Shown here: one piece after another, positions 1-64,000 of the stretch
Layout of the letters: each line of letters starts with the position of its first letter
How positions within the stretch are numbered: position 1 is the first letter of the stretch
Assembly (NCBI GenBank): GCA_018694835.1
Contig: JABHOG010000047.1
Span: 34,149 to 98,148, forward strand
DNA length: 64,000 nt
Source: Planctomycetota bacterium
GTDB taxonomy: Bacteria; Planctomycetota; UBA8108; UBA1146
Direction of reading: 5' to 3'
Translations under genes and position numbers: made by a program
Notes under the pieces: model-generated
The model's input: only the letters and a program-made list of their open reading frames with translations
Databases searched by the model: none
What the model was told of the DNA's origin: nothing

Positions 1-3
1 CCG

Positions 4-606
4 GTGCGAGTGCAGACGGTCGCAGGAAGCGAGATCTATGGCGCACTCCTCCAACTGGATCCGACTTCTCTGAGACTGCGACAGTCCGATCGACAGGAAC
101 TCGCCATCCCTAACTCTCAGGTGGTGCAGATCCATTTTGAACTGGAGCGGATCATCCCCCTGACCCAGCGGCCACCGCTGAAAGTCGATGAAGGACTTCC
201 CCAATCGGACTGGTTCCCATGGACCTGGCGGAAAGATCTCAATGTACTGGGACAGCCGCTGCAGATCGGGGCACGACGATTTTCTTCAGGAATCGGCGTC
301 CATTCCCGCAGCCATCTGACCTTTTCGGTCGAAGAGGGAGATCGCACCCTGGTCGGAATCGCCGGGATCGATGCCAGCAGTCGTCCGCCGGATGAGGAGC
401 CGGGGATCGGCTGTGCCGACTTCTCCATCCTGGTCGATGGAGTGAAGAAGTTTGATGGTGGCACCCTGTCCTGGAAAGATCCTGGCGTCGATTTCCGGAT
501 CGACCTGAAGGGGGCGGAGAAGTTCACGCTGAGGGTCGACCTCGGTCCTGGACATCACATCCTCGACCGCGCCAACTGGGCGATGATCCGCATCATCCGC
601 GACTAG
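4..606 (+). CDS. C-terminal fragment of a secreted NPCBM/NEW2-like carbohydrate-binding-module protein (N-terminus lies upstream of the window)
   Basis: The open frame runs off the window start. Its tail (GIGVHSRSHLTF...GSILVDGVKKFDGG...DFRIDLKGAEKFTLRVDLGPGHHILDRANWAMIRI) follows the NPCBM domain consensus (GLGVHA...FQVxxDGVKxFDSG...LTGAKELKLVVTDAGDG..DHADWADA). Stop at 604-606. Confidence 0.5.
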   Translation: MRVQTVAGSEIYGALLQLDPTSLRLRQSDRQELAIPNSQVVQIHFELERIIPLTQRPPLKVDEGLPQSDWFPWTWRKDLNVLGQPLQIGARRFSSGIGVHSRSHLTFSVEEGDRTLVGIAGIDASSRPPDEEPGIGCADFSILVDGVKKFDGGTLSWKDPGVDFRIDLKGAEKFTLRVDLGPGHHILDRANWAMIRIIRD

Positions 607-668
607 CATTGCACCTACAATACCGTGCGTCTCGAATGGTGCTTCTCGTACCGTACGAGATAGCGACG

Positions 669-704
669 AAAAAGCCCCTGCTACGGACTCTCCGTAGCAG
701 GGGC
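669..704 (-). terminator. Rho-independent terminator for the minus-strand VWA gene
   Basis: Perfect 13-bp stem (gcccctgctacgg / ccgtagcaggggc) with a 5-nt loop, between convergent gene ends. The plus-strand A5 tract at 669-673 gives the U-tract for the minus-strand transcript. Confidence 0.5.
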
Positions 705-732
705 TTGTCGATGGTGAACCGTTAGAAAAGGG

Positions 733-2328
733 TCAGTCTCCGGGATTATCGGGATTCAACTTGTTATCCACCTTCATGTCGGTGTAGGTCCCGCCAGTCT
801 CCTCAGCCAGCCTTTTCAACCAACTGTTGGCCTGGGCCAGATCCCCCATCTGTTGCCCCCCCTGGGTGAAGGGGTGAAAACCAAAACAATGGATCTTGAT
901 CTTGCGGAACCGGTTCAACTCGAAAACCTTGTCGAGAATCGGACTGGTCGGGTCCTTCACCTTGCCATCCTTCGATGGAAGTCCATCGGAGAGGAAGAAT
1001 ATCGTGTTGGTTCGTGGATCCTGCATGAACGCCTCGACCAGTGCATCCAGGGTGTTGGTATTGCCGTTGTGCTTGATTCCATCGACCCACTTCAACGCCG
1101 ACTTCTTGTTGCCGGTGCTGGCGGGAGTCGCCTTCTTCTTGAACTTGCTGACGGTCGTGTCAAAGCGAACGCAATTGAAGGCGGCATCCTTGGACATCTT
1201 CTTCAGTACCTTGCGCAATTCTCGCTTGGCCATCTCCATCCGGGACCAGAACTTGGCGAGGCGAATCTGTTCCTGGGTCATCTGGCCACCACCGGAGGAA
1301 CCTCCTCCATCGGAGCCATCGCCTCGACCGAGGCCAGGAATATCATCCTTGTGGACATACCGCATCGAACCGGAGGTATCGATGACGAAGACGATGTTCT
1401 TTGATTCGACAGGAACGCCCCAGAATTCGGGATCATTTCCACGGCGCTTGCGCTTGACTCCGGTCTTTCCGTCGTGGGTCTCCTCCATCGGGTCAAAGGT
1501 GTCCTGACGTGGCTCCCACCAGGAGTGCCACTCCTCGATCAGATCGAAGTCCTGTCCGGTCAACTCCCACAGTGAATCTCGCACCTGGTGGTAGAGCACG
1601 TCCTTGCGTTTCTTGACCAGTTTCTCCAGTAGTTTGATCATCGGCTCGACGCCGATGGCACTCTGGCTCTTACGGAAACCTTCCACCGCGGCTCCCTGGA
1701 CAAAGGGGGATTTATCCTCGAGGAAGGAGCACAGCAGTTTCAAGGCGGCGTCATTGTCGATCCCTCGCAGCCGCTGCAATTGTTTCTTCAGTGCCTCTTG
1801 CTGCTGCTTCAACCGATCGGGAATTCCTGGATCAGCACCGGGGGGCAATCCGTCATTCTCGATATCCTGGAGTTGCTTGCCCAGTTTCATGATCTCGTCA
1901 TTGATCTTCCCGCGCTTGTTGGTGGGGAAGGAGAGAATGTCGGTCAGGTAGACGCGCTCGCGGAAATCGCTTTTGCTGCGCAATTTAGTGTATCGCTCGG
2001 AGATGAAATCGACACAACCATCCATGCGAGACAGTTCCTCACAGATGGTGCTGTAGACTGTTGGATTCCGTCCATCCTTGAAGCCCAGATCGTACAGCGT
2101 CTCGACCGCATCCTCGGTGCCATAGGCAGCGATCTGCCGGGCAATATCGATGGCATTATCGGCATTATCGCCCTGGACCGCTTTACGAAAACTCTTGGCC
2201 AGTTTCTTGATCTCTTTGGAATCGGGAGCACTGGTCGCATCCAGCACGGCGAAGGAAAAGATTCCGCACACCATTGTGATCCACAGAAGAGCCAGTGAAC
2301 CTCTGGTTGAACGATTTTGGTAGATCAT
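733..2328 (-). CDS. von Willebrand factor type A (VWA) domain protein with N-terminal TM helix, HEAT-like and coiled-coil region
   Basis: C-terminal VFVIDTSGSMRY (DxSxS MIDAS motif) and downstream VWA-like sequence. Start chosen at the ATG at 2328 (MIYQNRSTRGSLALLWITMVCGIFSFAVL, a TM/signal helix) preceded by GGAGGA. The longer track ORF to 2436 has no RBS. Confidence 0.7.
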   Translation of the reverse strand: MIYQNRSTRGSLALLWITMVCGIFSFAVLDATSAPDSKEIKKLAKSFRKAVQGDNADNAIDIARQIAAYGTEDAVETLYDLGFKDGRNPTVYSTICEELSRMDGCVDFISERYTKLRSKSDFRERVYLTDILSFPTNKRGKINDEIMKLGKQLQDIENDGLPPGADPGIPDRLKQQQEALKKQLQRLRGIDNDAALKLLCSFLEDKSPFVQGAAVEGFRKSQSAIGVEPMIKLLEKLVKKRKDVLYHQVRDSLWELTGQDFDLIEEWHSWWEPRQDTFDPMEETHDGKTGVKRKRRGNDPEFWGVPVESKNIVFVIDTSGSMRYVHKDDIPGLGRGDGSDGGGSSGGGQMTQEQIRLAKFWSRMEMAKRELRKVLKKMSKDAAFNCVRFDTTVSKFKKKATPASTGNKKSALKWVDGIKHNGNTNTLDALVEAFMQDPRTNTIFFLSDGLPSKDGKVKDPTSPILDKVFELNRFRKIKIHCFGFHPFTQGGQQMGDLAQANSWLKRLAEETGGTYTDMKVDNKLNPDNPGD

Positions 2329-2556
2329 GATTCCTCCATGGGGACCCTTGGCGGGGTGCTCTATTGACGAATGAGACTCGCGATCGGAACTGGATCGGAG
2401 TACGGGCCCAGGAAGCCACCTTCCGGGCACTCTCAAGGTATCATGCCTCCTTCTTCAGTTCCATCGCCTAGGATCTGGATGAATATGGGCTTATGGGTGA
2501 TGAATCGGCTCGAGTTGCTTATCTTGGTCGAACATCCACATGACCTGGAGGAACAG

Positions 2557-3321
2557 ATGTCCCAGCACCAAGACGACACCGATCGCCAGTATCATATCGG
2601 TCTCTCCCGGGGAGATGCCGCTGAAAAAATCTTGCTCGCCGGAGATCCCGAACGAGTACGACGAAGCGCCGCTCGACTCGATAGTATCGAGGGCGAATGG
2701 AGCTGTCGCGAATATCTGACCATCACCGGAGAATGGCGTGGTGAGCGGGTGACCCTGATGGCCACCGGCATCGGCGCCAGCAACATCGAGATCGCGATGG
2801 TAGAACTGGCCGCCATCGTCGACGACCCGGTACTGATCCGAGCAGGCTCCTGTGGCGGTCTCGACCCGAAGATTCAACTGGGCGACCTGGTGGTCAGTTG
2901 GGGAGCGGTTCGGATGGAGAATACCTCCACCACCTTCGTTCCCGAGGGTTACCCCAGCGTCTCTCATCCGGATGTGATCCAGGCATTACTGCAGCAAGCG
3001 CGCCAGAAGGAGTACCCGGTCCACCTCGGGATCACCGCCACCGCACCCGGTTTCTACGGCGCCCAGGGACGAAACGTGAATGGGTTTCCCCCACGCCACC
3101 CCGACGTGATCGAGGAGTTGGCCCGCATCGGTGTCGCCAACATGGAGATGGAGGCTTCGGCCCTCTTCACGCTGGCCTCGGTGAAGGGCTGGAGAGCGGG
3201 GTGCGTTTGCACCGTCTTTGGCCGTCGCCATCACGATGAGTTTGTCCCGGTCGCGGAAAAACCGGCACTGGAAGATCGCTGCGTCGAGGTGGCACTCGAC
3301 GCACTACTGAGCATCGACTGA
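2557..3321 (+). CDS. udp: Uridine phosphorylase / PNP-UDP family nucleoside phosphorylase
   Basis: Aligns by eye along its full length with E. coli Udp: MSQHQDDTDRQYHIGL vs MSKSDVFHLGL, ATGIGASNIEIAMVEL vs STGIGGPSTSIAVEEL, and MEMEASALFTLA vs YEMESATLLTM. ATG at 2557 follows GGAGGA. Upstream in-frame ATGs at 2479 and 2500 are alternative starts. Confidence 0.7.
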   Translation: MSQHQDDTDRQYHIGLSRGDAAEKILLAGDPERVRRSAARLDSIEGEWSCREYLTITGEWRGERVTLMATGIGASNIEIAMVELAAIVDDPVLIRAGSCGGLDPKIQLGDLVVSWGAVRMENTSTTFVPEGYPSVSHPDVIQALLQQARQKEYPVHLGITATAPGFYGAQGRNVNGFPPRHPDVIEELARIGVANMEMEASALFTLASVKGWRAGCVCTVFGRRHHDEFVPVAEKPALEDRCVEVALDALLSID

Positions 3322-3330
3322 GACGAGACA

Positions 3331-4221
3331 TTACCCGGGCTTGACCTGCGACGGATCGGGGTCCAGCGTAGAGATGGCGGCATCGACGATTCTCAACAAT
3401 CGTCCGCGCGATCTGCGCCCCGTCTCCATCACCTCTTCATGGCTCAGCGGCTGCCCCGACATCCCCGCCGCCAGGTTGGTCACCAGCGAAAACCCTTGCA
3501 CACGAAGACCACAATCCACCGCCACCATCGCCTCCTGGATGGTCGACATGCCGACCAGGTCTGCGCCGAGTTTGCGCAGCATCCGTACCTCCGCAGGGGT
3601 CTCGTAGGTGGGTCCAGGCAGACCTGCGTAATTTCCACGGGGGAAACCATCGGTCGCTCCAGCCTTGGAATCGTTGCGGTAGCACCGCTCGGTTCGATCG
3701 ATCCAGTGCTGGTCGAAGAGACCGGTCTGATTGCGAATCCTCGAAGCGGCCTCGATTCCCATCTTCGGAGTCACCCCCTGCAGGTTGATATGATCCTCGA
3801 TGGCGACCACTTGTCCGGGACTCCAGCCCTCACGGACGCCACCGGCGGCATTGGTCAGGATCAACCCTCGGGCACCAAGAGCTGCGAGCACGCGGATTCC
3901 CCGCACCACCTCTTCCACATCGTATCCCTCATACAGATGAACCCGACCACCGAGCAGAAGTATCGTCGATCCTCCGACCTCGCCGAGGATCCACTCACCC
4001 CCATGCCCGGCCACCGAGGGCGATGGCATCCCGGGAATGTCACCGACCGCGACGCGGCAATATTCGGTCCAGCCATCGGCGGGAAACTGGATCCCCGAAC
4101 CGAGCACGATACCGACATCGGGACCGACCTCGGACCAGTCCTGCAGACCATCGGGTGCCAGTTCGCACCACTGATCGCGAATCCACCGACAAGCCGCCTG
4201 GGCATCGAATCGTTCCGTCAC
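3331..4221 (-). CDS. Purine nucleoside phosphorylase (PNP family 2, PunA/DeoD-II type)
   Basis: VHLYEGY motif, GMSTIQEA and the overall PNP layout. GTG start at 4221 overlaps the upstream gene stop (GTGA), so it is translationally coupled to the nucleotidase-transporter gene. It converges on udp with a 9-bp gap. Confidence 0.8.
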   Translation of the reverse strand: MTERFDAQAACRWIRDQWCELAPDGLQDWSEVGPDVGIVLGSGIQFPADGWTEYCRVAVGDIPGMPSPSVAGHGGEWILGEVGGSTILLLGGRVHLYEGYDVEEVVRGIRVLAALGARGLILTNAAGGVREGWSPGQVVAIEDHINLQGVTPKMGIEAASRIRNQTGLFDQHWIDRTERCYRNDSKAGATDGFPRGNYAGLPGPTYETPAEVRMLRKLGADLVGMSTIQEAMVAVDCGLRVQGFSLVTNLAAGMSGQPLSHEEVMETGRRSRGRLLRIVDAAISTLDPDPSQVKPG

Positions 4222-7052
4222 GGCATGACGATTCCGGCAACGCAACCGGTCATCAGCGCTGCGACGGTACCACCGACCAATGCTCTCAATCCCAAAGAGG
4301 AGAGGCGCGGTCGCAAGGAAGGCTCGAGCGATGAGATTCCACCGATCTGGATCGCCACGCTGGCAAAGTTAGCGAATCCACAAAGGGCATAGGTGGTGAT
4401 GGCTCGAGAGCGCTCACTGAGGGTGTCGACCCCGGAGAGTTCGATAAAGGCCACGAACTCGTTGAGCACCGTCTTCATTCCGATCAGCGAAGCGACCGCT
4501 GGCACATCCTTGAAGTCGACCCCCAGCAACCAGGCAAAGGGATAGAAGATCCACCCGAAGACATCTTGTAGGTTGAAGTAGGGTGATTCCGCCAGCACGG
4601 CGTGATCTCCCTGGCTCACCATATTTACCAAGGAGAGTGCCCAGTAGGAGATGTGCTGGGTCAACCAGGCGAGTGATGCATTGGCCAGTGCCACGATGGC
4701 CACGAATGCGATCAACATCGCGATGACATTGAGTGCCAGGGTCAACCCTTCACTGGTTCCTCGACAGGCAGCATCGAGCAGATTGGAGTCGGAGCGGTGG
4801 ATTTCCAGTTTGGCCGCTGTGGGGTCACCTAGATCCTTCTTCTCGGGGACCATCAACTTGGCCGCCACCAAGGCCGCAGGCGCCGACATGAAACTGGCCG
4901 CCAGCAGGTGACCGGCGTCGATTCCGAGACTGACATAGGCGGCAAAAACACTCCCCGCCACGGTCGCCATGCCTCCAGTCATCAGTGCCATCACCTCGGA
5001 GTTAGTCATCGTTTTCAGATAAGGGCGGATCACCAGTGGTGCTTCAGTTTGCCCGGCGAATATGTTGGCTGCGGCAGCGAGAGATTCAGGACCGCTGGTC
5101 TTCATCGTCATTTGCATCAAACGAGCGATCAGCCACACGACGACCTGCAGCAAACCGATGTGATAAAAGATCGCCATCAATGCCGAGACAAAGATGATGG
5201 TTCCGAGCAAGACGATCCACAGCTGGAATCCAACACCGGTCGCCGACGCCAAGGTACCGAAGACCATGGCGGTCCCGACCTGGGAGAAGTCGAGGATCCC
5301 CTGGAAGATCTCCTTGGCACCAGAGGTGATGGAAGTGCCCCAATCAGTTCGCAGGATCACCAACGCCAGCAGCAGTTGCAGCCCCACCCCCCAGTACACC
5401 GTACGCCAGCGAACTTCAGCACGACGGGTCGAAATCGCCCAGCAGAGTGCGACCAGAACCAGCAGGCCCAGCAGGCTGCGGGCACGATCGAGCCAGTGAT
5501 CCCCCTCTCCCCCATCGGACGCTGATGAGATGTAAACCTCAGCTTGGATGGAAGCATAGATCCGATCGGCGGAGTCCGCCTGCTCCAGCGCCCGCTCGGT
5601 CGCTTCCAGCACCGACAATCCACCATCCTCCTTGGGAGCGGCAGCCAGCAGATCCCAACCATCCCCACCGCTGGCAAGGTAATCGTTGGTGGCGATGCGA
5701 AATTGCTGTTGATCGGTAATGGGAGCGCCCTGGAGAAGGATCTGGTCGACCTCGACCGGACCTCCGTCCGCCTCTGCCACCTGCACCCGAATTCCGTGGA
5801 AGTCGACCCCTCTTCCCTCGGTGGTGAGGGACTGAACGACCAGTTGCTTCAACTGCTTGCCGGTCAAGGTCACCACCGTCACGCGATTGCCAAAGGGCGA
5901 GATCTCGAAGAGATCGCGGTACAGCACTTCTCCAGAAGGCAAGTCGTCACGGATTCCACCATGATTGTGGAAAGAAGCAGAGACACCTGCCGCTTCCGCC
6001 ATCGAATCACAGATCCAGCGACCCAGTGGCGAGGAGACCGCTCCACTCTCCTTGTGCCCCCCACTGTGTAAAGCCACCGGGGATTCTCCCACCTTGCGAT
6101 TCATCTTCTCGCCGACCGTGGCATTCACCGCAGCGAGCAGAGCTCCCAATTTCTGATCGGTCGCAACGGAGAGGGCTTCGACAGCCACCACCGACGTGGA
6201 TACGGTGAAGGTCTGCCTGTGGCCCACGGACTCGCTCTTGCCCTTGCGTGTGAATTCGACGCGCCCGAGATGGCGAGTCTTGGCTCCCACCTGGGCCACC
6301 ACCGTGCCATGGACCGGTTCTATCCAGGGTGGATCAACCAGGGTATGGGAGTGCCCGCCGACGATGAGGTCGAGACCCTCGACTTCTCCGGCGAGCGCTC
6401 TTTCCAGTTTCACTCCGCTATGAGAGAGAACCACCATCAGATCGGCACCCTGTTGCCGGAGGCGATCTCTCGCTTTTCTCACCGCGTCAGCCAGCGGGGC
6501 TACCTGTAACTTTTTGCCCGCTACAGGAGCGATGATGTTGGGCGCGTCCGGTGTCAAGATTCCAATCAATCCGACGCGGAATCCACCGCGCTCGATGATG
6601 TGATCACGCAGTACCACCTGTTGTAGGCGTCCCGAAGACTCGGTCACATTCGATGCGATCACCGGAATGGTCGTGGCATTGATCAGATTCAGCAGGTTGT
6701 CTATTCCATAATCGAAATCGTGGTTGCCCAGGGTCATGGCATCGAACTGGAGGCACTCCATCGCTCGGATCATCTGAAGGCCGCCGTCGCTGGCGCCTTC
6801 TGGAGTTCCCTGGAACCAGTCGCCAGCATCGAGCAGCAACACATTCTCGTTACCCACCTCGTCGCGTACCGACGAGACCAATTGGCCCATCCCGGCCATT
6901 CCGCCACTGAGATTCTCACCACTTTTCCGAGGGAGTAACTGTCCATGCATGTCGTTGACGTGCAGTACCACCAGATGATCATCTGCCTGGACGAGAACCC
7001 CACACCAGAGACTGATCAGCACCAGCCAGCCTTGAATTGATCGCAAGATCAT
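4218..7052 (-). CDS. Fusion protein: periplasmic 5'-nucleotidase/UDP-sugar hydrolase (UshA-like) fused to a concentrative nucleoside transporter (NupC/CNT family)
   Basis: The N-terminus has a signal peptide (MILRSIQGWLVLISLWCGVLVQA after AGGTGG). Calcineurin-like phosphoesterase motifs HVNDMHG, GNHDFD and GGHSH follow, then the 5'-nucleotidase C-domain IATNDYLASGGDGW. The C-terminal ~400 aa are polytopic and align with E. coli NupC: RWRTVYWGVGLQLLLALVIL...FGTLAS vs [20 protein letters not shown]...FGSMND, GWIFYPFAWLLGV...NEFVAF vs GYIFYPIAWVMGV...NEFVAM, and an SAPAAL motif. It is one 945-codon frame with no internal stop. Confidence 0.85.
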   Translation of the reverse strand: MILRSIQGWLVLISLWCGVLVQADDHLVVLHVNDMHGQLLPRKSGENLSGGMAGMGQLVSSVRDEVGNENVLLLDAGDWFQGTPEGASDGGLQMIRAMECLQFDAMTLGNHDFDYGIDNLLNLINATTIPVIASNVTESSGRLQQVVLRDHIIERGGFRVGLIGILTPDAPNIIAPVAGKKLQVAPLADAVRKARDRLRQQGADLMVVLSHSGVKLERALAGEVEGLDLIVGGHSHTLVDPPWIEPVHGTVVAQVGAKTRHLGRVEFTRKGKSESVGHRQTFTVSTSVVAVEALSVATDQKLGALLAAVNATVGEKMNRKVGESPVALHSGGHKESGAVSSPLGRWICDSMAEAAGVSASFHNHGGIRDDLPSGEVLYRDLFEISPFGNRVTVVTLTGKQLKQLVVQSLTTEGRGVDFHGIRVQVAEADGGPVEVDQILLQGAPITDQQQFRIATNDYLASGGDGWDLLAAAPKEDGGLSVLEATERALEQADSADRIYASIQAEVYISSASDGGEGDHWLDRARSLLGLLVLVALCWAISTRRAEVRWRTVYWGVGLQLLLALVILRTDWGTSITSGAKEIFQGILDFSQVGTAMVFGTLASATGVGFQLWIVLLGTIIFVSALMAIFYHIGLLQVVVWLIARLMQMTMKTSGPESLAAAANIFAGQTEAPLVIRPYLKTMTNSEVMALMTGGMATVAGSVFAAYVSLGIDAGHLLAASFMSAPAALVAAKLMVPEKKDLGDPTAAKLEIHRSDSNLLDAACRGTSEGLTLALNVIAMLIAFVAIVALANASLAWLTQHISYWALSLVNMVSQGDHAVLAESPYFNLQDVFGWIFYPFAWLLGVDFKDVPAVASLIGMKTVLNEFVAFIELSGVDTLSERSRAITTYALCGFANFASVAIQIGGISSLEPSLRPRLSSLGLRALVGGTVAALMTGCVAGIVMP

Positions 7053-7175
7053 GCCACCTCTATTTCCACCTGGAGAATTGCTGGAGAGGATAGCGGAACA
7101 ATCCACGTCTGGACAGCGGGAGCCCTTGCAACCGCCCCCCCATTTCCTTCATGATCTGAGCAAAGGAGAGTCATC

Positions 7176-8579
7176 ATGGACCCAGCGGAACTTCCCGAGC
7201 GAATCTTCAGAACCTATGACATCCGTGGCATCGTTGGAGAAGACCTGACCGAGGAGATCGTCGAACAGATTGGACTCGGGCTGGGCCAGTTACTCTCCTC
7301 CGAGGGGAGCCGCTCTGTCGCCGTCGGTCACGATATCCGCGATTCCAGTGCGCCCTTCGCCGCCCGAGTCCGAGATGGCCTGCTGAAAGCAGGACTCGAT
7401 GTCATCGAGGTGGGAGAGGTTCCGACTCCCTTGCTCTACTGGGCAGTCCAGCACCTGGGTGCAGATGGCGGAGTGATGATCACCGGCAGCCACAATCCAG
7501 TCGAATACAACGGGCTGAAAATCACCCGCGGTGTGATGCCGATCTGGGGGGATGAACTGCAGACCCTTCGCAACATCGCCAACGATGCTCGTGCGGTCGA
7601 GACACCAGGCCAGGCGACTTCAGCCGAAGTCATCCAGCCCTACATCGCCAACCGGACCGAGCGCTTCCAGTTCCCCGACGGATTCAAGGTCGCCATCGAT
7701 TGCGGCAATGGCACGGCAGGGCCTGTCGCCATTCCACTCTTTGAAGCACTCGGGATCGAGGTGGACGCCCTTTACCCCGAGCCCGATGGAACCTTTCCCA
7801 ATCACCTTCCCGACCCGGAAGTTCCTCGCTACATGAAGAATCTATGTGACAAGGTTGCGGCGGGAGATTTCCAGTGTGGCTTCGGCTTCGACGGTGACTC
7901 CGATCGAGTCGGAGTGATCGATGAGAAGGGCAGGAAGAGATCCGCTGATCATTTACTGGTCGCCTTCGCCCGCCACCTGCTCGCCCAGGTCCCAGGGGGC
8001 AAGATCATCTATGATGTCAAATGCTCCGACTACTTGCCTGATCTGATCAAAAAGGCCGGAGGAATACCGATACTCAGCAAGACGGGTCACTCCATCATCA
8101 AGGAAAAGATGAAGGAGACGGGAGCGATTCTCGCGGGCGAACTGTCGGGGCACATCTGTGTGAAGCATGGCGGAGACGGCTTCGACGACGCCTTCTTTGC
8201 CGCTTTACTGACACTCGAGATCATCGCTTCCCAGGGTGGTCAATGCTCCGACCTGTTCGACGGTATTCCCGAGATGAAGGCGACCCCGGAGGTCAAAATT
8301 CCGGTCTCGGAGGCACACAAGTTCCAGGTGGTCTCCGCGCTGGTGGAGCAATTTCGGAAGGATCCCGGCGGTGGCACCCTGATCGACCTCGATGGAGTCC
8401 GGCTCTCCTTCGATGATGGATGGATGCTGATCCGTGCTTCCAATACGACGGCGAATCTGACGGTGCGCGTCGAAGGAGTCGACAACGCCGCTCTGCAACG
8501 AATCGGGTCGATCGTCCGCCAGGCGCTCGAGTCACACCCGGTCAATCTCGACCAGTTGACCGAGGCACTCGAATCCTGA
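7176..8579 (+). CDS. Phosphomannomutase/phosphoglucomutase (alpha-D-phosphohexomutase family)
   Basis: Active-site TGSHNP motif and the N-terminal FRTYDIRG signature. RBS aaaggagag 6 nt before the ATG. Confidence 0.85.
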   Translation: MDPAELPERIFRTYDIRGIVGEDLTEEIVEQIGLGLGQLLSSEGSRSVAVGHDIRDSSAPFAARVRDGLLKAGLDVIEVGEVPTPLLYWAVQHLGADGGVMITGSHNPVEYNGLKITRGVMPIWGDELQTLRNIANDARAVETPGQATSAEVIQPYIANRTERFQFPDGFKVAIDCGNGTAGPVAIPLFEALGIEVDALYPEPDGTFPNHLPDPEVPRYMKNLCDKVAAGDFQCGFGFDGDSDRVGVIDEKGRKRSADHLLVAFARHLLAQVPGGKIIYDVKCSDYLPDLIKKAGGIPILSKTGHSIIKEKMKETGAILAGELSGHICVKHGGDGFDDAFFAALLTLEIIASQGGQCSDLFDGIPEMKATPEVKIPVSEAHKFQVVSALVEQFRKDPGGGTLIDLDGVRLSFDDGWMLIRASNTTANLTVRVEGVDNAALQRIGSIVRQALESHPVNLDQLTEALES

Positions 8580-8612
8580 CCACGCTCCAAGGAACAGCTG
8601 CCCTGCACCAGT

Positions 8613-9560
8613 TCAGCGCTGACCCGAAGATTTATTCTTTCGAGCCACTCGCCACTTCTGGAAGCACTCTCGCTGATCGAAGAAGAGCCAATCCCCTTGC
8701 CGGGTACGTGCCCGGGCAGCGGATGCTTCTCGTTCGACTTGTTGGCCACAGATCGGGCAATGAACGAAAGCACTCTCCTCCAGTTTCTCGCATCCAGCGG
8801 GAACATCGAACAACGAAGCAGGTACCGATCGTCGATCCCATTGGGTGACCTTGAAGGTGAGGGGATGCGACAAGGTCGCAGTCACTACATGAATGACCCC
8901 CTCCAGAGGAAGCCCTTCGATCTTCTCCAGTGCGCCCTGGACCTCGGCTCCGAAGGCTCCACTGGCGCGATGAAACTTGGCCAGAGGAAAGGGCATCTCG
9001 AGGTCCGCGACCAGCAAGTCAGTGATCAATCGATCATTTTCGTAGATCCGAACCGATCGTACCGGAAGACCCAATCGCTGTTCGGTGGTTTCTGACTGTT
9101 CGACGCGAATCTCCCGGATCAATTCGCCACTCTCCGACAGTCGCAGGTGGCTCGCTTTCAATAACTGCTCTCGTTCTGCCGTGGAAAGATCTCGACTACG
9201 CAGTTCCAGTTGCTTCTCCTGGATCCACCGGTCCTTCTGGATCCGCCCGAGATCGGAGCTTTCACGATAGACGGAACGGTCCGCGGAAATTTCTCTCAGT
9301 AGCGGTTGATCCCCATCTAGACGCAAGATGTTAAACAGGCCACGCTGTCGGTCTTCCAGCAGCACACGATCGGAAGCCAGCACCATCTGCTGTATCTCTG
9401 TTTCCTGGTCTGGACGACCGGGTCGTCCGGAGATTTCCTGCAAGATGATCAGCGCCTCCAGGCGAGACGTGGTGCTCTTCGCTTCCTGCGAAACCGGATC
9501 CACTGTTACAGGATCCTGCGACAAGATCGACATCCATAGCGAAAGGGCTAGCAGATTCAT
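8613..9560 (-). CDS. Secreted hypothetical protein with C-terminal YHS/TRASH-like zinc-ribbon (CPICG...FFDQRECFQKW)
   Basis: Hydrophobic N-terminus. The C-terminal Cys pair plus FxxxxCxxxW resembles YHS metal-binding domains. ATG overlaps the upstream stop (ATGA). Last gene of a three-gene operon. Confidence 0.55.
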   Translation of the reverse strand: MNLLALSLWMSILSQDPVTVDPVSQEAKSTTSRLEALIILQEISGRPGRPDQETEIQQMVLASDRVLLEDRQRGLFNILRLDGDQPLLREISADRSVYRESSDLGRIQKDRWIQEKQLELRSRDLSTAEREQLLKASHLRLSESGELIREIRVEQSETTEQRLGLPVRSVRIYENDRLITDLLVADLEMPFPLAKFHRASGAFGAEVQGALEKIEGLPLEGVIHVVTATLSHPLTFKVTQWDRRSVPASLFDVPAGCEKLEESAFVHCPICGQQVEREASAARARTRQGDWLFFDQRECFQKWRVARKNKSSGQR

Positions 9561-10690
9561 GTGACATTCTCCTCGGCCAGTGTTTTCCAGGACAGCGCCG
9601 GAAACGCATCGTTGCCAGGTGACAAATCGACACCATGACCTGATCTCTGTTCATCCAGGGTAACGGATTCGCCATCGAATTCGATCCCACCGACAAAAGG
9701 ATGCTCCCGGATGAACAGCGGTGTATCGAGATCGATCCAGCGCACCCCACCGAGCCCTCGGGCCAGGTGTGCGGAGAAGGACATCGAGAGCAGTGACTCG
9801 ACCATCCCGCCCATCATCAGCGAAAGTCCTGCGGCGGTGGCAATCTGATGAATTCGGATCGCTTCCAGTACGCCGCACTTCTGCGTCTTGATATTGATGA
9901 CATTGGCCAATCGGTGCTGAACGATACGCATCGCATCGGCAGCGCTCCTGCACGATTCATCGGCGCAGATCGCCACCTGACCGAGGGCGGTCAATCGAGC
10001 CATTCCCGTCTCGTCCTCCTGTGGCACCGGCTGCTCCAGCATGTGGATCGGGATTCCATCGGCGAGAGATTTCTCGATCAGTTGCTGCGCCTCGGCCGCC
10101 TCGTAGCCACCGTTAGCATCGAGTACCAGTCCGCAGTCGGGTGCCGCGCGCGAGATCATCTCGAGCCGCTGCAGATCGTGATCCAAGCCGTCGCGCCCCA
10201 CCTTGATCTTGAGTGTCTTGAATCCAGCGGCGCTCGCTTCTCTGGCAGATCGAGACGCGTGGTCGAGATCTCCCGCGACGATGGTCAGATCAGTGACGAG
10301 GGAAGCGTTGGCTGAGCCGACAAAGCGATGGAGCGAACACTGCTGCTGACGAGTAAATCCATCGAGCGCCGCCATCTCGACGGCGCAGAGGGCGCTCGAG
10401 GAACCAGGAGCCGCCTCGATGGTACTCTGCTGGATCCGATGAGAGAGGAGAGGGTCCAGTCCGATCAGGGCAGGTGCGGCTCTCGCCAGCGCCTCCAGCG
10501 CCGCCGTCCTGGTCTGGCCATCGTAGGCGGGGAAGGGAGCCGCCTCGCCAAGCCCCACCGTCCCATCCGACAATTCCATTCGCACCAATGTCAGATCGAC
10601 TCGACTCGATTCGCCACCTGAGATGACGAATGGCTCCTTCAGTTCAAGATCAAGGGGAGCAGCCTCGATCTTGACGATGCGCCTGCTCAT
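9557..10690 (-). CDS. Enolase-superfamily (mandelate racemase/muconate lactonizing enzyme) protein, likely L-Ala-D/L-Glu dipeptide epimerase
   Basis: KIKVG (KxK catalytic motif), LDANGG, and Asp/Glu metal ligands in the expected order. ATGA overlap with the upstream aminopeptidase gene. Confidence 0.75.
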   Translation of the reverse strand: MSRRIVKIEAAPLDLELKEPFVISGGESSRVDLTLVRMELSDGTVGLGEAAPFPAYDGQTRTAALEALARAAPALIGLDPLLSHRIQQSTIEAAPGSSSALCAVEMAALDGFTRQQQCSLHRFVGSANASLVTDLTIVAGDLDHASRSAREASAAGFKTLKIKVGRDGLDHDLQRLEMISRAAPDCGLVLDANGGYEAAEAQQLIEKSLADGIPIHMLEQPVPQEDETGMARLTALGQVAICADESCRSAADAMRIVQHRLANVINIKTQKCGVLEAIRIHQIATAAGLSLMMGGMVESLLSMSFSAHLARGLGGVRWIDLDTPLFIREHPFVGGIEFDGESVTLDEQRSGHGVDLSPGNDAFPALSWKTLAEENVT

Positions 10691-11928
10691 TGCGATACCC
10701 AGGCCCCGTTCTCCAGCAAAGGCACTTCGTCACCGGAAGTGGTGACCGCGGTCACATTCACCTCCTCGTTGCTGATCATCATGTCGGTATGAGCGGTCGA
10801 AGAATTCCAACCGATCGCCTCCAACTGCTCAGGAGTCATCTCCACTCCACCTTCGAGACAGGTCTTGTAGGCATTGCCTACCGCAACATGACATGCAGCA
10901 TTCTCATCGAGCAGAATTTCGCGGAATACATGGCCGCTCTGAAATACCGGTGAATCGGTTCCCACCAGAGCCACTTCGCCCAGTCGCCTGGCCCCGGGGT
11001 CGCTGTCGATGTAGGCGCGGAAGGTCTCACCACCATTGTCTGCGCTGAAATCGCTCAGAACTCCACCTTTGAACTCGAGATTGAGTCCCTCCACCAGAGT
11101 CCCGTTGACCAGGAAAGGTCTCGTCACCTGTGCCGTGCCCTCGGTCATGCGGTAATCGGGAGTGGTGAAGACCTCTTCAGTGGGAAGATTGGGAATGAAT
11201 TCCTGACCTCTTTGACTGATGGCACCACCGCCTTCGAAGCGAGCGGCTGGCGAGAGTCCAACGGTCAGATCGGTCCCCGGCCCGTTGAACCGCAGCCGTT
11301 CAATCTTCAGTTCATTGAGTGCTTTTCCACGACTCTTGAGCTGTCGATTGTGCTCTTCCCACGCGCCAAGACAATCTTCGCGATCAGCCCGTACGATGGT
11401 CAGGAGTTGTTTCCAGAGTTCGTCCCTGGCAGCCACTCCATCGAGATGATCGAAGATCGATTCCGCCCAGCCGATGGTCGCCGCAGAAGCGACACACCAT
11501 TGCACTGCAGATCTTCCAATTCCATCATCGAAAAAGCGTGTTGCTGCCTTGTGCCCGGCGATACGACAGCGATTGGTTCGATCCGCATCGAGACCAGAAA
11601 GAGCTTCTGGATCGGAAGTACCGACCAGGCGCAACATCGCTCCCTGCTCTTCCACCGCCTCATCAAAGCGGACCGGTAAACTACGGGGAATATGGTCGAG
11701 GAACTCTTCCTGTTGCGAATGCAAGATGCGGGAACGTTGGATACGATCGTCTCCCAGGTCAACATGAACAAATCGTGCCCCCGCCTGGTAGGCCGCCTCC
11801 ACCACCTTGATGGCGAAATCTCTCGATTCAGCGTCCACACCCAGGTAAAGCGATTGCCCCGGCTGAATGTTGCAGCCTTTTCGGATGATCAACTCGGCGT
11901 AACGTTCCAGGGCCACTTCATGGTTCAT
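10687..11928 (-). CDS. M29 family aminopeptidase (aminopeptidase T/AmpS-like)
   Basis: MNHEVALERYAELIIRKGCNIQPGQSLYLG and a length of about 414 aa fit thermophilic-metalloprotease M29. Start set at the ATG at 11928 after GGAGG. The track ORF extends further, but that extension runs through a tRNA gene and was rejected. Confidence 0.8.
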   Translation of the reverse strand: MNHEVALERYAELIIRKGCNIQPGQSLYLGVDAESRDFAIKVVEAAYQAGARFVHVDLGDDRIQRSRILHSQQEEFLDHIPRSLPVRFDEAVEEQGAMLRLVGTSDPEALSGLDADRTNRCRIAGHKAATRFFDDGIGRSAVQWCVASAATIGWAESIFDHLDGVAARDELWKQLLTIVRADREDCLGAWEEHNRQLKSRGKALNELKIERLRFNGPGTDLTVGLSPAARFEGGGAISQRGQEFIPNLPTEEVFTTPDYRMTEGTAQVTRPFLVNGTLVEGLNLEFKGGVLSDFSADNGGETFRAYIDSDPGARRLGEVALVGTDSPVFQSGHVFREILLDENAACHVAVGNAYKTCLEGGVEMTPEQLEAIGWNSSTAHTDMMISNEEVNVTAVTTSGDEVPLLENGAWVSQ

Positions 11929-12053
11929 TGGGAGACCTCCGCTTTCAGGATTCAGAAAAGGTAACCGATGGTCTGCCCCAGCGGGAGGCTGCAGAAGACA
12001 ACGGACCAGGATGGGAAGCAGCCGTGCAGCATTGCTGCACGGCCGAAGATTTC

Positions 12054-12130
12054 TGGTCGGGGTGAGAGGATTTGAACCTCCGGCCTCCACGTCCCGAACG
12101 TGGCGCTCTACCAAACTGAGCCACACCCCG
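12054..12130 (-). tRNA. tRNA-Pro (anticodon CGG), 3'-CCA encoded
   Basis: Read on the minus strand: 7-bp acceptor CGGGGTG/CACCCCG, D-arm GCTCAGTTTGGTAGAGC, anticodon stem CCACG/CGTGG with loop TTCGGGA, T-arm GGTTCAAATCC. Discriminator A followed by CCA. Confidence 0.85.
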
Positions 12131-12339
12131 ATTTGTTCATCACTGTTGGTCTCGCAACATCGGTGCCCTCGGCGGCCGATGATCGGACTGGTCAGGAAGG
12201 ATACAGGGTGGTCACGAAAGGGTCAATCTGACCGTGAACTATGGCGAAGCGGAGAAAATCGCTCCCGCTCGCAGTCCCGATCGCAGGCCCACGCGATGTC
12301 CCCGGAACCTCGTCCATCGTCGAGAAAAACCGCTCGAGA

Positions 12340-13644
12340 TCAGGGATTACAGCCGTAGCCATTGGCCTGGTCCGGATCGAGCCCCGCTTCTGGAAATGGT
12401 GTCATCGGCATCGGACCACTTCGGAAGAGGTACGTGACGACGTAGATCGGATCGGCCAGGTCGATCAAACCGTCACCATTGACCTCGGCCGCTTCCAGGC
12501 ATGCCGGTGCGTCTCCGCCAGAAAAGAGGTAATAGGACAGGTACATCGCATCCCCGATGTCGAGCTGACTATCGCCATTGACCACTCCACGGATAAATCC
12601 GTAGGTAAAGGCTCCCGGCAAGGTGGCTTCGCCCAGCGAATTGGCGACACGAACATCGACCGACCCCACTCCATTGATCGATGACGGCAATAGGCCCGTC
12701 ACCGTGTTGTCGTCGACCACGACCAGGCCCAGAAGAGCCACGCCGTCGATGGTGACCTCGGTATCGGACGCCGCGAGAAATCCAGATCCTGTCACCTGTA
12801 CATCGACTCCACCCAGGTAGTGCCCGACTGTCGGAGTGACCCCTTCGGCGGTGACCGGGATGATCGAGGTGTTACAGATGGCGCTGACCACTTCAGGGTT
12901 ACTGACAGGATCGGGAAAGACCACACCCAGCAGAGAGTAAGTGTAGGAACCCGGTGCCAGATCCGCATCGACATACTCGGTTACTCCCGGATCCAGCATG
13001 GCGATCAGATCGCCATCTCGGTGGACCAGTACATAGTCAAAAGGAGTGCATTCGCTCCAGCTGAGGATCGAATCGGAGACTCCACCCTGGCACACCAGGT
13101 CGAGACAGAAGTCCGGTGGCGGAATGATCTGGATGTTAGCGGGCGTCTGATCCGGGGTCAGGCTAGCCCCTCCCGATACGATCACCACATCGACTGCAGG
13201 AGATCCAAGGGTGCCACAGAAAGCGACCTCGGCATCGATGGGCAAGCCCCCGGCAGTGGCCACTCCGGTCAACAGGTAATCGATATCGAGCAGTCCATAA
13301 CCGGTTCCCGGGTCGAGCGAGGCGCTGCCGACGAAGGAGATCACCACTCCAACCGTCAATCCTTCGGGATAGATATTCATCTCGTTGAAGTCTGGAGCGC
13401 CGCCACCATTGATGATGGCGGTGGTGGGACCGTCTTGAGCGGCGGTCAATTCGAGGTTGTCAGTATCGTGACACACCCCCATCGACCACCCCTGTACCAC
13501 GACACTGGAGTCGAGCAGCAGATGCGATTGAATCGCCTCGCCGGTGACACCCGACCCTCCGGTCAAGGAAACTGCGGTCTCTTGCGCACAGATCGATGTG
13601 GCCATGGCCAAACAAAGCAGTGTCACCAAATAATTGAATTTCAT
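12340..13644 (-). CDS. Secreted protein with IPT/TIG-like Ig domain and C-terminal type-I dockerin-like tandem Ca-binding repeats
   Basis: Signal peptide MKFNYLVTLLCLAMATSICA. Two C-terminal repeats, VNGDSQLDIGDAMYLSYYLF and VNGDGLIDLADPIYVVTYLF, fit dockerin (DxNxDGxID...LL.YLL). The same module ends both FG-GAP proteins at 50-53 kb. Confidence 0.7.
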   Translation of the reverse strand: MKFNYLVTLLCLAMATSICAQETAVSLTGGSGVTGEAIQSHLLLDSSVVVQGWSMGVCHDTDNLELTAAQDGPTTAIINGGGAPDFNEMNIYPEGLTVGVVISFVGSASLDPGTGYGLLDIDYLLTGVATAGGLPIDAEVAFCGTLGSPAVDVVIVSGGASLTPDQTPANIQIIPPPDFCLDLVCQGGVSDSILSWSECTPFDYVLVHRDGDLIAMLDPGVTEYVDADLAPGSYTYSLLGVVFPDPVSNPEVVSAICNTSIIPVTAEGVTPTVGHYLGGVDVQVTGSGFLAASDTEVTIDGVALLGLVVVDDNTVTGLLPSSINGVGSVDVRVANSLGEATLPGAFTYGFIRGVVNGDSQLDIGDAMYLSYYLFSGGDAPACLEAAEVNGDGLIDLADPIYVVTYLFRSGPMPMTPFPEAGLDPDQANGYGCNP

Positions 13645-13829
13645 CTCATCACCCTCCCAAGGCCGATCGATAGGTTCGGCCGATCCACTGGAACTCTCAC
13701 CCAGGCGGGGTCTTCTTCATCCATCAACATTACTCAGTGCCCGGGCCAAGTCAATCCTGTGGGCAGCGCATCGTCCTCAAGGGGTCCAGAACACAAGATA
13801 GTCAGATTTCTGCAAGGGTCCGAGGCCGG

Positions 13830-14678
13830 TCAACTCCAGTGATGGAAGCCTTGCCCGGTTTTCTTGCCCAGATGCCCCTCGGCGACCAGTTGTCGCAGCA
13901 GTTCTGGAGGGCGGAATTGCTCGCCAATTTCCTGGTGTAGATATTCAGCGATGGCGAGGCGCACATCGAGTCCCACCAGATCCGTCAACCGCAACGGTCC
14001 CATCGGATGGCGGTACCCCAATTCCATCGCCTTGTCGATCTCCTCGGCAGAAGCGACCCCTGCTTCCAGCATACGGATCGCTTCGAGCCCGATCACCAAC
14101 CCCAACCGGCTAGTCGCGAATCCGGGGGAGTCTTGCACCACGATCGGTTCCTTCCCCAGGGCCACCGCCAGTGACACGGCCGCTTCGACCGTCGACTCAC
14201 TACTGGCCGCACCACGAACCACCTCGACCAGTGCCATGATCGGCACTGGATTGAAAAAGTGCATTCCGACGAAGCGCTGTGGATGCTGGAGACTGGAAGC
14301 CAAATCGGTGATCGGCAGGGAGGATGTGTTGGTGGCGAGGATGGCATCGGAGCTCACCACCTGCTCTACCCGAGCAAAGATAGTCGCCTTCAAATCGAGC
14401 AGTTCCGGCACCGCTTCGATCACGAAATCACTCTCCTGACACGCTTCTTCGATGTCGGTCGAGGTGGTCAAGCATCGGCGAAACTGATCGCGCGCCGAGG
14501 CGGGAGTCTTGCCCTTCTCGATCCCCTTCTCGACACTCGCCTCGATCCGCTCACTGGCGTCAGCCAGCGCCTCGGCAGAGACATCGCAGAGTCTTGTGGA
14601 GATGCCGTGAATCGAGGTGACCTGGGCGATCCCCTGCCCCATCGTTCCAGCTCCGATCACGGTGATCTGGCGTACCAT
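13830..14678 (-). CDS. hbd: 3-hydroxyacyl-CoA (3-hydroxybutyryl-CoA) dehydrogenase
   Basis: N-terminal Rossmann motif ITVIGAGTMGQGIA and HFFNPVPIM, typical of the Hbd/FadB C-domain family. ATG at 14678. The 41-codon upstream extension in the track has no support. Confidence 0.85.
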   Translation of the reverse strand: MVRQITVIGAGTMGQGIAQVTSIHGISTRLCDVSAEALADASERIEASVEKGIEKGKTPASARDQFRRCLTTSTDIEEACQESDFVIEAVPELLDLKATIFARVEQVVSSDAILATNTSSLPITDLASSLQHPQRFVGMHFFNPVPIMALVEVVRGAASSESTVEAAVSLAVALGKEPIVVQDSPGFATSRLGLVIGLEAIRMLEAGVASAEEIDKAMELGYRHPMGPLRLTDLVGLDVRLAIAEYLHQEIGEQFRPPELLRQLVAEGHLGKKTGQGFHHWS

Positions 14679-14842
14679 CGACAACCCTTTCCATTTGAAT
14701 ATCTTCGGCCACACTACTGGCCATCGAGAGGCTGAGCCTTGAGACGTGCGGTTGCCTCGAACCACCAGAGATGCGACCCTCCCGACCAGAGCAGGATACA
14801 CGACAGTTCCTCAACACTGGAGCAGATCCGGACGGAGCCCCG

Positions 14843-15661
14843 ATGACCAGAAATGACCAGGAACCCCTTTCTCCCCACGACTCGCTGGTCACGGTGGAGC
14901 AGCAGGGGCCGGTTCGATACCTGACCCTCAGTCAGCCCCCCGCCAACTGCTATTCTCACGAGATGATGAAGCAGTTGGATCAGGCGGTGATCGACGCACG
15001 ATTTTCCCCGGAAACACATGTCATCGTGTTGCGAGGTGCAGGAGACCGATTCTTCTGTGCCGGCGCTGACATCGGGATGCTGGAACAGGTGACACCCGAG
15101 TGGAAATACCACTTCTGTCTCCACGCCAACGAAACGCTTTTACGGCTCGAGCAAACGCCCAAGCTGGTCATCGCTCAGATCCAAGGCCACTGTGTCGGGG
15201 GAGGGCTCGAAGTGGCACTCGCCTGTGATCTGCGCATCGGTTGCGCAGGATCGGGCAAGGTCGGGGTTCCCGAGGTCCAGTTAGGCGTCCTGCCAGGAAC
15301 CGGAGGGACCCAGCGTCTGGCCCGAACCATCGGGAAATCGAAAGCGATGCAGTGGTGTATCGATGGCCGGATGATGGAGATCGACGACGCCGTGGAAGCC
15401 GGTCTCATCGACCGGATCCTCCCGGCAGAGGATTTCCAGTCTGCGATCCATCAGATCGCCTGCAGTTACTGTCCACCTCAACGGGCAAGCCTCGCCGTAG
15501 GACTGATCAAGAGGAGCATCCAGAGTGGCCTCGAGATGGGTCTCCATGAGGGGCTCGCACTGGAAAGAGAACTGCAACAGCGTCTGTTCGCCAGCGAAGA
15601 CGCCAGCGAAGGGATCGCCGCCCACCAGCAGAAGCGTCCTGCAGAATTCAAGGGTCGTTAA
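14843..15661 (+). CDS. Enoyl-CoA hydratase/isomerase (crotonase) family protein
   Basis: Crotonase fold markers: LRGAGDRFFCAGADI, VIAQIQGHCVGGGLEVALACDLRI, PEVQLGVLPGTGGTQRL. Confidence 0.8.
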   Translation: MTRNDQEPLSPHDSLVTVEQQGPVRYLTLSQPPANCYSHEMMKQLDQAVIDARFSPETHVIVLRGAGDRFFCAGADIGMLEQVTPEWKYHFCLHANETLLRLEQTPKLVIAQIQGHCVGGGLEVALACDLRIGCAGSGKVGVPEVQLGVLPGTGGTQRLARTIGKSKAMQWCIDGRMMEIDDAVEAGLIDRILPAEDFQSAIHQIACSYCPPQRASLAVGLIKRSIQSGLEMGLHEGLALERELQQRLFASEDASEGIAAHQQKRPAEFKGR

Positions 15662-15676
15662 AGAGGGAGAAAATCA

Positions 15677-16480
15677 GTGCCAGTCGTTGTCGAGACTCAA
15701 TCGCAAGGTGAACTGATGGTGAGCACCGTCACCCTCGATTCTCCCCCACTCAATGTGCTCGATCTTCAGATGTGTCGAGATCTCAATGAATCACTACAAT
15801 TGATCCGCAACGATGACATCGCCCGCGTCGTGGTCATCCGCGGGGCCCACCAGGAGTTTTGCAGCGGAACCGACATTTCTCAGCACACTCCAGATCAGAT
15901 GCCAGCGCTGCTTCCCGCATTTCATGACTGCCTCCGGCGAATCTACCAACTCGATGCCATCGTCATCGCCGCCATCGAAGGGCGCTGTCTCGGAGGTGGC
16001 CTGGAACTGGCTCTGGCCTGTGATCGGATCCTGGCGGAGCGATCGAGCCTGCTCGGATTTCCTGAAATCCATCTGGGCTGCTATCCCCCCGCAGGAATCG
16101 TGCAACTGCTAGAACGCCGTTGTTATGGTCAAGCGGTGCGGATGGTGCTCTCGGGTCAGGCGGCCACGGCGGATTCGATGGCCCGGTCGCAAATCGTCGA
16201 TGAGGTCGCCGATGATGGCTCTCTCGACCGCGCCATCGAGACCGAGATCGCTGGCTACACCAGCATCAGTCCAGCGATCCTGGCCATCACGATTCGGCAA
16301 CTTCACCGAGTCGGTCGAAAACGCCTCGCCACCGAATTACTCGAGATCGAACGAGACTACCTGTCCGAGGTGCTGCCTCATCCCGACTCGACCGAGGGAG
16401 TAGAGGCGTTTCTCGCCAAACGGGAACCTCGTTGGGCCAAACGTCCTGGCCTGGTCGGCCGCGACGACGTGGCGCTGTAG
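15677..16480 (+). CDS. Enoyl-CoA hydratase/isomerase family protein (divergent paralog)
   Basis: VIAAIEGRCLGGGLELALACDRILA and FPEIHLGCYPPAG. GTG start after GGGAGA, 16 bp after the previous crotonase. Confidence 0.75.
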   Translation: MPVVVETQSQGELMVSTVTLDSPPLNVLDLQMCRDLNESLQLIRNDDIARVVVIRGAHQEFCSGTDISQHTPDQMPALLPAFHDCLRRIYQLDAIVIAAIEGRCLGGGLELALACDRILAERSSLLGFPEIHLGCYPPAGIVQLLERRCYGQAVRMVLSGQAATADSMARSQIVDEVADDGSLDRAIETEIAGYTSISPAILAITIRQLHRVGRKRLATELLEIERDYLSEVLPHPDSTEGVEAFLAKREPRWAKRPGLVGRDDVAL

Positions 16481-16491
16481 GAAGAAGGATC

Positions 16492-17532
16492 ATGACGATG
16501 CACTGCGCACAGGTCCGAGAACATGGAGATCTCGATCACCTGTTGCTCGAACAGGTACCGATCGAACAGCCCGCGAGTGGTGAGGTCCGAGTACGCCTGC
16601 GCGCATCGGCACTCAATCACCTTGATCTGTGGGTACGGAAGGGAGTCGCTGGCCATCGGTTCCCACTGCCACTGATTCCAGGTTGCGATGGCGCCGGAGT
16701 CGTCGAAGCGGTCGGAGAAGGAGCCGAGCAGAAATGGCTTGGCCGAGATGTGGTGCTGATCCCGGGACTCTCCTGCGGCCTCTGTGTCCGTTGCCGTGAC
16801 GGCGATGACATGCTGTGCCCCGAATACGGAATCCTCGGCGAAACTCGGAATGGTACCTGTGCCGAGACCATCGTCGTGCCTGAACGACAACTGCTCGATC
16901 GTCCCGAGGGGATCTCATGGGAACAGGCCGCCGCATTGCCGTTGTCGGCTCTGACGGCATGGTCGATGCTTCGCAAGGCGAGACTGACAGCGGGCGATAC
17001 GTTGCTGGTGATCGCCGCCGGCAGTGGAGTCGGAACGATGGCGATCCAACTGGGCCGACTGCTGGGAGCTCGCATCATCGCCACCGGCAGCAGCGCAGCC
17101 AAGCGGCAACTGGCCGAGAAACTGGGGGCCTCCCACAGCGTCGATCCGGCCGATCCAAAGTGGTGGAAAGAGGTCATCCGTTTGAGTGACGGGAACGGCG
17201 CCGATGTGATCTTCGAAAATGTCGGGCAATCGACATTTGAAGGCAGCCTCAGAGCTCTGGCCCGTGGCGGCCGTCTCGTCACCTGTGGTGCCACATCGGG
17301 ATCACAGGTGACGGTGGAACTGAATCGTCTCTTCTTCAAAAACCAGCAGATCATCGGATCCACGATGGGCAGACGTGAGGATTTAACTCGCCTGCTGAAG
17401 TTGCAACAGCAGGGTAAGATCCAACCAGTCATCGATTCGACCTTCCCACTGCAGCAGATTCACTCCGCTCATCAACGGATGGAATCTCGCGAATCGTGTG
17501 GCAAGATCGTCATCACACCGTGGAAGGAATGA
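16492..17532 (+). CDS. Zinc-dependent medium-chain dehydrogenase/reductase (ADH / quinone oxidoreductase type)
   Basis: Structural Zn site CGLCVRCRDGDDMLC, catalytic-region GCDGAG, cofactor-binding AAGSGVGTMAIQLG. ATG at 16492 after AAGGA. Confidence 0.8.
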   Translation: MTMHCAQVREHGDLDHLLLEQVPIEQPASGEVRVRLRASALNHLDLWVRKGVAGHRFPLPLIPGCDGAGVVEAVGEGAEQKWLGRDVVLIPGLSCGLCVRCRDGDDMLCPEYGILGETRNGTCAETIVVPERQLLDRPEGISWEQAAALPLSALTAWSMLRKARLTAGDTLLVIAAGSGVGTMAIQLGRLLGARIIATGSSAAKRQLAEKLGASHSVDPADPKWWKEVIRLSDGNGADVIFENVGQSTFEGSLRALARGGRLVTCGATSGSQVTVELNRLFFKNQQIIGSTMGRREDLTRLLKLQQQGKIQPVIDSTFPLQQIHSAHQRMESRESCGKIVITPWKE

Positions 17533-17535
17533 TCG

Positions 17536-18306
17536 ATGAATGAACAGCCCAGAGTCCTGATCGACACCGACGAAGAGATCGACGGCCTGGTCATCCTGAC
17601 CCTGAACCGTCCAGACAAGAAAAATGCCCTCGACCAGCAGATGGTCGATGCCCTCCATCAGGCACTGGAACCGCTCGAAACCGACCCCACGGTCCGCTGC
17701 CTCATCTTTCGAGGAGCCGGAGATTCATTCGTCGCGGGGGCTGACATCGCACAACTGCGTGAACGGCGCGCCGCCGATGCTCTCGAGGGAGTCAATCAGC
17801 AGATTTTCCGCCGCATCGCCGAGTTCCCCACCCCGACCATCGCTGCGGTCCAGGGCTGGGCACTGGGTGGAGGTTGCGAACTGGCGATCGCCTGCGACCT
17901 TCGCGTCTGCTCCGAGAATGCCAGGTTTGGACAACCAGAGGTGGGCCTGGGCATCATTCCGGCGGCAGGAGGAACCCATCGCCTGGCTCGACTGATCGGC
18001 CTCGGCCATGCCCGAGAGTTGATCTTCACCGGTCAGATCATCGATGCAGAGCAGGCGCAGCGGTGGGGTCTGGTCAATCGAGTCGCCCCGCAGGACCAAT
18101 GGTTCGAAGAGGCGAGGAAACTGGGCCGGAAAATCTGTAAGAATGCCGCTGGTGCGGTTCGACTGGCCAAGAGCGCGGTCAATCAAGCGGCGGATCTGGA
18201 CGAAGCGGAACGAGACCAGCTGGAGTGTCGCTACCAGGCGATCTGTTTCGATTCCACCGAGAAGATGGAGCGGATGACTGCATTCCTCGAAAAGAAAAAG
18301 AAATAG
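17536..18306 (+). CDS. Enoyl-CoA hydratase (crotonase)
   Basis: FRGAGDSFVAGADI, AAVQGWALGGGCELAIACDLRV, PEVGLGIIPAAGGTHRL. Starts 4 nt after the ADH stop. Confidence 0.85.
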   Translation: MNEQPRVLIDTDEEIDGLVILTLNRPDKKNALDQQMVDALHQALEPLETDPTVRCLIFRGAGDSFVAGADIAQLRERRAADALEGVNQQIFRRIAEFPTPTIAAVQGWALGGGCELAIACDLRVCSENARFGQPEVGLGIIPAAGGTHRLARLIGLGHARELIFTGQIIDAEQAQRWGLVNRVAPQDQWFEEARKLGRKICKNAAGAVRLAKSAVNQAADLDEAERDQLECRYQAICFDSTEKMERMTAFLEKKKK

Positions 18307-18447
18307 AGCTTACGAAGTCACGGTCGGAAGACGCACGACGCCCCTGACCGAATCCATCTTTCATCGAATGGTTCGAGTGGCACCAGTAAACAGCTTCAAT
18401 GGACTGTTCCAGTGGCCAACCTCGGAGTAGATCCAAGCCGGGTAGCC

Positions 18448-18488
18448 ATAAAAAAAACGGGCTGCCACGTCCGAAGACGCGACAACCC
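18448..18488 (-). terminator. Intrinsic terminator of the rRNA operon
   Basis: On the minus strand, just 3' of the 5S gene: a long GC-rich hairpin (CGGGTTGTCGCGTC-TTCG-GACGTGGCAGCCCG) followed by T8. Confidence 0.6.
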
Positions 18489-18500
18489 GCAAATTCAAAA

Positions 18501-18611
18501 CTGGGCAACGACCTACTCTCGCGGTTTAACCCACTACCATCGGCGTAGAGAACTTAACTACCGTGTTCGGAATGGGAACGGGTGTGACCCCTCCACTATG
18601 GTCACCCAGAA
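18501..18611 (-). rRNA. rrf: 5S ribosomal RNA
   Basis: The minus-strand sequence ...CCCGTTCCCATTCCGAACACGGTAGTTAAG...GAGAGTAGGTCGTTGCCCAG matches conserved 5S loop and helix motifs. The terminal helix pairs CTGGGTGAC with GTTGCCCAG. Ends are approximate (+/- 5 nt). Confidence 0.85.
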
Positions 18612-18786
18612 ATTCTACTCGTGAAGTTGTCGGCTCCGTAAAAACGAATCCGCAACAACACGTAGCGTGATTTTAAATTGGTGGTTGGCCTCAAATATGA
18701 TTGACATGATTCGATATGACTCTGCTCGAGCGTACATTCTCACTCTCTGAATCGAGTAGATGCCCGTGCTCGTGCAAAAGAGAAAT

Positions 18787-21746
<2,960 letters not shown>

Positions 21747-21953
21747 ACTATTTCTCGTTTGCACCGCATTCCCATTACACCACACCCAGATGAAGCCGGG
21801 CCATGACGCAATCGAACGGCGCGCACGGGTCTCCTGTGATCCGGAGATTGCTTATGCGCTCTCGAGTTTTGTCAAATCAAATTAAAATTGCAGAGCATGT
21901 CGCTCATATTTCATTATTGACCAACCACCGAATTTTCAAAGATCGATCACGAA

Positions 21954-22026
21954 TGGAGATGAGGGGGATCGAACCCCTAACCTCTGCCTTGCAAAGGCAG
22001 CGCTCTCCCGATTGAGCTACATCCCC
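21954..22026 (-). tRNA. tRNA-Ala (anticodon TGC) in 16S-23S spacer
   Basis: GGGGATGTAGCTCAATCGGGAGAGCGCTGCCTTTGCAAGGCAGAGGTTAGGGGTTCGATCCCCCTCATCTCCA. The G3:U70 alanine identity pair is present. No CCA encoded. Confidence 0.9.
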
Positions 22027-22099
22027 TCACTAGCAGGTTACAAATCACGTCATGAGAGGTTCTGCCAGGCAGTTCCTCGTCACAAAGGGGTCGAATGAA

Positions 22100-22173
22100 T
22101 GGGCTTAGGTGGATTCGAACCACCGACCTCATCCTTATCAGGGATGCGCTCTAACCAGCTGAGCTATAAGCCC
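22100..22173 (-). tRNA. tRNA-Ile (anticodon GAT) in 16S-23S spacer
   Basis: GGGCTTATAGCTCAGCTGGTTAGAGCGCATCCCTGATAAGGATGAGGTCGGTGGTTCGAATCCACCTAAGCCCA. No CCA encoded. Confidence 0.9.
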
Positions 22174-22303
22174 CTGGTTTCACACGACAGACGTCCTGAG
22201 TGGACCCGTGAGTTGTAACCGGATCTAAAATTGGGCCCGCAACTGAAAGAAAGTCCCCAAGCGTTCCACTAGATGGTCACCCATCGCAGTGGTCCAAGTT
22301 ATC

Positions 22304-23850
<1,547 letters not shown>

Positions 23851-23914
23851 ATTCTGGCATACCGACAGTTTATTCAACTCACCCGCACTAAGGCGAGATC
23901 GAAGAACACCCAGC

Positions 23915-23960
23915 CGGTCAATCGCGTCACTAGTTGTCAATTTACAAATTAGTCAATTCA
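23915..23960 (-). promoter_or_regulatory. Putative rRNA operon promoter region (tandem TTGACT / TTGACA -35-like hexamers)
   Basis: The minus strand upstream of 16S reads GAATTGACTAATTTGTAAATTGACAACTAGTGA. No clean -10 hexamer could be assigned, so this call is weak. Confidence 0.25.
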
Positions 23961-24281
23961 CTGAACTTGCGTTCAGGTCATGATCACACCACACCCGGGG
24001 AGGCATGGTGTGTGACCTTCTTCGCGTCACGGGCCCGATATTTCAAAGAGCAAACTCGCGAATTCGATTCGGGAACAAACCCCTCAGTCAAAACGAAACC
24101 GTGAACCGATCTGAGACGAATCTCATTTCGGCCTGGTCTGGAGTTGCCTGGGAGTGTCCCGAAGGGCGAACCACGAGCAGAAAGGGGATCCTACAGATCC
24201 ATACAGGAACATCAACAGCGAATTCCGATTTTCTACGATTTCCAACTCCAATGCAATTGGGGAGTTGGGTACTGATGAGCA

Positions 24282-25121
24282 TCATCCCTGATCAGGGTTG
24301 GGCTGGCGCTCGATATTGGGGGCCGTGGTCCACAACCAGATGGCGAATGCGAACGCCAAAATCGATGCCAATTGAGAGACGGTCCACTCTCCCTGCACCA
24401 CGCCATGATCGTCGCGAATCGACTCCACGAGACTCCTACCGATCGAATAGAGCCCCAGGAAAAGGGCGAAAGTACGGCCCGGTCGAGCCGCCAGCGGCCC
24501 CCCTGCGAGCCATAGCAGAAGAGCCAGAATCGCTCCCTGGATCGATGAGTAGATCTGCGTCGGATGCAAGCTGGGACTGGGGTGTAGGCCATCGCCATGG
24601 GCCAGCGACGGTGGACTGCCTGGAGGAAAGATCGCTGCCAGTGGCCAATCGGCGGGGCAAACCCCTCCAAAACAACAGCCGTTGAGGAAGCAACCGAGAC
24701 GACCGAAGGCGATGCCGAGCGCCAGTGCCGGTGCGATCAGATCCAGTAGTTGGCGCCATGGACCGTAATGGGAGCGCCGCTGGAGCAGGAAGAAACCGAC
24801 CAAACCGCCTGCGATGGCCCCGTACAACACCAGGCCACCATTCCACAGTCGAAAGGTTTCGAGCCAATCGCCATCGGCGTAGACCCTCTCGCGGAACTGG
24901 ATCAGGTACCAGATACGGCCGCCGATGATCCCGCACAGCACCAGCATGACGGTCAGGTCCGAGAGAGAGTCAGGGTCCAGACCTTGGCGTCGGGCCCCCC
25001 TTCGTAGCAACCAGAGGCCACTGAGGACCCCGAGCAGCACCATCGCCCCGTAACCAAAGATCGGGAATTCACCAAACGGAGTGGGGATACGAAACAGTTC
25101 TCTGAGCAGGGCTTCCTCCAA
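24282..25121 (-). CDS. lgt: Prolipoprotein diacylglyceryl transferase
   Basis: Lgt signature GRLGCFLNGCCFG and an N-terminal FGEFPIFGYG region that aligns with E. coli Lgt. TTG start as given by the track. Confidence 0.85.
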   Translation of the reverse strand: MEEALLRELFRIPTPFGEFPIFGYGAMVLLGVLSGLWLLRRGARRQGLDPDSLSDLTVMLVLCGIIGGRIWYLIQFRERVYADGDWLETFRLWNGGLVLYGAIAGGLVGFFLLQRRSHYGPWRQLLDLIAPALALGIAFGRLGCFLNGCCFGGVCPADWPLAAIFPPGSPPSLAHGDGLHPSPSLHPTQIYSSIQGAILALLLWLAGGPLAARPGRTFALFLGLYSIGRSLVESIRDDHGVVQGEWTVSQLASILAFAFAIWLWTTAPNIERQPNPDQG

Positions 25122-25276
25122 CCAGACTTCTGCCCCCTTGCCTACCGCAGCAATCGCACCGAATCAAGGATTCACTGATCGCCCCTTCACTGCGTTACCG
25201 ATCCAATGATCTTCGATCCTCGATGCCCACGGCATGACGCTTCCGTTACCCTGTGACAAGAGCGGAGACGATCGTC

Positions 25277-26449
25277 ATGAACCGTGACCGAAAGACAACG
25301 CAGCGCAGGATCGCCATCCTCGGGAGTACCGGGTCGATCGGCACCCAAGCGCTCGAGGTGATGGCAGAGGCGCAGGAGCCGTGGCATCCGGTTCTACTGA
25401 CCGCTGGAAAACGTGTGGCTCCACTGCTGAAACAGGTCCACCAACAACAACCGGAATGTTGCGTGGTCATCGATCCCGATGACCTCTCCGCTTTCGAAAC
25501 TGCGGGCGTACAGGGCACCGATCTGCGAGTGGGAGAACAGCACCAACTCAGTGCCATCGCCGAGTTGGATCTGGACCTGGTACTCAACGGAATCACCGGT
25601 GCGGCGGGCCTTCGCGCCAGCATCGCAACTCTCGAGGCGGGGATCGATCTGGCCCTGGCCAACAAGGAATCACTGGTCACCGCAGGGTCTCTCCTCAAGA
25701 GTTGTGCCAGCGCCAGCGGAGCCCGGATCATTCCGGTCGATTCCGAACACTCCGCAGTGATGCAATGCATCGCAGATTCAGATCCCGCAACGATTCGACG
25801 TATCCTTCTGACCGCATCCGGTGGGCCTTTTCGTGGCATGACGCGCGATCAATTGAAAGATGTGACCATCGAGCAGGCGTTACAGCACCCGACCTGGAAG
25901 ATGGGGCCGCGCATCAGCATCGATAGCGCGACCCTATTCAACAAGGTGCTCGAGGTGATCGAGGCGCGGGAACTATTTGGCCTTCCCCCGGATGGCATCG
26001 AGGTACTGGTTCACCCGCAGTCGATCGTGCATGCCATCGTCGAGTATCAAGACGGCAGCAGCATCGCCCACCTGGGAGAGCCGGATATGCGGGTTCCGAT
26101 CCGCCATGCTCTGCACCAAGGGACTCGTGCTGCAGGGCAATTTCGGCCGCTCGACCTGATCCAGAGGGGCCAGTTGACCTTTGAACAGGTCGACGGAGCC
26201 ACTTTTCCGGCGCTAGAGATCGCCCAGGTGGTGATGGACCATCCGGGTACAACACTCGGTGCGGTTTTGAACGCTGCGGATGAGGAAGCGGTCGCAGGAT
26301 TCCTCTCCGGTAGTGTAGGATTCCTGCAGATCTACCAGTTGGTAGAAAAAGCACTCCAGCAGCATTCGCCAGAAGATCTGGTCAGCCTGGAGCAAGTCAT
26401 CGAAACAGATCGCGAAACCCGCGAACGAGTCAGGAGTTGGTACCTTTGA
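25277..26449 (+). CDS. dxr: 1-deoxy-D-xylulose 5-phosphate reductoisomerase
   Basis: RIAILGSTGSIGTQALEV (NADPH site), LANKESLV, PVDSEHSA. ATG at 25277 after GGAGAC. Confidence 0.9.
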   Translation: MNRDRKTTQRRIAILGSTGSIGTQALEVMAEAQEPWHPVLLTAGKRVAPLLKQVHQQQPECCVVIDPDDLSAFETAGVQGTDLRVGEQHQLSAIAELDLDLVLNGITGAAGLRASIATLEAGIDLALANKESLVTAGSLLKSCASASGARIIPVDSEHSAVMQCIADSDPATIRRILLTASGGPFRGMTRDQLKDVTIEQALQHPTWKMGPRISIDSATLFNKVLEVIEARELFGLPPDGIEVLVHPQSIVHAIVEYQDGSSIAHLGEPDMRVPIRHALHQGTRAAGQFRPLDLIQRGQLTFEQVDGATFPALEIAQVVMDHPGTTLGAVLNAADEEAVAGFLSGSVGFLQIYQLVEKALQQHSPEDLVSLEQVIETDRETRERVRSWYL

Positions 26450-28560
26450 ATCTATTGCTGGCCATCCTCGGTATCGGCTTCCTCATCTTCATTCACGAGT
26501 TGGGTCACTTCCTCGCCGCCAAATTTGTCGGCGTTCGCGTGGAGACCTTTGCGGTTGGATTCCAACCCACCATCTTCGGCTGGAAAGCCCGACTCCTCGC
26601 ATTCAAGTACGGTGATACCGAATATGTCATCGGTCTGATTCCACTCGGTGGTTATGTGCAGATGGCCGGGGAAGAAGTGGGCCAGAAGCGCACAGACTCC
26701 GATGACGAGTTTCATCGAAAGCCGATTCCTGGCCGATTACTGATCCTCGTTGCAGGCGCCACCATGAACTTGATCTTTGGTTTCTTGCTCTTCATCTTTG
26801 CCTTTACCGCGGGTGTCAAGCAACAGGCTCCGATCGTGGGCAGCGCAACGCAACAAGGTCCCGCATGGTCCGCTGGAATTCGTTCCGGAGATCTGATCAA
26901 GAAGGTCAACGGCGAGTCGTGGAGCGATTACTCCAATGTCGCAACGGCCATCGCTCTGGCCGGTTCGAAACCTGTCACACTGACCGTCGACCGGCAGAAC
27001 CAGCTACAAGAATTCTCCATCGACCCGCAATGGGATCCTGTCGCAGGACGATTCAGGATCGGCATTGTTCCAGCAATTTCAGACAAGATTGGCATGGTCC
27101 AACCGGACAGCCTTGCGGCAGGCGTGGGTCTTCAAGTCGGAGACCGATTACGCGGAGTACGCCTCGCGATCCCGTCGAATAATTGGGCCGGCGAGTTACA
27201 GCCTACCGTCGCTGTCACTGCTGACGGGCTCTCTGCGGACCGCACCCTGATGGCTCTGTGGAACCTGCGAAACACCACCGCTGCCGGGAAGTTGAGCCTC
27301 GACATCCTGCGCGGAGACGAGTCGCTGGTCGCCACCATTGACCTCGCCCCACCCGCCACCTCAAAGAATGGATCAGAAACCACTGCACGTCGAGGAATCG
27401 GCGTGGTCCCACGCTCCAGAACGGTGATGGCGATCCAACCCGGCTGTGCTGCCGAGAAGAGTTTCAGACTCGGAGACGAGCTGGTCTCGATGCGACTGCC
27501 AAACGATCAAAAATCACAATCCATCGAGATTCTCGACCTCTTGACCATCGGGGAACTGGTCGGAGACTCCGATGTCGAGATGATCCTGATCTCTCGCGAC
27601 GGCACTGAAACCAGTGTCCAGAGCGAATCGATGCGAAACTGGATCGGCGAGGAGTTGATCATCGGTTCAGGAATCAGAACCGTGATACGGACCTCCCCAG
27701 CAGCGCAAGCACTGGGCATCGATGTGGGTTCGGAAATCTTATCGATCGGCAACCGCCTGGTCGGAGACTCGGACTACATCGATGACGACATCCAATCCCC
27801 CACACCCATCCGATGGATCGATGCCAGTGGAGAAGCCCGCCAAATGACCCATGAAGGAGATCCAATATCTCTCGGGCTGGTTCTGGGAACTCCAGCTCGA
27901 GTCGGTCGGTCCCTGTTCGGATCTCCGGCACAGATCGCCGGCATACCGGCAGGTGCCATCATCGACGAGATCAACGGTGTCCGGATCGATCGCTGGAATG
28001 ACCTGGTCGGCGCCATCCACGGCGCCGACGAAAAAAGCACCGATGAAGAGGTTCAGATTCAGTTCACCGACCGAGCAGGGCAATCACAACAGCTCGCAGT
28101 GACCCCACGGGTGTTGCTGGAACCACTCGGCATCGGCATGTCCGCTCGTCAATTCACCGAGAAGCATTCGATACAGGATGCGGTGGTTCAGGGCGGGCGT
28201 CAGTCATGGATCTGGGGTGGTCGGATCTTCCTCACCCTCAAGGCACTCTTTGCCGGTGATGTGCATGGCAAAAACCTCAATGGACCGGTCGGAATCATCG
28301 ACCTGGGGCGCAAGGTCTCCGAGGTTGGAATCGGCAACCTGTTATTCCTGCTGGCGTTGATCAGCATCAATCTGGGAGTCTTCAATCTGCTGCCGTTTCC
28401 GATCCTCGACGGCGGACACATCTTCTTCCTGTTGATCGAAGGGATCCGAGGACGCCCGGTCTCCGATCGAATCCAAAATTCGGTGCACATGGTGGCTTTC
28501 TTTCTACTGATCTCGTTGGCACTCTTTGTCACCTACAATGACTTGCTGCGACTCCGCTAG
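26446..28560 (+). CDS. rseP: RIP zinc metalloprotease RseP (site-2 protease), long multi-PDZ form
   Basis: HELGH in the first TM helix, C-terminal LLPFPILDGGH, and PDZ-like segments between them. TTG start at 26446 (AGGAG 9 nt upstream) or 26437 is uncertain. Overlaps the dxr stop. Confidence 0.8.
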   Translation: MNLLLAILGIGFLIFIHELGHFLAAKFVGVRVETFAVGFQPTIFGWKARLLAFKYGDTEYVIGLIPLGGYVQMAGEEVGQKRTDSDDEFHRKPIPGRLLILVAGATMNLIFGFLLFIFAFTAGVKQQAPIVGSATQQGPAWSAGIRSGDLIKKVNGESWSDYSNVATAIALAGSKPVTLTVDRQNQLQEFSIDPQWDPVAGRFRIGIVPAISDKIGMVQPDSLAAGVGLQVGDRLRGVRLAIPSNNWAGELQPTVAVTADGLSADRTLMALWNLRNTTAAGKLSLDILRGDESLVATIDLAPPATSKNGSETTARRGIGVVPRSRTVMAIQPGCAAEKSFRLGDELVSMRLPNDQKSQSIEILDLLTIGELVGDSDVEMILISRDGTETSVQSESMRNWIGEELIIGSGIRTVIRTSPAAQALGIDVGSEILSIGNRLVGDSDYIDDDIQSPTPIRWIDASGEARQMTHEGDPISLGLVLGTPARVGRSLFGSPAQIAGIPAGAIIDEINGVRIDRWNDLVGAIHGADEKSTDEEVQIQFTDRAGQSQQLAVTPRVLLEPLGIGMSARQFTEKHSIQDAVVQGGRQSWIWGGRIFLTLKALFAGDVHGKNLNGPVGIIDLGRKVSEVGIGNLLFLLALISINLGVFNLLPFPILDGGHIFFLLIEGIRGRPVSDRIQNSVHMVAFFLLISLALFVTYNDLLRLR

Positions 28561-28566
28561 ATCCTT

Positions 28567-29466
28567 TTGAAGGTGAGGTCGGTTGTGGCTCCGTGGTTGA
28601 AATTTTTCCGCCTACGGCTGTCCCCTACAGCCATCTCCAATGTGGTCGCAGGGGCGGCCATCGGTGGCTGGAACCTGGTCGCTGATGACTGGTGCATCCT
28701 GATCTGCTGGACGATGGCGCTGTACATGTTCGGTATGGGATTGAATGACCTCGCGGATCGCTCTATCGATGAAAAACTGGCGCCCCATCGACCCCTTCCG
28801 TCAGGAGATCTCTCCGTGGCCGCCGCAAGATGGGCGTTAGGATTGCTGGCGATCGCCATCACCGGGCTGACGATGGCGATGCCAGAGCCCACCAGGTTTC
28901 ACGCATTCACTGCCATCGCCTGCGTACTGCTGTACGACCTGGGATTGAAGAAGGTGCCCATCCTCGGCCCACTCGCGATGGGTGGCGTTAGATTTTCCAT
29001 CGTGATGCTGGCAGCCAGTTATTCGGGCTTGATCGAACACGCTTGGAGTCATGCGATTCACATCGGTGCGTTCACTGCAGCGATCACATACTTCTCCGAG
29101 GCGGAGCAAAGTGGCACCCAACGAACTCTGAACCGGAGGCTGTTCCTGGTGGGTTTCGTGGCGTTACTGATCTCGATCCCATTCCACCAGTTGGAGCTGG
29201 GACTGAATCTCTTCATGAGGACCCTGAGTGCCTTACTGCTGCTCTGGTGGCTACGAGGCGCATTCGCCTTTCGCCGGGGCGTGGCAGTGCATCACTGTAC
29301 GATTACCCTGGTAATGGGCCTTCCACTGGTTGATCTGATCGCCGTCTCTTCATACCCTTGGAATATCCCCAGTTTCATCGTGATGCTGGCATGGCTCTCA
29401 TTGCGGCCATGGACTCATTTCAAGATGCATTCGACCAAAACCAACCCGTCGGAGGACTCGCCGTGA
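28567..29466 (+). CDS. UbiA family polyprenyltransferase
   Basis: NDLADRSID (the NDxxDxxxD motif) and multiple TM helices. The start is either the TTG at 28567 or the GTG at 28585 after AAGGTGAGG. Confidence 0.7.
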   Translation: MKVRSVVAPWLKFFRLRLSPTAISNVVAGAAIGGWNLVADDWCILICWTMALYMFGMGLNDLADRSIDEKLAPHRPLPSGDLSVAAARWALGLLAIAITGLTMAMPEPTRFHAFTAIACVLLYDLGLKKVPILGPLAMGGVRFSIVMLAASYSGLIEHAWSHAIHIGAFTAAITYFSEAEQSGTQRTLNRRLFLVGFVALLISIPFHQLELGLNLFMRTLSALLLLWWLRGAFAFRRGVAVHHCTITLVMGLPLVDLIAVSSYPWNIPSFIVMLAWLSLRPWTHFKMHSTKTNPSEDSP

Positions 29467-30770
29467 AAGTTGTTGTCATCGGTTCCGGTGGACGCGAGCA
29501 CGCCATCTGTCTCCAACTGGCGCGCTCACCGCGAGTCACGGAAGTGATCGCCTGCCCCGGAAATCCGGGCACCGCGCGCCTCGGTCGTTGCTGGAACCAG
29601 ATCGATCCGATCGTTCAGATCGATGCCTTCATCGAGCGCTGTAAATCGGAACAGATTGACCATGTGGTGATCGGCCCTGAAGCGCCGCTGGTCGCCGGAG
29701 TGGCAGACCGCCTCCGTAGTGCTGGGATTGCAGCCTTCGGTCCCGGTGCCGCTGCCGCACGCCTGGAAGGCTCCAAGGCCTACTCGAAGCAGTTCATGGA
29801 TCGACACCAGATCCCCACCGCAATTCATCGCACCATCGACCATATCGACGATCTCGAAGCCGCCCTCGATGCCTTACCCCCGCAAGTAGTGGTGAAAGCC
29901 AGTGGCCTGGCCGCGGGCAAAGGGGTGATCGTGTGCGAGGATCGCCAGCAAGCACGACAGGCTGCCACTGCGATGCTGGTGGAAGGTTCCTTTGGAGAAA
30001 GTGGTCGGGTAGTGGTCCTCGAGGAGAGGATGCATGGTCCAGAAGTGTCGGTTCTGGCCATCGTCGATGGTACCGATGCACTGCTGCTGCCCACGGCTCA
30101 GGACCACAAACCACTTCTCGATGGGAACATCGGCCCCAATACCGGCGGGATGGGGGCCTTTTGTCCTGGCACCGTCATCGGGTCCGGCGACCTCGACACG
30201 ATTCGTAGGACCATCATCGAGCCGACCCTGGAAGGGCTGGTGGCGGATCAGATCGAGTACTCGGGAGTGCTCTACGCCGGGTTGATGATGACAAAATCTG
30301 GTCCACGCGTACTCGAGTATAACTGCCGTCTCGGTGATCCCGAGACACAACCAGTGCTGCTTCGCCTGACCAGCGATTTCGCCGATATTCTCGAAGCCAC
30401 CGCAGACCACTCCCCCTCCTCGGCGTCGGTCACATGGGATCCACGTCCATCCCTGTGCCTGGTCCTCGCTTCCGACGGTTATCCTGCGGCCCCTCGCAAG
30501 GGCCAGGTCATCGAGGGCGAAATCTTCAGTGACGTCGATGACGACATCCAGGTGTTCCATGCGGGCACCACTACTGGGCCGGATGCAACTTGCGTCGTTT
30601 CGGGAGGACGAGTTCTGGGAGTCACGGCACTGGCAGATTCGCTGGAGGATGCGAAACAACGAGTCTACGACAGAGCATCGCAGATTCAGTTTGACGGAAA
30701 AATCTGTCGAGGAGATATTGGCACTTACCAAGAGACCTACAACATCAGTGAGTCGCTGGAACAGCAGTAG
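29463..30770 (+). CDS. purD: Phosphoribosylamine--glycine ligase
   Basis: [14 protein letters not shown] matches the E. coli PurD start MKVLVIGNGGREHA. ATP-grasp motifs follow. GTG after GGAGGA, overlapping the upstream stop as GTGA. Confidence 0.9.
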
Positions 30771-30920
30771 CCCGCAGACTTCACTCGAGAATACCGTGGA
30801 TCATCGATGCGCGTTCGCAGATTTCAGCGCCGCCACCTCGCCACTCCCCCAGCACTGATCCACAAATTCCGACAGGGTTCCGTTGGCTCCTGAAATGCGA
30901 TGGAGGGAGTTCCTGATCAA

Positions 30921-30960
30921 CACCAGATCAATAGGTGCACCAGATCAATAGGTGCACCGG
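30921..30960. repeat. 17-bp tandem direct repeat (caccagatcaataggtg x2.3)
   Basis: Two exact adjacent copies plus a partial third, inside the ~600-bp non-coding stretch after purD. Confidence 0.8.
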
Positions 30961-31387
30961 TTTAAGTCGGAGGCCCGGATCCAGTCGCTCGGAAAAGATA
31001 GACGATCCTGCCCCGACCCCGAGGCACACGCCTCCCCTGCAAACCGCGCGAGTCATTCGTGGCCTGGTGAGTCCGAATCTCCGCTTCGCATTTCGGGCGA
31101 GATTTCAGATTCTTCATCGCCGTCAAAGGTCCATAGAAAAAACTGCCGCATCGGGCGAAAAATAGCCCCCAGCATCGCGAACCGATGGCCAGAATCGAAT
31201 CCAGCATCAATCCGCGGCACCAGCCCCACCGAGTCACTGTGGCCAGATTTCACCCGGATCATCGGAGCCAGTGGCTGCCCCTCCCGGCCTTCCAATCCAC
31301 TCCCCTGGACCCGTTCCAGAACCGCCCGGTTCGCGGCGGTTCGAGCCAGCATCCGATCGCCAGAATCGACCTCCAAATCGAACTCCT

Positions 31388-32335
31388 TCATGAGGACAGT
31401 TTCGACATTTCAATCTTCTGGCTCTCGCACAACCTCTCGACCGTCTTTTGCAGACTACTGAGTTTGGTCGAACGACAGTTGATATCAATCTTGACTGGAC
31501 TCAGATCACTCGAATCCGCAGAGAGCCCCAGCTCACCGTAGAGACTCCTCGATCGATCGTACGACCGCTTGGCGATGGCGTTGATGATCTCGCCCAGATA
31601 CTTCATATCTCGGGAGTGAGGTAGGATCGTCAGCGACCTGGACGCCTCCTTCATCTCAGTTTGCAATTTCCGAATTGGATCTCGCACATCCTTGGTGCAG
31701 AAACTTTGCCAACTCTTGGGATCGAATTTCCCACCCTGCTGGAACCGAGTGGATTCGAGGGATGCACTGCGAGCGTCTTCGAAGATGCGCTGGTACTTCA
31801 ACCCGTCCTTGATCTTCTTCAAGAAAAATTCCTGAGCCTCCAGTCGAGCCTTGTCGATCTCCCGAGCGGAACCCAGATCGAACTTGTTTTTCCAGAAGGA
31901 CTGTTTCCAGGGCGCGGTTTCCACCGGGTACATCGCTGGATTCGCCTCCATCTCCAGTTGCACCTCTCTCGGCTGGCTTTGAGGTCGAATCTCTGAACGT
32001 AATTGAAGATTTGAGATACAGCCCTTCAACCCCTTCAGTTCGATCATCTGGTCGATCCGGCGCGTCCCATCGAGTTCCACATTGAAGGAATAGACGATGG
32101 TGGTACGCCAACGGATTTCGAAACCGATGACAGACTTCGCTGGAAGGGTCGGAGCTTTTCCCACCACTCTCAACTGCCAGACATCTTTCTTCATCGAGGT
32201 CTGAACAGTGATCAGTTCGATGAAGGTAGGAGCAGGCTTGGGTGGACCAGAATCATCCTGTGCGAGCAGTACTTCCCCTTGAAACAACGCCAAAAGCGAC
32301 ATCAATAACAGCCGCGGAATCATGATGGTTTTCAT
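31388..32335 (-). CDS. Secreted hypothetical protein, paralog B of a tandem pair
   Basis: Signal peptide MKTIMIPRLLLMSLLALFQG. Shares architecture and motifs (e.g. TAPWKQSFW vs SAPWTEFHF) with the upstream paralog. ATGA overlap with it. Confidence 0.6.
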   Translation of the reverse strand: MKTIMIPRLLLMSLLALFQGEVLLAQDDSGPPKPAPTFIELITVQTSMKKDVWQLRVVGKAPTLPAKSVIGFEIRWRTTIVYSFNVELDGTRRIDQMIELKGLKGCISNLQLRSEIRPQSQPREVQLEMEANPAMYPVETAPWKQSFWKNKFDLGSAREIDKARLEAQEFFLKKIKDGLKYQRIFEDARSASLESTRFQQGGKFDPKSWQSFCTKDVRDPIRKLQTEMKEASRSLTILPHSRDMKYLGEIINAIAKRSYDRSRSLYGELGLSADSSDLSPVKIDINCRSTKLSSLQKTVERLCESQKIEMSKLSS

Positions 32336-33333
32336 CCTTGATCCTCCTCCTCGGCGGGACCTAGCCCGATCATCTTGTTAATTTTCATCACCAGATCATT
32401 GAGATCTGAACTTCTTGGGATTCGGCGGCCAGAGCGAACCTTGACTTCCAATTTCTCAGGCTTGGTATCACTGCTAGAAGCCGCCAACCCCTGCGCGATA
32501 TACAGTTTCTTCGATTCGACAGTGCTGCGTTTTCCCACCGCCACCGATAGTTCAAGCAGATACGATAGTGCCAGGCGATGCGCCACGAATCGTGGCTCTT
32601 GAAATCCCTTGCGGATCTCCTCCTGCAATTCCACCAACCGCCCGATCACCTTCTTGTCCATGAAGTCTCGCCACTTGTTCTCATCAAACTCGCCCTTGGA
32701 GTTGACGTAATCGGTAGCTGCTTCTACACCCTTGACTCCATTGCGTACCTTTGCGTCGAGGGTAGCCATCTCGGTGTAACGAACTGTGAACCACTCGCGG
32801 GTCTGCCGCAGTGCTACTTCGATCTCTTGTGCCGTGCCAATCACGAACTGGAAATCAAAATGAAACTCTGTCCATGGGGCAGAGATGACCGGAAACAGTT
32901 CCGTTTCCTTCTCCAGTTCCTTCTTGGCCTTACCGCTTTGCTTCTTGGGATCGATCACTGTACGGAACATGTACTTGTCAGCGGTGGGTTCCAGCGCCTT
33001 CAACTTCAGTTCTTCACGGATCCGCTTGTTCGCAGGAACAGTGATGGTGAAGGTCTGGATCAATTGACTGCGCCAGGTCAGCAACAGATCGATCTTGGTT
33101 CCCACCGGAATCTTGGGCGTCTTCGCCTGAATCACGAGGGTGTAGACCTTGCTCTTGTCCAACTTGGTCGCTTCGATCTTGGTGAACTCAAAGAGTCGAA
33201 GATCGGTTCCTCCGGGTCCACGACCCTCACCTTGAGCCTGGGCAAGAGAAGGTAGTAGGGCCAGTGAAAGCACCAGAACCGCTCCGAGGGAGAGTCCCCG
33301 AAGGATCCACTTTGAGCGAACAATATTCATCAT
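32332..33333 (-). CDS. Secreted hypothetical protein, paralog A of a tandem pair
   Basis: Signal peptide LGAVLVLSLALLPSLAQA. A beta-rich N-terminal half and a helical, charged C-terminal half. No recognisable family. Confidence 0.6.
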   Translation of the reverse strand: MMNIVRSKWILRGLSLGAVLVLSLALLPSLAQAQGEGRGPGGTDLRLFEFTKIEATKLDKSKVYTLVIQAKTPKIPVGTKIDLLLTWRSQLIQTFTITVPANKRIREELKLKALEPTADKYMFRTVIDPKKQSGKAKKELEKETELFPVISAPWTEFHFDFQFVIGTAQEIEVALRQTREWFTVRYTEMATLDAKVRNGVKGVEAATDYVNSKGEFDENKWRDFMDKKVIGRLVELQEEIRKGFQEPRFVAHRLALSYLLELSVAVGKRSTVESKKLYIAQGLAASSSDTKPEKLEVKVRSGRRIPRSSDLNDLVMKINKMIGLGPAEEEDQG

Positions 33334-33361
33334 GTCGAACTCTCGATCCTATTCCAAGACA

Positions 33362-36300
33362 TCAGTCGCTCACCTCGGTGAGCAAGTATTCCGCCGACGG
33401 GAGATACACTGAAAGGGTCACATCGTCCAGTGCAGGAGTGACGAGAGCCTTTCCTGCATAGGGTCCCTGGCCAGTCCCCGCTCGCATCCGCAATTCGTAA
33501 CCGAGGAAGCCGATATTGAAGCGATTGACAAAGTCCGGGCTTCCAGTCGGGTAGAGCCAGCGACCCGCGATTTGCAGGTTATTACGCCCTCCCTCTCCCC
33601 GGATACCACCTCCGGGATCCCCCAGTGGTCTTGAACTCTGTTGCCCATCGACGTTGAGAACACTCATCGTCTCGTCGGCCCACTGGACACTTTGTTTGGC
33701 GTACATCTTCGGTGCGTACAGTGTCCATGTCATGTTTCTCAGACGCATCCGCTGAATTCCATCGGGAAACGGCACCATGAATGCGTTGGTGTAGATCCCC
33801 TCCTGATCAGAGTAGTAGCCCTTCTTGCGACTGTCGTCCTGGGTGTATTGCCCGAGGTAGACTCTGAACTCATCGATGGTGGCATTGGCCAGTACGCGCT
33901 TGATCGAAGGGGAGCGAAGTGTGCCCTGGCGGTCGAAGTTGGTGCCAAACTTGAACAGTCCCTCAGTGGACACCGCCTGGTCGCGGTAAAATCCACCCAC
34001 CTGGATCTGATCCTTCGGCTCCTCTTCATTGAGGGCGCAGAACATTCCTTCACCGATGTTGTGATTGACCGCATCCACAGTGGAGTGGTCAACCCAGACA
34101 CGAATTCCGTTGGTGGGAGAGTTATCATCGTACGAGATCGCAAGATGATGCCACTCGTGCGCTCTCCAGTTCTCAATATCCACCACCACATCACTGCGAG
34201 CCCAGTACTTTTGCGGATCGGTTTCCGCTTCATTCCCGGATTCGACTGCATCTTCATTCCCGATGAGTGGGATCGCCTGGGCAGTGAATCCCTTGGCAAA
34301 AGCCTGGTGATAGTAGAGGCGAGAAACTCTCAGTTGTCCTTCCGTGTTCTTCCAGATCCAGAACTGGGATCCTTCCGAATCGGTCGGCTTCTGTCCCACA
34401 TCCGTCTGTACCTGGGTGGCCCCGATCAAACCGGAAAAGGTTGGATCATCGCCGTTGAACTCCAACTTGACCCAGAAGGAGACCGCCCCGTTGTAGTAGG
34501 GCATGTTTCCGATGTCGTTGTTGTAATTCCTGTTGGCGGCGCCCTGATCGGCAGGATTCTGACGATAGCGCTGAGCTGGCAGGCGAAGGAAACGGCCTCC
34601 CAATGCCGAGGTTCGGAAAATGCTGCTGTTGATACCGTCAGGCATCAAATCAGAATTCTGAGAGGCTTCATCGACAAACGGTTCACCGATGTTCTCGTCT
34701 TCGATGGCACTGTCCGCGGCTCCCCAGACTTCCCTGGAATAGCGCTGCTTGTAAATAGAGCCCTTCTGACTGTAGCTCGCATCGAGCACCTTCCCCAACT
34801 CCTTCAACTTGGCCTGAGGGTTGGAAGCGGTACGCAACAAGTTGCCCAGATTCCGAAGAGAAGCCTCGTCTCGAAAACGAAAGGTGTGCGCGAGTCGAAG
34901 AGTGGCGTCTCCCGACCACCGAGCTAATCGAGCCGAAGGTGCTGAAACCTGCATCTGTGCGTCGATGGCACCCGACAATTCGATACGACCATCCTGATGC
35001 GAACCGGTGAAGTGATCTGGATGCAGCGCGTCCAGCGGGTCGGGCCAACTGGTGACATACTCTCGAGCGCCTCCTCGACTGGAACTGGACTTTCCGATCG
35101 CTCGGAATGGACTTTCGAACTGATTTTGAGTGGTGTGATGGTAGACATCGAAGAGTTTCACGATGCTACGACGTTGCGCTTCCGAGAAGACATCGTCACT
35201 CGAATTTCCGCCACCGGTGATCTCCGCAATGCTCGAGATTTCGAAGATTCCCTTGCTGTCAAAACAGAACTCTGTGGTATGCCCCATACGAACGTCACTC
35301 TTGTCGTTTCCTGGAGCAAACTTGACCAGGTTCGACTTGTCGATCGCTCGGTAGGCTGGAGCGTTTGGATTGACCTTGTTGATGCGTGTATTTGGATTGG
35401 CATTGGCAATCACGATCGATCGCATCATGTCGTAGTACCAGGCGTTGACTGCATCGGTCGGCAATGAGACACCATTGCGTGTACCACGCTCCACCTGGGG
35501 GACTCCTGCCACCCACATTCTCGACGAGCCACCGGTACCACCACTGATCTTCTGGATCTGATTATCCGTGGTGGTGGACTGTGGATTGAGCACCCAGACC
35601 GAATCCGCGGATGGGAAAATATCAGAGGGAAGACGATTGATGAAGTCTTCGAATCCGATGTCACCACTACCGAGGGGAGCCACCCAGGTCTTGAAAGCCC
35701 TGACCTTGCGCTGGGAGATGATGGCGAGTGCAATTTTGCGAGCCACATCTACTGTCAGTGGCCGGGAGTAGACCCAGACGGGTGTCTGTTGCAACGACAG
35801 TTCTTCCTTGACCGGAGCCAGGGTTCCTCCACCAAAATCGATCGCCCCCTGGTTACCGCTTTCCAGCGACTGGGAGTTGATACTCATGTAGGGAAACGCA
35901 CGACGTCCTCCCACGCCCATCAATGTGGCGATCAGGACCGGTTCCGATGCGGTATTGATATTGATGGGGGCTCGCGGTTCCCCCACGACCTGGGCAGCCC
36001 CGGTCACCTGCTGATTGCGTGGATCCCGCGGCAAACTGCGATTCACACCGGTGGTTCCAGCAGTGCCGCCATTGTTGGACTGCCCCCCCACTCGATTGAT
36101 CACTTCACGACCGGCACCTGACCTCTGGGTATATGGATTGACCCAGGCATGAGCGGTCACGAAGTCTGCTAGCAGCAACATATTCTCGCGACCGATCAGA
36201 GCGGCTAGTTCCGACTTGGAGGAGAACTTGCCACCGGGTAGTCGATTGCGAAAGACAATCAACTCCTCGCCGTTGAGTTGCTTTCCCGACTCATTGGGAC

Positions 36301-36925
36301 CACTCCACAGTGGATTCACTCCGTAACGAACATCCGACTTGAGGGCCATCCCCAGGTTAGTCAGCATCTGCGCCAGCGTATCTTGCTCACCATTGAGAAA
36401 TATCTGAGAAGAAGTGTCGATCAGTTTGATTCGGAAACGATCCTTGCCGTCCTGACTTCCTGCAACTCCCGGATATGAGCCACGAGTCAGTTGATCCCCG
36501 AGGGATGTCTCATCCGGTTCCGCTTCGCGCAGGTCCAGTACTCCACCGATTCGTGAACGACCGTCCCCTCCGGTGATCCCGTAAATCCAGGGAGAACGAG
36601 AGCTATCGTTCCGCACGTGCCCCTCCCAGAAAGGTCGGCTTCGAAGCATCGAGATCACCTCGGACTCCGCCGAGGATGAGAGCAGGAACGCCTTGTTTTG
36701 ATCGCGGAAATTTTCCGTCGCCTTCAGCTCCAGGCGCATCAGGGCGACAAAGGTCACCGCGATGATGGAGAGCAGAGTGAGAACCGCCAGCGCGATCAGC
36801 AGCATCGTGCCACGTTCACGGCCATTCGCTTGAACAGGAATCGAATTCACAGTTTCTAAATTCACAGAATCCTGCTCCTGTCGTAAACTCGATGTCTTCA
36901 GAGCGAGGCTCTTGGTTGGAAACAT
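33362..36925 (-). CDS. Giant (about 1190 aa) GspK-like minor-pseudopilin-type secreted protein
   Basis: The N-terminus RERGTMLLIALAVLTLLSIIAVTFVALMRLELKATENFRDQNKAFLLSSSAESEV follows the T2SS GspK pattern (RG + hydrophobic helix + polar helix). A very large extracellular region follows. ATG at 36925 (M14) is preceded by an A/G-rich RBS. The upstream ATG at 36964 is the alternative. Confidence 0.6.
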   Translation of the reverse strand: MFPTKSLALKTSSLRQEQDSVNLETVNSIPVQANGRERGTMLLIALAVLTLLSIIAVTFVALMRLELKATENFRDQNKAFLLSSSAESEVISMLRSRPFWEGHVRNDSSRSPWIYGITGGDGRSRIGGVLDLREAEPDETSLGDQLTRGSYPGVAGSQDGKDRFRIKLIDTSSQIFLNGEQDTLAQMLTNLGMALKSDVRYGVNPLWSGPNESGKQLNGEELIVFRNRLPGGKFSSKSELAALIGRENMLLLADFVTAHAWVNPYTQRSGAGREVINRVGGQSNNGGTAGTTGVNRSLPRDPRNQQVTGAAQVVGEPRAPININTASEPVLIATLMGVGGRRAFPYMSINSQSLESGNQGAIDFGGGTLAPVKEELSLQQTPVWVYSRPLTVDVARKIALAIISQRKVRAFKTWVAPLGSGDIGFEDFINRLPSDIFPSADSVWVLNPQSTTTDNQIQKISGGTGGSSRMWVAGVPQVERGTRNGVSLPTDAVNAWYYDMMRSIVIANANPNTRINKVNPNAPAYRAIDKSNLVKFAPGNDKSDVRMGHTTEFCFDSKGIFEISSIAEITGGGNSSDDVFSEAQRRSIVKLFDVYHHTTQNQFESPFRAIGKSSSSRGGAREYVTSWPDPLDALHPDHFTGSHQDGRIELSGAIDAQMQVSAPSARLARWSGDATLRLAHTFRFRDEASLRNLGNLLRTASNPQAKLKELGKVLDASYSQKGSIYKQRYSREVWGAADSAIEDENIGEPFVDEASQNSDLMPDGINSSIFRTSALGGRFLRLPAQRYRQNPADQGAANRNYNNDIGNMPYYNGAVSFWVKLEFNGDDPTFSGLIGATQVQTDVGQKPTDSEGSQFWIWKNTEGQLRVSRLYYHQAFAKGFTAQAIPLIGNEDAVESGNEAETDPQKYWARSDVVVDIENWRAHEWHHLAISYDDNSPTNGIRVWVDHSTVDAVNHNIGEGMFCALNEEEPKDQIQVGGFYRDQAVSTEGLFKFGTNFDRQGTLRSPSIKRVLANATIDEFRVYLGQYTQDDSRKKGYYSDQEGIYTNAFMVPFPDGIQRMRLRNMTWTLYAPKMYAKQSVQWADETMSVLNVDGQQSSRPLGDPGGGIRGEGGRNNLQIAGRWLYPTGSPDFVNRFNIGFLGYELRMRAGTGQGPYAGKALVTPALDDVTLSVYLPSAEYLLTEVSD

Positions 36926-37019
36926 CGTTTCCCTTTCCCTACTCTTCGTTCCACTCCATGTCATGCGTCACGACGACGCATCCGAGACTCTCCAGTGCAC
37001 CCGTTCCGCACCACCGCTT

Positions 37020-38204
37020 CTAGGCTTCGACCGGATCAGCGGTATCGACCGGATCGGCAGTATCTGCGGTATCGGCGGTATCGGCGGTGTCGATGGTAGC
37101 AAACGGAGTTGTCGCCGCCGCCGGGCCATCCCCGAAAAATCTCTGACGAAGTTCGGCGTCGAGGCGGCTTGTCAGTTCCGGATGATCACGCAGGAACTGG
37201 ACGGCTCGCTCTCGACCCTGACCGATCCGCTCCTTGCCCATCGAGTACCAGGTTCCCGCTCGACTCACCAGACCTTCTTCCACCCCGAGATCGACCAGTT
37301 CTCCGTGGTACGAGATCCCCACGTTGAACACGATATCAAATTCGGCCCTGCGGAAGGGTGGGGCCATCTTATTCTTGACGACCTTGACAACGGTTCTGTT
37401 CCCACTGATATCGCCATCGGTCTTGATGGCGCCAATCCGGCGAATATCGAGACGAACCGACGAGTAAAACTTCAACGCCCTGCCACCGGAGGTGGTCTCA
37501 GGACTGCCAAACATGACACCGATTTTTTCACGAATCTGGTTGATGAAGACCACCGTGGTTTTGGAACGGTGGATGACTCCGGTCAACTTGCGCAACGCCT
37601 GACTCATCAAGCGCGCCTGCAAACCGACATGAACATCTCCCATCGATCCTTCCAACTCGGCACGTGGAACCAGTGCGGCCACCGAGTCGATGACCACGAT
37701 ATCCACCGCGCTCGAGGCGACCAGCATCTCGGCGATCTCGAGAGCCTGCTCGCCGCTATCGGGCTGTGAAACCAGCAAGTGATCGAGGTCCACTCCTAAT
37801 TTCTCGGCATAGGTGGGATCGAGCGCATGTTCGGCATCGATGAACGCCGCCACACCACCATTTTTCTGAGCATTGGCGATAGCGTGCAGGGTCAGCGTGG
37901 TTTTTCCGGAGGACTCCGGTCCGTACACCTCGACCACACGGGAACGGGGCAATCCACCGATTCCCAGCGCCTTGTCGAGGGACAGTGATCCGGTATGGAT
38001 CACGTCGACTCTTCTCGACTCCTGATCCCCGAGCATCATGATCGATCCCTGGCCACATTTCTTGTGAATCTGCTGCAGGGCGAAATCGAGCGCTTGCTTG
38101 CGCTGTGCGTCGAGCCCCTTCAACGAATCGGTCAGTGAAGACTCAGGCGCTGCTGCCGACTTCTTGGTTGCGGAAGCGCGTGCTTTTCTCGGTTTGTCTA
38201 CCAT
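37020..38204 (-). CDS. recA: Recombinase RecA with extended acidic (TAD)n C-terminal tail
   Basis: Walker [19 protein letters not shown], the L1/L2 regions and [16 protein letters not shown] at 38204 after GGAGGA. The C-terminus [24 protein letters not shown] is encoded by 9-bp tandem repeats. Confidence 0.9.
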
Positions 38205-38315
38205 CTCGTTCCTCCATCCTCGCCCGGGGTTCCGGCGATCACCGGTGGGCGTCATTCCCCCTGGAATTTTTATTGCCAGTGGTTCGTTTCATATCCATCA
38301 GTTCCATTTTCCGAT

Positions 38316-38795
38316 TCAAGAGGCCCCTGCCTCTTCATCGGTATTACCTGTTCGATTTTCTTCAGTTCGAGTTTTTCTGCTTCCAAGTTGATCGCGTGCG
38401 GAGTCCATCACTCGTGGCCGACCGAGAATTCTCTGGCGACCGTACTCTTTTTCGACCAAAGCCCCGTCTCGCCCCCGCTCGAGCATTCGCTGGCGCGCCT
38501 GATCCACTGCCGAACCGGAGTTCCAGGGGATTTGCTGGAGCAGGTAAAGTTGCTGGTCGGACAATTGACCAGAACGAGCTCGCAGCCATTGCACCTGAGC
38601 CCTGGCATGTTGCGCTGGAGAAACTGGAGCGGCTCGGGAGGATCCCGACGTAAATCTCGAAGATGCAGAAGGAACTGCAGAAGAGAACATCGATCGATCG
38701 GAGGATGCGGAGCATCCGACCACCCCATGAGCAAGGATGGAGAACAGTAGCAGGGTGATGGCACCGGAAACGGTGCGCTTCCTCTCACTTCTCAT
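38316..38795 (-). CDS. Hypothetical lipoprotein
   Basis: MRSERKRTVSGAITLLLFSILAHGVVGC looks like a lipoprotein signal with a VVGC lipobox. ATG at 38795 after GGGAG. Low-complexity S/A-rich mature region. Confidence 0.45.
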   Translation of the reverse strand: MRSERKRTVSGAITLLLFSILAHGVVGCSASSDRSMFSSAVPSASSRFTSGSSRAAPVSPAQHARAQVQWLRARSGQLSDQQLYLLQQIPWNSGSAVDQARQRMLERGRDGALVEKEYGRQRILGRPRVMDSARDQLGSRKTRTEENRTGNTDEEAGAS

Positions 38796-38970
38796 CGGCT
38801 TCACTCCCGCAGGAGCGCCGCTCGCTTTCGAAAAGGAGTACGGCCAGGCTGTCACTCGCATCAAAGAATGTGTCCACTTCACCAGAAGAATCACCTAAGA
38901 GGGTTCCTTGCAGGAATCCAACCACTCCACCCACACAGGACTACCGTACCCCGGGATATCGCCACCCAAT

Positions 38971-39028
38971 CCATCGCTGCAAACCATCGCTGCAAACCAT
39001 CGCTGCAAACCATCGCTGCAAACCATCG
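38971..39028. repeat. 13-bp tandem direct repeat (ccatcgctgcaaa x4.5)
   Basis: Four exact units at 38971, 38984, 38997 and 39010, plus a partial fifth. It lies in the 500-bp intergenic region between the lipoprotein and cupin genes. Confidence 0.85.
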
Positions 39029-39303
39029 TCGGACAGGCGACACTGCGGTTCGCACGATTGATTCCTTCGCGAAACCTCCACCACCGGTGGGGTATCTTCG
39101 AGAAGGCCGCCGAGGATTACGGGTGGATCCCGGGGACACCGGCTCCGGCACCATTCTGCACCGACGAAGGTGCGCTGTCAAAGCAGCGTATCCGGTGGTT
39201 TGGGCCAATAAAGAGGATCTCGGGCCCAAATACGGACACCGCTACAATCAGCCATAAGGGGTGGCTTGCGTCAATCCTGGATCGATCTCGAACCCGGAAG
39301 GTC

Positions 39304-39882
39304 CTAGAAGCGGCGTGGGAACAGGTTGGAACCGCCGCCATAGGAGTGCGCGATGCGCAGCACCGCGTCCATCACCTGCTCCTCGATCGCCTCGAGGGTC
39401 CGTAATCCAGTCTCGGTGTCGAGTCCGATGGCATCATCGATCTGTTCCGACAGTTGTCCTGCCGTCTCGAACAGTTGGATGATGAACTGGAGGCTGGTCG
39501 GACGATCGATCTGATCGGGAATACAGTCAATCAACCGTTCCAGTTCCCCTGCGGTGACCTTTTCGGTGGCTTGATTGGTGACCAGGCTCGGCCGATGGAT
39601 CGCCACCGTCAGGCCGCGTAGCGGCAGACCGGAGCGATTGAGGATGGAGTGAGGGGTACCGGCGGGAACCACCACGGCATTACCGGGAGTCAGATCAACC
39701 TGTTGCTCTCTCAATTGTACCAGCCCACGCCCCTCGAGGGAGATCACCATCTCCTCCTGCGTTGCGTGTTGCAGAAGTGGAGTGCTCTCGCCATCTTGCA
39801 ACGTCACTTCCCACAGCTCGAGCACGCGACTCGGTGAGGTTGCGGTCGGGTCATCCAGGCGTTTCCATGGACGAATTTTCAT
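39304..39882 (-). CDS. Cupin-domain protein
   Basis: Two-motif cupin core (LELWEVTLQDGESTPLLQH...MVISLEGRG...VPAGTPHSI). ATG at 39882 (MKIRPWKRLDD). The track ORF starts earlier at a GTG. Confidence 0.55.
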   Translation of the reverse strand: MKIRPWKRLDDPTATSPSRVLELWEVTLQDGESTPLLQHATQEEMVISLEGRGLVQLREQQVDLTPGNAVVVPAGTPHSILNRSGLPLRGLTVAIHRPSLVTNQATEKVTAGELERLIDCIPDQIDRPTSLQFIIQLFETAGQLSEQIDDAIGLDTETGLRTLEAIEEQVMDAVLRIAHSYGGGSNLFPRRF

Positions 39883-39998
39883 GGCGTACTCCCTCCAGAG
39901 AATCTCTCCGTAGAAGCATCCGATGTAATCCCCCGGCTGGTCCACTTTGGTTCGAACCGAAAGCAGTGTGAAGAAGGCCTGGAACTACCTGAAAAGGC

Positions 39999-40955
39999 TC
40001 AAGAAGGCCGCAGGAGTACCTTTAGCACTCCACGCTCAGCCCCTCGGCGGAGCCCCGCAACTCCATCTTCCAGCGTGAACTCGTCGTCGATCAGGTCGCG
40101 AGGATCGATGCTACCATCGGAGAGTGCGGCCAGTGCTGGGGCGAAGGGACCGCAGCGAGAACCGACCAACTGGATCTCATCGACCACCAGCGCAGAGGCA
40201 TCGCACTGGAGTTGTCCGGTGTAGGTACTCTTCATCACCAGCGTCCCCAGCGGTCGCAAAGCCCTCCGTGCAGCCTCAAATCCTGAAGCATTCCCGGTAC
40301 ACTCGATCGCCACATCGAATCCTCCGGCCTCGATCTTCGCCGCATCTATGGTCGATTCGATCGGGTACTTTTCCAGCAGAGACAATTTTCGCGGATGACG
40401 CCCCAGCACCATCGGTGTGAGATTCCTTCGAGCCAAGACCCTGGCCACCAACTGCCCCAGTCGTCCATCGCCCACTACCAGGCAACGATCGCCAGGACAC
40501 AGATCGACCTGCTCGGGGATCCGCATCGCCGCTGCCAGCGGTTCGGTGAAGACTGCGCACTCATCCCGCACCCCATCGGGAACGATCCAGAGGTTTCGTT
40601 GTGGCAACAGGAAGGATTCGGCGAAGCAACCATCGCGGCCGACGATGCCGAGGACAGTGCGCTCCAGACAATGGTTCCCTCGCCCCGACTGGCACGACGG
40701 GCAGCGGCCACAGATCGCGTTGATCTCGCCCACGACTCGCTGTCCGAGCCACTCGGTGGGCCCCTCCTCGACGATGCCAACGAACTCATGACCGAGAACG
40801 CCAGTGAAGGGGTAGTACCCCGCCAACAACTCCAGATCGGTACGGCACACCCCCATCAGGGTCGGGCGGATGCGGACTTCATCGGCGGGCACTTCAAGCC
40901 TTGGAAGATCATCGCGAAGGGTCGATTGGCCTTCCGCCAGCCAAATTCCATCCAT
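39999..40955 (-). CDS. Zinc-dependent alcohol dehydrogenase (threonine/sorbitol dehydrogenase-like MDR)
   Basis: GHEFVG (catalytic Zn His/Glu), structural Zn CGRCPSCQSGRGNHC, and Rossmann VVGDGRLG. GGAGAA RBS. Confidence 0.8.
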   Translation of the reverse strand: MDGIWLAEGQSTLRDDLPRLEVPADEVRIRPTLMGVCRTDLELLAGYYPFTGVLGHEFVGIVEEGPTEWLGQRVVGEINAICGRCPSCQSGRGNHCLERTVLGIVGRDGCFAESFLLPQRNLWIVPDGVRDECAVFTEPLAAAMRIPEQVDLCPGDRCLVVGDGRLGQLVARVLARRNLTPMVLGRHPRKLSLLEKYPIESTIDAAKIEAGGFDVAIECTGNASGFEAARRALRPLGTLVMKSTYTGQLQCDASALVVDEIQLVGSRCGPFAPALAALSDGSIDPRDLIDDEFTLEDGVAGLRRGAERGVLKVLLRPS

Positions 40956-41098
40956 CAGTCTTTCTCCATACAGGCAGGATGTGAGAATCCCGCCAGTTCA
41001 TTTGACTGCCTGGTCGCATCTTGCAGGTCAGAAGATAGACCCGCAAAAACCTCCGGCGAGAAAGTTCCCAGGCTTTCGAATCAGGTTTCCGCTGGATC

Positions 41099-43306
41099 CT
41101 ATTCCAGCAAGACAGAAAGCAATTTCTTGAGTTCCTCGGTACGAATTGGCTTTTGCAGGAACCCCGCAATGGACCCGCTGAAGTCCTCCAGATTGATCTC
41201 CTTGGGGAAGTAGCCCGACATCAGAAAAATCGGCTTGTCGAAACCCAACTCGAGCAGTTTCTCGACCAGTTGGTCTCCTCTGAGGATCGGCATCACGATA
41301 TCGGAGAGTACCGCGTCAATCTCATCGCCCCGCTTCTGGACGACTTCAACCGCTTTCTCTCCATCGATGGCGGAAAGAACTTGGAAGCCCAGTGAGTGGA
41401 GTATGAACTCGAGAGCATTCAGCACTTCGGGTTGATCCTCCACCAGCAAGATGGTTTTTGGACCGGCACTCGAGGCGGATCGCCTGATCTTCGGCAACTC
41501 CTGACGTGGTACATGAGCGACAGTTTCACATACGGGGAAGAGAATAGTGAAGGTGGTACCAACCCCCTGCACGCTTTCAACATTCACCATGCCATCATGG
41601 CTCTTTACCAGGCCGTAAACCTGAGACAGTCCCAGGCCTGTTCCCTTTCCGACCGGTTTGGTGGTAAAGAAGGGATCAAAAATCCTATCGATCATTCCAG
41701 CGGGGATCCCAACCCCATCATCTTCGACTCTGAGCCTGACCCAATCTCCCACGGCCAACTCCCCCCACTGCGAGTCTCCCTCACCGATCTTCAAAAGATC
41801 CGTACGGATGGAGATGGTGCCGCCATCGGGCAATGCATCGGCCGCATTGAGCAGCAGGTTCGCCAGCACTTGCTGGAGTTTGGTCGCATTGAACTCGATG
41901 TGGGCCACTCCTTCATCGAAATGCTGTTTGACCTCAATCGAACTGGGAACACCGCTATGAAGCATTTGAACCGTCTCGGGAATAAACTCCACGAGATCGA
42001 TTCGCTCACTCTCCGACTCCACTTTCCTGCTGAAATCGAGGATCTGCCGGATCAACTGGGCTGCTCGCTCGCCCTGCAGCAGAATTCGATTGGAGTACTC
42101 GCGCACCACTTCCGGTAGTTCTTCAGAATTCAAGGTGAGTTCGCTGTAGCCCAGGATCACGGTGAGGATGTTGTTGAAGTCGTGAGCGATTCCGGCAGCG
42201 AGTTGTCCGACCGTGGTCATCTGTTGATGTTCCTGGAGAGCCTTTTGCGATTTTCGAAGATCGGTGACATCTCGCATCACCACCACATACTCCTTCTCGT
42301 TGTCCTGCTGGTTTGGAACCAGGCGAGATGTCAATTCGAAGATATGTGGAATGTCATTCAAGGTGGTGGTCAGTTCGAAGGCCGCCAATCCACTGTCGAC
42401 GATCACCTGCTCCCGCTTCAAATCGGGAAACTGCACCGTGGCTCCAATCTCGACACTCGAATTACCCAGTTTCAGCAGGTGATCTCTTGCCGCCGGATTG
42501 ATGAAGCGTATTCGTTGCTGATCATCGAGCAGGCAAACACCTTCCAGCAGCGAAGCCACCAGCCCATCGAGGCGTTGTTGGCTGGAACGGTACAGGATTT
42601 CACTCTGCTGCAGTTCCTGGTAGGAACCCTGAACCCGACGAGACATGTCGTTGAAACTGCGGATGGTTCGAGCGATCTCGTCGGTGCCGGTGACGTCCAC
42701 CTGGTGGCCCAGATCACCATCCGCAACGGTACGGGCTGCTGTTTCGAGTCTTGCCAGTTCACCCGTCAGGTAGTTCCCTAGAGCCAGCGAAAACAGAGCC
42801 ACCAGAAGCATCTCGATCACAGCGATCATGGCGAGTCGTTGCAACGACTGCTCACGGATCATCTCCAGTTCGGCGGTAGAGATGCCCAGTTCGATGGAAC
42901 CGACCACTTCGTCCAATTCCGTCAGCTCCTTTTTTACGTCGTAGACACCATCATCGACGTGTTCAACATCTTGATCCTCTACCCGATCCCCCGTTAGATA
43001 TTTGGGGTCTCCTGCGGATTCCTCGCTGGGGGTGAGACCGGGGTTAAGATTGGTACGGATCCGTGCGTAGACAATGCCCTCAGTGTCCACTATCGCTTTT
43101 ACTATCGAATTGATCCTCCCGAGATCGTTGCTTAGAATCGCGTCCTTGGCCGCTGCAGCGATCATATCCGCCGCCGTGAACCCGCGTTTCTCCAGTTCCC
43201 TGAAGGTTGAATTCTCGAGGGTCTGACTACTACTCCAGACCAGTAGCATCAGCAGAAAACCCTCAATTATGGCAATCCCAAGTACGGTCTTGAGACGGAA
43301 AGACAT
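41099..43306 (-). CDS. Hybrid sensor histidine kinase / response regulator
   Basis: N-terminal TM with a periplasmic loop, a HAMP-like segment and a PAS region. H-box AHDFNNILTVILGY, HATPase N/G boxes (DDGVGI, GTGLGLS), then a C-terminal receiver domain (LLVEDQPEV...DAVLSDIVMP). Confidence 0.85.
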   Translation of the reverse strand: MSFRLKTVLGIAIIEGFLLMLLVWSSSQTLENSTFRELEKRGFTAADMIAAAAKDAILSNDLGRINSIVKAIVDTEGIVYARIRTNLNPGLTPSEESAGDPKYLTGDRVEDQDVEHVDDGVYDVKKELTELDEVVGSIELGISTAELEMIREQSLQRLAMIAVIEMLLVALFSLALGNYLTGELARLETAARTVADGDLGHQVDVTGTDEIARTIRSFNDMSRRVQGSYQELQQSEILYRSSQQRLDGLVASLLEGVCLLDDQQRIRFINPAARDHLLKLGNSSVEIGATVQFPDLKREQVIVDSGLAAFELTTTLNDIPHIFELTSRLVPNQQDNEKEYVVVMRDVTDLRKSQKALQEHQQMTTVGQLAAGIAHDFNNILTVILGYSELTLNSEELPEVVREYSNRILLQGERAAQLIRQILDFSRKVESESERIDLVEFIPETVQMLHSGVPSSIEVKQHFDEGVAHIEFNATKLQQVLANLLLNAADALPDGGTISIRTDLLKIGEGDSQWGELAVGDWVRLRVEDDGVGIPAGMIDRIFDPFFTTKPVGKGTGLGLSQVYGLVKSHDGMVNVESVQGVGTTFTILFPVCETVAHVPRQELPKIRRSASSAGPKTILLVEDQPEVLNALEFILHSLGFQVLSAIDGEKAVEVVQKRGDEIDAVLSDIVMPILRGDQLVEKLLELGFDKPIFLMSGYFPKEINLEDFSGSIAGFLQKPIRTEELKKLLSVLLE

Positions 43307-43340
43307 ATCCCACTCTTTCAGGCGCTTGTAGAGGGTTCCC

Positions 43341-44240
43341 TCAATCGTTGAAATCGATCGGAGGCAGGTTCAGACCACGAACAATATCCCACTCCTGGTC
43401 CTCGGCCGCCTCGATGCCATCAAACTTGATCGTCGATAACAAATTTCGCCCTTCCTCCGATTGCCCGAGACCAATCAACGCTTCTGCAATTCGTTGCCTT
43501 GTCTTGGCATCGACACTGGGATGGATGGCGAAAGCATGGGGAGTGTACTTTCTTGTGCGGTAAATGGGTATCAGCTGGGACGACACCTGCGGGTCGACAT
43601 TATTGAAGGTGCGAATGATACCACCACCTGCGACATACAACCCCTGGGCAACGCTCCGGTAGACCGAGTCATGGGAAGAGACATATTCCGACTGGAACTC
43701 GATGGGAACTTTCCGAGCCTTCAGTTCCTTGGTGGATAGCAGGGTCGCCGCAAACGCATCCGGTGCGGGGAATGCCAACGTCTTACCAGCCAGGTCATTC
43801 AGATCCATGCTTTCATTATCCTTGTGCACCACCAGGATGCCCTGGATCTTCTTGCCCTTCTGCTTGGCTACTGCGATGAAACCCGGATCCTCATGAAACT
43901 GGGTGTAGTGAAACGGATTCATGTAGGCAATCTTGTAACTTCCATCTTTACAGCGCTTCTCGAACTCAGGAATATCCTTGGCGGTCTGAAATACCAGTTT
44001 CACTCCGGCATCTTCACCCACCAATTTCATGATGGGCATCCACAGTTTTGCGAGTTTGGATGCGGATTGCTGGGGAACGATTCCAAATGTGAGGGTTTCA
44101 CCCTGTTTCGCCGGATTTTGCGCCGATTCAGTCGCGGTGGAGGGCGCTGGGACCGGTTTCTCCGAAGAGCAACCGCATAGAAGCAGCGCTCCGAAGAGTA
44201 ATCCTCCGAGCCGCTGAACATAATCACTGGAACTGTTCAT
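43341..44240 (-). CDS. Periplasmic substrate-binding lipoprotein, PhnD/SsuA-like (phosphonate-binding fold)
   Basis: Lipobox LLLCGCSS. TFGIVPQQSASKLAKLWMPIM is typical of the Phosphonate-bd family. It sits immediately upstream of the hybrid kinase on the same strand, so it is probably a sensor partner. ATG at 44240. Confidence 0.7.
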   Translation of the reverse strand: MNSSSDYVQRLGGLLFGALLLCGCSSEKPVPAPSTATESAQNPAKQGETLTFGIVPQQSASKLAKLWMPIMKLVGEDAGVKLVFQTAKDIPEFEKRCKDGSYKIAYMNPFHYTQFHEDPGFIAVAKQKGKKIQGILVVHKDNESMDLNDLAGKTLAFPAPDAFAATLLSTKELKARKVPIEFQSEYVSSHDSVYRSVAQGLYVAGGGIIRTFNNVDPQVSSQLIPIYRTRKYTPHAFAIHPSVDAKTRQRIAEALIGLGQSEEGRNLLSTIKFDGIEAAEDQEWDIVRGLNLPPIDFND

Positions 44241-44509
44241 CCTTATTTCCTCACCATTGAGGATCAAGTTTATACCGCAACCGTGCGTCTTCCTACCAAA
44301 CGGGTCAAGGAAGTGGCTCCAGATCGGGGGGGCACCTACCCTCCACCAGATCCTGCAGTTCGACCTCAAGTGACGCAACCGAGAGTGGTGGCAAGAGCCT
44401 CGACAGGACCATCTCCGGCCCTCCACGGGTTATAGGAAGATGGCCAGCAGTGGATTCATCTCCGACCCATCACTGCAGACCAGATCTGCGTCACCTCTGA
44501 CTCCCAACT

Positions 44510-44738
44510 ATGAGCACCAGGTCCGTGCTAAAACTGCAGCGCCCTGGTTCCTTCCTATCGATGTACACCGCTCGTTACTCCTCCAGCCCCGAGATCTTTC
44601 AGGCAATCCTCGACCAGGGCGCTGACCCCCTCCCCAGGTGCAAGGGATGGCAAGAAGGCGATCGACCATGCCAAGAAGAACAAGATGCTGGTGGGAACAA
44701 AGGCCTACTGGAACCTCCACGACAAGTCGTTGGAGTGA
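44510..44738 (+). pseudogene. Frameshifted remnant of an ankyrin-repeat gene 3' end
   Basis: One frame gives GSFLSMYTARYSSSPEIFQAILDQGADP. After a C-run (gaccccctcccc) the +1 frame gives RDGKKAIDHAKKNKMLVGTKAYWNLHDKSLE*. Together these parallel the C-terminus of the intact ankyrin gene (GSTLLMYAAQNSWTPEVVQLLIDRGAD...EGKKAVQYAFQNLRIDGKWTFRNL*). Confidence 0.35.
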
Positions 44739-44836
44739 GCTGAGTTCCTTTCGCCTCCTCGTTGTCCTTCAGAGTGACTCCGAATAAAATCGATTCCAGA
44801 CCCTTAGGCCGAGGCACTTCACGAAAGGATCTCGCC

Positions 44837-45217
44837 ATGAAAATTACGCTACTGATGATGTCATTCCTGATCCTGGTCAGCCTGAGTGTCGGGTGCCAGG
44901 CCTTGAAGATGGACTATGGGGAGCCGGCGGCGCAGTTTCTGGAAAAGGATGTGGCTGCACTAGGACAGAAATATCTGGGCAAAAAAATCACCATCAAAGG
45001 GACCGTGATCGATGTCAGCAACCCGCAAGCCGGATGGATCCATCTTGGAAACGGGATCCGTTGCGATTTCAGCCGTTTACCCGCGATGGCACAGAGCAAG
45101 AAGCCCGGTGACATCTGTTTTATCGACGGCATTCTAAAAGAATGTGAGGAAGGGAATATCCTGCTCGAATCGGCAATGCTGCGGGATCCCACCGCGCCCT
45201 TCTCACCGGAGCGATAG
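44837..45217 (+). CDS. Small hypothetical lipoprotein (126 aa)
   Basis: MKITLLMMSFLILVSLSVGC (lipobox). RBS AAAGGA 8 nt upstream. Confidence 0.55.
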   Translation: MKITLLMMSFLILVSLSVGCQALKMDYGEPAAQFLEKDVAALGQKYLGKKITIKGTVIDVSNPQAGWIHLGNGIRCDFSRLPAMAQSKKPGDICFIDGILKECEEGNILLESAMLRDPTAPFSPER

Positions 45218-45232
45218 AACTGCAGACGCGAC

Positions 45233-45316
45233 TCAGGCGGTCGCGGCCAGTGCGGGGACTTGCCCGACCAGTTGGTTCCACTCCGTCTCATCGAGACCGC
45301 TCGCGATCCACTGCAT
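45233..45316 (-). pseudogene. 28-codon remnant of a hemerythrin-like gene 3' end
   Basis: Encodes MQWIASGLDETEWNQLVGQVPALAATA*. Over 81 bp it is about 80% identical to the 3' end of the intact hemerythrin-like gene at 46700-46780 (SQWIASGLGESEWNQLVGSVPALATTA*). Homology ends exactly at the cagtgg junction. Confidence 0.5.
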
Positions 45317-45415
45317 TCTCCCCCATCATTCAATGCAAAAAAAAGGTGGAGGCAATGTGCAGATCTTGGCGTAGGATCTGTTCAGAGAGGTTCGCCGTGC
45401 CTCTCGTGCCTTGAA

Positions 45416-46561
45416 ATGATGTCCATGTCTCGAAATCCGTTCTTCTTCCTGGCTCTCCTCATTCCAACATTTCTTCTGGGTCTCTGGGTCGGGAAACTCC
45501 CTCCTGTCGATGATCCATCCCCAGGGTCTCCTCCGCTGCTGTCTATTGAGGGTCAGGACTCCTCGCAGGCATCAGCCCTCATCACCGCGCCAATCTTGCC
45601 CCCTACACTCGATGCCCAATTGCATGCAGCATTGGGGCGGATGGGCACGTCCCCTGAGGATCTTCAGAAACTCCTCGATTCGGGTGCAGATGTTGATTCC
45701 GTAATAGATGGATGCCCTGTGCTGATCTCTGCGATCGACTCACAGAGTCCTGGAATTCTACTGTTCCTTCTGGAGCAGGGTGCCGAGCTTGAAGCCCGTG
45801 ATCAGTACGGGAATGCACCTCTGTCGATTGCAGCTTCCAGTTACCGGGAAGGTGCAACAGAAGAGGTCAGGATTCTCCTCGACGCAGGTGCTCAGATCGA
45901 AGCGCAAGATCACCTGGGAAATACCGCCCTGATGTCCGCGATGTTCCATTCCTCCGGCATCGAAACCGTCCACCTGTTGCTGGAGAAAGGCGCAAATCTC
46001 GAAGCGCGAAACAACAAAGGTTGGACACCATTGATGTGCGCAACGGCAAGTCTGCATCATTCTGATCTTACAAAATTGAAGTACCTCCTGGACAGTGGAG
46101 CCCAGATGGAAGTGGTCGGTCATGCGGGTGAAACGCCACTGATGCTGGCGGCTCAGGATGTGAATATCGAGGGGTTCGAATATCTGCTGGAAAAAGGCGC
46201 CGATCCTGAAGTTCGCTGCTCCAGAGGTTCCACACTCCTCATGTATGCGGCCCAAAATTCGTGGACGCCGGAAGTGGTTCAACTCCTCATAGACCGAGGA
46301 GCCGATCTTGACGCAACGAATGACCAGGGCTGGACTGCTCTCATGTTCGCAGCAAATACCGATTCACATGAATCAGGAACTGCGTGGCGCAATCAAATTA
46401 CTCCAGACATCATCGTACAGTTGCTGCTCGATGCGGAAGCCGACCCAAAAATCGTCAATAACGAGGGGAAAAAGGCGGTGCAATACGCATTTCAGAATCT
46501 ACGAATCGATGGCAAATGGACCTTCAGGAACTTGTACGATGTCTCAGATTGGAGTCCATAG
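45416..46561 (+). CDS. Ankyrin-repeat protein with N-terminal TM/signal segment
   Basis: At least 8 ankyrin repeats (G.TPLM.AA....E.V..LL..GA). N-terminal hydrophobic FFFLALLIPTFLLGLWV. ATG at 45416. Confidence 0.8.
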   Translation: MMSMSRNPFFFLALLIPTFLLGLWVGKLPPVDDPSPGSPPLLSIEGQDSSQASALITAPILPPTLDAQLHAALGRMGTSPEDLQKLLDSGADVDSVIDGCPVLISAIDSQSPGILLFLLEQGAELEARDQYGNAPLSIAASSYREGATEEVRILLDAGAQIEAQDHLGNTALMSAMFHSSGIETVHLLLEKGANLEARNNKGWTPLMCATASLHHSDLTKLKYLLDSGAQMEVVGHAGETPLMLAAQDVNIEGFEYLLEKGADPEVRCSRGSTLLMYAAQNSWTPEVVQLLIDRGADLDATNDQGWTALMFAANTDSHESGTAWRNQITPDIIVQLLLDAEADPKIVNNEGKKAVQYAFQNLRIDGKWTFRNLYDVSDWSP

Positions 46562-46626
46562 CCTCTCACTGAAAATACAGGTGTCGGCGGTTCGCTCCGC
46601 CCCTGGCCACATTTCAAAATACATCA

Positions 46627-46664
46627 CCCCGCCGGGTCTCAGGACCCTGCGGGGTTTTTCTTTT
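46627..46664. terminator. Bidirectional intrinsic terminator between the convergent ankyrin and hemerythrin genes
   Basis: CCCCGCCGGGTC-TCAG-GACCCTGCGGGG followed by TTTTTCTTTT on the plus strand. An A-rich tract on the other side serves the minus strand. Confidence 0.6.
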
Positions 46665-46699
46665 GATCGGTCGTGACCATCTCTGGAAGATGTGGTTGC

Positions 46700-47353
46700 C
46701 TAGGCGGTGGTGGCGAGGGCGGGCACTGACCCGACCAGTTGGTTCCACTCCGACTCCCCGAGACCGGAAGCGATCCACTGGCTGAGTATCGGCAGGAACT
46801 CCGGGGGAACTCCAGCGATCATGTTCTGGGCCACGCAGACACGATCCGCGGCATCGATGTGGGTGAACCACCACGGCATCATCTCCTGCATGAACTCGGG
46901 CGAGCAGAACTCCATGATCCTGCCGTCGAGCGCCCAGATCTCGGCCGCCTCGAAGTGCTTCATCATCGCCGGCATGATCTGCTGCTCCTCTCCATCGAGA
47001 TGAGTCAGCAGCAGTTGCTGGAGAGCAGCCAGGTCGCTCTGGATGTCGGTCGAGTTGCCGCCCGATAGAGTGGCCACAAGGGCTTCGATTTGACGGTGCT
47101 GGTCGACGCTGGCACCGGTCGAGCCGGGAGCGCGTTGCTCCAGAGGAGGGAAGAAGAGCGTGTCTTCCAGTTCCGAGTGCTTCTCGAGGATGCGAGCAAA
47201 GCGCGGGAAGTCGCTGGCGAACAGTTCGTCTCCGCCGGCGATGATCCGCGCCAGATCCCGGCGCAGGGCACGGTGGACATAGACGAAGTTATCCGCAACG
47301 GCAGCGTACTTTTCCGGGTCTACCATCGCTGGATCATCGGCAGCTTCGCTCAT
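46700..47353 (-). CDS. Hemerythrin-like (HHE cation-binding) domain protein
   Basis: His/Glu-rich helical pairs (HRALRRDL...HSELEDTLFFP...HLDGEE...MKHFEAAE) fit the hemerythrin four-helix metal site. ATG at 47353 after GAGGAG. Last gene of the heme oxygenase operon. Confidence 0.65.
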   Translation of the reverse strand: MSEAADDPAMVDPEKYAAVADNFVYVHRALRRDLARIIAGGDELFASDFPRFARILEKHSELEDTLFFPPLEQRAPGSTGASVDQHRQIEALVATLSGGNSTDIQSDLAALQQLLLTHLDGEEQQIMPAMMKHFEAAEIWALDGRIMEFCSPEFMQEMMPWWFTHIDAADRVCVAQNMIAGVPPEFLPILSQWIASGLGESEWNQLVGSVPALATTA

Positions 47354-47364
47354 GGTATTTCTCC

Positions 47365-48555
47365 TCAAAGACTCGACATCAGCGTCTTCTTGTCCCAGTA
47401 GGAACGAATGCTGGAGATCAATCCATCGGGATTGACGGTGAAGACAGAGACCCCCTCGAAGGTCAGTTCCTTGTCCTTGGTGCGCAACTTTGCCACACCG
47501 GTCCACCGGACAGCGGCCTCGTTCCCCGCCACGAACATGTCGTCCTCGGTCAGTGCCATCTTCTCGAAGAAGCCTGAGAGCGCCTTGAAGTAGTTGGTCG
47601 ACTTGTCGCGGACCAGCAACGGCGGTGTGCCGACCGGATCCCAGCTCAAGGCGTCTTCACTGAAGAGTTCGAGCAACTCGTCGACCTGCATGTTGCGCAG
47701 GCACGAGAAATATCCGCCGACGATCTTTGCGATCTGCTCCTTGCTCAACTTCTCGGGGGGCGCTGATTTCGGCGCTTCGGGAGGGTTGTCGCCGAGGTAC
47801 TGCTCCTTGAGAGCTTCAATCTCTGCATCGTCGGCGGGGGGAGCACAGTGTGAAGGCGCGAACTCCGCGACATACTCGCGAAGATGCTCGGGGAGTTGCT
47901 CGTAGGAGTCGATACGTGCGGCAGTGGTCTGCATGAAGCCGTCCCCCATGCCTGCGAAGGCCGGCAGCGTACCGTAGCGGTTCATCACCATCACATCGGC
48001 CACCCCGGGAGCGGTCGAGCCGTTGTAAGCCTCGTTGAACCAGACCTTGCCGATCGGGGTCTCGACCTCGCCGTAGAGGGTCCAGTAGAAGAAGGTGGTG
48101 TCGCCGGAGCGCTGTGCGAAGACCTTGTCGTTACTGACCTTTGCCAGACCGTAGTGGCCGTTCTGATGGGGTCCGCTGAGGCCCTCGGTATGGATCACGA
48201 TGTGGCGATCCTTCAGTTCGAACAGGGCCTCGATGTAGGGATACTCGCGGATGACGTGGCTACCATCTTCATTCTGCAAGATCTCGCCAGTGTCTGGATC
48301 ACGATAGATCACCAGGGTCCGACACACCGCCTTCGCCTGGTTCCCTTCCAACATCACCAGTCGGTTACTCACCAGCGCCTCGACGCCGGCGATGATTTCC
48401 CCACCCGGCTGGCGATAGAGTTTCCCGACGCTGTGGTAAAAAATCGGCTCGCCGTCACCTACATCGAAGGAGATGAACTCCTTGAAGGTCTCAGGGTCGA
48501 AGCCGTGGTCCGCATCATCCGCAGCGGTCTCGCCGCCCATCCTCACGATGTCCAT
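47365..48555 (-). CDS. Hypothetical two-domain protein: N-terminal unknown domain (about 270 aa) + C-terminal NTF2/SnoaL-like domain
   Basis: The C-terminal 120 aa (IVGGYFSCLRNMQVDELLELFSEDALSWDP...AGNEAAVRWTGVAKLRTKDKELTFEGVSVFTVNPDGLISSIRSYWD) have the SnoaL/ketosteroid-isomerase-like pattern. ATG at 48555 after AGGAGA. Confidence 0.6.
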   Translation of the reverse strand: MDIVRMGGETAADDADHGFDPETFKEFISFDVGDGEPIFYHSVGKLYRQPGGEIIAGVEALVSNRLVMLEGNQAKAVCRTLVIYRDPDTGEILQNEDGSHVIREYPYIEALFELKDRHIVIHTEGLSGPHQNGHYGLAKVSNDKVFAQRSGDTTFFYWTLYGEVETPIGKVWFNEAYNGSTAPGVADVMVMNRYGTLPAFAGMGDGFMQTTAARIDSYEQLPEHLREYVAEFAPSHCAPPADDAEIEALKEQYLGDNPPEAPKSAPPEKLSKEQIAKIVGGYFSCLRNMQVDELLELFSEDALSWDPVGTPPLLVRDKSTNYFKALSGFFEKMALTEDDMFVAGNEAAVRWTGVAKLRTKDKELTFEGVSVFTVNPDGLISSIRSYWDKKTLMSSL

Positions 48556-48578
48556 CTGGTATTCTCCTGGTCTGAAGC

Positions 48579-49370
48579 CTAGGCACCCTTTCGCCTATTA
48601 GAACGCATGGGGAGGAAGTTCGCGAGGGTGCGAATCCAGCTCCCCTCCAGCTCCTCGAACAGGCCCTGGTTGAGGGCGAATACCTGCTTGGCCTCGTCGA
48701 TGATTTGCTGGCTACGCTCATCCGTGAGCGGCAACTGGTTGAGGCGATTACGGTATTCATTCTTGAAGATCCTGGCCTTCTCGATCTCATCGAAATCGAA
48801 GAAGCGCAGGCCGTCACGACCCTCCAGGCCGAGTGAACGACGAGCGATCTTGGAGATCACCTGTCCTCCGGAGAGATCTCCGAGGTAACGCGTGTAACTG
48901 TGAGCCACCAGCAGTCCCGGATCGTTCTCTCCCAGCCAATGGATGCGGTCGATGTACTCCTTACGAGCAGAAGTCATACGCAACTGATTCTTCCAGTCCT
49001 CGCCGTAGAGGAACTCGAGGTCACGTTCGAGGACCGCCTTGCGGCTGAGTTCGGGGAAGTGGATCTGGCTGACCAGTGGATTGTCCTTGTGGCGCTCGAG
49101 TTCCTCCTCCAGCGCATCGTAGACCAGGTACATCCCGGCTTGCATGTTGGCGAAGCTCTCCATATCCATCACGCCCCTCAGGATCCCCTTGACGAAGTTG
49201 GTAGATTCGACGAAGCGGTGAGCCTGGGCAGTCTCGGTCCGGAGACGTTGAGCGAAGGTGATCTCTTCCTTGTCGCTGGCGACAGCATCGGCGCGCAAGT
49301 TCTTCGGCTGATCTGGCTTCTGGTCGGAAATCGTCTCTCGGTTGATCTCGTCTTGCTTGAGGTCTGTCAT
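48579..49370 (-). CDS. Heme oxygenase (HO-1/HmuO family)
   Basis: Canonical HO signature [29 protein letters not shown] (compare human HO-1 [27 protein letters not shown]). The proximal-helix region [12 protein letters not shown] contains the heme-ligand His. Confidence 0.85.
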   Translation of the reverse strand: [263 protein letters not shown]

Positions 49371-49398
49371 GAGTCACCACCCTTGCTGAAAAGTCGCG

Positions 49399-49465
49399 GT
49401 ATGCGGGCCCGCTTTCCCTGCGGGCTCTCGCCCGCTACCTGTCTATCCGTACCGCTGGGATCACC
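49399..49465 (-). promoter_or_regulatory. Structured leader element copy 1 (GC-rich hairpin GTAGCGGGC-GAGA-GCCCGCAGGG) between small ORF and heme oxygenase
   Basis: About 55 nt here match the second copy about 435 bp upstream at 21/26 positions in the core. Both end with an atccgY...tcaccgg block. Same orientation as the operon. Confidence 0.3.
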
Positions 49466-49680
49466 GGACCGAAAAACTTCAGTGGATCGTGAGATTCGAT
49501 CGAGAGATGCGCTCGTGATCGGCTTGAATCGCAGGTAACTGGCAGGAAACGGACATTTACCGGTATTTGCCAGCAGTGGAATCCACTGACCTCCACCCTC
49601 AATTGCCAGCGCCCTCGACTGCCGTGAAACCCGACAGGAGAGGGCGTGGAGGCCACTTTCGAGGAACCCAATCGGCGCGG

Positions 49681-49794
49681 CTAGCCACCGATTCCGAGGT
49701 ACACGGCCATGCTCGGCACTGCCAACCACAAGAGGCCCTTCACTGTGAAGAAGATCAGACCCCAGACTCCGAAGCGTTTGACTATTGCTGTCAT
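49681..49794 (-). CDS. Possible 37-aa small hydrophobic leader peptide (MTAIVKRFGVWGLIFFTVKGLLWLAVPSMAVYLGIGG)
   Basis: An ATG-to-TAG ORF not in the track because it is under 60 aa. One predicted TM helix. Flanked by the two conserved hairpin elements. RBS is weak (GGTGA). Confidence 0.3.
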   Translation of the reverse strand: MTAIVKRFGVWGLIFFTVKGLLWLAVPSMAVYLGIGG

Positions 49795-49834
49795 GTTTCA
49801 CCGACTTTCTGTCCACTTACACACCGGAGGCGAG

Positions 49835-49890
49835 TCCCGGCGACCCCGCAGGCTCATGCCCGCTACAGGGTGATCCGCTTCACCGGGGGG
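49835..49890 (-). promoter_or_regulatory. Structured leader element copy 2 (hairpin GTAGCGGGC-ATGA-GCCTGCGGGG) upstream of small ORF
   Basis: See copy 1. It is followed by a G8 run at 49884-49891. Confidence 0.3.
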
Positions 49891-50094
49891 GCCGGACTGA
49901 TTATTTTAAAAAGGATCTATGAGGGCTGCTAACAGCATCTGGAGCCCAAATACGGGCCCAACGACGTTCGGTTGGAGAGGGGCGAGGAGCCTACCCTCGG
50001 CAGATGGAAGTGGGCGCTGCCTGGGTACCGATGCGGTGGAAGGGGTAGATGCGGTGAAAGGGGTCGATGCGATCTGGCACGGCGGCCATCGCCC

Positions 50095-51519
50095 TTACAG
50101 GCAGGAATCTCCTGAATCTTCGCACTCGAGCGCATCATCGGTCGGATCCTGACCGCACGAGCCGACCGGCTCCGGCAGTGGCGGGGCCCCGCTGAAGAGA
50201 ACCGCCAGCAAGGTCACCGCATCGGAGATGTTGATCCCCCCATCATCGTTGGTGTCGGCGGCATCCAGACAACCCGGGGTGAACCCATTGTTGAAGAGGT
50301 AAGCGAGCAGGAACACGGCATCGGCGATGTTGGTGTTGCCATCGCCGTTGAGTTCGCCGCGCCTGAAGGTTCCGATCACAGTCAGATTCAGGTAGTAGGA
50401 GACGGTCGACTGGTCGTAGTTGCCGACAACGATGTCGAGACTTCCATCCTCATTCACATCCACCAGTTCCAGCCCAGAGAAGGCCACCGATCCGTCGAGG
50501 GTCCACACATCCAGGAATTCCAAGGCCCCGATACCCTGCAGGATGAGAAACCCGCCGGAGGCGAAGTTTCTGATCACCAGGTCGGTGATGCCATCGAGGT
50601 CGAGATCCCCACCGGCAACATGGCGCTGATTGTTTCCGGTGAAGATCGGGATCCCGGCCTGGGGAATCCCGGCATTCAGCGTGAAGATTCCAAGGTTACC
50701 CAGCCCCTCCTCGATCGACACGATCTCGGGAAGTCCGCCATCAAGGTCGATGGCCAGCGTCGACCAGTGAGACTCGGTCAGCCCGCCGATCTCGCGTTCC
50801 TCGGCGGAGAAGGTCCTGCTCCCCTGGTAGAGGCTGGTCGCAACCCCACCTCCGCTGCCGGCGTTGAAACCGCAGCACAGGTCGAGGTCGCCATCGCCAT
50901 CGAGATCGGCGATATCGAAGCTGAGTGGATATCCCGTCAGCAGGATCGACGACAGACCGTCAAACGCTGCCAGCGGATCATCGATTCCTGTCCCCCATGC
51001 CACCTGTAACCGCGAACCGAACAATTCGACGGCGATCACATCGAGGTGCCCATCATCGTCGATATCGGCGAGTTGTACCTGCGGATTTCCGCCTCCCCAG
51101 CCGGGCACCAACCTCGGCTGTTCGCTGAAGGTTCCGTCGCCGTTTCCTTCCATGTAGGCAAATTGGCCGCTCAGGAAATCGGTCACGACCGCATCGATGA
51201 CTCCATCCTCGTTGATGTCGCCGAAATCGATCGCCCAGGGCCAGTTGATGGAGATCGCGTTGAAGACGGGGGCATCGAAATTACCGCTGCCATCGCCGAG
51301 AGCGACGAACATCCCCGAAGTGAGTGCCGGCTCCCCCTGCAAGGCGATGATGTCGAGGTGGCCATCGGAATCGACGTCCGCCATCTTGACGGCATTGACC
51401 TTGTCCGCCATCACGACCGATACGGGCGGGGCAAATTCGATGGCAGCCTGCTGAGATTGGCCAGTTGCGGGCAATAGCGCCGCCGTCAGTAGGGCGAAAA
51501 GTGTGTATCGAACGCTCAT
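50095..51519 (-). CDS. Secreted FG-GAP/VCBS-repeat beta-propeller protein with C-terminal dockerin-like module
   Basis: Signal peptide MSVRYTLFALLTAALLPATG. Repeated DxDGDGxxD loops (DVDSDGHLDII, DIDDDGHLDVI, DLDGDGDLDL). C-terminal LNGDGNTNIADAVFLLAYLF and TNDDGGINISDAVTLLAVLF, then CGQDPTDDALEC. ATG after GGGAGG. Confidence 0.75.
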   Translation of the reverse strand: MSVRYTLFALLTAALLPATGQSQQAAIEFAPPVSVVMADKVNAVKMADVDSDGHLDIIALQGEPALTSGMFVALGDGSGNFDAPVFNAISINWPWAIDFGDINEDGVIDAVVTDFLSGQFAYMEGNGDGTFSEQPRLVPGWGGGNPQVQLADIDDDGHLDVIAVELFGSRLQVAWGTGIDDPLAAFDGLSSILLTGYPLSFDIADLDGDGDLDLCCGFNAGSGGGVATSLYQGSRTFSAEEREIGGLTESHWSTLAIDLDGGLPEIVSIEEGLGNLGIFTLNAGIPQAGIPIFTGNNQRHVAGGDLDLDGITDLVIRNFASGGFLILQGIGALEFLDVWTLDGSVAFSGLELVDVNEDGSLDIVVGNYDQSTVSYYLNLTVIGTFRRGELNGDGNTNIADAVFLLAYLFNNGFTPGCLDAADTNDDGGINISDAVTLLAVLFSGAPPLPEPVGSCGQDPTDDALECEDSGDSCL

Positions 51520-51934
51520 GAGGCCTCCCCCGCCATTGTCGCACGATTCATCGCTCAAGTCCTTCGTCATGCCCTACCCAGGAAGATAGGTGATCGAATG
51601 ACAATTGCCAACAGCACACAGGTAGGGAATCGTCAGAGCGGAATCCACAACTCATCGCTCCTTGCCAGGTCTGGCAGCACTCAGACCGTCGCTGGTCGCC
51701 ATTTCACCCAGCCGTAGTGGACCGATACTGACGGTGGCTACGGCCTGGTCATCTCTGCGACGGGCTCTCTTCCCACTCTTCCATCGTGAGCCAGCTTTCA
51801 CGCAGTTTGGCACCGTGGAAGAGACCGAGAATCGTCTGGTCCCTCATCGCATCCATCCGTCTCGACGCACGGATATCGCCGATGACGAGCAGCCGTTCGC
51901 CGCCCATCCGGCACGGGATGAAGGGCGGAGCCGA

Positions 51935-53446
51935 TTACGGGCAGATTCCGAAACTGACGCACTCGAGCGGATCCCCGGTCGGATCCACTCCGCAGCCTGG
52001 AAACGGCGCCGGCGGATTGAGCCCGGCGCTGAAGAGATAGGCGAGCAGGTAGATGACGTCTCCCACATCGATCGATCCGTCGTCGTTGACGTCGCTGGCG
52101 TCTTGACAGACCGGAGTGGCTCCCCCAACAAAGATGTAAGCGAGCAGGAACACCGCATCGGCCACCGAGATGGAATCGTCATCATTGCACTCGCCGCGAC
52201 TGAAACTCTGACAAACATCGAGGATCCCATCGACATTCTGATCGGTGGTGGCAGAAAGTTGGCAGCTATCTGGCACCCCGTCTCCGTCACAGTCACCGAT
52301 TCCGTTGTCGATATCACACTCATCCGGAATCCCATTCTGATTGCAGTCGGGCCCGCCGTACTGGTTGAGGTAGATCTGATCGGGAACGCTGAGATTCCCC
52401 ACCACCAGATCGAGGTCCTCGTCACCGTCGAGGTCTCCCAGGGCCACGGCTCGGCTGCTCGATGATCCAAGAAGCTGGCCACGGCCCGAAAAGGTACCAC
52501 TTCCATCGTTGGCGAAGATTCGATCGGGTTGATTCAGGTTTCCGCAGATGAGATCGAGGTCGTCATCGGCATCGATGTCGCCACTGGTCAGCGCGAGAGT
52601 GTTGGAGGAGCCGAGCCGCTGGCCACTGTCCAGAAAGGAACCGGTTCCATCGTTGAGATAGACCAGGTTCGGCTGACCGAAGTAATTGGCCACCGCCAGG
52701 TCGAGGTCGCCATCGGAGTCGAGGTCTGCCAGCACCACTTCGACGCTGGAGTTGCTTCCGAGTGCCTGAGCGGTATACGAGAAGTTGCCGTTACCATCAT
52801 TGAGATAGACTCGATTGGGTTGGTCGAGGTAATTCCCGACCACCAGATCGAGGTCGCCATCGGCATCGATGTCTCCCAGTGCCACACTGTAGCTGAAACT
52901 GAAACCCAGCGACTGGCCGGTGTCGGCGAAGAAGCCGTCCCCGCCGTTGCGATAGAGCTGATTGGGTTGGCCGTCGACATTGCCGACCACCATGTCGAGA
53001 TCGCCATCGGAGTCGAGATCCCCGAGAGCCACCGAGAAGGTCAGATCAGAGCCCTGCGCCTGACCGCTATCGGTGAAGAGGGCGTCTCCGTCATTGAAAT
53101 AGATCCGGTTGGGTTGGCCACTATTGCCGACCACCAGATCGAGGTCGCCGTCGGAGTCGAGATCGCCGAGTGTCACGGAACCGCTATCACCGCTGGCCAG
53201 TGCCTGGCCACTGTCGAGGAGGATTCCGTCCCCTACATTGAGGAAGATGAGATTGCCTTCACCCCAGTTCGCGATCACCAGATCGAGATCTCCATCCGCA
53301 TCGAGATCTCCCAGGGCCACCGACTGGGTATTGCCCGACGAGAGCGCCTGCCCACTCTCGATGAAGGTGCCACTGAGTGCACAGGGGTCAACTTGCCCCG
53401 AAAGGGTCGAGCCCATCGAGACCAAACAGAACAGCCAGAACCGCAT
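51935..53446 (-). CDS. Secreted FG-GAP repeat protein (7+ integrin-alpha-type repeats) with C-terminal dockerin-like module
   Basis: Signal peptide MRFWLFCLVSMGS. Very regular repeats (ALGDLDxDGDLDLVVGN...PNxxYxNDGxGxF). A Cys-rich Ca-binding-like segment (CNQNGIPDECDIDNGIGDCDGDGVPDSC). C-terminal CNDDDSISVADAVFLLAYIF and VNDDGSIDVGDVIYLLAYLF, then CGVDPTGDPLEC. Confidence 0.75.
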   Translation of the reverse strand: MRFWLFCLVSMGSTLSGQVDPCALSGTFIESGQALSSGNTQSVALGDLDADGDLDLVIANWGEGNLIFLNVGDGILLDSGQALASGDSGSVTLGDLDSDGDLDLVVGNSGQPNRIYFNDGDALFTDSGQAQGSDLTFSVALGDLDSDGDLDMVVGNVDGQPNQLYRNGGDGFFADTGQSLGFSFSYSVALGDIDADGDLDLVVGNYLDQPNRVYLNDGNGNFSYTAQALGSNSSVEVVLADLDSDGDLDLAVANYFGQPNLVYLNDGTGSFLDSGQRLGSSNTLALTSGDIDADDDLDLICGNLNQPDRIFANDGSGTFSGRGQLLGSSSSRAVALGDLDGDEDLDLVVGNLSVPDQIYLNQYGGPDCNQNGIPDECDIDNGIGDCDGDGVPDSCQLSATTDQNVDGILDVCQSFSRGECNDDDSISVADAVFLLAYIFVGGATPVCQDASDVNDDGSIDVGDVIYLLAYLFSAGLNPPAPFPGCGVDPTGDPLECVSFGICP

Positions 53447-53567
53447 CGCCGACACACCTCTTGTTTCAGAGTACGCGAGCACGCACTCGCTGAAATCGGG
53501 AACTCTTGAAGGAGATTCTCCACCGAATTATTCCGCAATCCCACTTCGGGGTCAGGGGATAAAGGTG

Positions 53568-53641
53568 TGGGTCCTGCAGGACTCGAACCTGCGACCAACG
53601 GATTATGAGTCCGTCGCTCTAACCAGCTGAGCTAAGGACCC
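53568..53641 (-). tRNA. tRNA-Met (anticodon CAT; elongator-type, could alternatively be a lysidine-modified tRNA-Ile2)
   Basis: GGGTCCTTAGCTCAGCTGGTTAGAGCGACGGACTCATAATCCGTTGGTCGCAGGTTCGAGTCCTGCAGGACCCA. The 1:72 pair is G:C, so it is not an initiator. No CCA encoded. Confidence 0.85.
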
Positions 53642-53771
53642 ACCGATCCCTCATCGTTGCAATTGTGTCCAGTTCCAGTGTGGCCTCTTCGACGGGCCAG
53701 CAGCACAGGATGGCGTTTTGGCGCCGACGGAACAAGGGCAGGTTGGCCACTTCGTGAGGATTCAGAAGATG

Positions 53772-54956
53772 TCACCCCTCGAGCCGGATGCGACCCAACG
53801 ATTCCTCCAGCGTCGCCACCACCTCGTCGATCTGGGCCGGCTTCAGTCGAGGATGCAGCGGCAAGGCGAGCATCCTTGGCGAGATCTGTTCGGTCACGGG
53901 AAGTGAAGCCGATGGAGACTCATCGTAGGGAGCAAAGGTAGCGATGGAGGGGAAGTAGAGACCGGTCTCGATGCCGTGCTTGGCCAGATCCTCACGCAAT
54001 GGAGCACGCCAGCGGGGATCTTCGAGCAGCACGACGAAAGCGAACCAGCTGCGGCGGTCTCCGGCGCCGGAACTGGTCGGCGCCGGCGCAGCAACGACTC
54101 CCGGGATCGATTCGATCCGCTCCAGATACAGATGGGCCAGATGCTGACGGCGTTCGATCAGAGCATCGAGTCGAAGCCACTGGCTGGCACCGAGTGCCGC
54201 CTGCATCTCTGTCAGACGGAAGTTGTAGCCCTCCCCCTCGAAGCAGAAGCCGCCAGCGGTGCGGCCCTGGTTGGCCAGTTGGCGCACGCGATCGGCGAGC
54301 GCCTGGTCGCGACAGCTGACCAGTCCACCTTCGCCCATCGTGATGATCTTATTGGGGTAGAACCCGAACACAGCGGCATCCGCGGCAGCGCCGCAAGGAC
54401 TGTCACCGTGACGAGATCCGAGCGCCTCGCAGGCGTCTTCTATGACCGGAACAGCGCGCTGTTTCGCCCACTCGACGATGGCGTCGATGGGCACCTGGAC
54501 TCCGAGCAGATCGACGGGAATCACCGCACTGACATCATCACTCCAGGCCGCCTCCAGTTGCTCGAGGCCGACGCAGAGCGTCTCGCGATCGACATCGCAG
54601 AAGCGCGGTGTGGCACCGACGGCACGAATGGCGTGGGCCGTAGCGATGAATCCGAGAGCCGGAGTGATCACCTCCCCCCCCGAAACACCGAGTGCACGCA
54701 AGGCCAGTATCAGACCTGCGGTGCCACTACTGCAGGAGACGGTGGGTCGACGGAAGGTATCAGAGGCGAGTTGTTCCAGTTGCCCGATGGCAGGACCGCC
54801 AGCGAGTCGGCCACTCCGCAGAACCGCATCGACGGCAGCACGGTCATGGTGATCGATGTCTGGAGATGAGAGAGATATACGCCAGGGGTGAGTCACACCT
54901 GTTGCTCCCGCAGCGTCAACCTCGGGAATCAGCGGGCGATCCTCGACCGGTGTCAC
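53772..54956 (-). CDS. DegT/DnrJ/EryC1/StrS family PLP-dependent sugar aminotransferase
   Basis: Family blocks in order: SSGTAGLILAL, GDEVITPA-like GGEVITPALGFIAT, PLP-Lys region FYPNKIITMGEGG, RQLANQG and YNFRLTEMQAALG. The start is either the GTG at 54956 or the GTG at 54896 (GGGAGC upstream). Confidence 0.8.
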   Translation of the reverse strand: MTPVEDRPLIPEVDAAGATGVTHPWRISLSSPDIDHHDRAAVDAVLRSGRLAGGPAIGQLEQLASDTFRRPTVSCSSGTAGLILALRALGVSGGEVITPALGFIATAHAIRAVGATPRFCDVDRETLCVGLEQLEAAWSDDVSAVIPVDLLGVQVPIDAIVEWAKQRAVPVIEDACEALGSRHGDSPCGAAADAAVFGFYPNKIITMGEGGLVSCRDQALADRVRQLANQGRTAGGFCFEGEGYNFRLTEMQAALGASQWLRLDALIERRQHLAHLYLERIESIPGVVAAPAPTSSGAGDRRSWFAFVVLLEDPRWRAPLREDLAKHGIETGLYFPSIATFAPYDESPSASLPVTEQISPRMLALPLHPRLKPAQIDEVVATLEESLGRIRLEG

Positions 54957-54959
54957 CCT

Positions 54960-55295
54960 CTATACAGCCGGAGGCGCAGGAGGACTGGAGGGGTCTGACT
55001 CGTTCTCGGAAGCCGGTTGCATCTTTTCTTTCATCATACGACCCGCCTTGAACTTGACCGTGACCTTCTCGGGCACCTGGATGCGGGCACCGGTGCGCGG
55101 ATTCCGAGCGGTGCGGGGCGCCTTTGACTTGGGTTCAAAGACGCCAAAGTCACGGAACTCGAGACGATTCCCGGAAGCCAGTTCCTTGATGATTTCATCG
55201 AGAAAACCCTGGATCACTTCCTTGGCCTTCTGCTGCTGGACTTTGGTATTTTCGGAGATGCGCTGGACCAGATCACGCTTGGTGATGGTATTCAT
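54960..55295 (-). CDS. HU/IHF family DNA-binding protein
   Basis: MNTITKRDLVQRI...FGVFEPKSKAPRTARNPRTGARIQVPEKVTVKFKAG has the HU/IHF beta-arm signature (R-N-P-x-T-G). An extended PAS-rich C-tail follows. Confidence 0.85.
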   Translation of the reverse strand: MNTITKRDLVQRISENTKVQQQKAKEVIQGFLDEIIKELASGNRLEFRDFGVFEPKSKAPRTARNPRTGARIQVPEKVTVKFKAGRMMKEKMQPASENESDPSSPPAPPAV

Positions 55296-55504
55296 GGAGC
55301 GAGCTCCTTACTTCCACAAAACACCCGCCCCATCGACCGTTGAGATCGTGCCACCTTGAATTCAGAGGTTCATCCTGTAGACCCCTGTGACATACGGGTT
55401 TGTGACTTCGAGGCTAGCACGCAGTGGACGCTCCCGCAACGAGCAGAATTGCCCTTTCCCCTGCCAAGGTAACGACTTACCGAAATCGACAGTGTAGGGC
55501 TAAA

Positions 55505-55560
55505 AAGAGCCTCTGGAGCGCTTCTGGCACCCAACGGCGCCTGAAACGATCCAGAGGATC
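55505..55560 (-). terminator. Probable intrinsic terminator after the parA small-gene pair
   Basis: On the minus strand, the inverted repeat CCTCTGGA ... TCCAGAGG encloses a GC-rich internal hairpin and is followed by CTCTTTTTAG. Confidence 0.4.
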
Positions 55561-55587
55561 AGGGATGGATTACGTGGGAGTCCCTCT

Positions 55588-55830
55588 TCAGGACGCTTGC
55601 TTGCTGCCCGCTGACTTGGCCACTGCCTTGCTGGTGCTCTTGCGGGAAGATGTCGATACGCCGCCGCAGCGAGCGGATCCGGTTCGTGACTGGACCGGGC
55701 GGCTGTACCCCAGTCCCTTGGCGATTCCGAGCACTTCTGTCCAGGAAAGGAACAACTTATCGTGCTGCTTCTTGTAGGACTCGATGGCGCGAACAAACTC
55801 GAGTTCTTCTTGGTTGAGCGACTTGGCCAT
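55588..55830 (-). CDS. 80-aa protein with basic S/K-rich tail, encoded directly downstream of parA (candidate ParA partner / centromere-binding protein)
   Basis: MAKSLNQEELEFVRAIESYKKQHDKLFLSWTEVLGIAKGLGY... is a helical N-terminus. It is followed by SRKSTSKAVAKSAGSKQAS. RBS GGAGG 7 nt before the ATG at 55830. No full ParB is present. Confidence 0.45.
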   Translation of the reverse strand: MAKSLNQEELEFVRAIESYKKQHDKLFLSWTEVLGIAKGLGYSRPVQSRTGSARCGGVSTSSRKSTSKAVAKSAGSKQAS

Positions 55831-55912
55831 GTGGCCTCCTGACTGATCTGTTCCGGGTGGTGTGTGAGTCTCTACACCACTTCTTCGGTCATCCGAAGCG
55901 GCAACTGAAGGG

Positions 55913-56740
55913 TCAGATGACGATATCTCGCTCGGCCAGGGTGAGCGATAAGCGCTCGACCAGCTCTTGACACAAATCCTCGATCTCACCGGCAGCAGGG
56001 CCGTGCGGGTCATGACCAAAGATGGACACTCCAAAAGATGGCGCCTCGGCCACCTTGACCCGTGACGGGATCAGCGTCCGGGTCACCTGATCGGGGAAAT
56101 GGCGTCGGAGCTCTTCGACCACCTCGCGCGACAGTCGCGTGCGAGGATCGACCATAGTGGGCACCACCGCATTCCACTGGAGACCGGGATGGAGCCGCTC
56201 CTGGACCAGCGTGATGATCTTCATCAACTGAGCCATTCCCTGTAATGCCAGATACTCCGCCTGCACCGGTACGACCACCTCGTCCGCTGCGGCAAGTGCG
56301 TTGAGCGATAACAAGCCAAGGGAGGGAGGACAATCGAGAAGGATCAGATCGAACTCAACATCGAGGGTGTCGAGAGCATCGCGAAGCAACATTTCGCGCC
56401 CTAGTTCCTGCGAGAGTTCCCCCTCGGCACCTGAAAGGTCGATATGGGACGGTACCAGTGACACCCCCTCGCCAACGACCTCGAAGATACACTCCGACAG
56501 TGGTTTCTCACGTCGCAAGGCCGATTCGATGGTGTTGTGCTCGATTCGCTCGAGGCTGCCCTCGGCCAGAGAATCGCCAAGGGAGAGAGTCAAGTGCGCC
56601 TGGGGATCGAGGTCGATCATCAACACGCGAAAGCCGAGTTTCGCCCAACCCACCGCACAGTTGAGGACCAGAGTCGTCTTGCCGACACCACCCTTTTGGT
56701 TGATGAATGCAATCCGAACTTCACGATGTGGATTCGACAT
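55913..56740 (-). CDS. parA: ParA/Soj-type partition ATPase
   Basis: Deviant Walker A NQKGGVGKTT, DLDPQ, LLDCPPSLG and the conserved C-terminal helix. ATG at 56740. Confidence 0.85.
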   Translation of the reverse strand: MSNPHREVRIAFINQKGGVGKTTLVLNCAVGWAKLGFRVLMIDLDPQAHLTLSLGDSLAEGSLERIEHNTIESALRREKPLSECIFEVVGEGVSLVPSHIDLSGAEGELSQELGREMLLRDALDTLDVEFDLILLDCPPSLGLLSLNALAAADEVVVPVQAEYLALQGMAQLMKIITLVQERLHPGLQWNAVVPTMVDPRTRLSREVVEELRRHFPDQVTRTLIPSRVKVAEAPSFGVSIFGHDPHGPAAGEIEDLCQELVERLSLTLAERDIVI

Positions 56741-56852
56741 TCATTCCCCCTCTTACCCCAGCCGGTTCGATGAGACTAAACCGCGGAAGTGTCTTCAGCA
56801 AGTGGGATCCACGACTCTGGATGTGGCAAGCATCGCTGACTATTCTTCTTAC

Positions 56853-57440
56853 ATGAAGAACCTGAGCTGCTGCCACTTATCCTTTGCCCTCGCTGCCCCC
56901 GAAAGACTGGCGGTCGAGACCGCCCTGTCTCAGTCTCTTCAGCAGCACACCGCCGAAGAAGTGGAAGAAACGATTCTTCAGTCGATCCCCTACAGTGGTT
57001 TCCCTGCTGCGGTGGAAGCGCTCGGCTGGCTTCGAGAGCGATTCCCCACGGCATCTTCACAACGCCCCACTTCTTCAGCAAGGACTACAGGTCTGTTCGA
57101 CAGCGTCTACGGTACTGCACGAGAACGAGTTCTCGAATCACTTCGAAAGCGACACCCCGACCTCGAAACCTGGATCGAGCAGTTCGCCTACCGGACGGTG
57201 ATGGACTCTTCGTGGTTGGATGCCGCGCAGATCGAGTCACTGGCGGTCGCATCGCTGATCGGACAGGGGCGAATGAGTCCCTTGCACTCCCATCTTCGCG
57301 GCGCATTACGAACCGGCGTAAAAGCGTCCGAACTGAAGGAACTACTCGACTCGCTCGAACCGCTAGCACACCCAGAAGTACTGGAAGCGAGCCGCGAATT
57401 GCTGCGCCAATTGACCCTCAAGGACCAACCCGATCACTGA
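56853..57440 (+). CDS. Carboxymuconolactone decarboxylase (CMD/AhpD-like) family protein
   Basis: LQSIPYSGFPAAVEALGWL and LHSHLRGALRTGVKASELKELLDSL match the CMD-fold helices. Start set at the ATG at 56853, because the upstream part of the track ORF is antisense to parA. Confidence 0.5.
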   Translation: MKNLSCCHLSFALAAPERLAVETALSQSLQQHTAEEVEETILQSIPYSGFPAAVEALGWLRERFPTASSQRPTSSARTTGLFDSVYGTARERVLESLRKRHPDLETWIEQFAYRTVMDSSWLDAAQIESLAVASLIGQGRMSPLHSHLRGALRTGVKASELKELLDSLEPLAHPEVLEASRELLRQLTLKDQPDH

Positions 57441-57458
57441 GTTGCGGCTCCAACTCCA

Positions 57459-57986
57459 TCAGAACTGGCGCGAATCATAGGCCCAGTGAAGAAGTGCCTG
57501 TCGTTGGCGGGGACGACAATCCAGGTCTCCCGGGCCGCAGTTCTTGACCACCTGACTACGATGACGACGCATCTGTCGCCAACGACGAATCTGTCGGGCG
57601 TCATCTTCGCCACGACGCCCCATGTAGTACCTGCAATACCACTGGAACCAACCGCGCGGATCATTCTCATCTATCCAGCCACGGACATACCATTCGCGTA
57701 GAGGCTGCGAGGCACGAATCTTGAAAAAATTGAGTTGAGGATCGGGAATCCCGGGCGACAACTTGGCCTTTCGAAACCACGAGTCCGGGAACTCGTCGCG
57801 ACAATCGGTCATGTAACAGCCACCGAAAACCCCCAGTTCCAGCATCTGTCGAGGTGTCAGTTCCGGTTCAAATTCAGGATCGAACTTCTTCCCCACGGCG
57901 ACTGTCCGCTGATAAATGTAGCCCTCTTGCATCGAGTCATGAACCATCACTCGGACCGGAAGCATGCTTGAATGAGATTTCGTCAC
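57459..57986 (-). CDS. Conserved hypothetical protein (Cys/Trp-rich, DUF-type)
   Basis: MLELGVFGGCYMTDCRDEFPDSWF...RGWFQWYCRYYMGRRGEDD. GTG start. Co-directional with and 8 bp after the aminotransferase. Confidence 0.5.
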   Translation of the reverse strand: MTKSHSSMLPVRVMVHDSMQEGYIYQRTVAVGKKFDPEFEPELTPRQMLELGVFGGCYMTDCRDEFPDSWFRKAKLSPGIPDPQLNFFKIRASQPLREWYVRGWIDENDPRGWFQWYCRYYMGRRGEDDARQIRRWRQMRRHRSQVVKNCGPGDLDCRPRQRQALLHWAYDSRQF

Positions 57987-57994
57987 GAATCTAT

Positions 57995-59179
57995 TTATCC
58001 CAGTTTTAAATGTTGCGAGATGGCGGCAGCGATTCTTTCGCTATCTTCCCAGGTCGCGACCATCGAGAGACGAACAAATTGCTCCCCCGGACCGTGTTGA
58101 TCCGGATCCCCGACCAGCGCCGCCGAAGGGATCGTCACGGCCAGAATCTTTTCATCGAGCAACGCCTCCGACAGCTGTGTACTGGTGATTCCTTCCGGCG
58201 CTCTTTGCCACACATAGAGACTCGCCTCCGGCTCACTTCTTGGCAGTCCGGCCTGTTCAAATGCCGCCACGAACAGATCGCGTCGCTTTCGATAGCCCGC
58301 TCTCATCTCGACCACATGCGACTCGTCCGAATAAGCGGCGATGGCGGCTTCCTGGATGAACCAGGGAGTTCCCGTATCGATATTGGCCTTCAGCTTACGA
58401 TAGAGCGCGATCACTTCAGGATCACCGGCAACCCACCCCACTCGGTATCCGGTCATCGCTGATCGTTTCGAGAGAGAGTTGAAGACCAGCACTCCTTCTT
58501 TGCCTTCCTCGAGCGCCGAATGGGGCGGCTCGTCGAAGTAGATCTCGGAGTAGGCCTCGTCACTACAGGCGATGATGTTGCGATCACGGCACCACTGCAC
58601 CCACCGTTTCAGAAACTGTGGCGAAGCGACCCGACCCGAGGGGCTCGAAGGTGTCGTCAACCAGAAGATCTTGGCTCGTTCTGCGATTTCATCCGGAATC
58701 GAATCGAGATCCGGCAAGAAGTCCGTCGCTTTCTGGATCGCCGTGTAATAAGGCACCCCTTCGGCAAACAAGGTTCCACCGCCATAGGGCGGGTAACCGG
58801 GATCGGGACAAATCGCCACATCGCCAGGATTGAGCAAAGCTTCCGGCAGATGGAAAATCGATTCCTTGGAACCGACCGACGAAACGATTTCAGTTTCTCC
58901 ATCGATCGAGACGCCAAAACGACCTTCAAACCAATCGGTCACAGCCTGGCGAAAAGGCTGACTACCGGCAAAGGGTGGATAGCCACTGGTGGCATGTCGC
59001 TCGATCCCCTCGGCACAGGCGCGACGAATGAACTCGGGAGTCGCTGCCGAAGGATCACCCATGCCAAAGTCGACCGGATGGAGCCCCTTGGCCCGTAGTT
59101 GCTCGGTGCGTTGGCGAACGGCGGCCATCGCATAGGTGCCTATACTGGAGATCCTGTTCGATCCGATACCCATCGTCAT
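57995..59179 (-). CDS. Class I/II PLP-dependent aminotransferase (LL-diaminopimelate/aspartate aminotransferase-like)
   Basis: SLSKRSAMTGYRVGW (PLP-lysine block), FNSL and the N-terminal GYPP..G motif. Confidence 0.8.
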   Translation of the reverse strand: MTMGIGSNRISSIGTYAMAAVRQRTEQLRAKGLHPVDFGMGDPSAATPEFIRRACAEGIERHATSGYPPFAGSQPFRQAVTDWFEGRFGVSIDGETEIVSSVGSKESIFHLPEALLNPGDVAICPDPGYPPYGGGTLFAEGVPYYTAIQKATDFLPDLDSIPDEIAERAKIFWLTTPSSPSGRVASPQFLKRWVQWCRDRNIIACSDEAYSEIYFDEPPHSALEEGKEGVLVFNSLSKRSAMTGYRVGWVAGDPEVIALYRKLKANIDTGTPWFIQEAAIAAYSDESHVVEMRAGYRKRRDLFVAAFEQAGLPRSEPEASLYVWQRAPEGITSTQLSEALLDEKILAVTIPSAALVGDPDQHGPGEQFVRLSMVATWEDSERIAAAISQHLKLG

Positions 59180-59280
59180 CCTCTCCGGTTGGTCCTGCCC
59201 AGGTCAGGAAACTGCGCTGATACTGGTCGCGAAGATGGTCGCGAGCAAGGGACTCAACACCATCCTGACCCTTCTTCCGG

Positions 59281-60429
59281 TCAAGGACGAGCCGAGTTGC
59301 TCTGCCAGATCATCAATCCACGTAACAGGTGACAACCATCCCCAAAAGTTCGTTCCCAGGTCTCTCGATCCTGCGCCTCGGTTTGCGCCGAGAGCAATTT
59401 CCCCTGCGGATCCACCACCTCGAGGAGGCGAGTCTGGATCTGGCTCGCCGCCTCCAGGCTTTGCTCGACAGCGATCTCGACCTGCTGGGCGCTGAGCAGG
59501 CCGAGGGCACGACAGCGACCGAAGAGGTCGAGCCCATGCCCCGCCAATTTCATGCGCGCCAACAGCGCGTGGCGCGCCGCTCGGCGAGGGGAGACTCCTG
59601 CCGCCAGCGCTCGCTGCTCCTCGTCGAGTCGAAACTGCAGTTCCCAGGAGACGCGCCGGGTCGTCAGTAACAATCCATCGATCAAGCGCAGTCGATCTGC
59701 AGCGGTCAGATAGCCCGCTCCGACCGACTCGACCAGCGCAGAGAAGAGGTGCAATCCGCCACAGGTGTAGGCCCAGGTGCCAGACTGTTCCGGACCCAGT
59801 GATCCGTCGGGACGACCACCCTCCTCCAGGCAGCGGTGTACGACCCGGTCCGATTGTTCCACCGCATCGAGCAGCGTTCGGGCCAGTGTCGCAAGATCGG
59901 CATCTGCGGTGGCGGTCGTGGCGGGCAGTTTCAATACCGCTGCCGCCTCGACCAACCAGGCGAGATCGTTGATTTGCTTCCAATGGGTGGGAATGCTCGT
60001 GGCGGCCAGCGCACGCTCAATTCGCTGCTTCAGATGTGGAGTGTGAGTCGACGGGAGCACCCAGGCAGCGGTGCGAAGGAGCAGGTGAGGGTGCTGCTCA
60101 CCACGGTGACCATCGGCACCATGCAACGGGATCTGCACCTTTTCATCCTCGATCTGTCCGATCCACCTCGCCCGAACTGCGGCGAGACGGTTCGCTTCGG
60201 GGAATGCCAGCATCAGGTGAGCCCCAGCCCAGGGATCAGTGCTGGCGAGTCCAGCATCGAGGATCCTCGACGAAAAGGTCGCTGCCGGATCGAGCGGGAT
60301 GGATGGGGTGCAGCCGATCACCAACGAGAAGATGGGCCAGATCAGCCAGCGCTGAACTACACCTCTCCTCCACACGTGACGGGTCGATTGAACTGATGGC
60401 GGCAACTCGCGCCTCCTTCCCCGCTCCAT
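59281..60429 (-). CDS. Hypothetical lipoprotein
   Basis: RRGVVQRWLIWPIFSLVIGC gives a lipobox VIGC. ATG at 60429 (M40 of the track ORF). A GTG at 60375 that would give a 22-aa signal is an alternative. No recognisable domain. Confidence 0.45.
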   Translation of the reverse strand: MERGRRRELPPSVQSTRHVWRRGVVQRWLIWPIFSLVIGCTPSIPLDPAATFSSRILDAGLASTDPWAGAHLMLAFPEANRLAAVRARWIGQIEDEKVQIPLHGADGHRGEQHPHLLLRTAAWVLPSTHTPHLKQRIERALAATSIPTHWKQINDLAWLVEAAAVLKLPATTATADADLATLARTLLDAVEQSDRVVHRCLEEGGRPDGSLGPEQSGTWAYTCGGLHLFSALVESVGAGYLTAADRLRLIDGLLLTTRRVSWELQFRLDEEQRALAAGVSPRRAARHALLARMKLAGHGLDLFGRCRALGLLSAQQVEIAVEQSLEAASQIQTRLLEVVDPQGKLLSAQTEAQDRETWERTFGDGCHLLRGLMIWQSNSARP

Positions 60430-60510
60430 CAGATCGTATCGAGATCGTTGGAGCAAGGTTCCTTGCCCACAGCGCCGTCCCGGGGCACTCTCTTGCCGGG
60501 AGGAGTCTCG

Positions 60511-62151
60511 ATGATCTCGGTCCACAGTTTGGCCCTGGCGAGCCAATCCTTGCCACTGCTCGATGACCTGGTGCTGCTACTGCTGGGAGCGATGCTGGTG
60601 GCTCTGGTCACCCGTAGGCTGCGCATTCCCTACACCGTTGGTCTGGTGGTCGCCGGCGCAGCGATCGGATTCTTGCGCCATCAGGGCGCTCTCCCCAGTG
60701 GTGCCGGCCACTTCGCGCTGACCGAGGAACTGATCCTGCTGATCCTGTTGCCTCCCCTGCTCTTCGACGGCGCGATGAACACCGCCTTCTCGAAACTGAA
60801 GGAAAATGGCACGCTGGTCGCCAACATGGCGCTGCTCGGAACCTTCGGTTGCATCTTGCTCACCACCGCGGCGATTCGTTCATTGACCGGCTGGGACTGG
60901 GATCTGTCGTTACTCCTGGGAGCGATGGTCAGTCCCACCGATCCTGTCAGCGTACTGGCGATCTTCCGCGAACAGGGTGTCGAAAAGCGACTCTCGACCA
61001 TCGTCGAGGGGGAATCACTGTTCAATGATGGCCTGGTGGTGGTGTTCTACCTGTTGCTGATGCGAGGCCTGGAACAGGGCTGGCAAGAGATCACCGTCGC
61101 TGAGGGAGTGCTCACCTTCATCCACATGATTGGAGTCGGAGCACTGGTGGGATTATCGCTCGGCTCGCTGGTAAATTGGCTGATCGAACGGATCGATGAG
61201 CATCTGATCGAGGTGCTCTTCTCGATCCTGCTCGCCTATGGATCCTACATGCTGGCGGAACGATTCGAGGCTTCCGGGGTGATCGCCGTGGTCTTTGCCG
61301 GATTGATGGTCGGCAATGTCGGTCGCCAGACCGCCATGAGTGCCACCGCCATCTTGAGCCTCGGCTTGACCTGGGAGGTGATCGCATTCATCGCCAACTC
61401 GCTCGCATTCATCGCCATCGGCTTTGCTGTCGATCCGGTACTGGTGGTGGAAAACTTCCACCTGGTGCTGCTGGTCTGGCTCGCCGCCACTGCGGCGCGA
61501 GCGTTGATGACCTACGCCATCGGCGGTATCGATCAGGCGGTGCGCGGCACCTATCCGCGATCGTGGCTCCACATCATTCACTGGGGCGGCCTGAAGGGCA
61601 CCGTGCCGGTAGCACTGGCCCTCGGCATGACCGGCTCGACCGCCCTCATCGACGTCGCCCCTCGGCTACAAGCCATCGTCGCAGGGGTCGTGATGTTATC
61701 GATGTTGATCCAGGGCACCTCGCTCAAGTGGCTGTTGAGACGGCTCAAGATCGTTCGCCCACTCGAGGCGAGAAGACGCTGGGAACGACACCAAGCGCGT
61801 TCGATCGCCGTCGAGACCGCCATCGAGGAGCTGGCCGATGCGGTCTCCAGTACCGAGATCGATCCACAACGCATCGAGTCGTTGCGCGATCGCCTGCTGG
61901 CGATACGTGATTCGATTCGCGAAGATCTGAAACAAGTGCTGGAAGATCACCCCGAGTTCGCGGCAGAACAGGTCAGGGATGTGGTGATCCGGCTCCTCCA
62001 TCGTCAGAGATCTGCGGTGGAAGATGCCTATCGAGAAGGAATCCTGTCCGACGAAGCGCTGCAAGATGTGCAGGCCGAAATCGATCAGTTACTGCTGGAA
62101 GAATTTCCCGATCCTGTCCCCGGTGGCGACGGCGCGAGATCCTCGTCATGA
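60511..62151 (+). CDS. CPA1-family Na+/H+ antiporter (NhaP-type) with C-terminal cytoplasmic regulatory domain
   Basis: Twelve TM segments with LFDGAMN, SPTDPVSVLAIF and ESLFNDG motifs. ATG at 60511 after GGGAGGAG. Confidence 0.85.
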   Translation: MISVHSLALASQSLPLLDDLVLLLLGAMLVALVTRRLRIPYTVGLVVAGAAIGFLRHQGALPSGAGHFALTEELILLILLPPLLFDGAMNTAFSKLKENGTLVANMALLGTFGCILLTTAAIRSLTGWDWDLSLLLGAMVSPTDPVSVLAIFREQGVEKRLSTIVEGESLFNDGLVVVFYLLLMRGLEQGWQEITVAEGVLTFIHMIGVGALVGLSLGSLVNWLIERIDEHLIEVLFSILLAYGSYMLAERFEASGVIAVVFAGLMVGNVGRQTAMSATAILSLGLTWEVIAFIANSLAFIAIGFAVDPVLVVENFHLVLLVWLAATAARALMTYAIGGIDQAVRGTYPRSWLHIIHWGGLKGTVPVALALGMTGSTALIDVAPRLQAIVAGVVMLSMLIQGTSLKWLLRRLKIVRPLEARRRWERHQARSIAVETAIEELADAVSSTEIDPQRIESLRDRLLAIRDSIREDLKQVLEDHPEFAAEQVRDVVIRLLHRQRSAVEDAYREGILSDEALQDVQAEIDQLLLEEFPDPVPGGDGARSSS

Positions 62152-63137
62152 ACGAATCGCTGTGGATCGAGACCTACATCCTGCCGCGCAGCGGTGGGCC
62201 CTCTCGCTCCTTCCTCGGACCCGGTGACGACGCTGCCATCGGCCCGCCGCTGGCGACCGATTCTCCGGTTCTGACCGTCGATGCGATGGTCGAAGGTCAG
62301 CACTTCCTCGATCACTGGCTCGATGATGAAACGCTGGCGCGTCGCTTGCTTCGCTCCAGTTTCAGCGACCTGTCCGCAATGGGTGCTCGCGCCGTCGGAT
62401 TCTTGCTATCGGTCGCGACACCACGCCTTCCTGGCCGACTGGGGGATCGTTTCTGGCGAGCCATCGACGAGGAGTGCGATCGAATGGGAATCCTCCTTCT
62501 GGGGGGCAATGTCACCGCCAGCGACGGCGCCCTCTCGCTCCACTGTACCTGCCTTGGACGGGTCCAGAGCGGACGTGAATGGCGCCGCAGCGGCGCCAAG
62601 GAGGGTGATCTGCTGCTGGTGACCGGTGATCCGGGCATGGCTGCCCAGGCACGAGAAAAAATCGCTGGCGGCGCTGGAGTCGACCTCCCCCCCCACGGTG
62701 AAGATCGCTGGAGTTCGCCGATCTCGCGCCTCGAGGTGGCACAGGCACTGGCGGAGGCGCAAGTCGATGGCCCGATCGTCAGCGCGGCCATCGATGTGAG
62801 TGACGGACTTCACATCGATCTGGAACGCCTTTGCCAGGCCAGCGGCCAGCGCGCCACCATCGACATCGATGCGCTGGTCGGCACTGCCCTGGCCCCGACT
62901 GCCGACCAGGTGCTAACCGGTGGAGAAGATTACGAGTTACTGATGGCGATCAAGCCCGACTCCCTCGACCGATTTGCCGAGATCGCTGTGCAACATACGA
63001 CGCGCTGGCACCAGATTGGAGTCATCGATTCCGCCGACAAAGCCTCGATCACCACGGATCGGGTGCAAGTGCGACTGGGCGGAGCAACATTGCAGCGCGA
63101 AACCCAAGGGTGGGATCCCTTCCAGCGGCAACAGTAG
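62148..63137 (+). CDS. thiL: Thiamine-monophosphate kinase
   Basis: PurM-like fold with GDDAAI...TVDAMVEGQHF (compare GDDAAV...TTDALVEGVHF in ThiL). ATGA overlap with the antiporter stop. Confidence 0.8.
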   Translation: MNESLWIETYILPRSGGPSRSFLGPGDDAAIGPPLATDSPVLTVDAMVEGQHFLDHWLDDETLARRLLRSSFSDLSAMGARAVGFLLSVATPRLPGRLGDRFWRAIDEECDRMGILLLGGNVTASDGALSLHCTCLGRVQSGREWRRSGAKEGDLLLVTGDPGMAAQAREKIAGGAGVDLPPHGEDRWSSPISRLEVAQALAEAQVDGPIVSAAIDVSDGLHIDLERLCQASGQRATIDIDALVGTALAPTADQVLTGGEDYELLMAIKPDSLDRFAEIAVQHTTRWHQIGVIDSADKASITTDRVQVRLGGATLQRETQGWDPFQRQQ

Positions 63138-63149
63138 TGAATGATACCC

Positions 63150-64000
63150 TCAGGCCCCTGCCCCCTCGATGGCGGGAGCCTCCTCGCCCGCTTCGAGGAT
63201 CGCATCTTCGATGGCGCTGCCCTCTTCAGGCTTGAGTAACGGAAACAGCACGACATCGCGCAGATTCTCGGCACCGCAGAGCAGTGCCACGATGCGGTCG
63301 ATCCCCATCCCCCAGCCGGAGATGGGTGGCATTCCATGCTCCATCGCTAGCAGATAGTCCTCGTCCATCATCATCGCCTCATCGTCTCCCTCGGCATTGA
63401 GCTTGGCTTGCTCTTCGAGACGCTGCCGCTGATCGATCGGATCGACCAGTTCGGAGTACGCATTGATCACCTCCCAGCCGTGGATCACCAGCTGGAAACG
63501 GTCGGAGATGGTCGGTTCATCATCATTCCTGCGGGCCAGCGGGGAGAGGTCCACCGGATGCGAGGTGATAAAGGTCGGTTGCGTGATGCTGGGACGAACT
63601 GTTTTCTTGTACAACTGATCGATGAGTGCGCCTCGACCCAGCTTTGGCGCGCCATCAATGTGGATTCCGGCCGCCTCGAGCGCCGATCGCAACGAATCCG
63701 CATCGGGGCAGGATTCGACTGCAATGCCAGTACTCTGCTCGATCAACTCGAGCAGCGATCGCCGTGGCCACGGCCCTGAGAAATCGATCTCACCGGCGGC
63801 ATGAGGCACCTGGAGCGATCCAATACATTGCTCGATGACCGTACTGAGCAACTTCTCGGTGAAGTCCATGTTGTCGATGTAGTTCCAGTAGGATGCGTAA
63901 TACTCGAGCATCGTGAAGTCCTGCAGGTGAGAGGGATCCATACCCTCGTTGCGGAACACCCGTGCAAACTCATAAACACGGTCGAATCCCGCCACCACGC
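63150..64000 (-). CDS. lysS: Lysyl-tRNA synthetase, class II (3' part; gene continues beyond window end)
   Basis: Class II motifs 2/3 (GFDRVYEFARVFRNEG, GWGMGIDRIVALL) and MLEYYASY. Stop at 63150-63152. The N-terminus lies outside the window. Confidence 0.85.
   Translation of the reverse strand, partial: VVAGFDRVYEFARVFRNEGMDPSHLQDFTMLEYYASYWNYIDNMDFTEKLLSTVIEQCIGSLQVPHAAGEIDFSGPWPRRSLLELIEQSTGIAVESCPDADSLRSALEAAGIHIDGAPKLGRGALIDQLYKKTVRPSITQPTFITSHPVDLSPLARRNDDEPTISDRFQLVIHGWEVINAYSELVDPIDQRQRLEEQAKLNAEGDDEAMMMDEDYLLAMEHGMPPISGWGMGIDRIVALLCGAENLRDVVLFPLLKPEEGSAIEDAILEAGEEAPAIEGAGA

Follow-up and report, generated by a model that had tools for sequence, protein, structure and literature searches.

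We have identified, in a marine Planctomycetota bacterium, one protein that is both an exported nucleotidase and a nucleoside-importing membrane transporter. The in-frame fusion of a secreted UshA-type 5'-nucleotidase with a complete CNT/NupC transporter is confirmed as genuine; it is conserved and rare, and represents a new domain architecture of known families. We consider it probable that the gene encodes a membrane protein in which an exported 5'-nucleotidase is tethered to a CNT, linking periplasmic dephosphorylation of nucleotides to import and phosphorolysis of the nucleosides. The gene lies in a stretch of 64,000 nucleotides (the window), and its features and those of its neighbours are collected in Table 1.

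The original prediction described a 945-codon frame joining a signal-peptide-bearing UshA-type nucleotidase to a full NupC-family transporter, and the open reading frame and the suggested HMM searches, in which all five Pfam domains exceed their gathering cut-offs, bear this out. The frame as listed runs from a GTG (4218..7106 on the reverse strand), while the ATG at 7052, the same Met at which the homologues begin, yields 944 amino acids plus the stop codon (TGA at 4218-4220). The exact 944-aa protein has already been deposited (MBT6968274.1/MBT7104861.1). Inspection of the junction between both halves revealed neither a stop codon nor a frameshift in the frame, and no in-frame ATG, GTG or TTG able to start a separate transporter occurs near it. 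GC3 is alike across the fusion (0.67 and 0.71 in the two halves). The AF2 model comprises two confident halves with a low-confidence tether between them (pLDDT below 50 at residues 511-518); given a pTM of 0.53, the relative orientation of the nucleotidase and CNT halves is not predicted.

Table 1. Features of the fusion gene and its surroundings, with positions in the window.
Feature	Position	Strand	Residues	Basis
5'-nucleotidase::CNT fusion, 944 aa, single gene	4218..7052	-		continuous ORF; five Pfam domains; deposited exact protein
Signal-peptide-like N-terminus (MILRSIQGWLVLISLWCGVLVQA/DD; slash, putative cleavage site)	6984..7052	-	1-23	hydropathy; homologue alignment
Two-domain 5'-nucleotidase, complete	5523..6983	-	24-510	Pfam; PDB matches; Foldseek; invariant residues
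Metallophos			28-237	PF00149, 39.2 bits (cut-off 21.5)
5_nucleotid_C			337-470	PF02872, 107.7 bits (cut-off 23.6)
Short flexible tether (YISSASDGGEGDHWLDRA)	5487..5540	-	about 505-522	AF2 pLDDT; spacing in relatives
CNT/NupC-family concentrative nucleoside transporter, full-length	4221..5486	-	523-944	Pfam; vcCNT/CNT3 alignment; TM-score
Nucleos_tra2_N			528-601	Pfam, 79.4 bits, above gathering score
Gate			613-709	Pfam, 59.3 bits, above gathering score
Nucleos_tra2_C			715-940	Pfam, 239.9 bits, above gathering score
Purine nucleoside phosphorylase (PNP), trimeric PunA/PNPH type	3331..4221	-		NCBIfam PRK08202 (NF006054), 261.7 bits
Uridine-phosphorylase-like NP-I family phosphorylase	2557..3321	+		PNP_UDP_1; PDB matches
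PMM/PGM-family phosphosugar mutase, divergent from fusion	7176..8579	+		conserved adjacency; PDB match
Conserved block TTGCAAGGGCTCCCGCTGTCC...TCCGCTATCCTCTC	7084..7131	-		123-bp divergent intergenic region; cross-locus conservation

The identical fusion protein is present on five public contigs (NCBI, JGI, ENA), labelled "hypothetical protein". A 938-aa variant was recovered on 19 contigs, and ENA, Logan and NCBI samples contributed 21 contigs carrying a variant that is 93% identical. In total, the same architecture is found in about 24 homologous clusters at 99-37% identity, recovered by different studies and assemblers, and all clusters with a source label derive from Planctomycetota MAGs. 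It is nevertheless rare, with four full-length representatives among 1.84 billion cluster representatives, and our literature search found no paper naming a nucleotidase::CNT fusion in its title or abstract. The expectation that this tethered architecture would be unfamiliar holds for the literature searched, but databases already contain many entries of the protein itself, named generically or as 'hypothetical'. The proposed survey of split and fused relatives also uncovered close relatives in which the signal peptide and the linker are retained and the nucleotidase is absent, which suggests secondary domain loss. These lineages retain the transporter together with the remainder of the locus, and the fusion is therefore dispensable in some lineages.

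Judged by its motifs and fold, the N-terminal half is a putatively catalytically competent 5'-nucleotidase of the UshA/CD73 type. Metallophos and 5_nucleotid_C follow each other in the canonical order, and the predicted motifs HVNDMHG, GNHDFD, GGHSH and TNDYLASGGDGW are all present. The dimetal/catalytic series DxH, GD, GNH(D/E)xxD, H and GHxH is represented by NDMHG, AGDWFQG, GNHDFD, LSHSG and GGHSH, and these motifs align with 2z1a. In an alignment of 22 fusions spanning 40-93% identity, the metal/catalytic residues D34, H36, D78, N110, H111, D114, H211, H234 and H236 are invariant, as are R368, F387, N389 and D464, and Y458 is aromatic throughout. The corresponding segments GGIR (R368), SPFGN (F387, N389) and NDYLASGGDGW (D464) align with GGIR, PFGN and GGDG of 2z1a. 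We take the NDY motif to match the substrate site of CD73, and the Arg and aromatic pair of the C-terminal domain presumably equate to the substrate-site residues in the CD73/UshA structures, based on the motif alignment. Across the 22 fusions the motif residues are either invariant or conservatively replaced, indicating purifying selection on catalysis. PDB sequence matches include 2z1a (2e-41), CD73 and UshA. The predicted structure, with pLDDT mostly between 80 and 95, reaches Foldseek TM-scores of 0.79 to 2z1a and 0.74-0.80 to 3ivd, closed UshA (1ho5) and most closed CD73 entries. Identity as a UshA equivalog was rejected, since the fusion scores 168 bits against the NCBIfam NF007109 cut-off of 600 bits; the nucleotidase half is a family member only.

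The C-terminal half had been described as aligning block by block with E. coli NupC, and its assignment to the CNT family is upheld by Pfam, sequence and structure alike. It aligns with residues 11-421 of the 424 residues of vcCNT (E = 5e-81) and also with bovine and human CNT3, and its predicted structure gives a TM-score of 0.87 to 3tij and of 0.68 to the longer bovine CNT3 (8tz1). The segments GQTEAPL (HP1), NEFVA (HP2) and CGFANFAS (TM7; CGFANFxS) align with vcCNT and CNT3, and we take their motif residues to be the nucleoside-contacting residues of vcCNT. Q668, T669, E670, E865, F893, N895 and S898 are invariant in the 22 fusions. The NCBIfam TIGR00804 nupC subfamily cut-off of 442 bits is narrowly missed, with 395.3 bits in two stretches.

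Hydropathy shows the N-terminus as the sole hydrophobic stretch ahead of residue 524, with no hydrophobic segment between residues 30 and 524. At the putative cleavage site, most of the 22 homologues have a small residue in position -1 and an acidic one beyond it, so that the signal peptide is probably cleaved. A linker around residues 530-570 with a transmembrane helix of its own had been predicted; instead, the helix at 524-542 is TM1 of the CNT, aligned to vcCNT residues 11-30, and the linker precedes it without any extra transmembrane segment. The tether has a length of approximately 13-18 residues. It is rich in Ser, Asp and Gly in the window's lineage as well as among the relatives that lost the nucleotidase, and shortens in deeper-branching fusions to about 5-6 residues past the last strand (..YVQVGTxxER). 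In 21 of the 22 fusions, 30-56 residues separate the conserved helix (A484) from R523. TM1 is followed by RRAEVRWR, in line with the positive-inside rule. NupC and VcCNT are Nout-Cout (PMC4659628), and a secreted N-terminal passenger therefore fits without an added helix. Engineered constructs place a secreted soluble passenger, a signal-sequence-MBP, on the periplasmic N-terminus of NupC or VcCNT as in the fusion: MBP-NupC is correctly inserted and remains active in transport, while activity data for VcCNT are not shown in that paper (PMC4659628). Unlike the fusion, the MBP construct is artificial and carries a passenger without a pathway role, and it is less active than the Strep-tagged control (PMC4659628). 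Hydropathy and homology are compatible with the predicted periplasmic placement of the nucleotidase half.

As anticipated, the gene is coupled to that of a PNP through a GTGA overlap, in which the GTG start of the PNP gene (4221-4219) overlaps the TGA of the fusion. The gene calls of relatives give an identical 4-nt overlap in several loci. The PNP gene passes its NCBIfam equivalog cut-off of 218 bits and immediately follows the CNT gene in each locus that extends far enough (L001-L019). The gene converging on it across a 9-bp gap had been called a uridine phosphorylase. Its orientation and family agree with this: its first 18 PDB matches are without exception uridine phosphorylases (1e-36 to 1e-30; best PNP 2e-25) and so is its top NCBIfam match, but with 171.9 bits it stays below the TIGR01718 cut-off of 280.3 bits, and its naming is a putative best-match assignment. 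This gene is syntenic in L001-L004, L006-L015, L017 and L018. The conserved layout of this nucleoside-catabolic cluster consists of a divergent PMM/PGM gene, the fusion, the overlapping PNP gene and the convergent uridine-phosphorylase-like gene. The first three remain neighbours at identities as low as about 40%, and the last is present wherever the contig reaches.

We propose that the signal peptide would export the nucleotidase half to the periplasm, where the tether would join it to TM1 of the CNT. CNTs form homotrimers whose N- and C-termini both lie outside the cytoplasm; the complex, presumably also a trimer, would therefore position three nucleotidases right above the periplasmic side of the transporter. 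Periplasmic nucleotides, e.g., from degraded extracellular RNA or DNA, would be dephosphorylated beside the transporter, the nucleoside would be imported by ion-coupled transport, and the cytoplasmic PNP and uridine-phosphorylase-like enzyme would convert it to the base and (deoxy)ribose-1-phosphate. Any kinetic benefit could lie in local product capture, obligatory 1:1 co-expression or enzyme retention at the membrane. Direct hand-over of the product to the transporter may occur as well, yet in enzyme proximity effects a short tether by itself is no guarantee of channelling.

In Vibrio cholerae, secreted nucleases and periplasmic UshA/CpdB act ahead of NupC as separate proteins (PMC4714964). 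The V. cholerae and E. coli systems (UshA, CpdB and NupC) use the same families of enzyme and transporter, in the same sequence of steps, as proposed for the fusion: a periplasmic 5'-nucleotidase supplies nucleosides for uptake by a CNT, and phosphorylases in the cytoplasm act last. There, however, a gene at another genomic location encodes the nucleotidase, which is soluble and free in the periplasm (PMC4714964). In the Planctomycetota protein it is covalently attached to the N-terminus of the transporter, within one gene and with the phosphorylases alongside. The Gram-positive LPXTG proteins Nt5e and Snt (NCBIfam NF040549, NF047875) belong to the same enzyme family and have a C-terminal surface anchor, yet sortase links them to the cell wall and not to a transporter, and they are described as supplying adenosine for immune evasion. 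Mammalian CD73 and CNT2/CNT3 are functionally coupled at the cell surface, and they are homologous to the nucleotidase and transporter halves of the fusion, respectively, with CD73 and CNT3 among the best PDB matches. Similar to the fusion, CD73 is tethered to the membrane at its C-terminus, with the substrate-binding C-terminal domain near the membrane and the N-terminal domain free to rotate. However, CD73 is encoded by a gene of its own and forms a dimer held by a GPI anchor, whereas in the fusion the anchor is the transporter itself and a trimer is expected. In Haemophilus influenzae, the periplasmic UshA-family hydrolase NadN makes a riboside that a dedicated inner-membrane carrier, the nicotinamide-riboside transporter PnuC, takes up. 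The PDB matches of the nucleotidase half include the NadN structure (3ztv/3zu0), but both H. influenzae components are separate proteins, PnuC is not a CNT and the substrate is NAD.

Less probably, the fusion serves co-expression and membrane anchoring only: a 1:1 stoichiometry would be assured and the nucleotidase would not be lost from a large or leaky periplasm, while its products would equilibrate with the bulk periplasm without kinetic channelling. Anchoring at the C-terminus, to membrane or wall, is common in the nucleotidase family without any transporter, as in CD73, and the NCBIfam models of LPXTG-anchored Nt5e match the fusion. The inter-domain orientation unfixed in the model and the persistence of transporter and remaining locus in the domain-loss lineages point in the same direction. 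Yet any transmembrane helix would do as an anchor, whereas in these fusions the role invariably falls to the transporter that takes up the product, and their tether is short, with a constrained distance from the last conserved helix to TM1.

It is rather unlikely that the N-terminal domain mainly cleaves a substrate other than 5'-NMPs, such as NAD/NMN (NadN-like), UDP-sugars, 2',3'-cyclic or 3'-nucleotides or ATP/ADP, with the product nucleoside still fed to the transporter. No equivalog cut-off is reached, models for UshA, NadN, CpdB-like and multifunctional nucleotidases all match (1e-25 to 1e-49) and NadN (3ztv) appears among the PDB matches; against this, the neighbours are general purine/pyrimidine nucleoside phosphorylases and not NAD salvage genes, and the proteins matched best in structure and in sequence are genuine 5'-nucleotidases. 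Cutting of the fusion within its linker, which would free the nucleotidase into the periplasm as a soluble protein and leave the transporter on its own, is improbable despite the predicted disorder and the Ser/Asp/Gly-rich composition of that linker. No processing motif is recognisable in it, signal peptidase I is unable to cleave N-terminally of a helix oriented Nout-Cin, and the linkers of 5-6 residues in deeper-branching fusions leave little room for a protease site. Finally, we found nothing in favor of an artefact of sequencing or assembly, or of adjacent genes recently joined by pseudogene-like read-through, and this reading is effectively refuted by the recurrence of the fused frame in independent assemblies at 37-99% identity, by the purifying selection on both halves and by the lack of a start codon near the junction.

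In addition to the phosphorylases, a PMM/PGM gene adjoins the tethered nucleotidase-transporter gene wherever a locus contains upstream sequence, L004 and L005 with 38-43% identity in the fusion among them. It falls under all NCBIfam cut-offs. Its best PDB match is the PMM/PGM of Pseudomonas aeruginosa (4.5e-107), with the phosphopentomutase entry 9ix8 at just 6e-38, and it is a possible candidate for a ribose-1-phosphate mutase. In the 123-bp intergenic region between both genes, neither a sigma-70-like promoter nor an Rfam match was found. The conserved block within it, which occurs once in the window, persists across loci whose nucleotidase halves share only about 64-71% identity, even as the flanking intergenic sequence diverges, and it is possibly a promoter or operator.

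The locus combines members of familiar families in a textbook pathway; its novelty is that an extracytoplasmic hydrolase is fused to the secondary transporter that takes up its product. The families of both halves have been studied intensively: in bacteria UshA and NupC are textbook cases of salvage proteins, and in humans CD73 and the CNTs serve as drug targets and drug carriers. Nucleotidases and CNTs have so far been regarded as separate proteins, coupled in function only. The locus that the original prediction had read from the DNA is confirmed: a single open frame spans window 4218-7106 on the minus strand, the ATG at 7052 opens a protein of 944 residues plus stop, five Pfam domains are present, the neighbouring genes are as described, and every nucleotidase motif that had been quoted is found in the protein. 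Homologues share the same start Met in the alignment. The exact 944-residue protein has been deposited at NCBI (MBT6968274.1 and MBT7104861.1, Planctomycetes bacterium), JGI and ENA, on five contigs. A commoner 938-residue form lacks six of its residues, SESVGH, which are inserted in a surface loop modeled with low confidence at residues 275-278.

Features of the fusion protein, its locus and related loci
Feature	Location	Strand	Remark
Metallophos	fusion residues 28-237		Pfam, above gathering score
5_nucleotid_C	fusion residues 337-470		Pfam, above gathering score
Nucleos_tra2_N	fusion residues 528-601		Pfam, above gathering score
Gate	fusion residues 613-709		Pfam, above gathering score
Nucleos_tra2_C	fusion residues 715-940		Pfam, above gathering score
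SESVGH insertion	window ~6219-6236, residues 273-278	-	944-aa versus 938-aa form
PMM/PGM-family mutase	window 7176-8579	+	most persistently conserved fusion neighbour, adjacent at ~40% identity
Conserved block TTGCAAGGGCTCCCGCTGTCC ... TCCGCTATCCTCTC	window 7084-7131	-	123-bp divergent mutase/fusion intergenic region
M29 aminopeptidase ORF as listed	window 10687-12126	-	begins at GTG
Beta-oxidation-like set	window 13830-18306		
Nucleotidase-less CNT form	L017:7755-9266	+	fusion-like synteny
CNT with TPR-repeat domain	L019:8010-10124	+	PNP gene next
Endonuclease_1 protein	L004:1545-3617	-	690 aa, four genes from fusion

An assembly artefact or a frameshift at the junction, the doubt attached to the original prediction, is ruled out because the same fused gene is found in replicate assemblies and is deeply conserved. 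Among 5.8 billion clustered proteins searched, about 24 clusters have the identical five-domain architecture, at identities falling from 99% to 37%, and those carrying a source label all derive from Planctomycetota metagenome-assembled genomes; the next matches are ordinary unfused nucleotidases of 520 residues. One variant, 93% identical, recurs on 21 contigs that come from samples in ENA, Logan and NCBI. Species-representative genomes contributed 11 loci with the entire fused gene and four more broken by a contig end, many of them marine as judged from isolate names, and in each the two halves are adjacent and on the same strand (tblastn). GC3 is alike in both halves, and near the junction there is no in-frame start codon able to yield a separate transporter.

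The transporter half is a CNT by both homology and predicted fold, which settles the other question raised with the original prediction. It aligns with vcCNT residues 11-421 of 424 as well as with bovine and human CNT3, and its predicted fold has a TM-score of 0.87 to vcCNT (Foldseek, PDB). The motifs of HP1 (GQTEAPL), HP2 (NEFVA) and TM7 (CGFANFxS) are conserved or invariant, while at the Na+ site the Asn is retained and the Ser is replaced by Thr. The nucleotidase half matches the Thermus 5'-nucleotidase 2z1a (2e-41), E. coli UshA and human CD73 across its full length, with TM-scores of 0.74-0.80 to 2z1a, 3ivd, closed UshA (1ho5) and most closed CD73 entries (Foldseek, PDB). Across 22 fusions of 40-93% identity, the metal-binding and catalytic residues (D34, H36, D78, N110, H111, D114, H211, H234 and H236) are invariant or conservatively replaced, and the same is true of the substrate residues of the C-terminal domain (R368, F387, N389, aromatic 458 and D464). 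Scores against the UshA equivalog (168 of 600 bits, NCBIfam) and the nupC subfamily model (395 of 442 bits) fall below the curated thresholds, so that family membership is assigned rather than orthology or substrate specificity.

Upstream of the transporter core only residues 2-23 and 524-542 are hydrophobic. The first segment resembles a signal peptide (MILRS, a hydrophobic core, then VQA|DD), and in most homologues position -1 is likewise taken by a small residue, with acidic residues after it. The second had been taken in the original prediction for a transmembrane helix in the linker; this extra helix is ruled out, since residues 524-542 align with vcCNT TM1 and reach into Nucleos_tra2_N, and are thus the transporter's own TM1. 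The RRAEVRWR that comes next is of the kind expected in a cytoplasmic loop. In NupC and VcCNT both termini are periplasmic, and NupC stays active with a signal sequence and maltose-binding protein on its N-terminus (PMC4659628); the CNT fold can therefore accommodate a secreted passenger at its N-terminus without an added helix. The actual tether lies at about residues 505-522, with pLDDT below 50 at 511-518. In 21 of the 22 fusions, 30-56 residues separate the Arg opening TM1 from the last conserved helix of the nucleotidase, and in the deeper-branching ones only some 5-6 residues follow the last strand. Two variations are found at columns ~700-1050 of alignment A1: P0021 carries an insertion of ~190 residues between nucleotidase and TM1, while in P0022-P0024 TM1 is immediately followed by an insertion of ~100 residues that includes several hydrophobic stretches.

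In the most probable mode of action, the nucleotidase would be exported while remaining attached to TM1; as CNTs are trimeric, three enzymes would sit over the periplasmic face. Nucleotides entering the periplasm would be dephosphorylated by the nucleotidase half, the nucleoside would be imported by ion-coupled transport through the CNT half, and PNP together with the uridine-phosphorylase-like enzyme would release base and pentose-1-phosphate in the cytoplasm. The same steps are taken in Vibrio cholerae by a nuclease, UshA/CpdB and then NupC, but as separate proteins (PMC4714964). The covalent link could contribute local product capture ahead of diffusion, fixed 1:1 expression, membrane retention or a mix of these. 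The C-terminal tether of the nucleotidase mirrors that of CD73, which has a C-terminal GPI anchor, and of Gram-positive nucleotidases with their LPXTG anchors, suggesting that the rotation of the catalytic domain tolerates C-terminal attachment. As a 'Rosetta stone', a natural covalent fusion argues that both steps benefit from physical proximity.

That the fusion provides anchoring only, without channelling, is a serious if tentative alternative. Somewhat doubtful is a preference of the nucleotidase half for another substrate, be it NAD, UDP-sugars, cyclic or 3'-nucleotides or NTPs. The most far-reaching reading, which we consider unlikely, is a trimeric, hydrolysis-coupled uptake machine in which the C-terminal substrate domain of each nucleotidase docks over the outward-facing site of one CNT protomer and the nascent nucleoside bypasses the bulk periplasm; the elevator cycle of the transporter and the nucleotidase's rotation between open and closed states may also be coordinated. 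The AlphaFold2 model (22-sequence alignment, mean pLDDT 83.7) has a pTM of 0.53 and hence does not predict the relative orientation of the two halves. If true, this would represent a natural case of physical enzyme-transporter channelling on the outer side of the membrane, and would give molecular form to the 'hydrolysis-uptake coupling' that has long been inferred for the ecto-enzymes of marine bacteria; the fusion would count as a new kind of biology only if such channelling were shown. Finally, it is very improbable that the linker is cleaved after translation.

The architecture is rare. An exhaustive HMMER scan of 1.84 billion cluster representatives at 50% identity yielded only four full-length fusions (P0013, P0020, P0021 and P0240, the last with its architecture confirmed by Pfam), all remaining matches being an unfused CNT or an unfused nucleotidase. 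Searching with the CNT half brought up unfused transporters, P0122-P0129 and the one at locus L017, that are 67-71% identical to it and occupy the same gene neighbourhood as the fusion. In these proteins the nucleotidase is missing, and only 30-50 acidic or Ser-rich residues lie between the signal peptide and the CNT. When CNT halves were placed in a neighbour-joining tree, all fusions except P0022-24 fell into a clade with 97% bootstrap support. The nucleotidase-less forms are nested inside it and therefore look like in-frame domain-loss derivatives. Ordinary CNTs of ~404 residues have no signal peptide, so the retained one would be a trace of a fused ancestor. Most simply, the clade descends from a fused form, and one or two in-frame deletions later removed the nucleotidase from some members, a reading that is provisional as the inner nodes have weak support (27-59%). 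With P0022-24 outside the main clade, a second independent fusion is possible.

Other CNT architectures were encountered as well. A Planctomycetota CNT at locus L019 (~51% identical) bears a C-terminal TPR-repeat domain of ~170 residues and, the CNT C-terminus being periplasmic, is another extracytoplasmic fusion to this family. Among the representatives of the HMMER scan are two unusual predicted proteins, P0272 (745 aa) with a C-terminal cytidine-deaminase domain and P0294 (763 aa) with a BNR/YCF48-like propeller N-terminal to the CNT. A contig labelled 'Bacillota bacterium MAG 7' (L018, QNYK01000100.1) encodes part of a CNT that is 96% identical to that of the window and has the same PNP, UDP and VWA neighbours; the contig is probably mis-binned Planctomycetota DNA.

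Public entries of the fusion are annotated as 'hypothetical protein' or named for one half only ('CNT family transporter', '5'-nucleotidase C-terminal domain-containing protein', 'nucleoside transporter C-terminal domain-containing protein'). A literature search covering few subscription-journal papers found no mention of a nucleotidase-CNT fusion in titles or abstracts. The fusion is likely to surprise specialists in either family, and offers a clean natural system for enzyme-transporter proximity effects: with one polypeptide and natural domain-loss relatives as controls, it is a ready-made test of whether a hydrolase tethered to the transporter of its product improves the capture of scarce substrates. 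It also points to a specialised harvest of dissolved nucleotides, as a source of C, N and P, by pelagic Planctomycetota.

The gene neighbourhood has a conserved order of mutase (divergent), fusion, PNP, uridine-phosphorylase-like gene (convergent) and VWA/HEAT protein, with PNP overlapping or closely following the fusion. This layout is kept in the related loci L001-L004 and L006-L018 as far as each contig reaches, and mutase, fusion and PNP are still together in L004 and L005 at ~40-45% fusion identity. In the window, the GTGA overlap behind the predicted translational coupling to PNP is confirmed: the TGA of the fusion overlaps the GTG opening the next gene, whose product scores above the NCBI curated purine nucleoside phosphorylase cut-off. 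The PNP gene converges, with a 9-bp gap, on a gene for a PNP_UDP_1 protein; its earlier assignment as uridine phosphorylase holds in that the best 18 solved relatives are all uridine phosphorylases, but the protein remains below the curated cut-off. L004 additionally encodes an Endonuclease_1 protein of a secreted nuclease family, which fits scavenging of extracellular nucleic acids; none of the ORFs scanned in window 1-18306 is of this type.

For the mutase the nearest match is P. aeruginosa PMM/PGM, or AlgC (4.5e-107), whereas 9ix8, a PDB entry named phosphopentomutase, is matched at only 6e-38; the protein scores below every NCBIfam cut-off. A phosphopentomutase of the phosphohexomutase superfamily is known in Thermococcus (PMC11641776). 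Despite the strong synteny, such an identity was set aside for a sequence much nearer to P. aeruginosa PMM/PGM than to 9ix8, and it is conjecture that the mutase supplies phosphopentomutase activity for the ribose-1-phosphate made by the phosphorylases.

Even loci that share only ~64-71% identity in the nucleotidase half retain the intergenic block between mutase and fusion. The window has a single copy of this block, which rules out a repeated regulatory motif, and the block has no Rfam family match; the intergenic region shows no sigma-70 promoter pattern. The best riboswitch or known-RNA score in the locus is only E ~0.9, and counts of sigma-70 promoters and intrinsic terminators are at or below shuffle expectation.

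Further along the window, a 3-hydroxyacyl-CoA dehydrogenase, three enoyl-CoA hydratase/isomerase paralogues and a zinc alcohol-dehydrogenase-family protein make up a beta-oxidation-like set that appears unrelated to the nucleoside locus. The M29 aminopeptidase ORF begins 71 codons ahead of its domain, and as relatives align only from about residue 66, its true start is probably an internal Met (MNHEVALERY).

Follow-up and report, generated by a model that had tools for sequence, protein, structure and literature searches.

A gene cassette on the minus strand of a marine Planctomycetota genome encodes a giant protein with the fold of GspK, and we consider it somewhat more probable than not that this protein is a modular tip minor (pseudo)pilin of the GspK/PilK class, with a lectin module on display and with docking partners. 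The evidence comes from the fold and processing motif of the giant protein, from its C-terminal module, and from a family of exported proteins encoded beside it. We refer to the whole 64-kb stretch of DNA that was analysed as the window.

Gene layout and conservation

The cassette and its upstream neighbour are laid out as follows.

31053 to 31391, minus strand: fourth cassette gene, 112 aa
31388 to 32335, minus strand: partner protein B, 315 aa, a paralog of A
32332 to 33333, minus strand: partner protein A, 333 aa
33362 to 36964, minus strand: giant gene, the putative GspK-class modular minor (pseudo)pilin (maximal ORF, 1200 aa from the first ATG)
37020 to 38255, minus strand: recA, given as context, with no claim that it belongs to the unit

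An earlier note on this DNA, made from the letters alone, had described recA, the giant ORF and two exported paralogs of about 320 aa. ORF calls place all of these, and the small fourth gene, on the minus strand. The spacing that it gave is also recovered from the ORF coordinates: partner A starts 28 nt past the giant stop codon, and the genes for B and A overlap by 4 nt. The motifs that it quoted are found, with SAPWTEFHF and AASSSD in A and TAPWKQSFW and SADSSD in B. Some details require correction. The giant ORF is 1187 aa, not 1190, when counted from the ATG at 36925 that was used there, and recA does lie directly upstream on the same strand, but it ends 94 nt before that ATG rather than 95. 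Moreover, the cassette has four genes, not three, as the conserved small gene that overlaps that of B by 4 nt was overlooked. Its 112-aa product has no signal peptide and no Pfam match, and carries the conserved motif GLVPRIDAGxDSGHRFAMLGAIFRPMRQF; it is kept in 19 distinct sequences, which come from loci where the giant protein shares at least ~68% identity with that of the window.

Orthologs of the giant protein, A and B (44-97% identity) occur in the same gene order in dozens of Planctomycetota MAGs, and the three are therefore real genes. A homolog search for the giant protein returned 34 homologs, all in Planctomycetota MAGs. Giant-like genes were located at 75 genome loci. They occur mainly in Planctomycetota, and also in a few Omnitrophota, and several genomes (OFTM393, OFTM357 and NC_groundwater_805) have multiple giant-like paralogs. 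A search of the literature found nothing on giant GspK-like proteins of Planctomycetota.

The GspK-like core of the giant protein

The features of the giant protein, where ^ marks cleavage, are given here from its N-terminus to its C-terminus.

36806 to 36820, minus strand: class III (prepilin-type) processing motif R-E-R-G^T, with Gly39 at -1 (from the translation)
36641 to 36808, minus strand: long N-terminal alpha-1 helix, aa 40-95 (AF2, DSSP H40-95)
35126 to 36640, minus strand: GspK-like globular region, aa ~96-600, a pilin beta-sheet with an inserted helical domain
35906 to 35968, minus strand: PININTASEPVLIATLMGVGG, a helix-hairpin-helix motif that forms the start of the Pfam T2SSK model (from the translation)
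34526 to 35125, minus strand: variable, mostly helical, low-confidence middle, aa ~601-800 (pLDDT mostly below 50)
33440 to 34525, minus strand: all-beta C-terminal module, aa ~801-1162, which contains a ConA-like / LamG / pentraxin-type jelly roll
33374 to 33439, minus strand: extreme C-terminal signature TPALDDVTLSVYLPSAEYLLTE, family motif [ST]P[VI][LF]DD[VI]T[LV]x[YF]

Judging by the sequence, the ATG at 36925, the GTG at 36865 and the GTG at 36850 are all plausible start codons. The family alignment is conserved from R-x-R-G^(S/T/A)-M-L onward (this Gly is Gly39 in the 1187-aa form), and the leaders before it are not conserved. We count the giant protein as roughly 1,150 residues.

The earlier note had recognized a GspK-type N-terminus, quoting RLELKATENFRDQNKAFLL, which is present in the giant protein, and profile searches support this assignment. 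The NCBIfam T2SS_GspK model (NF037980) matches with an E-value of 2.6e-8 and 33.8 bits, although this is below its curated cut-off of 130 bits and covers profile positions 1-60 of 307 (giant residues 50-109). In the reverse direction, an N-terminal profile drawn from 68 members of the family hits, in E. coli K-12, the five pseudopilins and nothing else; the best of them is GspK, over ~100 aa (GspK residues 2-100). As in GspK, a basic leader ending in Gly precedes a hydrophobic alpha-1N, and the conserved R-x-R-G-[STA]-M-L-[LI]-[IV]-A has Ile/Ala at +5, and no Glu. Helix alpha-1 begins with a hydrophobic membrane/filament-core segment and continues into a polar part (RLELKATENF...). The N_methyl model (IPR012902 / PF07963) does not match the giant protein.

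Residues ~96-600 form a complete GspK-like globular fold, in which the pilin beta-sheet and inserted alpha-domain of T2SS GspK are both present, together with a PININTA helix-hairpin-helix motif. Positions 1-19 of the 63 in Pfam T2SSK (PF03934) match this motif in 23 of 26 family members, all but one of them below threshold, the exception being the distant relative P0034 (24.5 bits versus a cutoff of 24.2). The giant protein of the window has no T2SSK match, either whole or as a fragment, and Pfam on the full protein gave only a spurious Anthrone_oxy hit (E 0.21). The giant-family profile gave 0 matches at E<=1 among all PDB chains. Aligning the giant family to the single E. coli K-12 GspK sequence with hhalign yielded a probability of 5%, which is uninformative given a template with no alignment depth.

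The variable middle, lectin-type module and C-terminal strand

Beyond the N-terminus, the earlier note saw no other recognizable domain. This view does not hold, as the GspK globular fold is followed, in the C-terminal ~390 residues, by a LamG/pentraxin-type ConA-like jelly roll. Foldseek matches this module to BoNT Hc, neurexin and galectin, and Pfam finds Laminin_G_3 in 7 of 26 family members. In the giant protein of the window, Laminin_G_3 reaches only E 0.28 when Pfam is run on fragments, and its module is too divergent for Pfam. LamG-type domains can bind proteins too. The giant protein combines a pilin module with an extra module that is not specific to pilus biology, as modular pilins do.

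The region between core and lectin module (aa ~601-800) is matched poorly or replaced in distant family members. The C-terminal motif, which lies in a long strand in the AF2 model (E1165-1183), is kept in nearly all relatives of 776-1706 aa, including those of Omnitrophota, and survives where the middle module is swapped.

The exported partner proteins

The paralogy of A and B that the earlier note proposed is supported by BLASTP (27% identity over 244 aa, E 6e-34), and they belong, as it supposed, to no recognized family, as there is no Pfam, NCBIfam or PDB relative. Neither protein has any Pfam match, and a partner-family profile run against all PDB chains gave only noise (E>=0.056). PapD-like chaperone, usher and OmpA domains, which would have spoken against a link to pili, are absent. 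The family is rare, with 164 clusters among 1.84 billion representative proteins.

Both proteins have Sec signal peptides, at approximately nt 33235-33333 in A (probable cleavage AQA^QGEG) and nt 32261-32335 in B (probable cleavage LLA^QDD). A joint alignment shows an invariant A-Q at the end of the signal peptide. The fold consists of a flexible, conserved mature N-terminus, an Ig-like beta-sandwich and a three-helix bundle. The mature N-termini (QGEGRGPxGxDLRLFEF; DDSGPPKPPPTFIEL) are highly conserved, have low pLDDT and include an aromatic residue; among orthologs of B, DDSGPPKPxPTFIEL is conserved. The extreme C-termini of the partners are not conserved in the joint alignment, which is why we rejected a model in which A or B would donate a strand in trans as PilY1 does.

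Of 64 evaluable loci, 51 have a partner-family gene next to a giant-like gene in the same orientation, and 31 have two; the family was derived from an iterated profile, in which drift is possible, though the same-strand adjacency speaks against it. No partner was detected in the other 13 of the 64, and the lineage of L001/L034 keeps the giant gene while lacking the partner. Deeper relatives with recA (L006, L036, L040 and L044) have only one partner. Because the partner adjoins a giant-like gene in so many loci, including those without recA (e.g., L054, L065, L078, L080 and L081), the pairing is old. From gene adjacency only, we infer that the giant protein and its partners interact.

These properties bear on the idea that the cassette encodes a secretion pair like TcpB/TcpF, in which the giant protein would form the tip of a secretion-competent pseudopilus or pilus and A and B would be dedicated substrates released to the medium. 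The Sec signal peptides, the conserved flexible mature N-termini with their aromatic residue, and the position of the partner genes right after that of the minor pilin, as for tcpF and cofJ within pilus operons, all agree with it. TcpF, too, contains an Ig-like domain and is without structural relatives (PMC9565799). However, we found neither sequence nor structural similarity of A or B to TcpF or CofJ. The pilins also assemble differently: the type IVb minor pilins TcpB and CofB work as trimers, and those of the GspK class in GspIJK-type heterotrimers. We therefore judge this idea decidedly improbable. It overlaps with our preferred reading, from which it differs only in the fate of the partners.

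Filament machinery and recA

The earlier note reported no GspD, GspE, GspF or GspG genes in the window, and indeed none was found within its 64 kb. The window also lacks a major pilin, a GspH/I/J-like pilin, an ATPase, a platform protein, a secretin and a prepilin peptidase, and the giant gene is thus not part of a gsp operon beside gspI-gspJ there. The description of the cassette as an orphan is correct for the window, but does not extend beyond it.

When the surroundings of distant relatives were scanned with a simple motif, classical prepilin N-termini turned up in Omnitrophota (L076) alone, and none beside Planctomycetota relatives. In L076, three classical prepilin genes immediately precede the homolog, and the genes run GspE-GspF-pilins-homolog-HEAT-PilM/N; in L078 there is a PilM-like neighbor. 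Among the neighbors of four Planctomycetota relatives, Pfam found kinases, a cyclase or nothing.

It might be that the giant protein is a membrane-anchored envelope protein, whose GspK-like N-terminus does no more than anchor it in the inner membrane or direct its export, and that it acts with its exported partners as a stand-alone lectin-type receptor of the periplasm or surface, independently of any type IV filament machine. In the window and in almost every Planctomycetota locus examined, the module is apart from pilin and machinery genes; the neighbors at distant loci encode Ser/Thr kinases or cyclases and not pilus components; and, as noted, paralogs are multiple in several genomes. Minor-pilin genes away from the machinery are, however, common in type IV filament systems. 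In addition, it is the full GspK fold that is conserved, and not merely a hydrophobic helix; the Gly(-1) processing motif and the filament-packing polar half of alpha-1 are conserved with it, and the Omnitrophota relative fills the GspK slot of a GspE-GspF-pilin-PilM/N operon. We regard an envelope protein as unlikely.

The position of recA raises the question of a role in DNA uptake, with the giant protein as the tip of a competence pilus that binds extracellular DNA through helix-hairpin-helix motifs and is co-expressed with recA for natural transformation. In 26 of 64 loci, recA is the immediate upstream neighbor and has the same orientation; RecA_N and RecA_C Pfam domains are present in the syntenic loci, and no terminator-like hairpin was detected between the genes. 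Weak HHH_3 (ComEA-type) matches occur in 5 of 26 members, and there is a precedent in ComZ, which is described as a large minor pilin that acts as a DNA receptor (PMC6561018). Yet the whole neighborhood is syntenic in the recA-linked lineage (HU, DegT, cupin, recA ... purD, UbiA, RseP, dxr, lgt), and deeper relatives keep the giant-partner pair without recA, so the adjacency says little about function. It is lineage-specific synteny, confined to one lineage, and is no evidence of functional coupling. Between the recA stop and the Gly(-1) codon there are 208 nt in the window and 110-579 nt across 28 loci, which leaves space for a separate promoter. A helix-hairpin-helix motif is intrinsic to every GspK, as reflected in Pfam T2SSK, and the added module is lectin-like rather than a known DNA-binding fold. 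A competence pilus tip is accordingly highly improbable, and we rejected recA as a functional partner. A scan of positions 30700-38500 for sigma-70 promoters and intrinsic terminators found nothing on the minus strand, with fewer sites than in shuffled sequences, and is uninformative on co-transcription with recA.

Proposed function

The earlier note suggested an adhesin or fiber-tip module. This is reasonable as a proposal. According to the reading we prefer, a tip minor (pseudo)pilin with docking partners, the giant protein would enter the inner membrane via alpha-1, be processed by prepilin peptidase, and cap and prime a type IV filament, either a pilus or a pseudopilus of the T2SS type, as GspK, PilK and CpaL do. 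The filament machinery and the other pilins would be encoded elsewhere in the genome. At the tip of the filament, the lectin-like module would be exposed as a head that binds a ligand, most probably a glycan. The extreme C-terminal strand ([ST]PxLDD[VI]T[LV]) may fold back onto the pilin-like core, as the cis strand does in GspK and CpaL, which would leave the variable middle and the lectin part as the displayed payload. A and B, putative periplasmic or surface members of a new, rare Sec-exported family, could dock onto the giant pilin in the manner of TcpF on TcpB and CofJ on CofB, possibly by way of the flexible, conserved start of the mature protein, and then travel with it as tip-associated accessory subunits or cargo. 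The two presumably arose by recent duplication of a single ancestral partner.

A more far-reaching proposal, which we consider distinctly unlikely, is that the giant protein and its exported partner(s) are a self-contained tip module, widespread in Planctomycetota and encoded apart from the machinery. The partners would then stand in for the usual accessory subunits of the tip, be they PilY1-like or even GspI/J-like, and the lectin head would serve to capture polysaccharide. Planctomycetes have been reported to have glycan-binding, pilus-like fibers that bind dextran (PMC5394234), and the module would, if this proposal is true, be a candidate molecule for these fibers.

What we describe is a new form of an already known type, the pilus-tip adhesin, and not a new kind of system, and current concepts stand. 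The giant protein and its relatives make up a superfamily, so far without annotation, of GspK-class tip pilins of very large size. Their payload can be swapped, and is in this case a LamG-type lectin module, the C-terminal strand motif is kept almost throughout, and the superfamily is tied to a rare and wholly uncharacterized exported protein family. The functions of type IV filaments come largely from what sits at the tip. If the roles proposed here are true, the cassette is a concrete candidate for glycan or surface capture by abundant marine Planctomycetes.

Comparison with known systems

Relative to GspK and XcpX (PDB 3CI0 chain K, 5VTM chain X; NF037980; PF03934), the giant protein is 3.5 times larger, with an additional ~200-aa variable region and ~390-aa lectin-type module. 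It also differs in scoring below the curated cut-offs, in having no gspG-H-I-J or GspC-O machinery in the window, and in having a Sec-exported partner family and a distinct conserved C-terminal motif.

The Verru_Chthon cassette protein A (TIGR02600) is likewise a giant protein of the PVC superphylum (~1300 aa, Verrucomicrobia/Chthoniobacter) with a GspK-type N-terminus. Its model matches our giant protein with E 3e-4 and 18.7 bits, far from the cutoff of 332 bits, and over profile positions 1-58 of 1296. The partners B-D of that cassette are described in TIGRFAMs, and the giant protein has the Sec-exported family instead. The literature search found nothing on the Verru_Chthon cassette.

Large non-pilin partners encoded beside a PilK homolog are also a feature of the PilK-PilC/PilY1 and MshP-MshQ tip complexes, but we detected no homology of the giant protein to CpaL, PilY1 or MshQ, and the C-terminal beta-propeller of PilY1 is absent. 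The pairing of a large tip minor pilin with a Sec-exported soluble protein in the same operon is found in TcpB-TcpF of V. cholerae, where docking occurs through the N-terminus of the partner (PMC9565799), and in CofB-CofJ of ETEC, a type IVb minor pilin with its secreted partner (PMC9565799, PMC6048534). A and B resemble TcpF and CofJ in their conserved flexible mature N-terminus, their Ig-like domain and their lack of other relatives. TcpB and CofB are of the T4b trimer class while the giant protein is GspK-type, and the partners share neither sequence nor fold.

Modular type IV pilins (Raynaud et al. 2021, PMC8179133) follow the same design, in that a bulky module that binds a ligand is joined to a pilin module and so displayed on the filament; in S. 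sanguinis, examples are PilC, which has a ConA-like lectin module, and PilB, which has a vWA module. Payloads of the ConA-like/PF13385 kind belong to those met most often in such pilins (PMC8179133). These have the canonical IPR012902 N-methylation motif and a small pilin module, whereas the giant protein has a full GspK-class tip pilin and dedicated partner genes.

Finally, GspK, CpaL and PilY1 use a C-terminal beta-strand in cis or in trans (Ellison et al. 2026, PMC13533445). In comparison with CpaL and GspK, the cis fold-back of the C-terminal strand is something that we only infer for the giant protein. CpaL/TadG of Tad pili is likewise a large tip protein that resembles a minor pilin: its N-terminal domain is pilin-like, its middle is dispensable or variable, and the beta-strand at its extreme C-terminus is functionally critical. 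If the roles that we propose are correct, the giant protein would be a further natural case of the CpaL/GspK architecture, in which a core pilin domain carries a variable payload and the C-terminal strand closes the structure.

Gene layout of the giant locus

The earlier note described a gene for a giant GspK-like protein (hereafter the giant) followed by genes for two secreted paralogs (A and B, the partners), with recA upstream. All of its features were found on the minus strand, and every peptide motif that it quoted was confirmed.

Genes of the giant locus and the neighboring recA
37020-38255, minus strand: recA ORF
33362-36964, minus strand: giant ORF, 1200 aa from the first ATG or 1187 aa from the ATG at 36925, the start used in the earlier note
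32332-33333, minus strand: paralog A, 333 aa, starting 28 nt after the giant stop codon
31388-32335, minus strand: paralog B, 315 aa, overlapping A by 4 nt
31053-31391, minus strand: fourth gene, 112 aa, overlapping B by 4 nt

The window comes from the chromosome of an uncultured marine lineage of Planctomycetota and includes an rRNA operon and housekeeping genes; proteins from MAGs labelled Planctomycetota match the giant at 97% identity. In an N-terminal alignment of giant homologs (n=26), conservation does not start before R-x-R-G and continues through (S/T/A)-M-L-(L/I)-(I/V)-A-L, and the region ahead of R-x-R-G varies in length and content. Because of this variable leader, the true start may be the GTG at 36865 or the GTG at 36850 instead of either ATG. 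Residue numbers below refer to the 1187-aa form.

A and B share 27% identity over 244 residues (BLASTP, E 6e-34), which bears out their proposed paralogy. The fourth-gene product has no signal peptide and no Pfam match. It carries a conserved motif in closer relatives, GLVPRIDxGLDxGHRFxxLGxIFRPxxxF (also written GLVPRIDAGxDSGHRFAMLGAIFRPMRQF), and the gene was seen only where the giant shares at least ~68% identity with that of the window.

Several other genes in the window are worth recording. A 962-aa ORF (4218-7106, minus strand) fuses a 5'-nucleotidase (Metallophos and 5_nucleotid_C) to a complete concentrative nucleoside transporter (Nucleos_tra2_N, Gate and Nucleos_tra2_C), and looks like a single polypeptide for dephosphorylating nucleotides and then importing the nucleosides. 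Dockerin type I domains occur in three secreted-looking proteins (12340-13644, 50095-51570 and 51935-53482, all minus strand), of which one also has TIG and the other two have FG-GAP repeats. A complete rRNA operon (18500-23849, minus strand; 16S, tRNA-Ile, tRNA-Ala, 23S, 5S) is usable for the organism's phylogenetic placement.

Identity of the giant protein

Pfam gave nothing meaningful for the window giant. The NCBIfam model T2SS_GspK matched it with E 2.6e-8, at profile positions 1-60 only and scoring 33.8 bits where the cut-off is 130, and Verru_Chthon cassette protein A matched at positions 1-58 (E 3e-4). Evidence at the level of the family is stronger than these curated-library matches of the window protein alone. 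Among the 26 giant orthologs tested with Pfam, 23 have sub-threshold T2SSK matches, which land on P-I-N-I-N-T-A, a motif at window nt 35906-35968 that corresponds to model positions 1-19, and 7 have Laminin_G_3 matches. We also searched a profile of ~620 N-terminal residues from 68 family members against 12 E. coli K-12 Gsp proteins and all other window ORFs. At E < 0.05 it found exactly the five E. coli K-12 pseudopilins, with GspK at the top and ~100 residues aligned.

The decisive result on what the giant protein is comes from predicted structure. An AlphaFold2 model built from a 26-sequence alignment (pTM 0.72, mean pLDDT 68.7) gives the following architecture, whose boundaries are approximate.

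Predicted domains of the giant protein (residues)
up to Gly39: prepilin-type leader
40-95: alpha-1 helix
~96-600: GspK-like globular domain and its helical insert
~601-800: variable helical stretch, poorly predicted
~801-1187: all-beta module with a LamG-type jelly roll

Foldseek likewise returned jelly-roll matches. The model shows a GspK-type N-terminus and fold, together with a ConA-like module. The profile matches and predicted fold show that the original "GspK-like" call was right; the accompanying statement that the rest of the protein has no recognizable domain was wrong, given the GspK-like globular domain and the LamG-type jelly roll.

A C-terminal signature across the superfamily

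The last ~25 residues of the giant are TPALDDVTLSVYLPSAEYLLTE (nt 33374-33439, minus strand). They contain a motif, [ST]P[VI][LF]DD[VI]T[LV]x[YF], that is kept in almost every relative of 776 to 1706 residues, including Omnitrophota relatives at ~25% identity. The N-terminal GspK-like blocks and this motif survive in members whose middle differs entirely from that of the window giant; ~490 residues of the Omnitrophota homolog at locus L076, and ~980 of the relative at L056, are unmatched to it. Across loci L046-L081, the motif is conserved whatever the protein length or middle module.

In CpaL and, in compact form, in GspK, a beta-strand at the extreme C-terminus has recently been described as closing the sheet of the N-terminal pilin-like domain, with a middle region that can be dispensed with (PMC13533445). 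The giant family matches this layout in its N-terminal pilin-like blocks, exchangeable middle and conserved C-terminal end. By analogy, the motif may be a fold-back strand.

Conservation of the giant-partner pair

We collected 75 loci by their giant relatives and six more by exact protein look-up, and searched their ORFs with partner-family, recA and purD profiles. In 51 of the 64 loci with enough downstream sequence, a same-strand partner-family gene lies directly next to the giant-like gene; 31 loci have two such genes, and 26 have recA upstream. The more distant partners were assigned with an iterated profile, and such profiles can drift; independent support comes from the consistent adjacency on one strand.

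Among relatives with at least 44% identity, all but the L001/L034 lineage show the order recA-giant-A-B-(small gene)-purD. At 33-37% identity, recA and the giant are accompanied by a single partner (L006, L036, L040, L044), and at 25-30% the giant and partner pair without recA (e.g., L054, L065, L078, L080, L081). Because of this distribution, we take the giant-partner association to predate recA adjacency and to be the more robust of the two, and A and B to result from a recent duplication.

The exceptional lineage (L001, the same locus as L034; JBJXGE010000058.1) keeps recA-giant-purD and has lost both partner genes, leaving ~450 nt and a 77-aa ORF. This natural partner-less case may be informative on the need for partners.

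Some Planctomycetota genomes have several giant GspK-like paralogs, namely OFTM393 (L048, L057, L060), OFTM357 (L005, L059) and NC_groundwater_805 (L058, L064, L069). Two giant-like genes occur at one locus in tandem (L062, L075) or convergently (L055). The chromosome of Candidatus Uabimicrobium amorphum, a phagocytosis-like planctomycete, encodes an 886-aa member (L074, 6784930-6797598) with a partner-family gene on the other strand at a distance of ~800 nt. MAGs labelled Bacillota (L010) and Proteobacteria (L039, L043) have the Planctomycetota-type recA-giant-A-B-purD synteny with giants 47-82% identical to that of the window; these bins are probably mislabelled or contaminated.

The partner proteins

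Both partners have an N-terminal hydrophobic segment that closes with an invariant A-Q and has neither a conserved Gly nor a lipobox Cys, which indicates Sec export with cleavage by signal peptidase I. The mature N-terminus is strongly conserved (A, QGEGRGPxGxDLRLxEF; B, (D/E)DSGPPKPPPTF(I/V)ELT). In the AF2 model of A (pLDDT 84, pTM 0.74), a low-confidence N-terminal tail is followed by an Ig-like sandwich of six to seven strands (49-127), three long helices (168-280) and a short C-terminal helix. The family is rare: when 1.84 billion representative proteins were searched exhaustively with its profile, only 164 clusters reached E<=0.001; 7 of 51 sampled members have an extra TIG domain.

Filament machinery and recA

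In a Pfam scan, 20 other window ORFs showed no GspD/E/F/L/M/O or PilM/N/O/Q domains, and by the giant N-terminal profile no other ORF of the window has a pilin-like N-terminus, in agreement with the earlier observation that the window lacks other T2SS or pilus genes. Pilin neighbors are also absent beside most Planctomycetota giant relatives examined. The superfamily is nevertheless anchored, judging from gene neighborhoods, in genuine type IV filament systems, because the Omnitrophota locus L076 encodes a 908-aa giant homolog after GspE, GspF and three classical prepilin genes and before a HEAT-repeat protein and a PilM/PilN fusion, and L078 has a PilM-like neighbor.

Distant giant-like genes at L005 (the same locus as L072) and L066 are flanked by several genes for Ser/Thr protein kinases, one of which has a fused FGE-sulfatase domain, and a CHASE2-adenylate/guanylate cyclase lies near another (L051). 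These neighbors may reflect a signalling link.

The proximity of recA could suggest that the giant belongs to a competence pilus. We assign this reading a low probability. In the recA-linked lineage the whole neighborhood is syntenic (HU, DegT, cupin and recA upstream; purD, UbiA, RseP, dxr and lgt downstream), and the recA stop lies 208 nt from the Gly(-1) codon in the window and 110-579 nt from it across 28 loci (median ~222). A consensus promoter/terminator scan near the giant and recA was uninformative. For these reasons we treat recA as a neighbor outside the giant-partner unit. RecA as called extends ~60 aa beyond the RecA core at its N-terminus and has a short acidic repeat tail at its C-terminus (37020-37090, minus strand).

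Proposed mechanism and comparison with known systems

We conclude that the giant belongs to the GspK class of minor pilins and is modular, carrying a LamG-type payload. It also has a C-terminal signature shared across its superfamily and a dedicated family of partners that had not been described before. The Sec-type partners, the conserved giant-partner adjacency and the conserved C-terminal motif stand alongside this identification. The observation in the earlier note holds, and its interpretation holds in part: the pseudopilin assignment stood, and the featureless extracellular region did not.

In the mechanism that we propose, the giant would be cleaved at Gly39 and then prime or cap a type IV filament, the remaining parts of which would be encoded elsewhere. 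Its C-terminal strand would fold back on the pilin core, and its lectin-like head would be displayed at the filament tip. A and B would dock on the giant pilin, possibly via their mature N-termini, as tip accessories or cargo.

These proteins should be of use to type IV filament biology and Planctomycetota ecology, and present no conceptual surprise. Pilins that carry ConA-like modules are documented as a widespread modular design (PMC8179133). In two cultured Planctomycetes, pilus-like fibres are reported to bind dextran (PMC5394234), and an ecological link of the giant family to such fibres is speculative. For the proposed docking of A and B, the models are TcpB-TcpF and CofB-CofJ, in which TcpF and CofJ dock on TcpB and CofB by their N-termini (PMC9565799).

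Follow-up and report, generated by a model that had tools for sequence, protein, structure and literature searches.

The window analysed here is the whole stretch of 64,000 nt taken from contig JABHOG010000047.1 (positions 34,149-98,148, forward strand) of assembly GCA_018694835.1, the genome of a Planctomycetota bacterium, an uncultured marine planctomycete. Within ±6 kb of the locus lie genes for a cupin, an alcohol dehydrogenase, a histidine kinase, PhnD, a lipoprotein, an ankyrin-repeat protein (ankB), hemerythrin, SnoaL, a heme oxygenase and an FG-GAP protein. The lipoprotein gene (44837..45217, +) encodes a 126-aa secreted protein, probably a lipoprotein, with a signal peptide and Cys20, for which Pfam has no family; ankB (45416..46561, +) is intact, its 381-aa product being an ankyrin-repeat protein (Pfam Ank_2, E=1.5e-55) that has a hydrophobic segment at its N-terminus; and the hemerythrin gene (46700-47353, -) is likewise intact (PF01814, E=8.5e-12). 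The last two converge on a strong hairpin at 46627-46654 (-27.6 kcal/mol), which together with its U-tract makes a terminator usable on both strands (46627..46664), with folding z scores of -4.1 on the + strand and -3.35 on the - strand. Pfam and folding thus agree with a sequence-only reading made earlier on this DNA, which had described an intact ankyrin gene converging on a hemerythrin gene across a bidirectional terminator.

Between ankB and this hairpin, starting 6 nt past the ankB stop codon, lies a remnant of a tRNA-Phe(GAA) gene running from the anticodon loop to the 3' end (46567..46609, +), with a 1-nt T-loop deletion and one stem substitution. ARAGORN and Rfam do not detect this half gene, and it is recognized solely by alignment to intact tRNA-Phe genes. 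The identical truncation is found in two other contigs, L006 and L012, while an intact tRNA-Phe lies between rpsT and hemerythrin in L004, L016, L019, L020, L022-L024 and L031; the 64-kb window holds neither an intact tRNA-Phe nor a second piece of one. Positions 46562-46701 are 91-93% identical to L019 and L016, and the hairpin is the ancestral tRNA-Phe/hemerythrin convergent terminator. That the tRNA-Phe is broken in its anticodon loop could hint that an integrase acted on the ankB cassette at some earlier time.

Gene order in relatives and the ankA remnant

The exact backbone of the window is seen in L015 and L029, which carry w39999, HK and PhnD pointing leftward, ankA and the lipoprotein gene pointing rightward, and hemerythrin, SnoaL and HO again pointing leftward, with ankA intact and with neither ankB nor a second hemerythrin end. 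An intact ankA occupies the matching position in L001 and L004 as well. The lipoprotein gene is invariably downstream of ankA; it is convergent with hemerythrin in L015, L004, L005 and L037, across a gap of ~16 bp in L015 and L029, and L001 has the order ankA-lipoprotein(-...)-hemerythrin. Protein identity to the window's lipoprotein is 96% in L001, 92% in L015 and L029, and 80% in L004. The segment 44820-45313, spanning the lipoprotein gene, the spacer and a hemerythrin 3' end, is contiguous with L004 7074-6574 at 85.7% identity, the alignment stopping at 45313, and is also collinear with L005. Because relatives have ankA-lipoprotein-hemerythrin, the lipoprotein gene is ancestral at this position, and did not arrive later to push two gene fragments apart, as had been proposed.

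Of ankA itself the window retains only the last ankyrin repeat and the C-terminal tail (44560..44738, +). The PhnD-ankA intergenic and upstream region (44241..44559) is still in place, its right end forming the left edge of a deletion: 44160-44550 aligns with L015 12176-11781 and L029 3524-3129 at 81% identity, homology on this side stops at ...CCTATCG, and the junction falls at 44559/44560 with a 1-nt overlap. The gene has been 5'-truncated by 1,450 bp, the endpoints mapping to L015 11780..10331, where ankA encodes 527 aa. A single clean deletion took the start and ~470 codons, leaving 44560-44738, and the +1 frameshift (an additional G at ~44644-44646) was gained later. With its start and most of its coding sequence gone and its reading frame broken, the remnant is a pseudogene, and it resembles the ordinary bacterial deletion/frameshift kind (5' truncation, lost start codon, +1 frameshift) with nothing unusual about it. 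The frameshifted ankyrin fragment that the sequence-only reading placed at 44510-44738 is therefore real, with the correction that only 44560-44738 is homologous; the ATG at 44510 falls in what was formerly sequence upstream of ankA.

The affinity of this fragment bears directly on how the locus is to be read. Its protein matches the ankA C-terminus at 76% over 59 aa in L001 and at 61% in L004, and its DNA is 88% identical to L001 and 84% to L015, as against 37% protein identity over 54 aa to ankB, with which DNA alignment fails; Pfam does not recognize the fragment. Judged by these identities, it is orthologous to the relatives' ankA, a gene other than ankB, and the proposal that the upstream fragments mirror the downstream ankyrin/hemerythrin pair does not hold.

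The two hemerythrin 3' ends and the ankB joint

The window contains two hemerythrin 3' ends. One, the displaced "alpha" allele (45233..45313, -), consists of the last 26 codons and the stop, and still lies as far from the stop codon of the lipoprotein gene (15 nt) as in the ancestral arrangement; the other, the "beta" allele (46700..46780, -), is the 3' end of the intact gene. Positions 45235-45313 and 46702-46780 align without gaps as a direct repeat of 79 nt in which 66/79 (84%) match, and they share an exact 23-mer for which the chance expectation is 0. The next-best match to the fragment in the rest of the 64-kb window is 40/79, and the top score among 200 shuffled queries is 43/79, which bears out the earlier claim of a genuine hemerythrin fragment. 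The fragment ORF at 45233-45316 (-), of 27 codons, reads MQWIASGLDETEWNQLVGQVPALAATA, and the hemerythrin gene ends in ...SQWIASGLGESEWNQLVGSVPALATTA. Homology between them breaks off abruptly at ccactg (45308-45313; cagtgg on the coding strand), the sharp breakpoint that had been noticed from the letters alone. Folded as a candidate terminator for the lipoprotein gene, the displaced fragment shows no significant RNA structure (z=-0.4).

Neither copy finds its closest counterpart in the other. Against intact hemerythrin 3' ends, the displaced fragment scores 76/79 with L006-L011, 72/79 with L015 and 66/79 with the window's own gene, and L015 matches the fragment plus flank at 93% over their whole length; the 3' end of the intact gene scores 74/79 with L016, 72/79 with L019 and just 61/79 with L015. 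At 15 of the 15 sites at which the copies differ, the fragment's state occurs in intact genes of other genomes, leaving it with zero private substitutions. A sliding-window comparison places a change of allele type in the last ~100 nt of the window's hemerythrin, from L008/L025/L001-like to L016/L019-like. Hence each copy is nearer to other genomes' hemerythrin genes than to its partner, and the earlier view of an in-situ hemerythrin duplication gives way: on these comparisons the two copies are best described as alleles of two lineages brought together, not as a diverged duplication. Among 37 loci searched, no second hemerythrin 3' copy occurs outside the window's lineage. Hybrid beta/alpha 3' ends are found in L029 and L037; L037 was considered as a donor-type hemerythrin and rejected, since here the gene converges on the lipoprotein gene (T1) and its 3' end is a hybrid.

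The second arrangement represented here is that of a lineage designated T3 (L006-L013), which has KatG and ankB in the forward direction, then the truncated tRNA-Phe and the terminator, with hemerythrin converging from the other side. No T3 contig is longer than 3.3 kb; they end inside or just beyond hemerythrin, and KatG is seen where the contig is long enough. The ankB/hemerythrin junction is present in L006-L011, and L008 has a hemerythrin 3' end of the alpha type. The closest T3 relatives, L012 and L013 (96% DNA identity in ankB), have the breakpoint upstream of ankB, and their contigs stop before hemerythrin. Orthologues of the ankB protein, P0110 (92% aa) and P0111 (82% aa), occur solely on short contigs with ankB between KatG and hemerythrin; a metagenome scan for further ankB relatives gave a single, irrelevant match at 35%. 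The region upstream of ankB (45314..45415, +), presumably its promoter and 5' UTR, came in with the gene: it is 91-93% identical to L006-L013, with homology to these contigs beginning at 45307-45313, and is absent in L015, L029, L004 and L001. A sigma-70 promoter scan of this region returned no match, with a model that may not apply to Planctomycetota. Relative to loci of the L015, L029, L004 and L001 type, the inserted DNA is the ankB segment, from 45314 to ~46800.

The novel joint between hemerythrin coding sequence and ankB upstream sequence is a 4-nt microhomology, ACTG (45310..45313). The T3 contigs read ...CACCTCGACTG|CATTCTCCCCC across it, the hemerythrin gene reads ...GCGATCCACTG|GCTGAG, and the window reads GCGATCCACTG|CATTCTCCCCC; the match extends to 6/7 over TCCACTG/TCGACTG (TCSACTG, 45307-45313), with no longer homology. 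The same arrangement recurs in four further assemblies (L038-L041), retrieved via the exact lipoprotein sequence in ENA, NCBI and Logan assemblies, which match the window at 99.86-99.99% over the two junctions and derive from separate samples and pipelines (two SPAdes assemblies in ENA, one NCBI MAG and Logan). The junction 22-mer GCGATCCACTGCATTCTCCCCC had no exact match in a scan of JGI metagenome contigs.

A recombination model and its rivals

A rearrangement is indeed recorded here, as the sequence-only reading held, and it accounts for the short spurious ORFs of the region. We consider it likely that the region is the scar of two independent events at a site, downstream of the hemerythrin gene, where content varies; the first is the ankA deletion, which the alignments show. 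For the second, both parental arrangements are found in other genomes, the lipoprotein/hemerythrin junction in L015, L029, L004 and L005 and the ankB/hemerythrin junction in L006-L011, and the anatomy of the product is plain from the alignments; its mechanism is inferred. A locus of the kind seen in L015 and L004, with the lipoprotein gene converging on hemerythrin, would have been joined to a T3-type locus, with ankB, truncated tRNA-Phe and terminator converging on hemerythrin, by two crossovers, a homologous one within hemerythrin or past it and an illegitimate one at the ACTG microhomology. On this model, ~1.4-1.5 kb that runs from the ankB upstream region through ankB, the tRNA remnant and the terminator to a replacement hemerythrin 3' end now lies inside the old hemerythrin end, the last 26 codons of which were pushed aside and are left beside the lipoprotein gene as a dead fragment. 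ankB is the cargo of this recombination event. On the continuous-homology flank, loci of the T1/L015 type match the window in both hemerythrin and SnoaL, and T3-type loci match it in hemerythrin. The pattern is probably best explained as one like homology-facilitated illegitimate recombination (HFIR), a process dependent on RecA and on linear DNA taken up by the cell. In its classical form, HFIR usually costs the recipient a stretch of DNA about as long as the one gained, and what the recipient would have lost here depends on direction: a T3-like recipient would have lost KatG-side DNA, while in an L015-like recipient no more than ~50 nt would have been replaced. In the latter case almost nothing would have been deleted, which would speak against an HFIR-type event. 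The alpha-type 3' end of L008, a T3 contig, is a further point against the model.

It is unlikely, though of the alternatives it survives best, that the ankB segment is a site-specific cassette or islet moved by a tyrosine integrase targeting tRNA-Phe, or by another recombinase, with the 79-nt repeat as an att-like sequence. The anticodon loop is a classical sublocation for integrase crossover, and ankB does adjoin a tRNA-Phe truncated at that loop; moreover, the tRNA-Phe/hemerythrin interval is variable, and the same ankB cassette is found in two contexts. Yet no integrase, transposase or terminal inverted repeats lie within ±6 kb, the 64-kb window lacks an intact or second partial tRNA-Phe, the left joints differ between the two contexts (L006 position 1342 versus 1491), and the repeat is 84% rather than ~100% identical and consists of coding sequence of two allele classes.

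Still less probable is the duplication that the sequence-only reading had put forward, in which a convergent ankyrin/hemerythrin unit was copied segmentally or in tandem within the genome, the upstream copy then decaying and the lipoprotein gene inserting between its halves. The direct 79-nt repeat, the matching gene order on both sides (ankyrin +, hemerythrin -) and the C-terminal motif type common to the ankyrin fragment and ankB all speak for it. But the ankyrin fragment is nearest to the relatives' ankA, and the divergence of the two halves is unequal: hemerythrin copies at 84% in DNA and ankyrin copies at 37% in protein, unalignable in DNA, imply two ages, which is incompatible with a single duplication. 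Furthermore, relatives have ankA-lipoprotein-hemerythrin with no second copy, and the hemerythrin copies, at 66/79 to each other, reach 76/79 and 74/79 to foreign alleles, the fragment showing no private changes.

That the fragment ORFs are functional small genes, encoding a 27-aa peptide at 45233-45316 (-) or a 77-aa product at 44510-44743 (+), is very improbable. The hemerythrin-fragment ORF does have an in-frame ATG made by the joint, no internal stop and no private substitutions. That ATG, however, comes from the ankB side, where it opens an unrelated 29-aa ORF in L006, L007 and L010 with the same GAATGCAGT sequence, and the 77-aa ORF runs through the frameshift into nonsense. In relatives outside the near-clonal population neither ORF occurs and full-length genes stand in their place, so the conserved short genes that the earlier reading had allowed for are not found in diverged relatives. 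The four additional assemblies, being 99.9% identical, provide no test of selection on these ORFs. Neither gene fragment has a function of its own.

An assembly chimera of two co-occurring strains can be dismissed almost entirely, since, although many MAG contigs break within hemerythrin (L025, L028, L029, L031 and L034), indicating strain heterogeneity at the locus, the structure is identical in four assemblies from different samples and pipelines and the joint shares 4 nt only, too short for a k-mer join.

Known systems and the meaning of the locus

HFIR has been described in Streptococcus pneumoniae, Acinetobacter baylyi, Pseudomonas stutzeri and E. coli, with reported junction microhomologies of 3-10 bp (PMC3240628). 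The present locus is like these cases in having one end in continuous homology (hemerythrin) and the other at a 4-nt microhomology joint, and in the ~1.4-kb size of its heterologous segment, which is typical. It differs in that the event is inferred from comparative genomics of uncultured bacteria rather than from experiment, and in that the joint on the recipient side falls within the stretch of homology, leaving a 79-nt two-allele direct repeat and, in one direction of transfer, almost none of the usual accompanying deletion.

Displacement of 3' ends or C-termini, with orphan remnants, is also known from Rhs/CDI loci and from T6SS effector-immunity arrays, with Vibrio cholerae as the model (PMC5361080), and HFIR has been proposed as its putative mechanism (PMC5361080). 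There, as here, the incoming module brings its own gene 3' end and the resident end survives as an orphan. Unlike those arrays, our locus displays no toxin-immunity logic and no run of successive orphans; what was displaced amounts to no more than 26 codons of a hemerythrin-domain protein, and the gene brought in encodes ankyrin repeats and is read from the other strand.

tRNA-associated genomic islets and hot spots of horizontal gene transfer between core genes are familiar from the literature on flexible genomic islands. In common with these, the locus has a fixed interval (tRNA-Phe/rpsT or PhnD to hemerythrin) that holds different small cassettes in each lineage, with at least 8 different contents across the relatives, and a tRNA gene at its border, of which a truncated copy is present; L001 and L006, 99.1% identical through KatG, differ in their cassettes. 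Unlike such islets, the window's copy lacks an integrase, att repeats and an intact tRNA, and the cassettes are single genes of 0.4-2.6 kb.

The type of scar is ordinary in genome evolution, neither the mechanism nor the kind of element is new, and the wider value of the locus is modest. For annotation, the ORFs at 44440-44743 and 45233-45316 are pseudogene debris, the lipoprotein gene and ankB are real genes, and a tRNA-Phe remnant is to be entered at 46567-46609. The locus also illustrates that an apparent duplication with diverged copies can actually be two alleles of different lineages, and it offers a clean natural example of a homologous-plus-illegitimate event, with the product and both parental configurations, in a lineage without genetic tools.

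More tentatively, the hemerythrin/tRNA-Phe interval may be a population-level site of cassette exchange in uncultured marine Planctomycetota, operating by homology-anchored illegitimate recombination and not by the enzymes of mobile elements. Were this so, the locus would be among the few natural cases with both parents and product of an HFIR-like event, the hybrid hemerythrin ends of L029 and L037 would be crossover footprints, the 79-nt allele repeat would let homologous recombination excise the ankB cassette, and lineages would exchange single-gene cassettes encoding secreted ankyrins, KatG, the lipoprotein and small membrane proteins.

Synteny of the lipoprotein gene

The segment that carries the scar opens with a PhnD-type binding protein gene (43341-44240, -; Pfam PF12974), followed by the gene for a probable lipoprotein, a secreted protein of 126 aa (lipo; 44837-45217, +), the ankyrin-repeat gene ankB (45416-46561, +), a hemerythrin-domain gene (hem; 46700-47353, -) and a SnoaL_2 gene (47365-48555, -). 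ankB and hem converge on a GC-rich hairpin (46627-46654), after which comes a U-tract. Hemerythrin, the 396-aa SnoaL_2 protein (whose match to DUF1838 is weak and sub-threshold) and a heme oxygenase make up a trio spanning 46700-49370 (-), the order of which is kept from these Planctomycetota to the Myxococcota MAGs L032 and L033, with proteins 54-68% identical; the trio has the look of a conserved operon connected with heme/iron or O2. A complete rRNA operon (16S, tRNA-Ile, tRNA-Ala, 23S, 5S; 18500-23849, -) lies 21 kb upstream of the scar and would permit taxonomic placement of the source genome.

The hemerythrin homologues belong to MAGs of marine Planctomycetota. Related loci, all written here in window orientation, were gathered by looking up exact proteins and by scanning species-representative genomes. 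The T1 arrangement (L004, L005, L031, L037) reads rpsT-> tRNA-Phe-> ankA-> orf93-> lipo-> <-hem, where ankA is the resident ankyrin gene; the full order is seen in L004 and L031, and the short contigs L005 and L037 take in its lipo-> <-hem end. L015 and L029 (w39999<- HK<- PhnD<- ankA-> lipo-> <-hem <-SnoaL <-HO) provide the window's backbone on both flanks, with an intact ankA of 527 aa and with neither ankB nor a second hemerythrin end; in L029 an additional 134-aa ORF sits between hem and lipo. T2 (L001) reads ankA-> lipo-> KatG-> <-orf136 <-hem, and T3 (short contigs L006-L013) reads KatG-> ankB-> <-hem. More distant genomes (L016, L019, L020, L022-L024) have rpsT-> tRNA-Phe-> terminator <-hem, with 0 or 1 small cassette between.

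In the sequence-only reading the lipoprotein gene widened the spacing between the degraded halves of a duplicated ankyrin/hemerythrin pair, possibly as an insertion. Window 44820-45313, however, aligns unbroken to L004 7074-6574 across the lipoprotein gene, the 3' end of hemerythrin and the 15-16 nt between them, stopping at 45313, so that the displaced hemerythrin end lies at the exact site where the gene ends in relatives. By this synteny the lipoprotein gene is ancestral here and no insertion. On its other side, PhnD shares only 71% DNA identity with its counterparts in L015 and L029, compared with 84-85% for HK, 92-93% for w39999 and 93% for the lipoprotein gene; this drop beside the scar suggests a further allele replacement.

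Origins of the two fragments and of the ankB segment

The ankyrin fragment is real and frameshifted, as had been read (+1 at ~44644-44646), though its homologous part is confined to 44560-44738. It matches the C-terminus of the L001 ankA, which lies upstream of lipo (76% protein, 88% DNA), and has 84% DNA identity to L015 and L029, whereas its 54-residue protein match to ankB is only 37% identical and the DNA of the two does not align. On these comparisons the fragment is a leftover of ankA. Mapped against L015, the ankA deletion is clean and single (L015 11780..10331; 1,450 bp), its left edge ~45 nt upstream of the start codon and its right edge inside the last repeat; the two sides overlap by 1 nt at the junction, 44559/44560, and a single base has been inserted further downstream. 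This deletion and the hemerythrin fragment are independent events. A 20-kb Logan contig (L041, SRR12939211), 99.99% identical to the window, has its position 1 at window 44560, the deletion junction, and that sample may be polymorphic for the deletion.

The hemerythrin 3' fragment is likewise real. Positions 45235-45313 and 46702-46780 form an ungapped 79-nt direct repeat identical at 66/79 sites (84% DNA), compared with 40/79 for the best unrelated window match and <=43/79 for shuffled queries, and the homology breaks sharply at ccactg (45308-45313), the cagtgg breakpoint already recognized from the sequence. The supposed mirror of the intact pair is nevertheless uneven, because its other half is a distant paralogue of ankB. 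The fragment is closest to the hemerythrin end of L006-L011 (76/79; L015 and L003, 72/79), and the intact end to that of L016 (74/79) and L019 (72/79), with L015 at 61/79. With the stop codon counted in (81 nt), 15 sites distinguish the copies; the fragment's state occurs in other genomes' intact genes at 15/15, and the fragment is therefore without private changes, while the intact copy has two. A sliding comparison shows the window hemerythrin to be L008/L025/L001-like (93-97%) over most of the gene, turning L016/L019-like in the last ~100 nt. Hybrid 3' ends are also seen in L029 and L037, so crossovers within this stretch occur in nature. By their allelic affinities, the two copies are alleles of different lineages.

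True orthologues of ankB are few (P0110, 92%; P0111, 82%; P0112, 55%), all on contigs of <=3.3 kb that place ankB between KatG and hemerythrin. Homology of the T3 contigs to the window starts at 45307-45313. At the joint (alignment A3, marked by a slash), T3 contigs read ...CACCTCGACTG/CATTCTCCCCC, the hemerythrin gene reads ...GCGATCCACTG/GCTGAG and the window reads GCGATCCACTG/CATTCTCCCCC; the common sequence is only ACTG, with 6/7 over the preceding heptamer. At the far end, a partial tRNA-Phe(GAA) gene (46567-46609, +) begins 6 nt past the ankB stop codon. This 3' half, which extends from the anticodon loop to the 3' end and lacks 1 nt in the T-loop, is called by neither ARAGORN nor Rfam; the ancestral tRNA-Phe/hemerythrin terminator comes next. 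The truncation is identical in T3 contigs; L004, L016, L019, L020, L022-L024 and L031 have an intact tRNA-Phe at this place, between rpsT and hemerythrin. Segment 46562-46701 and the window hemerythrin 3' end are 91-94% identical to L016/L019 and only 77% to L015. Within ankB, position 45718 is T in the window and C in all four near-identical assemblies (L038-L041), a SNP private to the window's source.

A proposed recombination and its rivals

The sequences show directly both junctions of the parental types and the joint with its microhomology, and they also show the pattern of alleles and the deletion in ankA. On the simplest account, a chromosome with the lipo-> <-hem order recombined once with DNA carrying ankB-tRNA remnant-terminator-hem, by one homologous crossover within or beyond hemerythrin and a second, illegitimate one at ACTG. 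Since the joint on the recipient side falls 79 nt within the region of homology, the old hemerythrin end would have been kept beside the new one, mimicking a duplication. [quoted passage not shown] The scar is also like those envisaged in models in which effectors or C-termini at T6SS and Rhs loci are displaced and orphan 3' pieces are left (PMC5361080). A single HFIR-type event as maker of the joint, and the route of DNA transfer, are what we infer; either an L015-like recipient would have acquired ankB, or a T3-like recipient would have exchanged its KatG side for a piece carrying ankA', lipo and hem'.

Site-specific integration of the ankB cassette draws some support from the tRNA break, which falls in the anticodon loop, and from the behavior of the interval as a hot spot. 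Yet there is no recombinase within ±6 kb, the 64 kb hold neither an intact tRNA-Phe nor a second tRNA piece, terminal repeats are absent, and the left joints differ between contexts; such integration may be relevant to an older step in the history of the cassette. Tandem duplication, the rival that corresponds to the segmental duplication of the sequence-only reading, fails three defining tests. It predicts copies that are sister to each other, each with its own private changes, whereas each hemerythrin copy is closer to other genomes' alleles than to its partner; lipo and the hemerythrin end are ancestral in relatives; and the ankyrin fragment is ankA, not ankB. That the fragments are functional micro-ORFs finds no support, as no diverged relative keeps them and the ATG of the hemerythrin fragment derives from ankB-side sequence. 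The earlier observation is confirmed and its interpretation partly right: a rearrangement scar does account for the spurious ORFs here, but the course of events proposed for it was wrong.

A scar at a variable spot

The exact lipoprotein sequence is present in 116 blocks of the assembly collection. The whole arrangement, both junctions included, recurs in four contigs 99.86-99.99% identical to the window (two ENA SPAdes assemblies, the NCBI MAG GCA_018668455.1 and one Logan contig), and their separate samples and pipelines rule out an artefact. The arrangement has therefore gone to fixation in a widespread and almost clonal population, and this near-clonality makes the contigs uninformative on selection acting on the fragments.

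The hemerythrin gene holds the start or end of five MAG contigs (L025, L028, L029, L031, L034) from four assemblies, and MAG PAIH01 (NAT2) has hemerythrin pieces on three contigs; such breaks suggest strain-level heterogeneity, with assembly-graph forks, at a variable spot. L001 and L006 are 99.1% identical across KatG and 137 nt further, then diverge totally (L001 6204/L006 1342) into orf136 and the ankB cassette, respectively, with homology resuming, at only 89.5% identity, from the hemerythrin stop codon on: a second case of cassette replacement at the same spot. Other cassettes downstream of hemerythrin are a 134-aa membrane ORF (L029 442-846; related sequence at L016 9685-10272), a 239-aa ORF containing the dockerin/EF-hand-like motif DGDVNGD (L020 8121-8840; L022 and L024 9784-10503) and orf136 (L001 5555-5965; L021 3308-3679).

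The kind of event is ordinary, a gene-remnant scar at a variable spot; with both parental configurations available, this scar is unusually completely documented.
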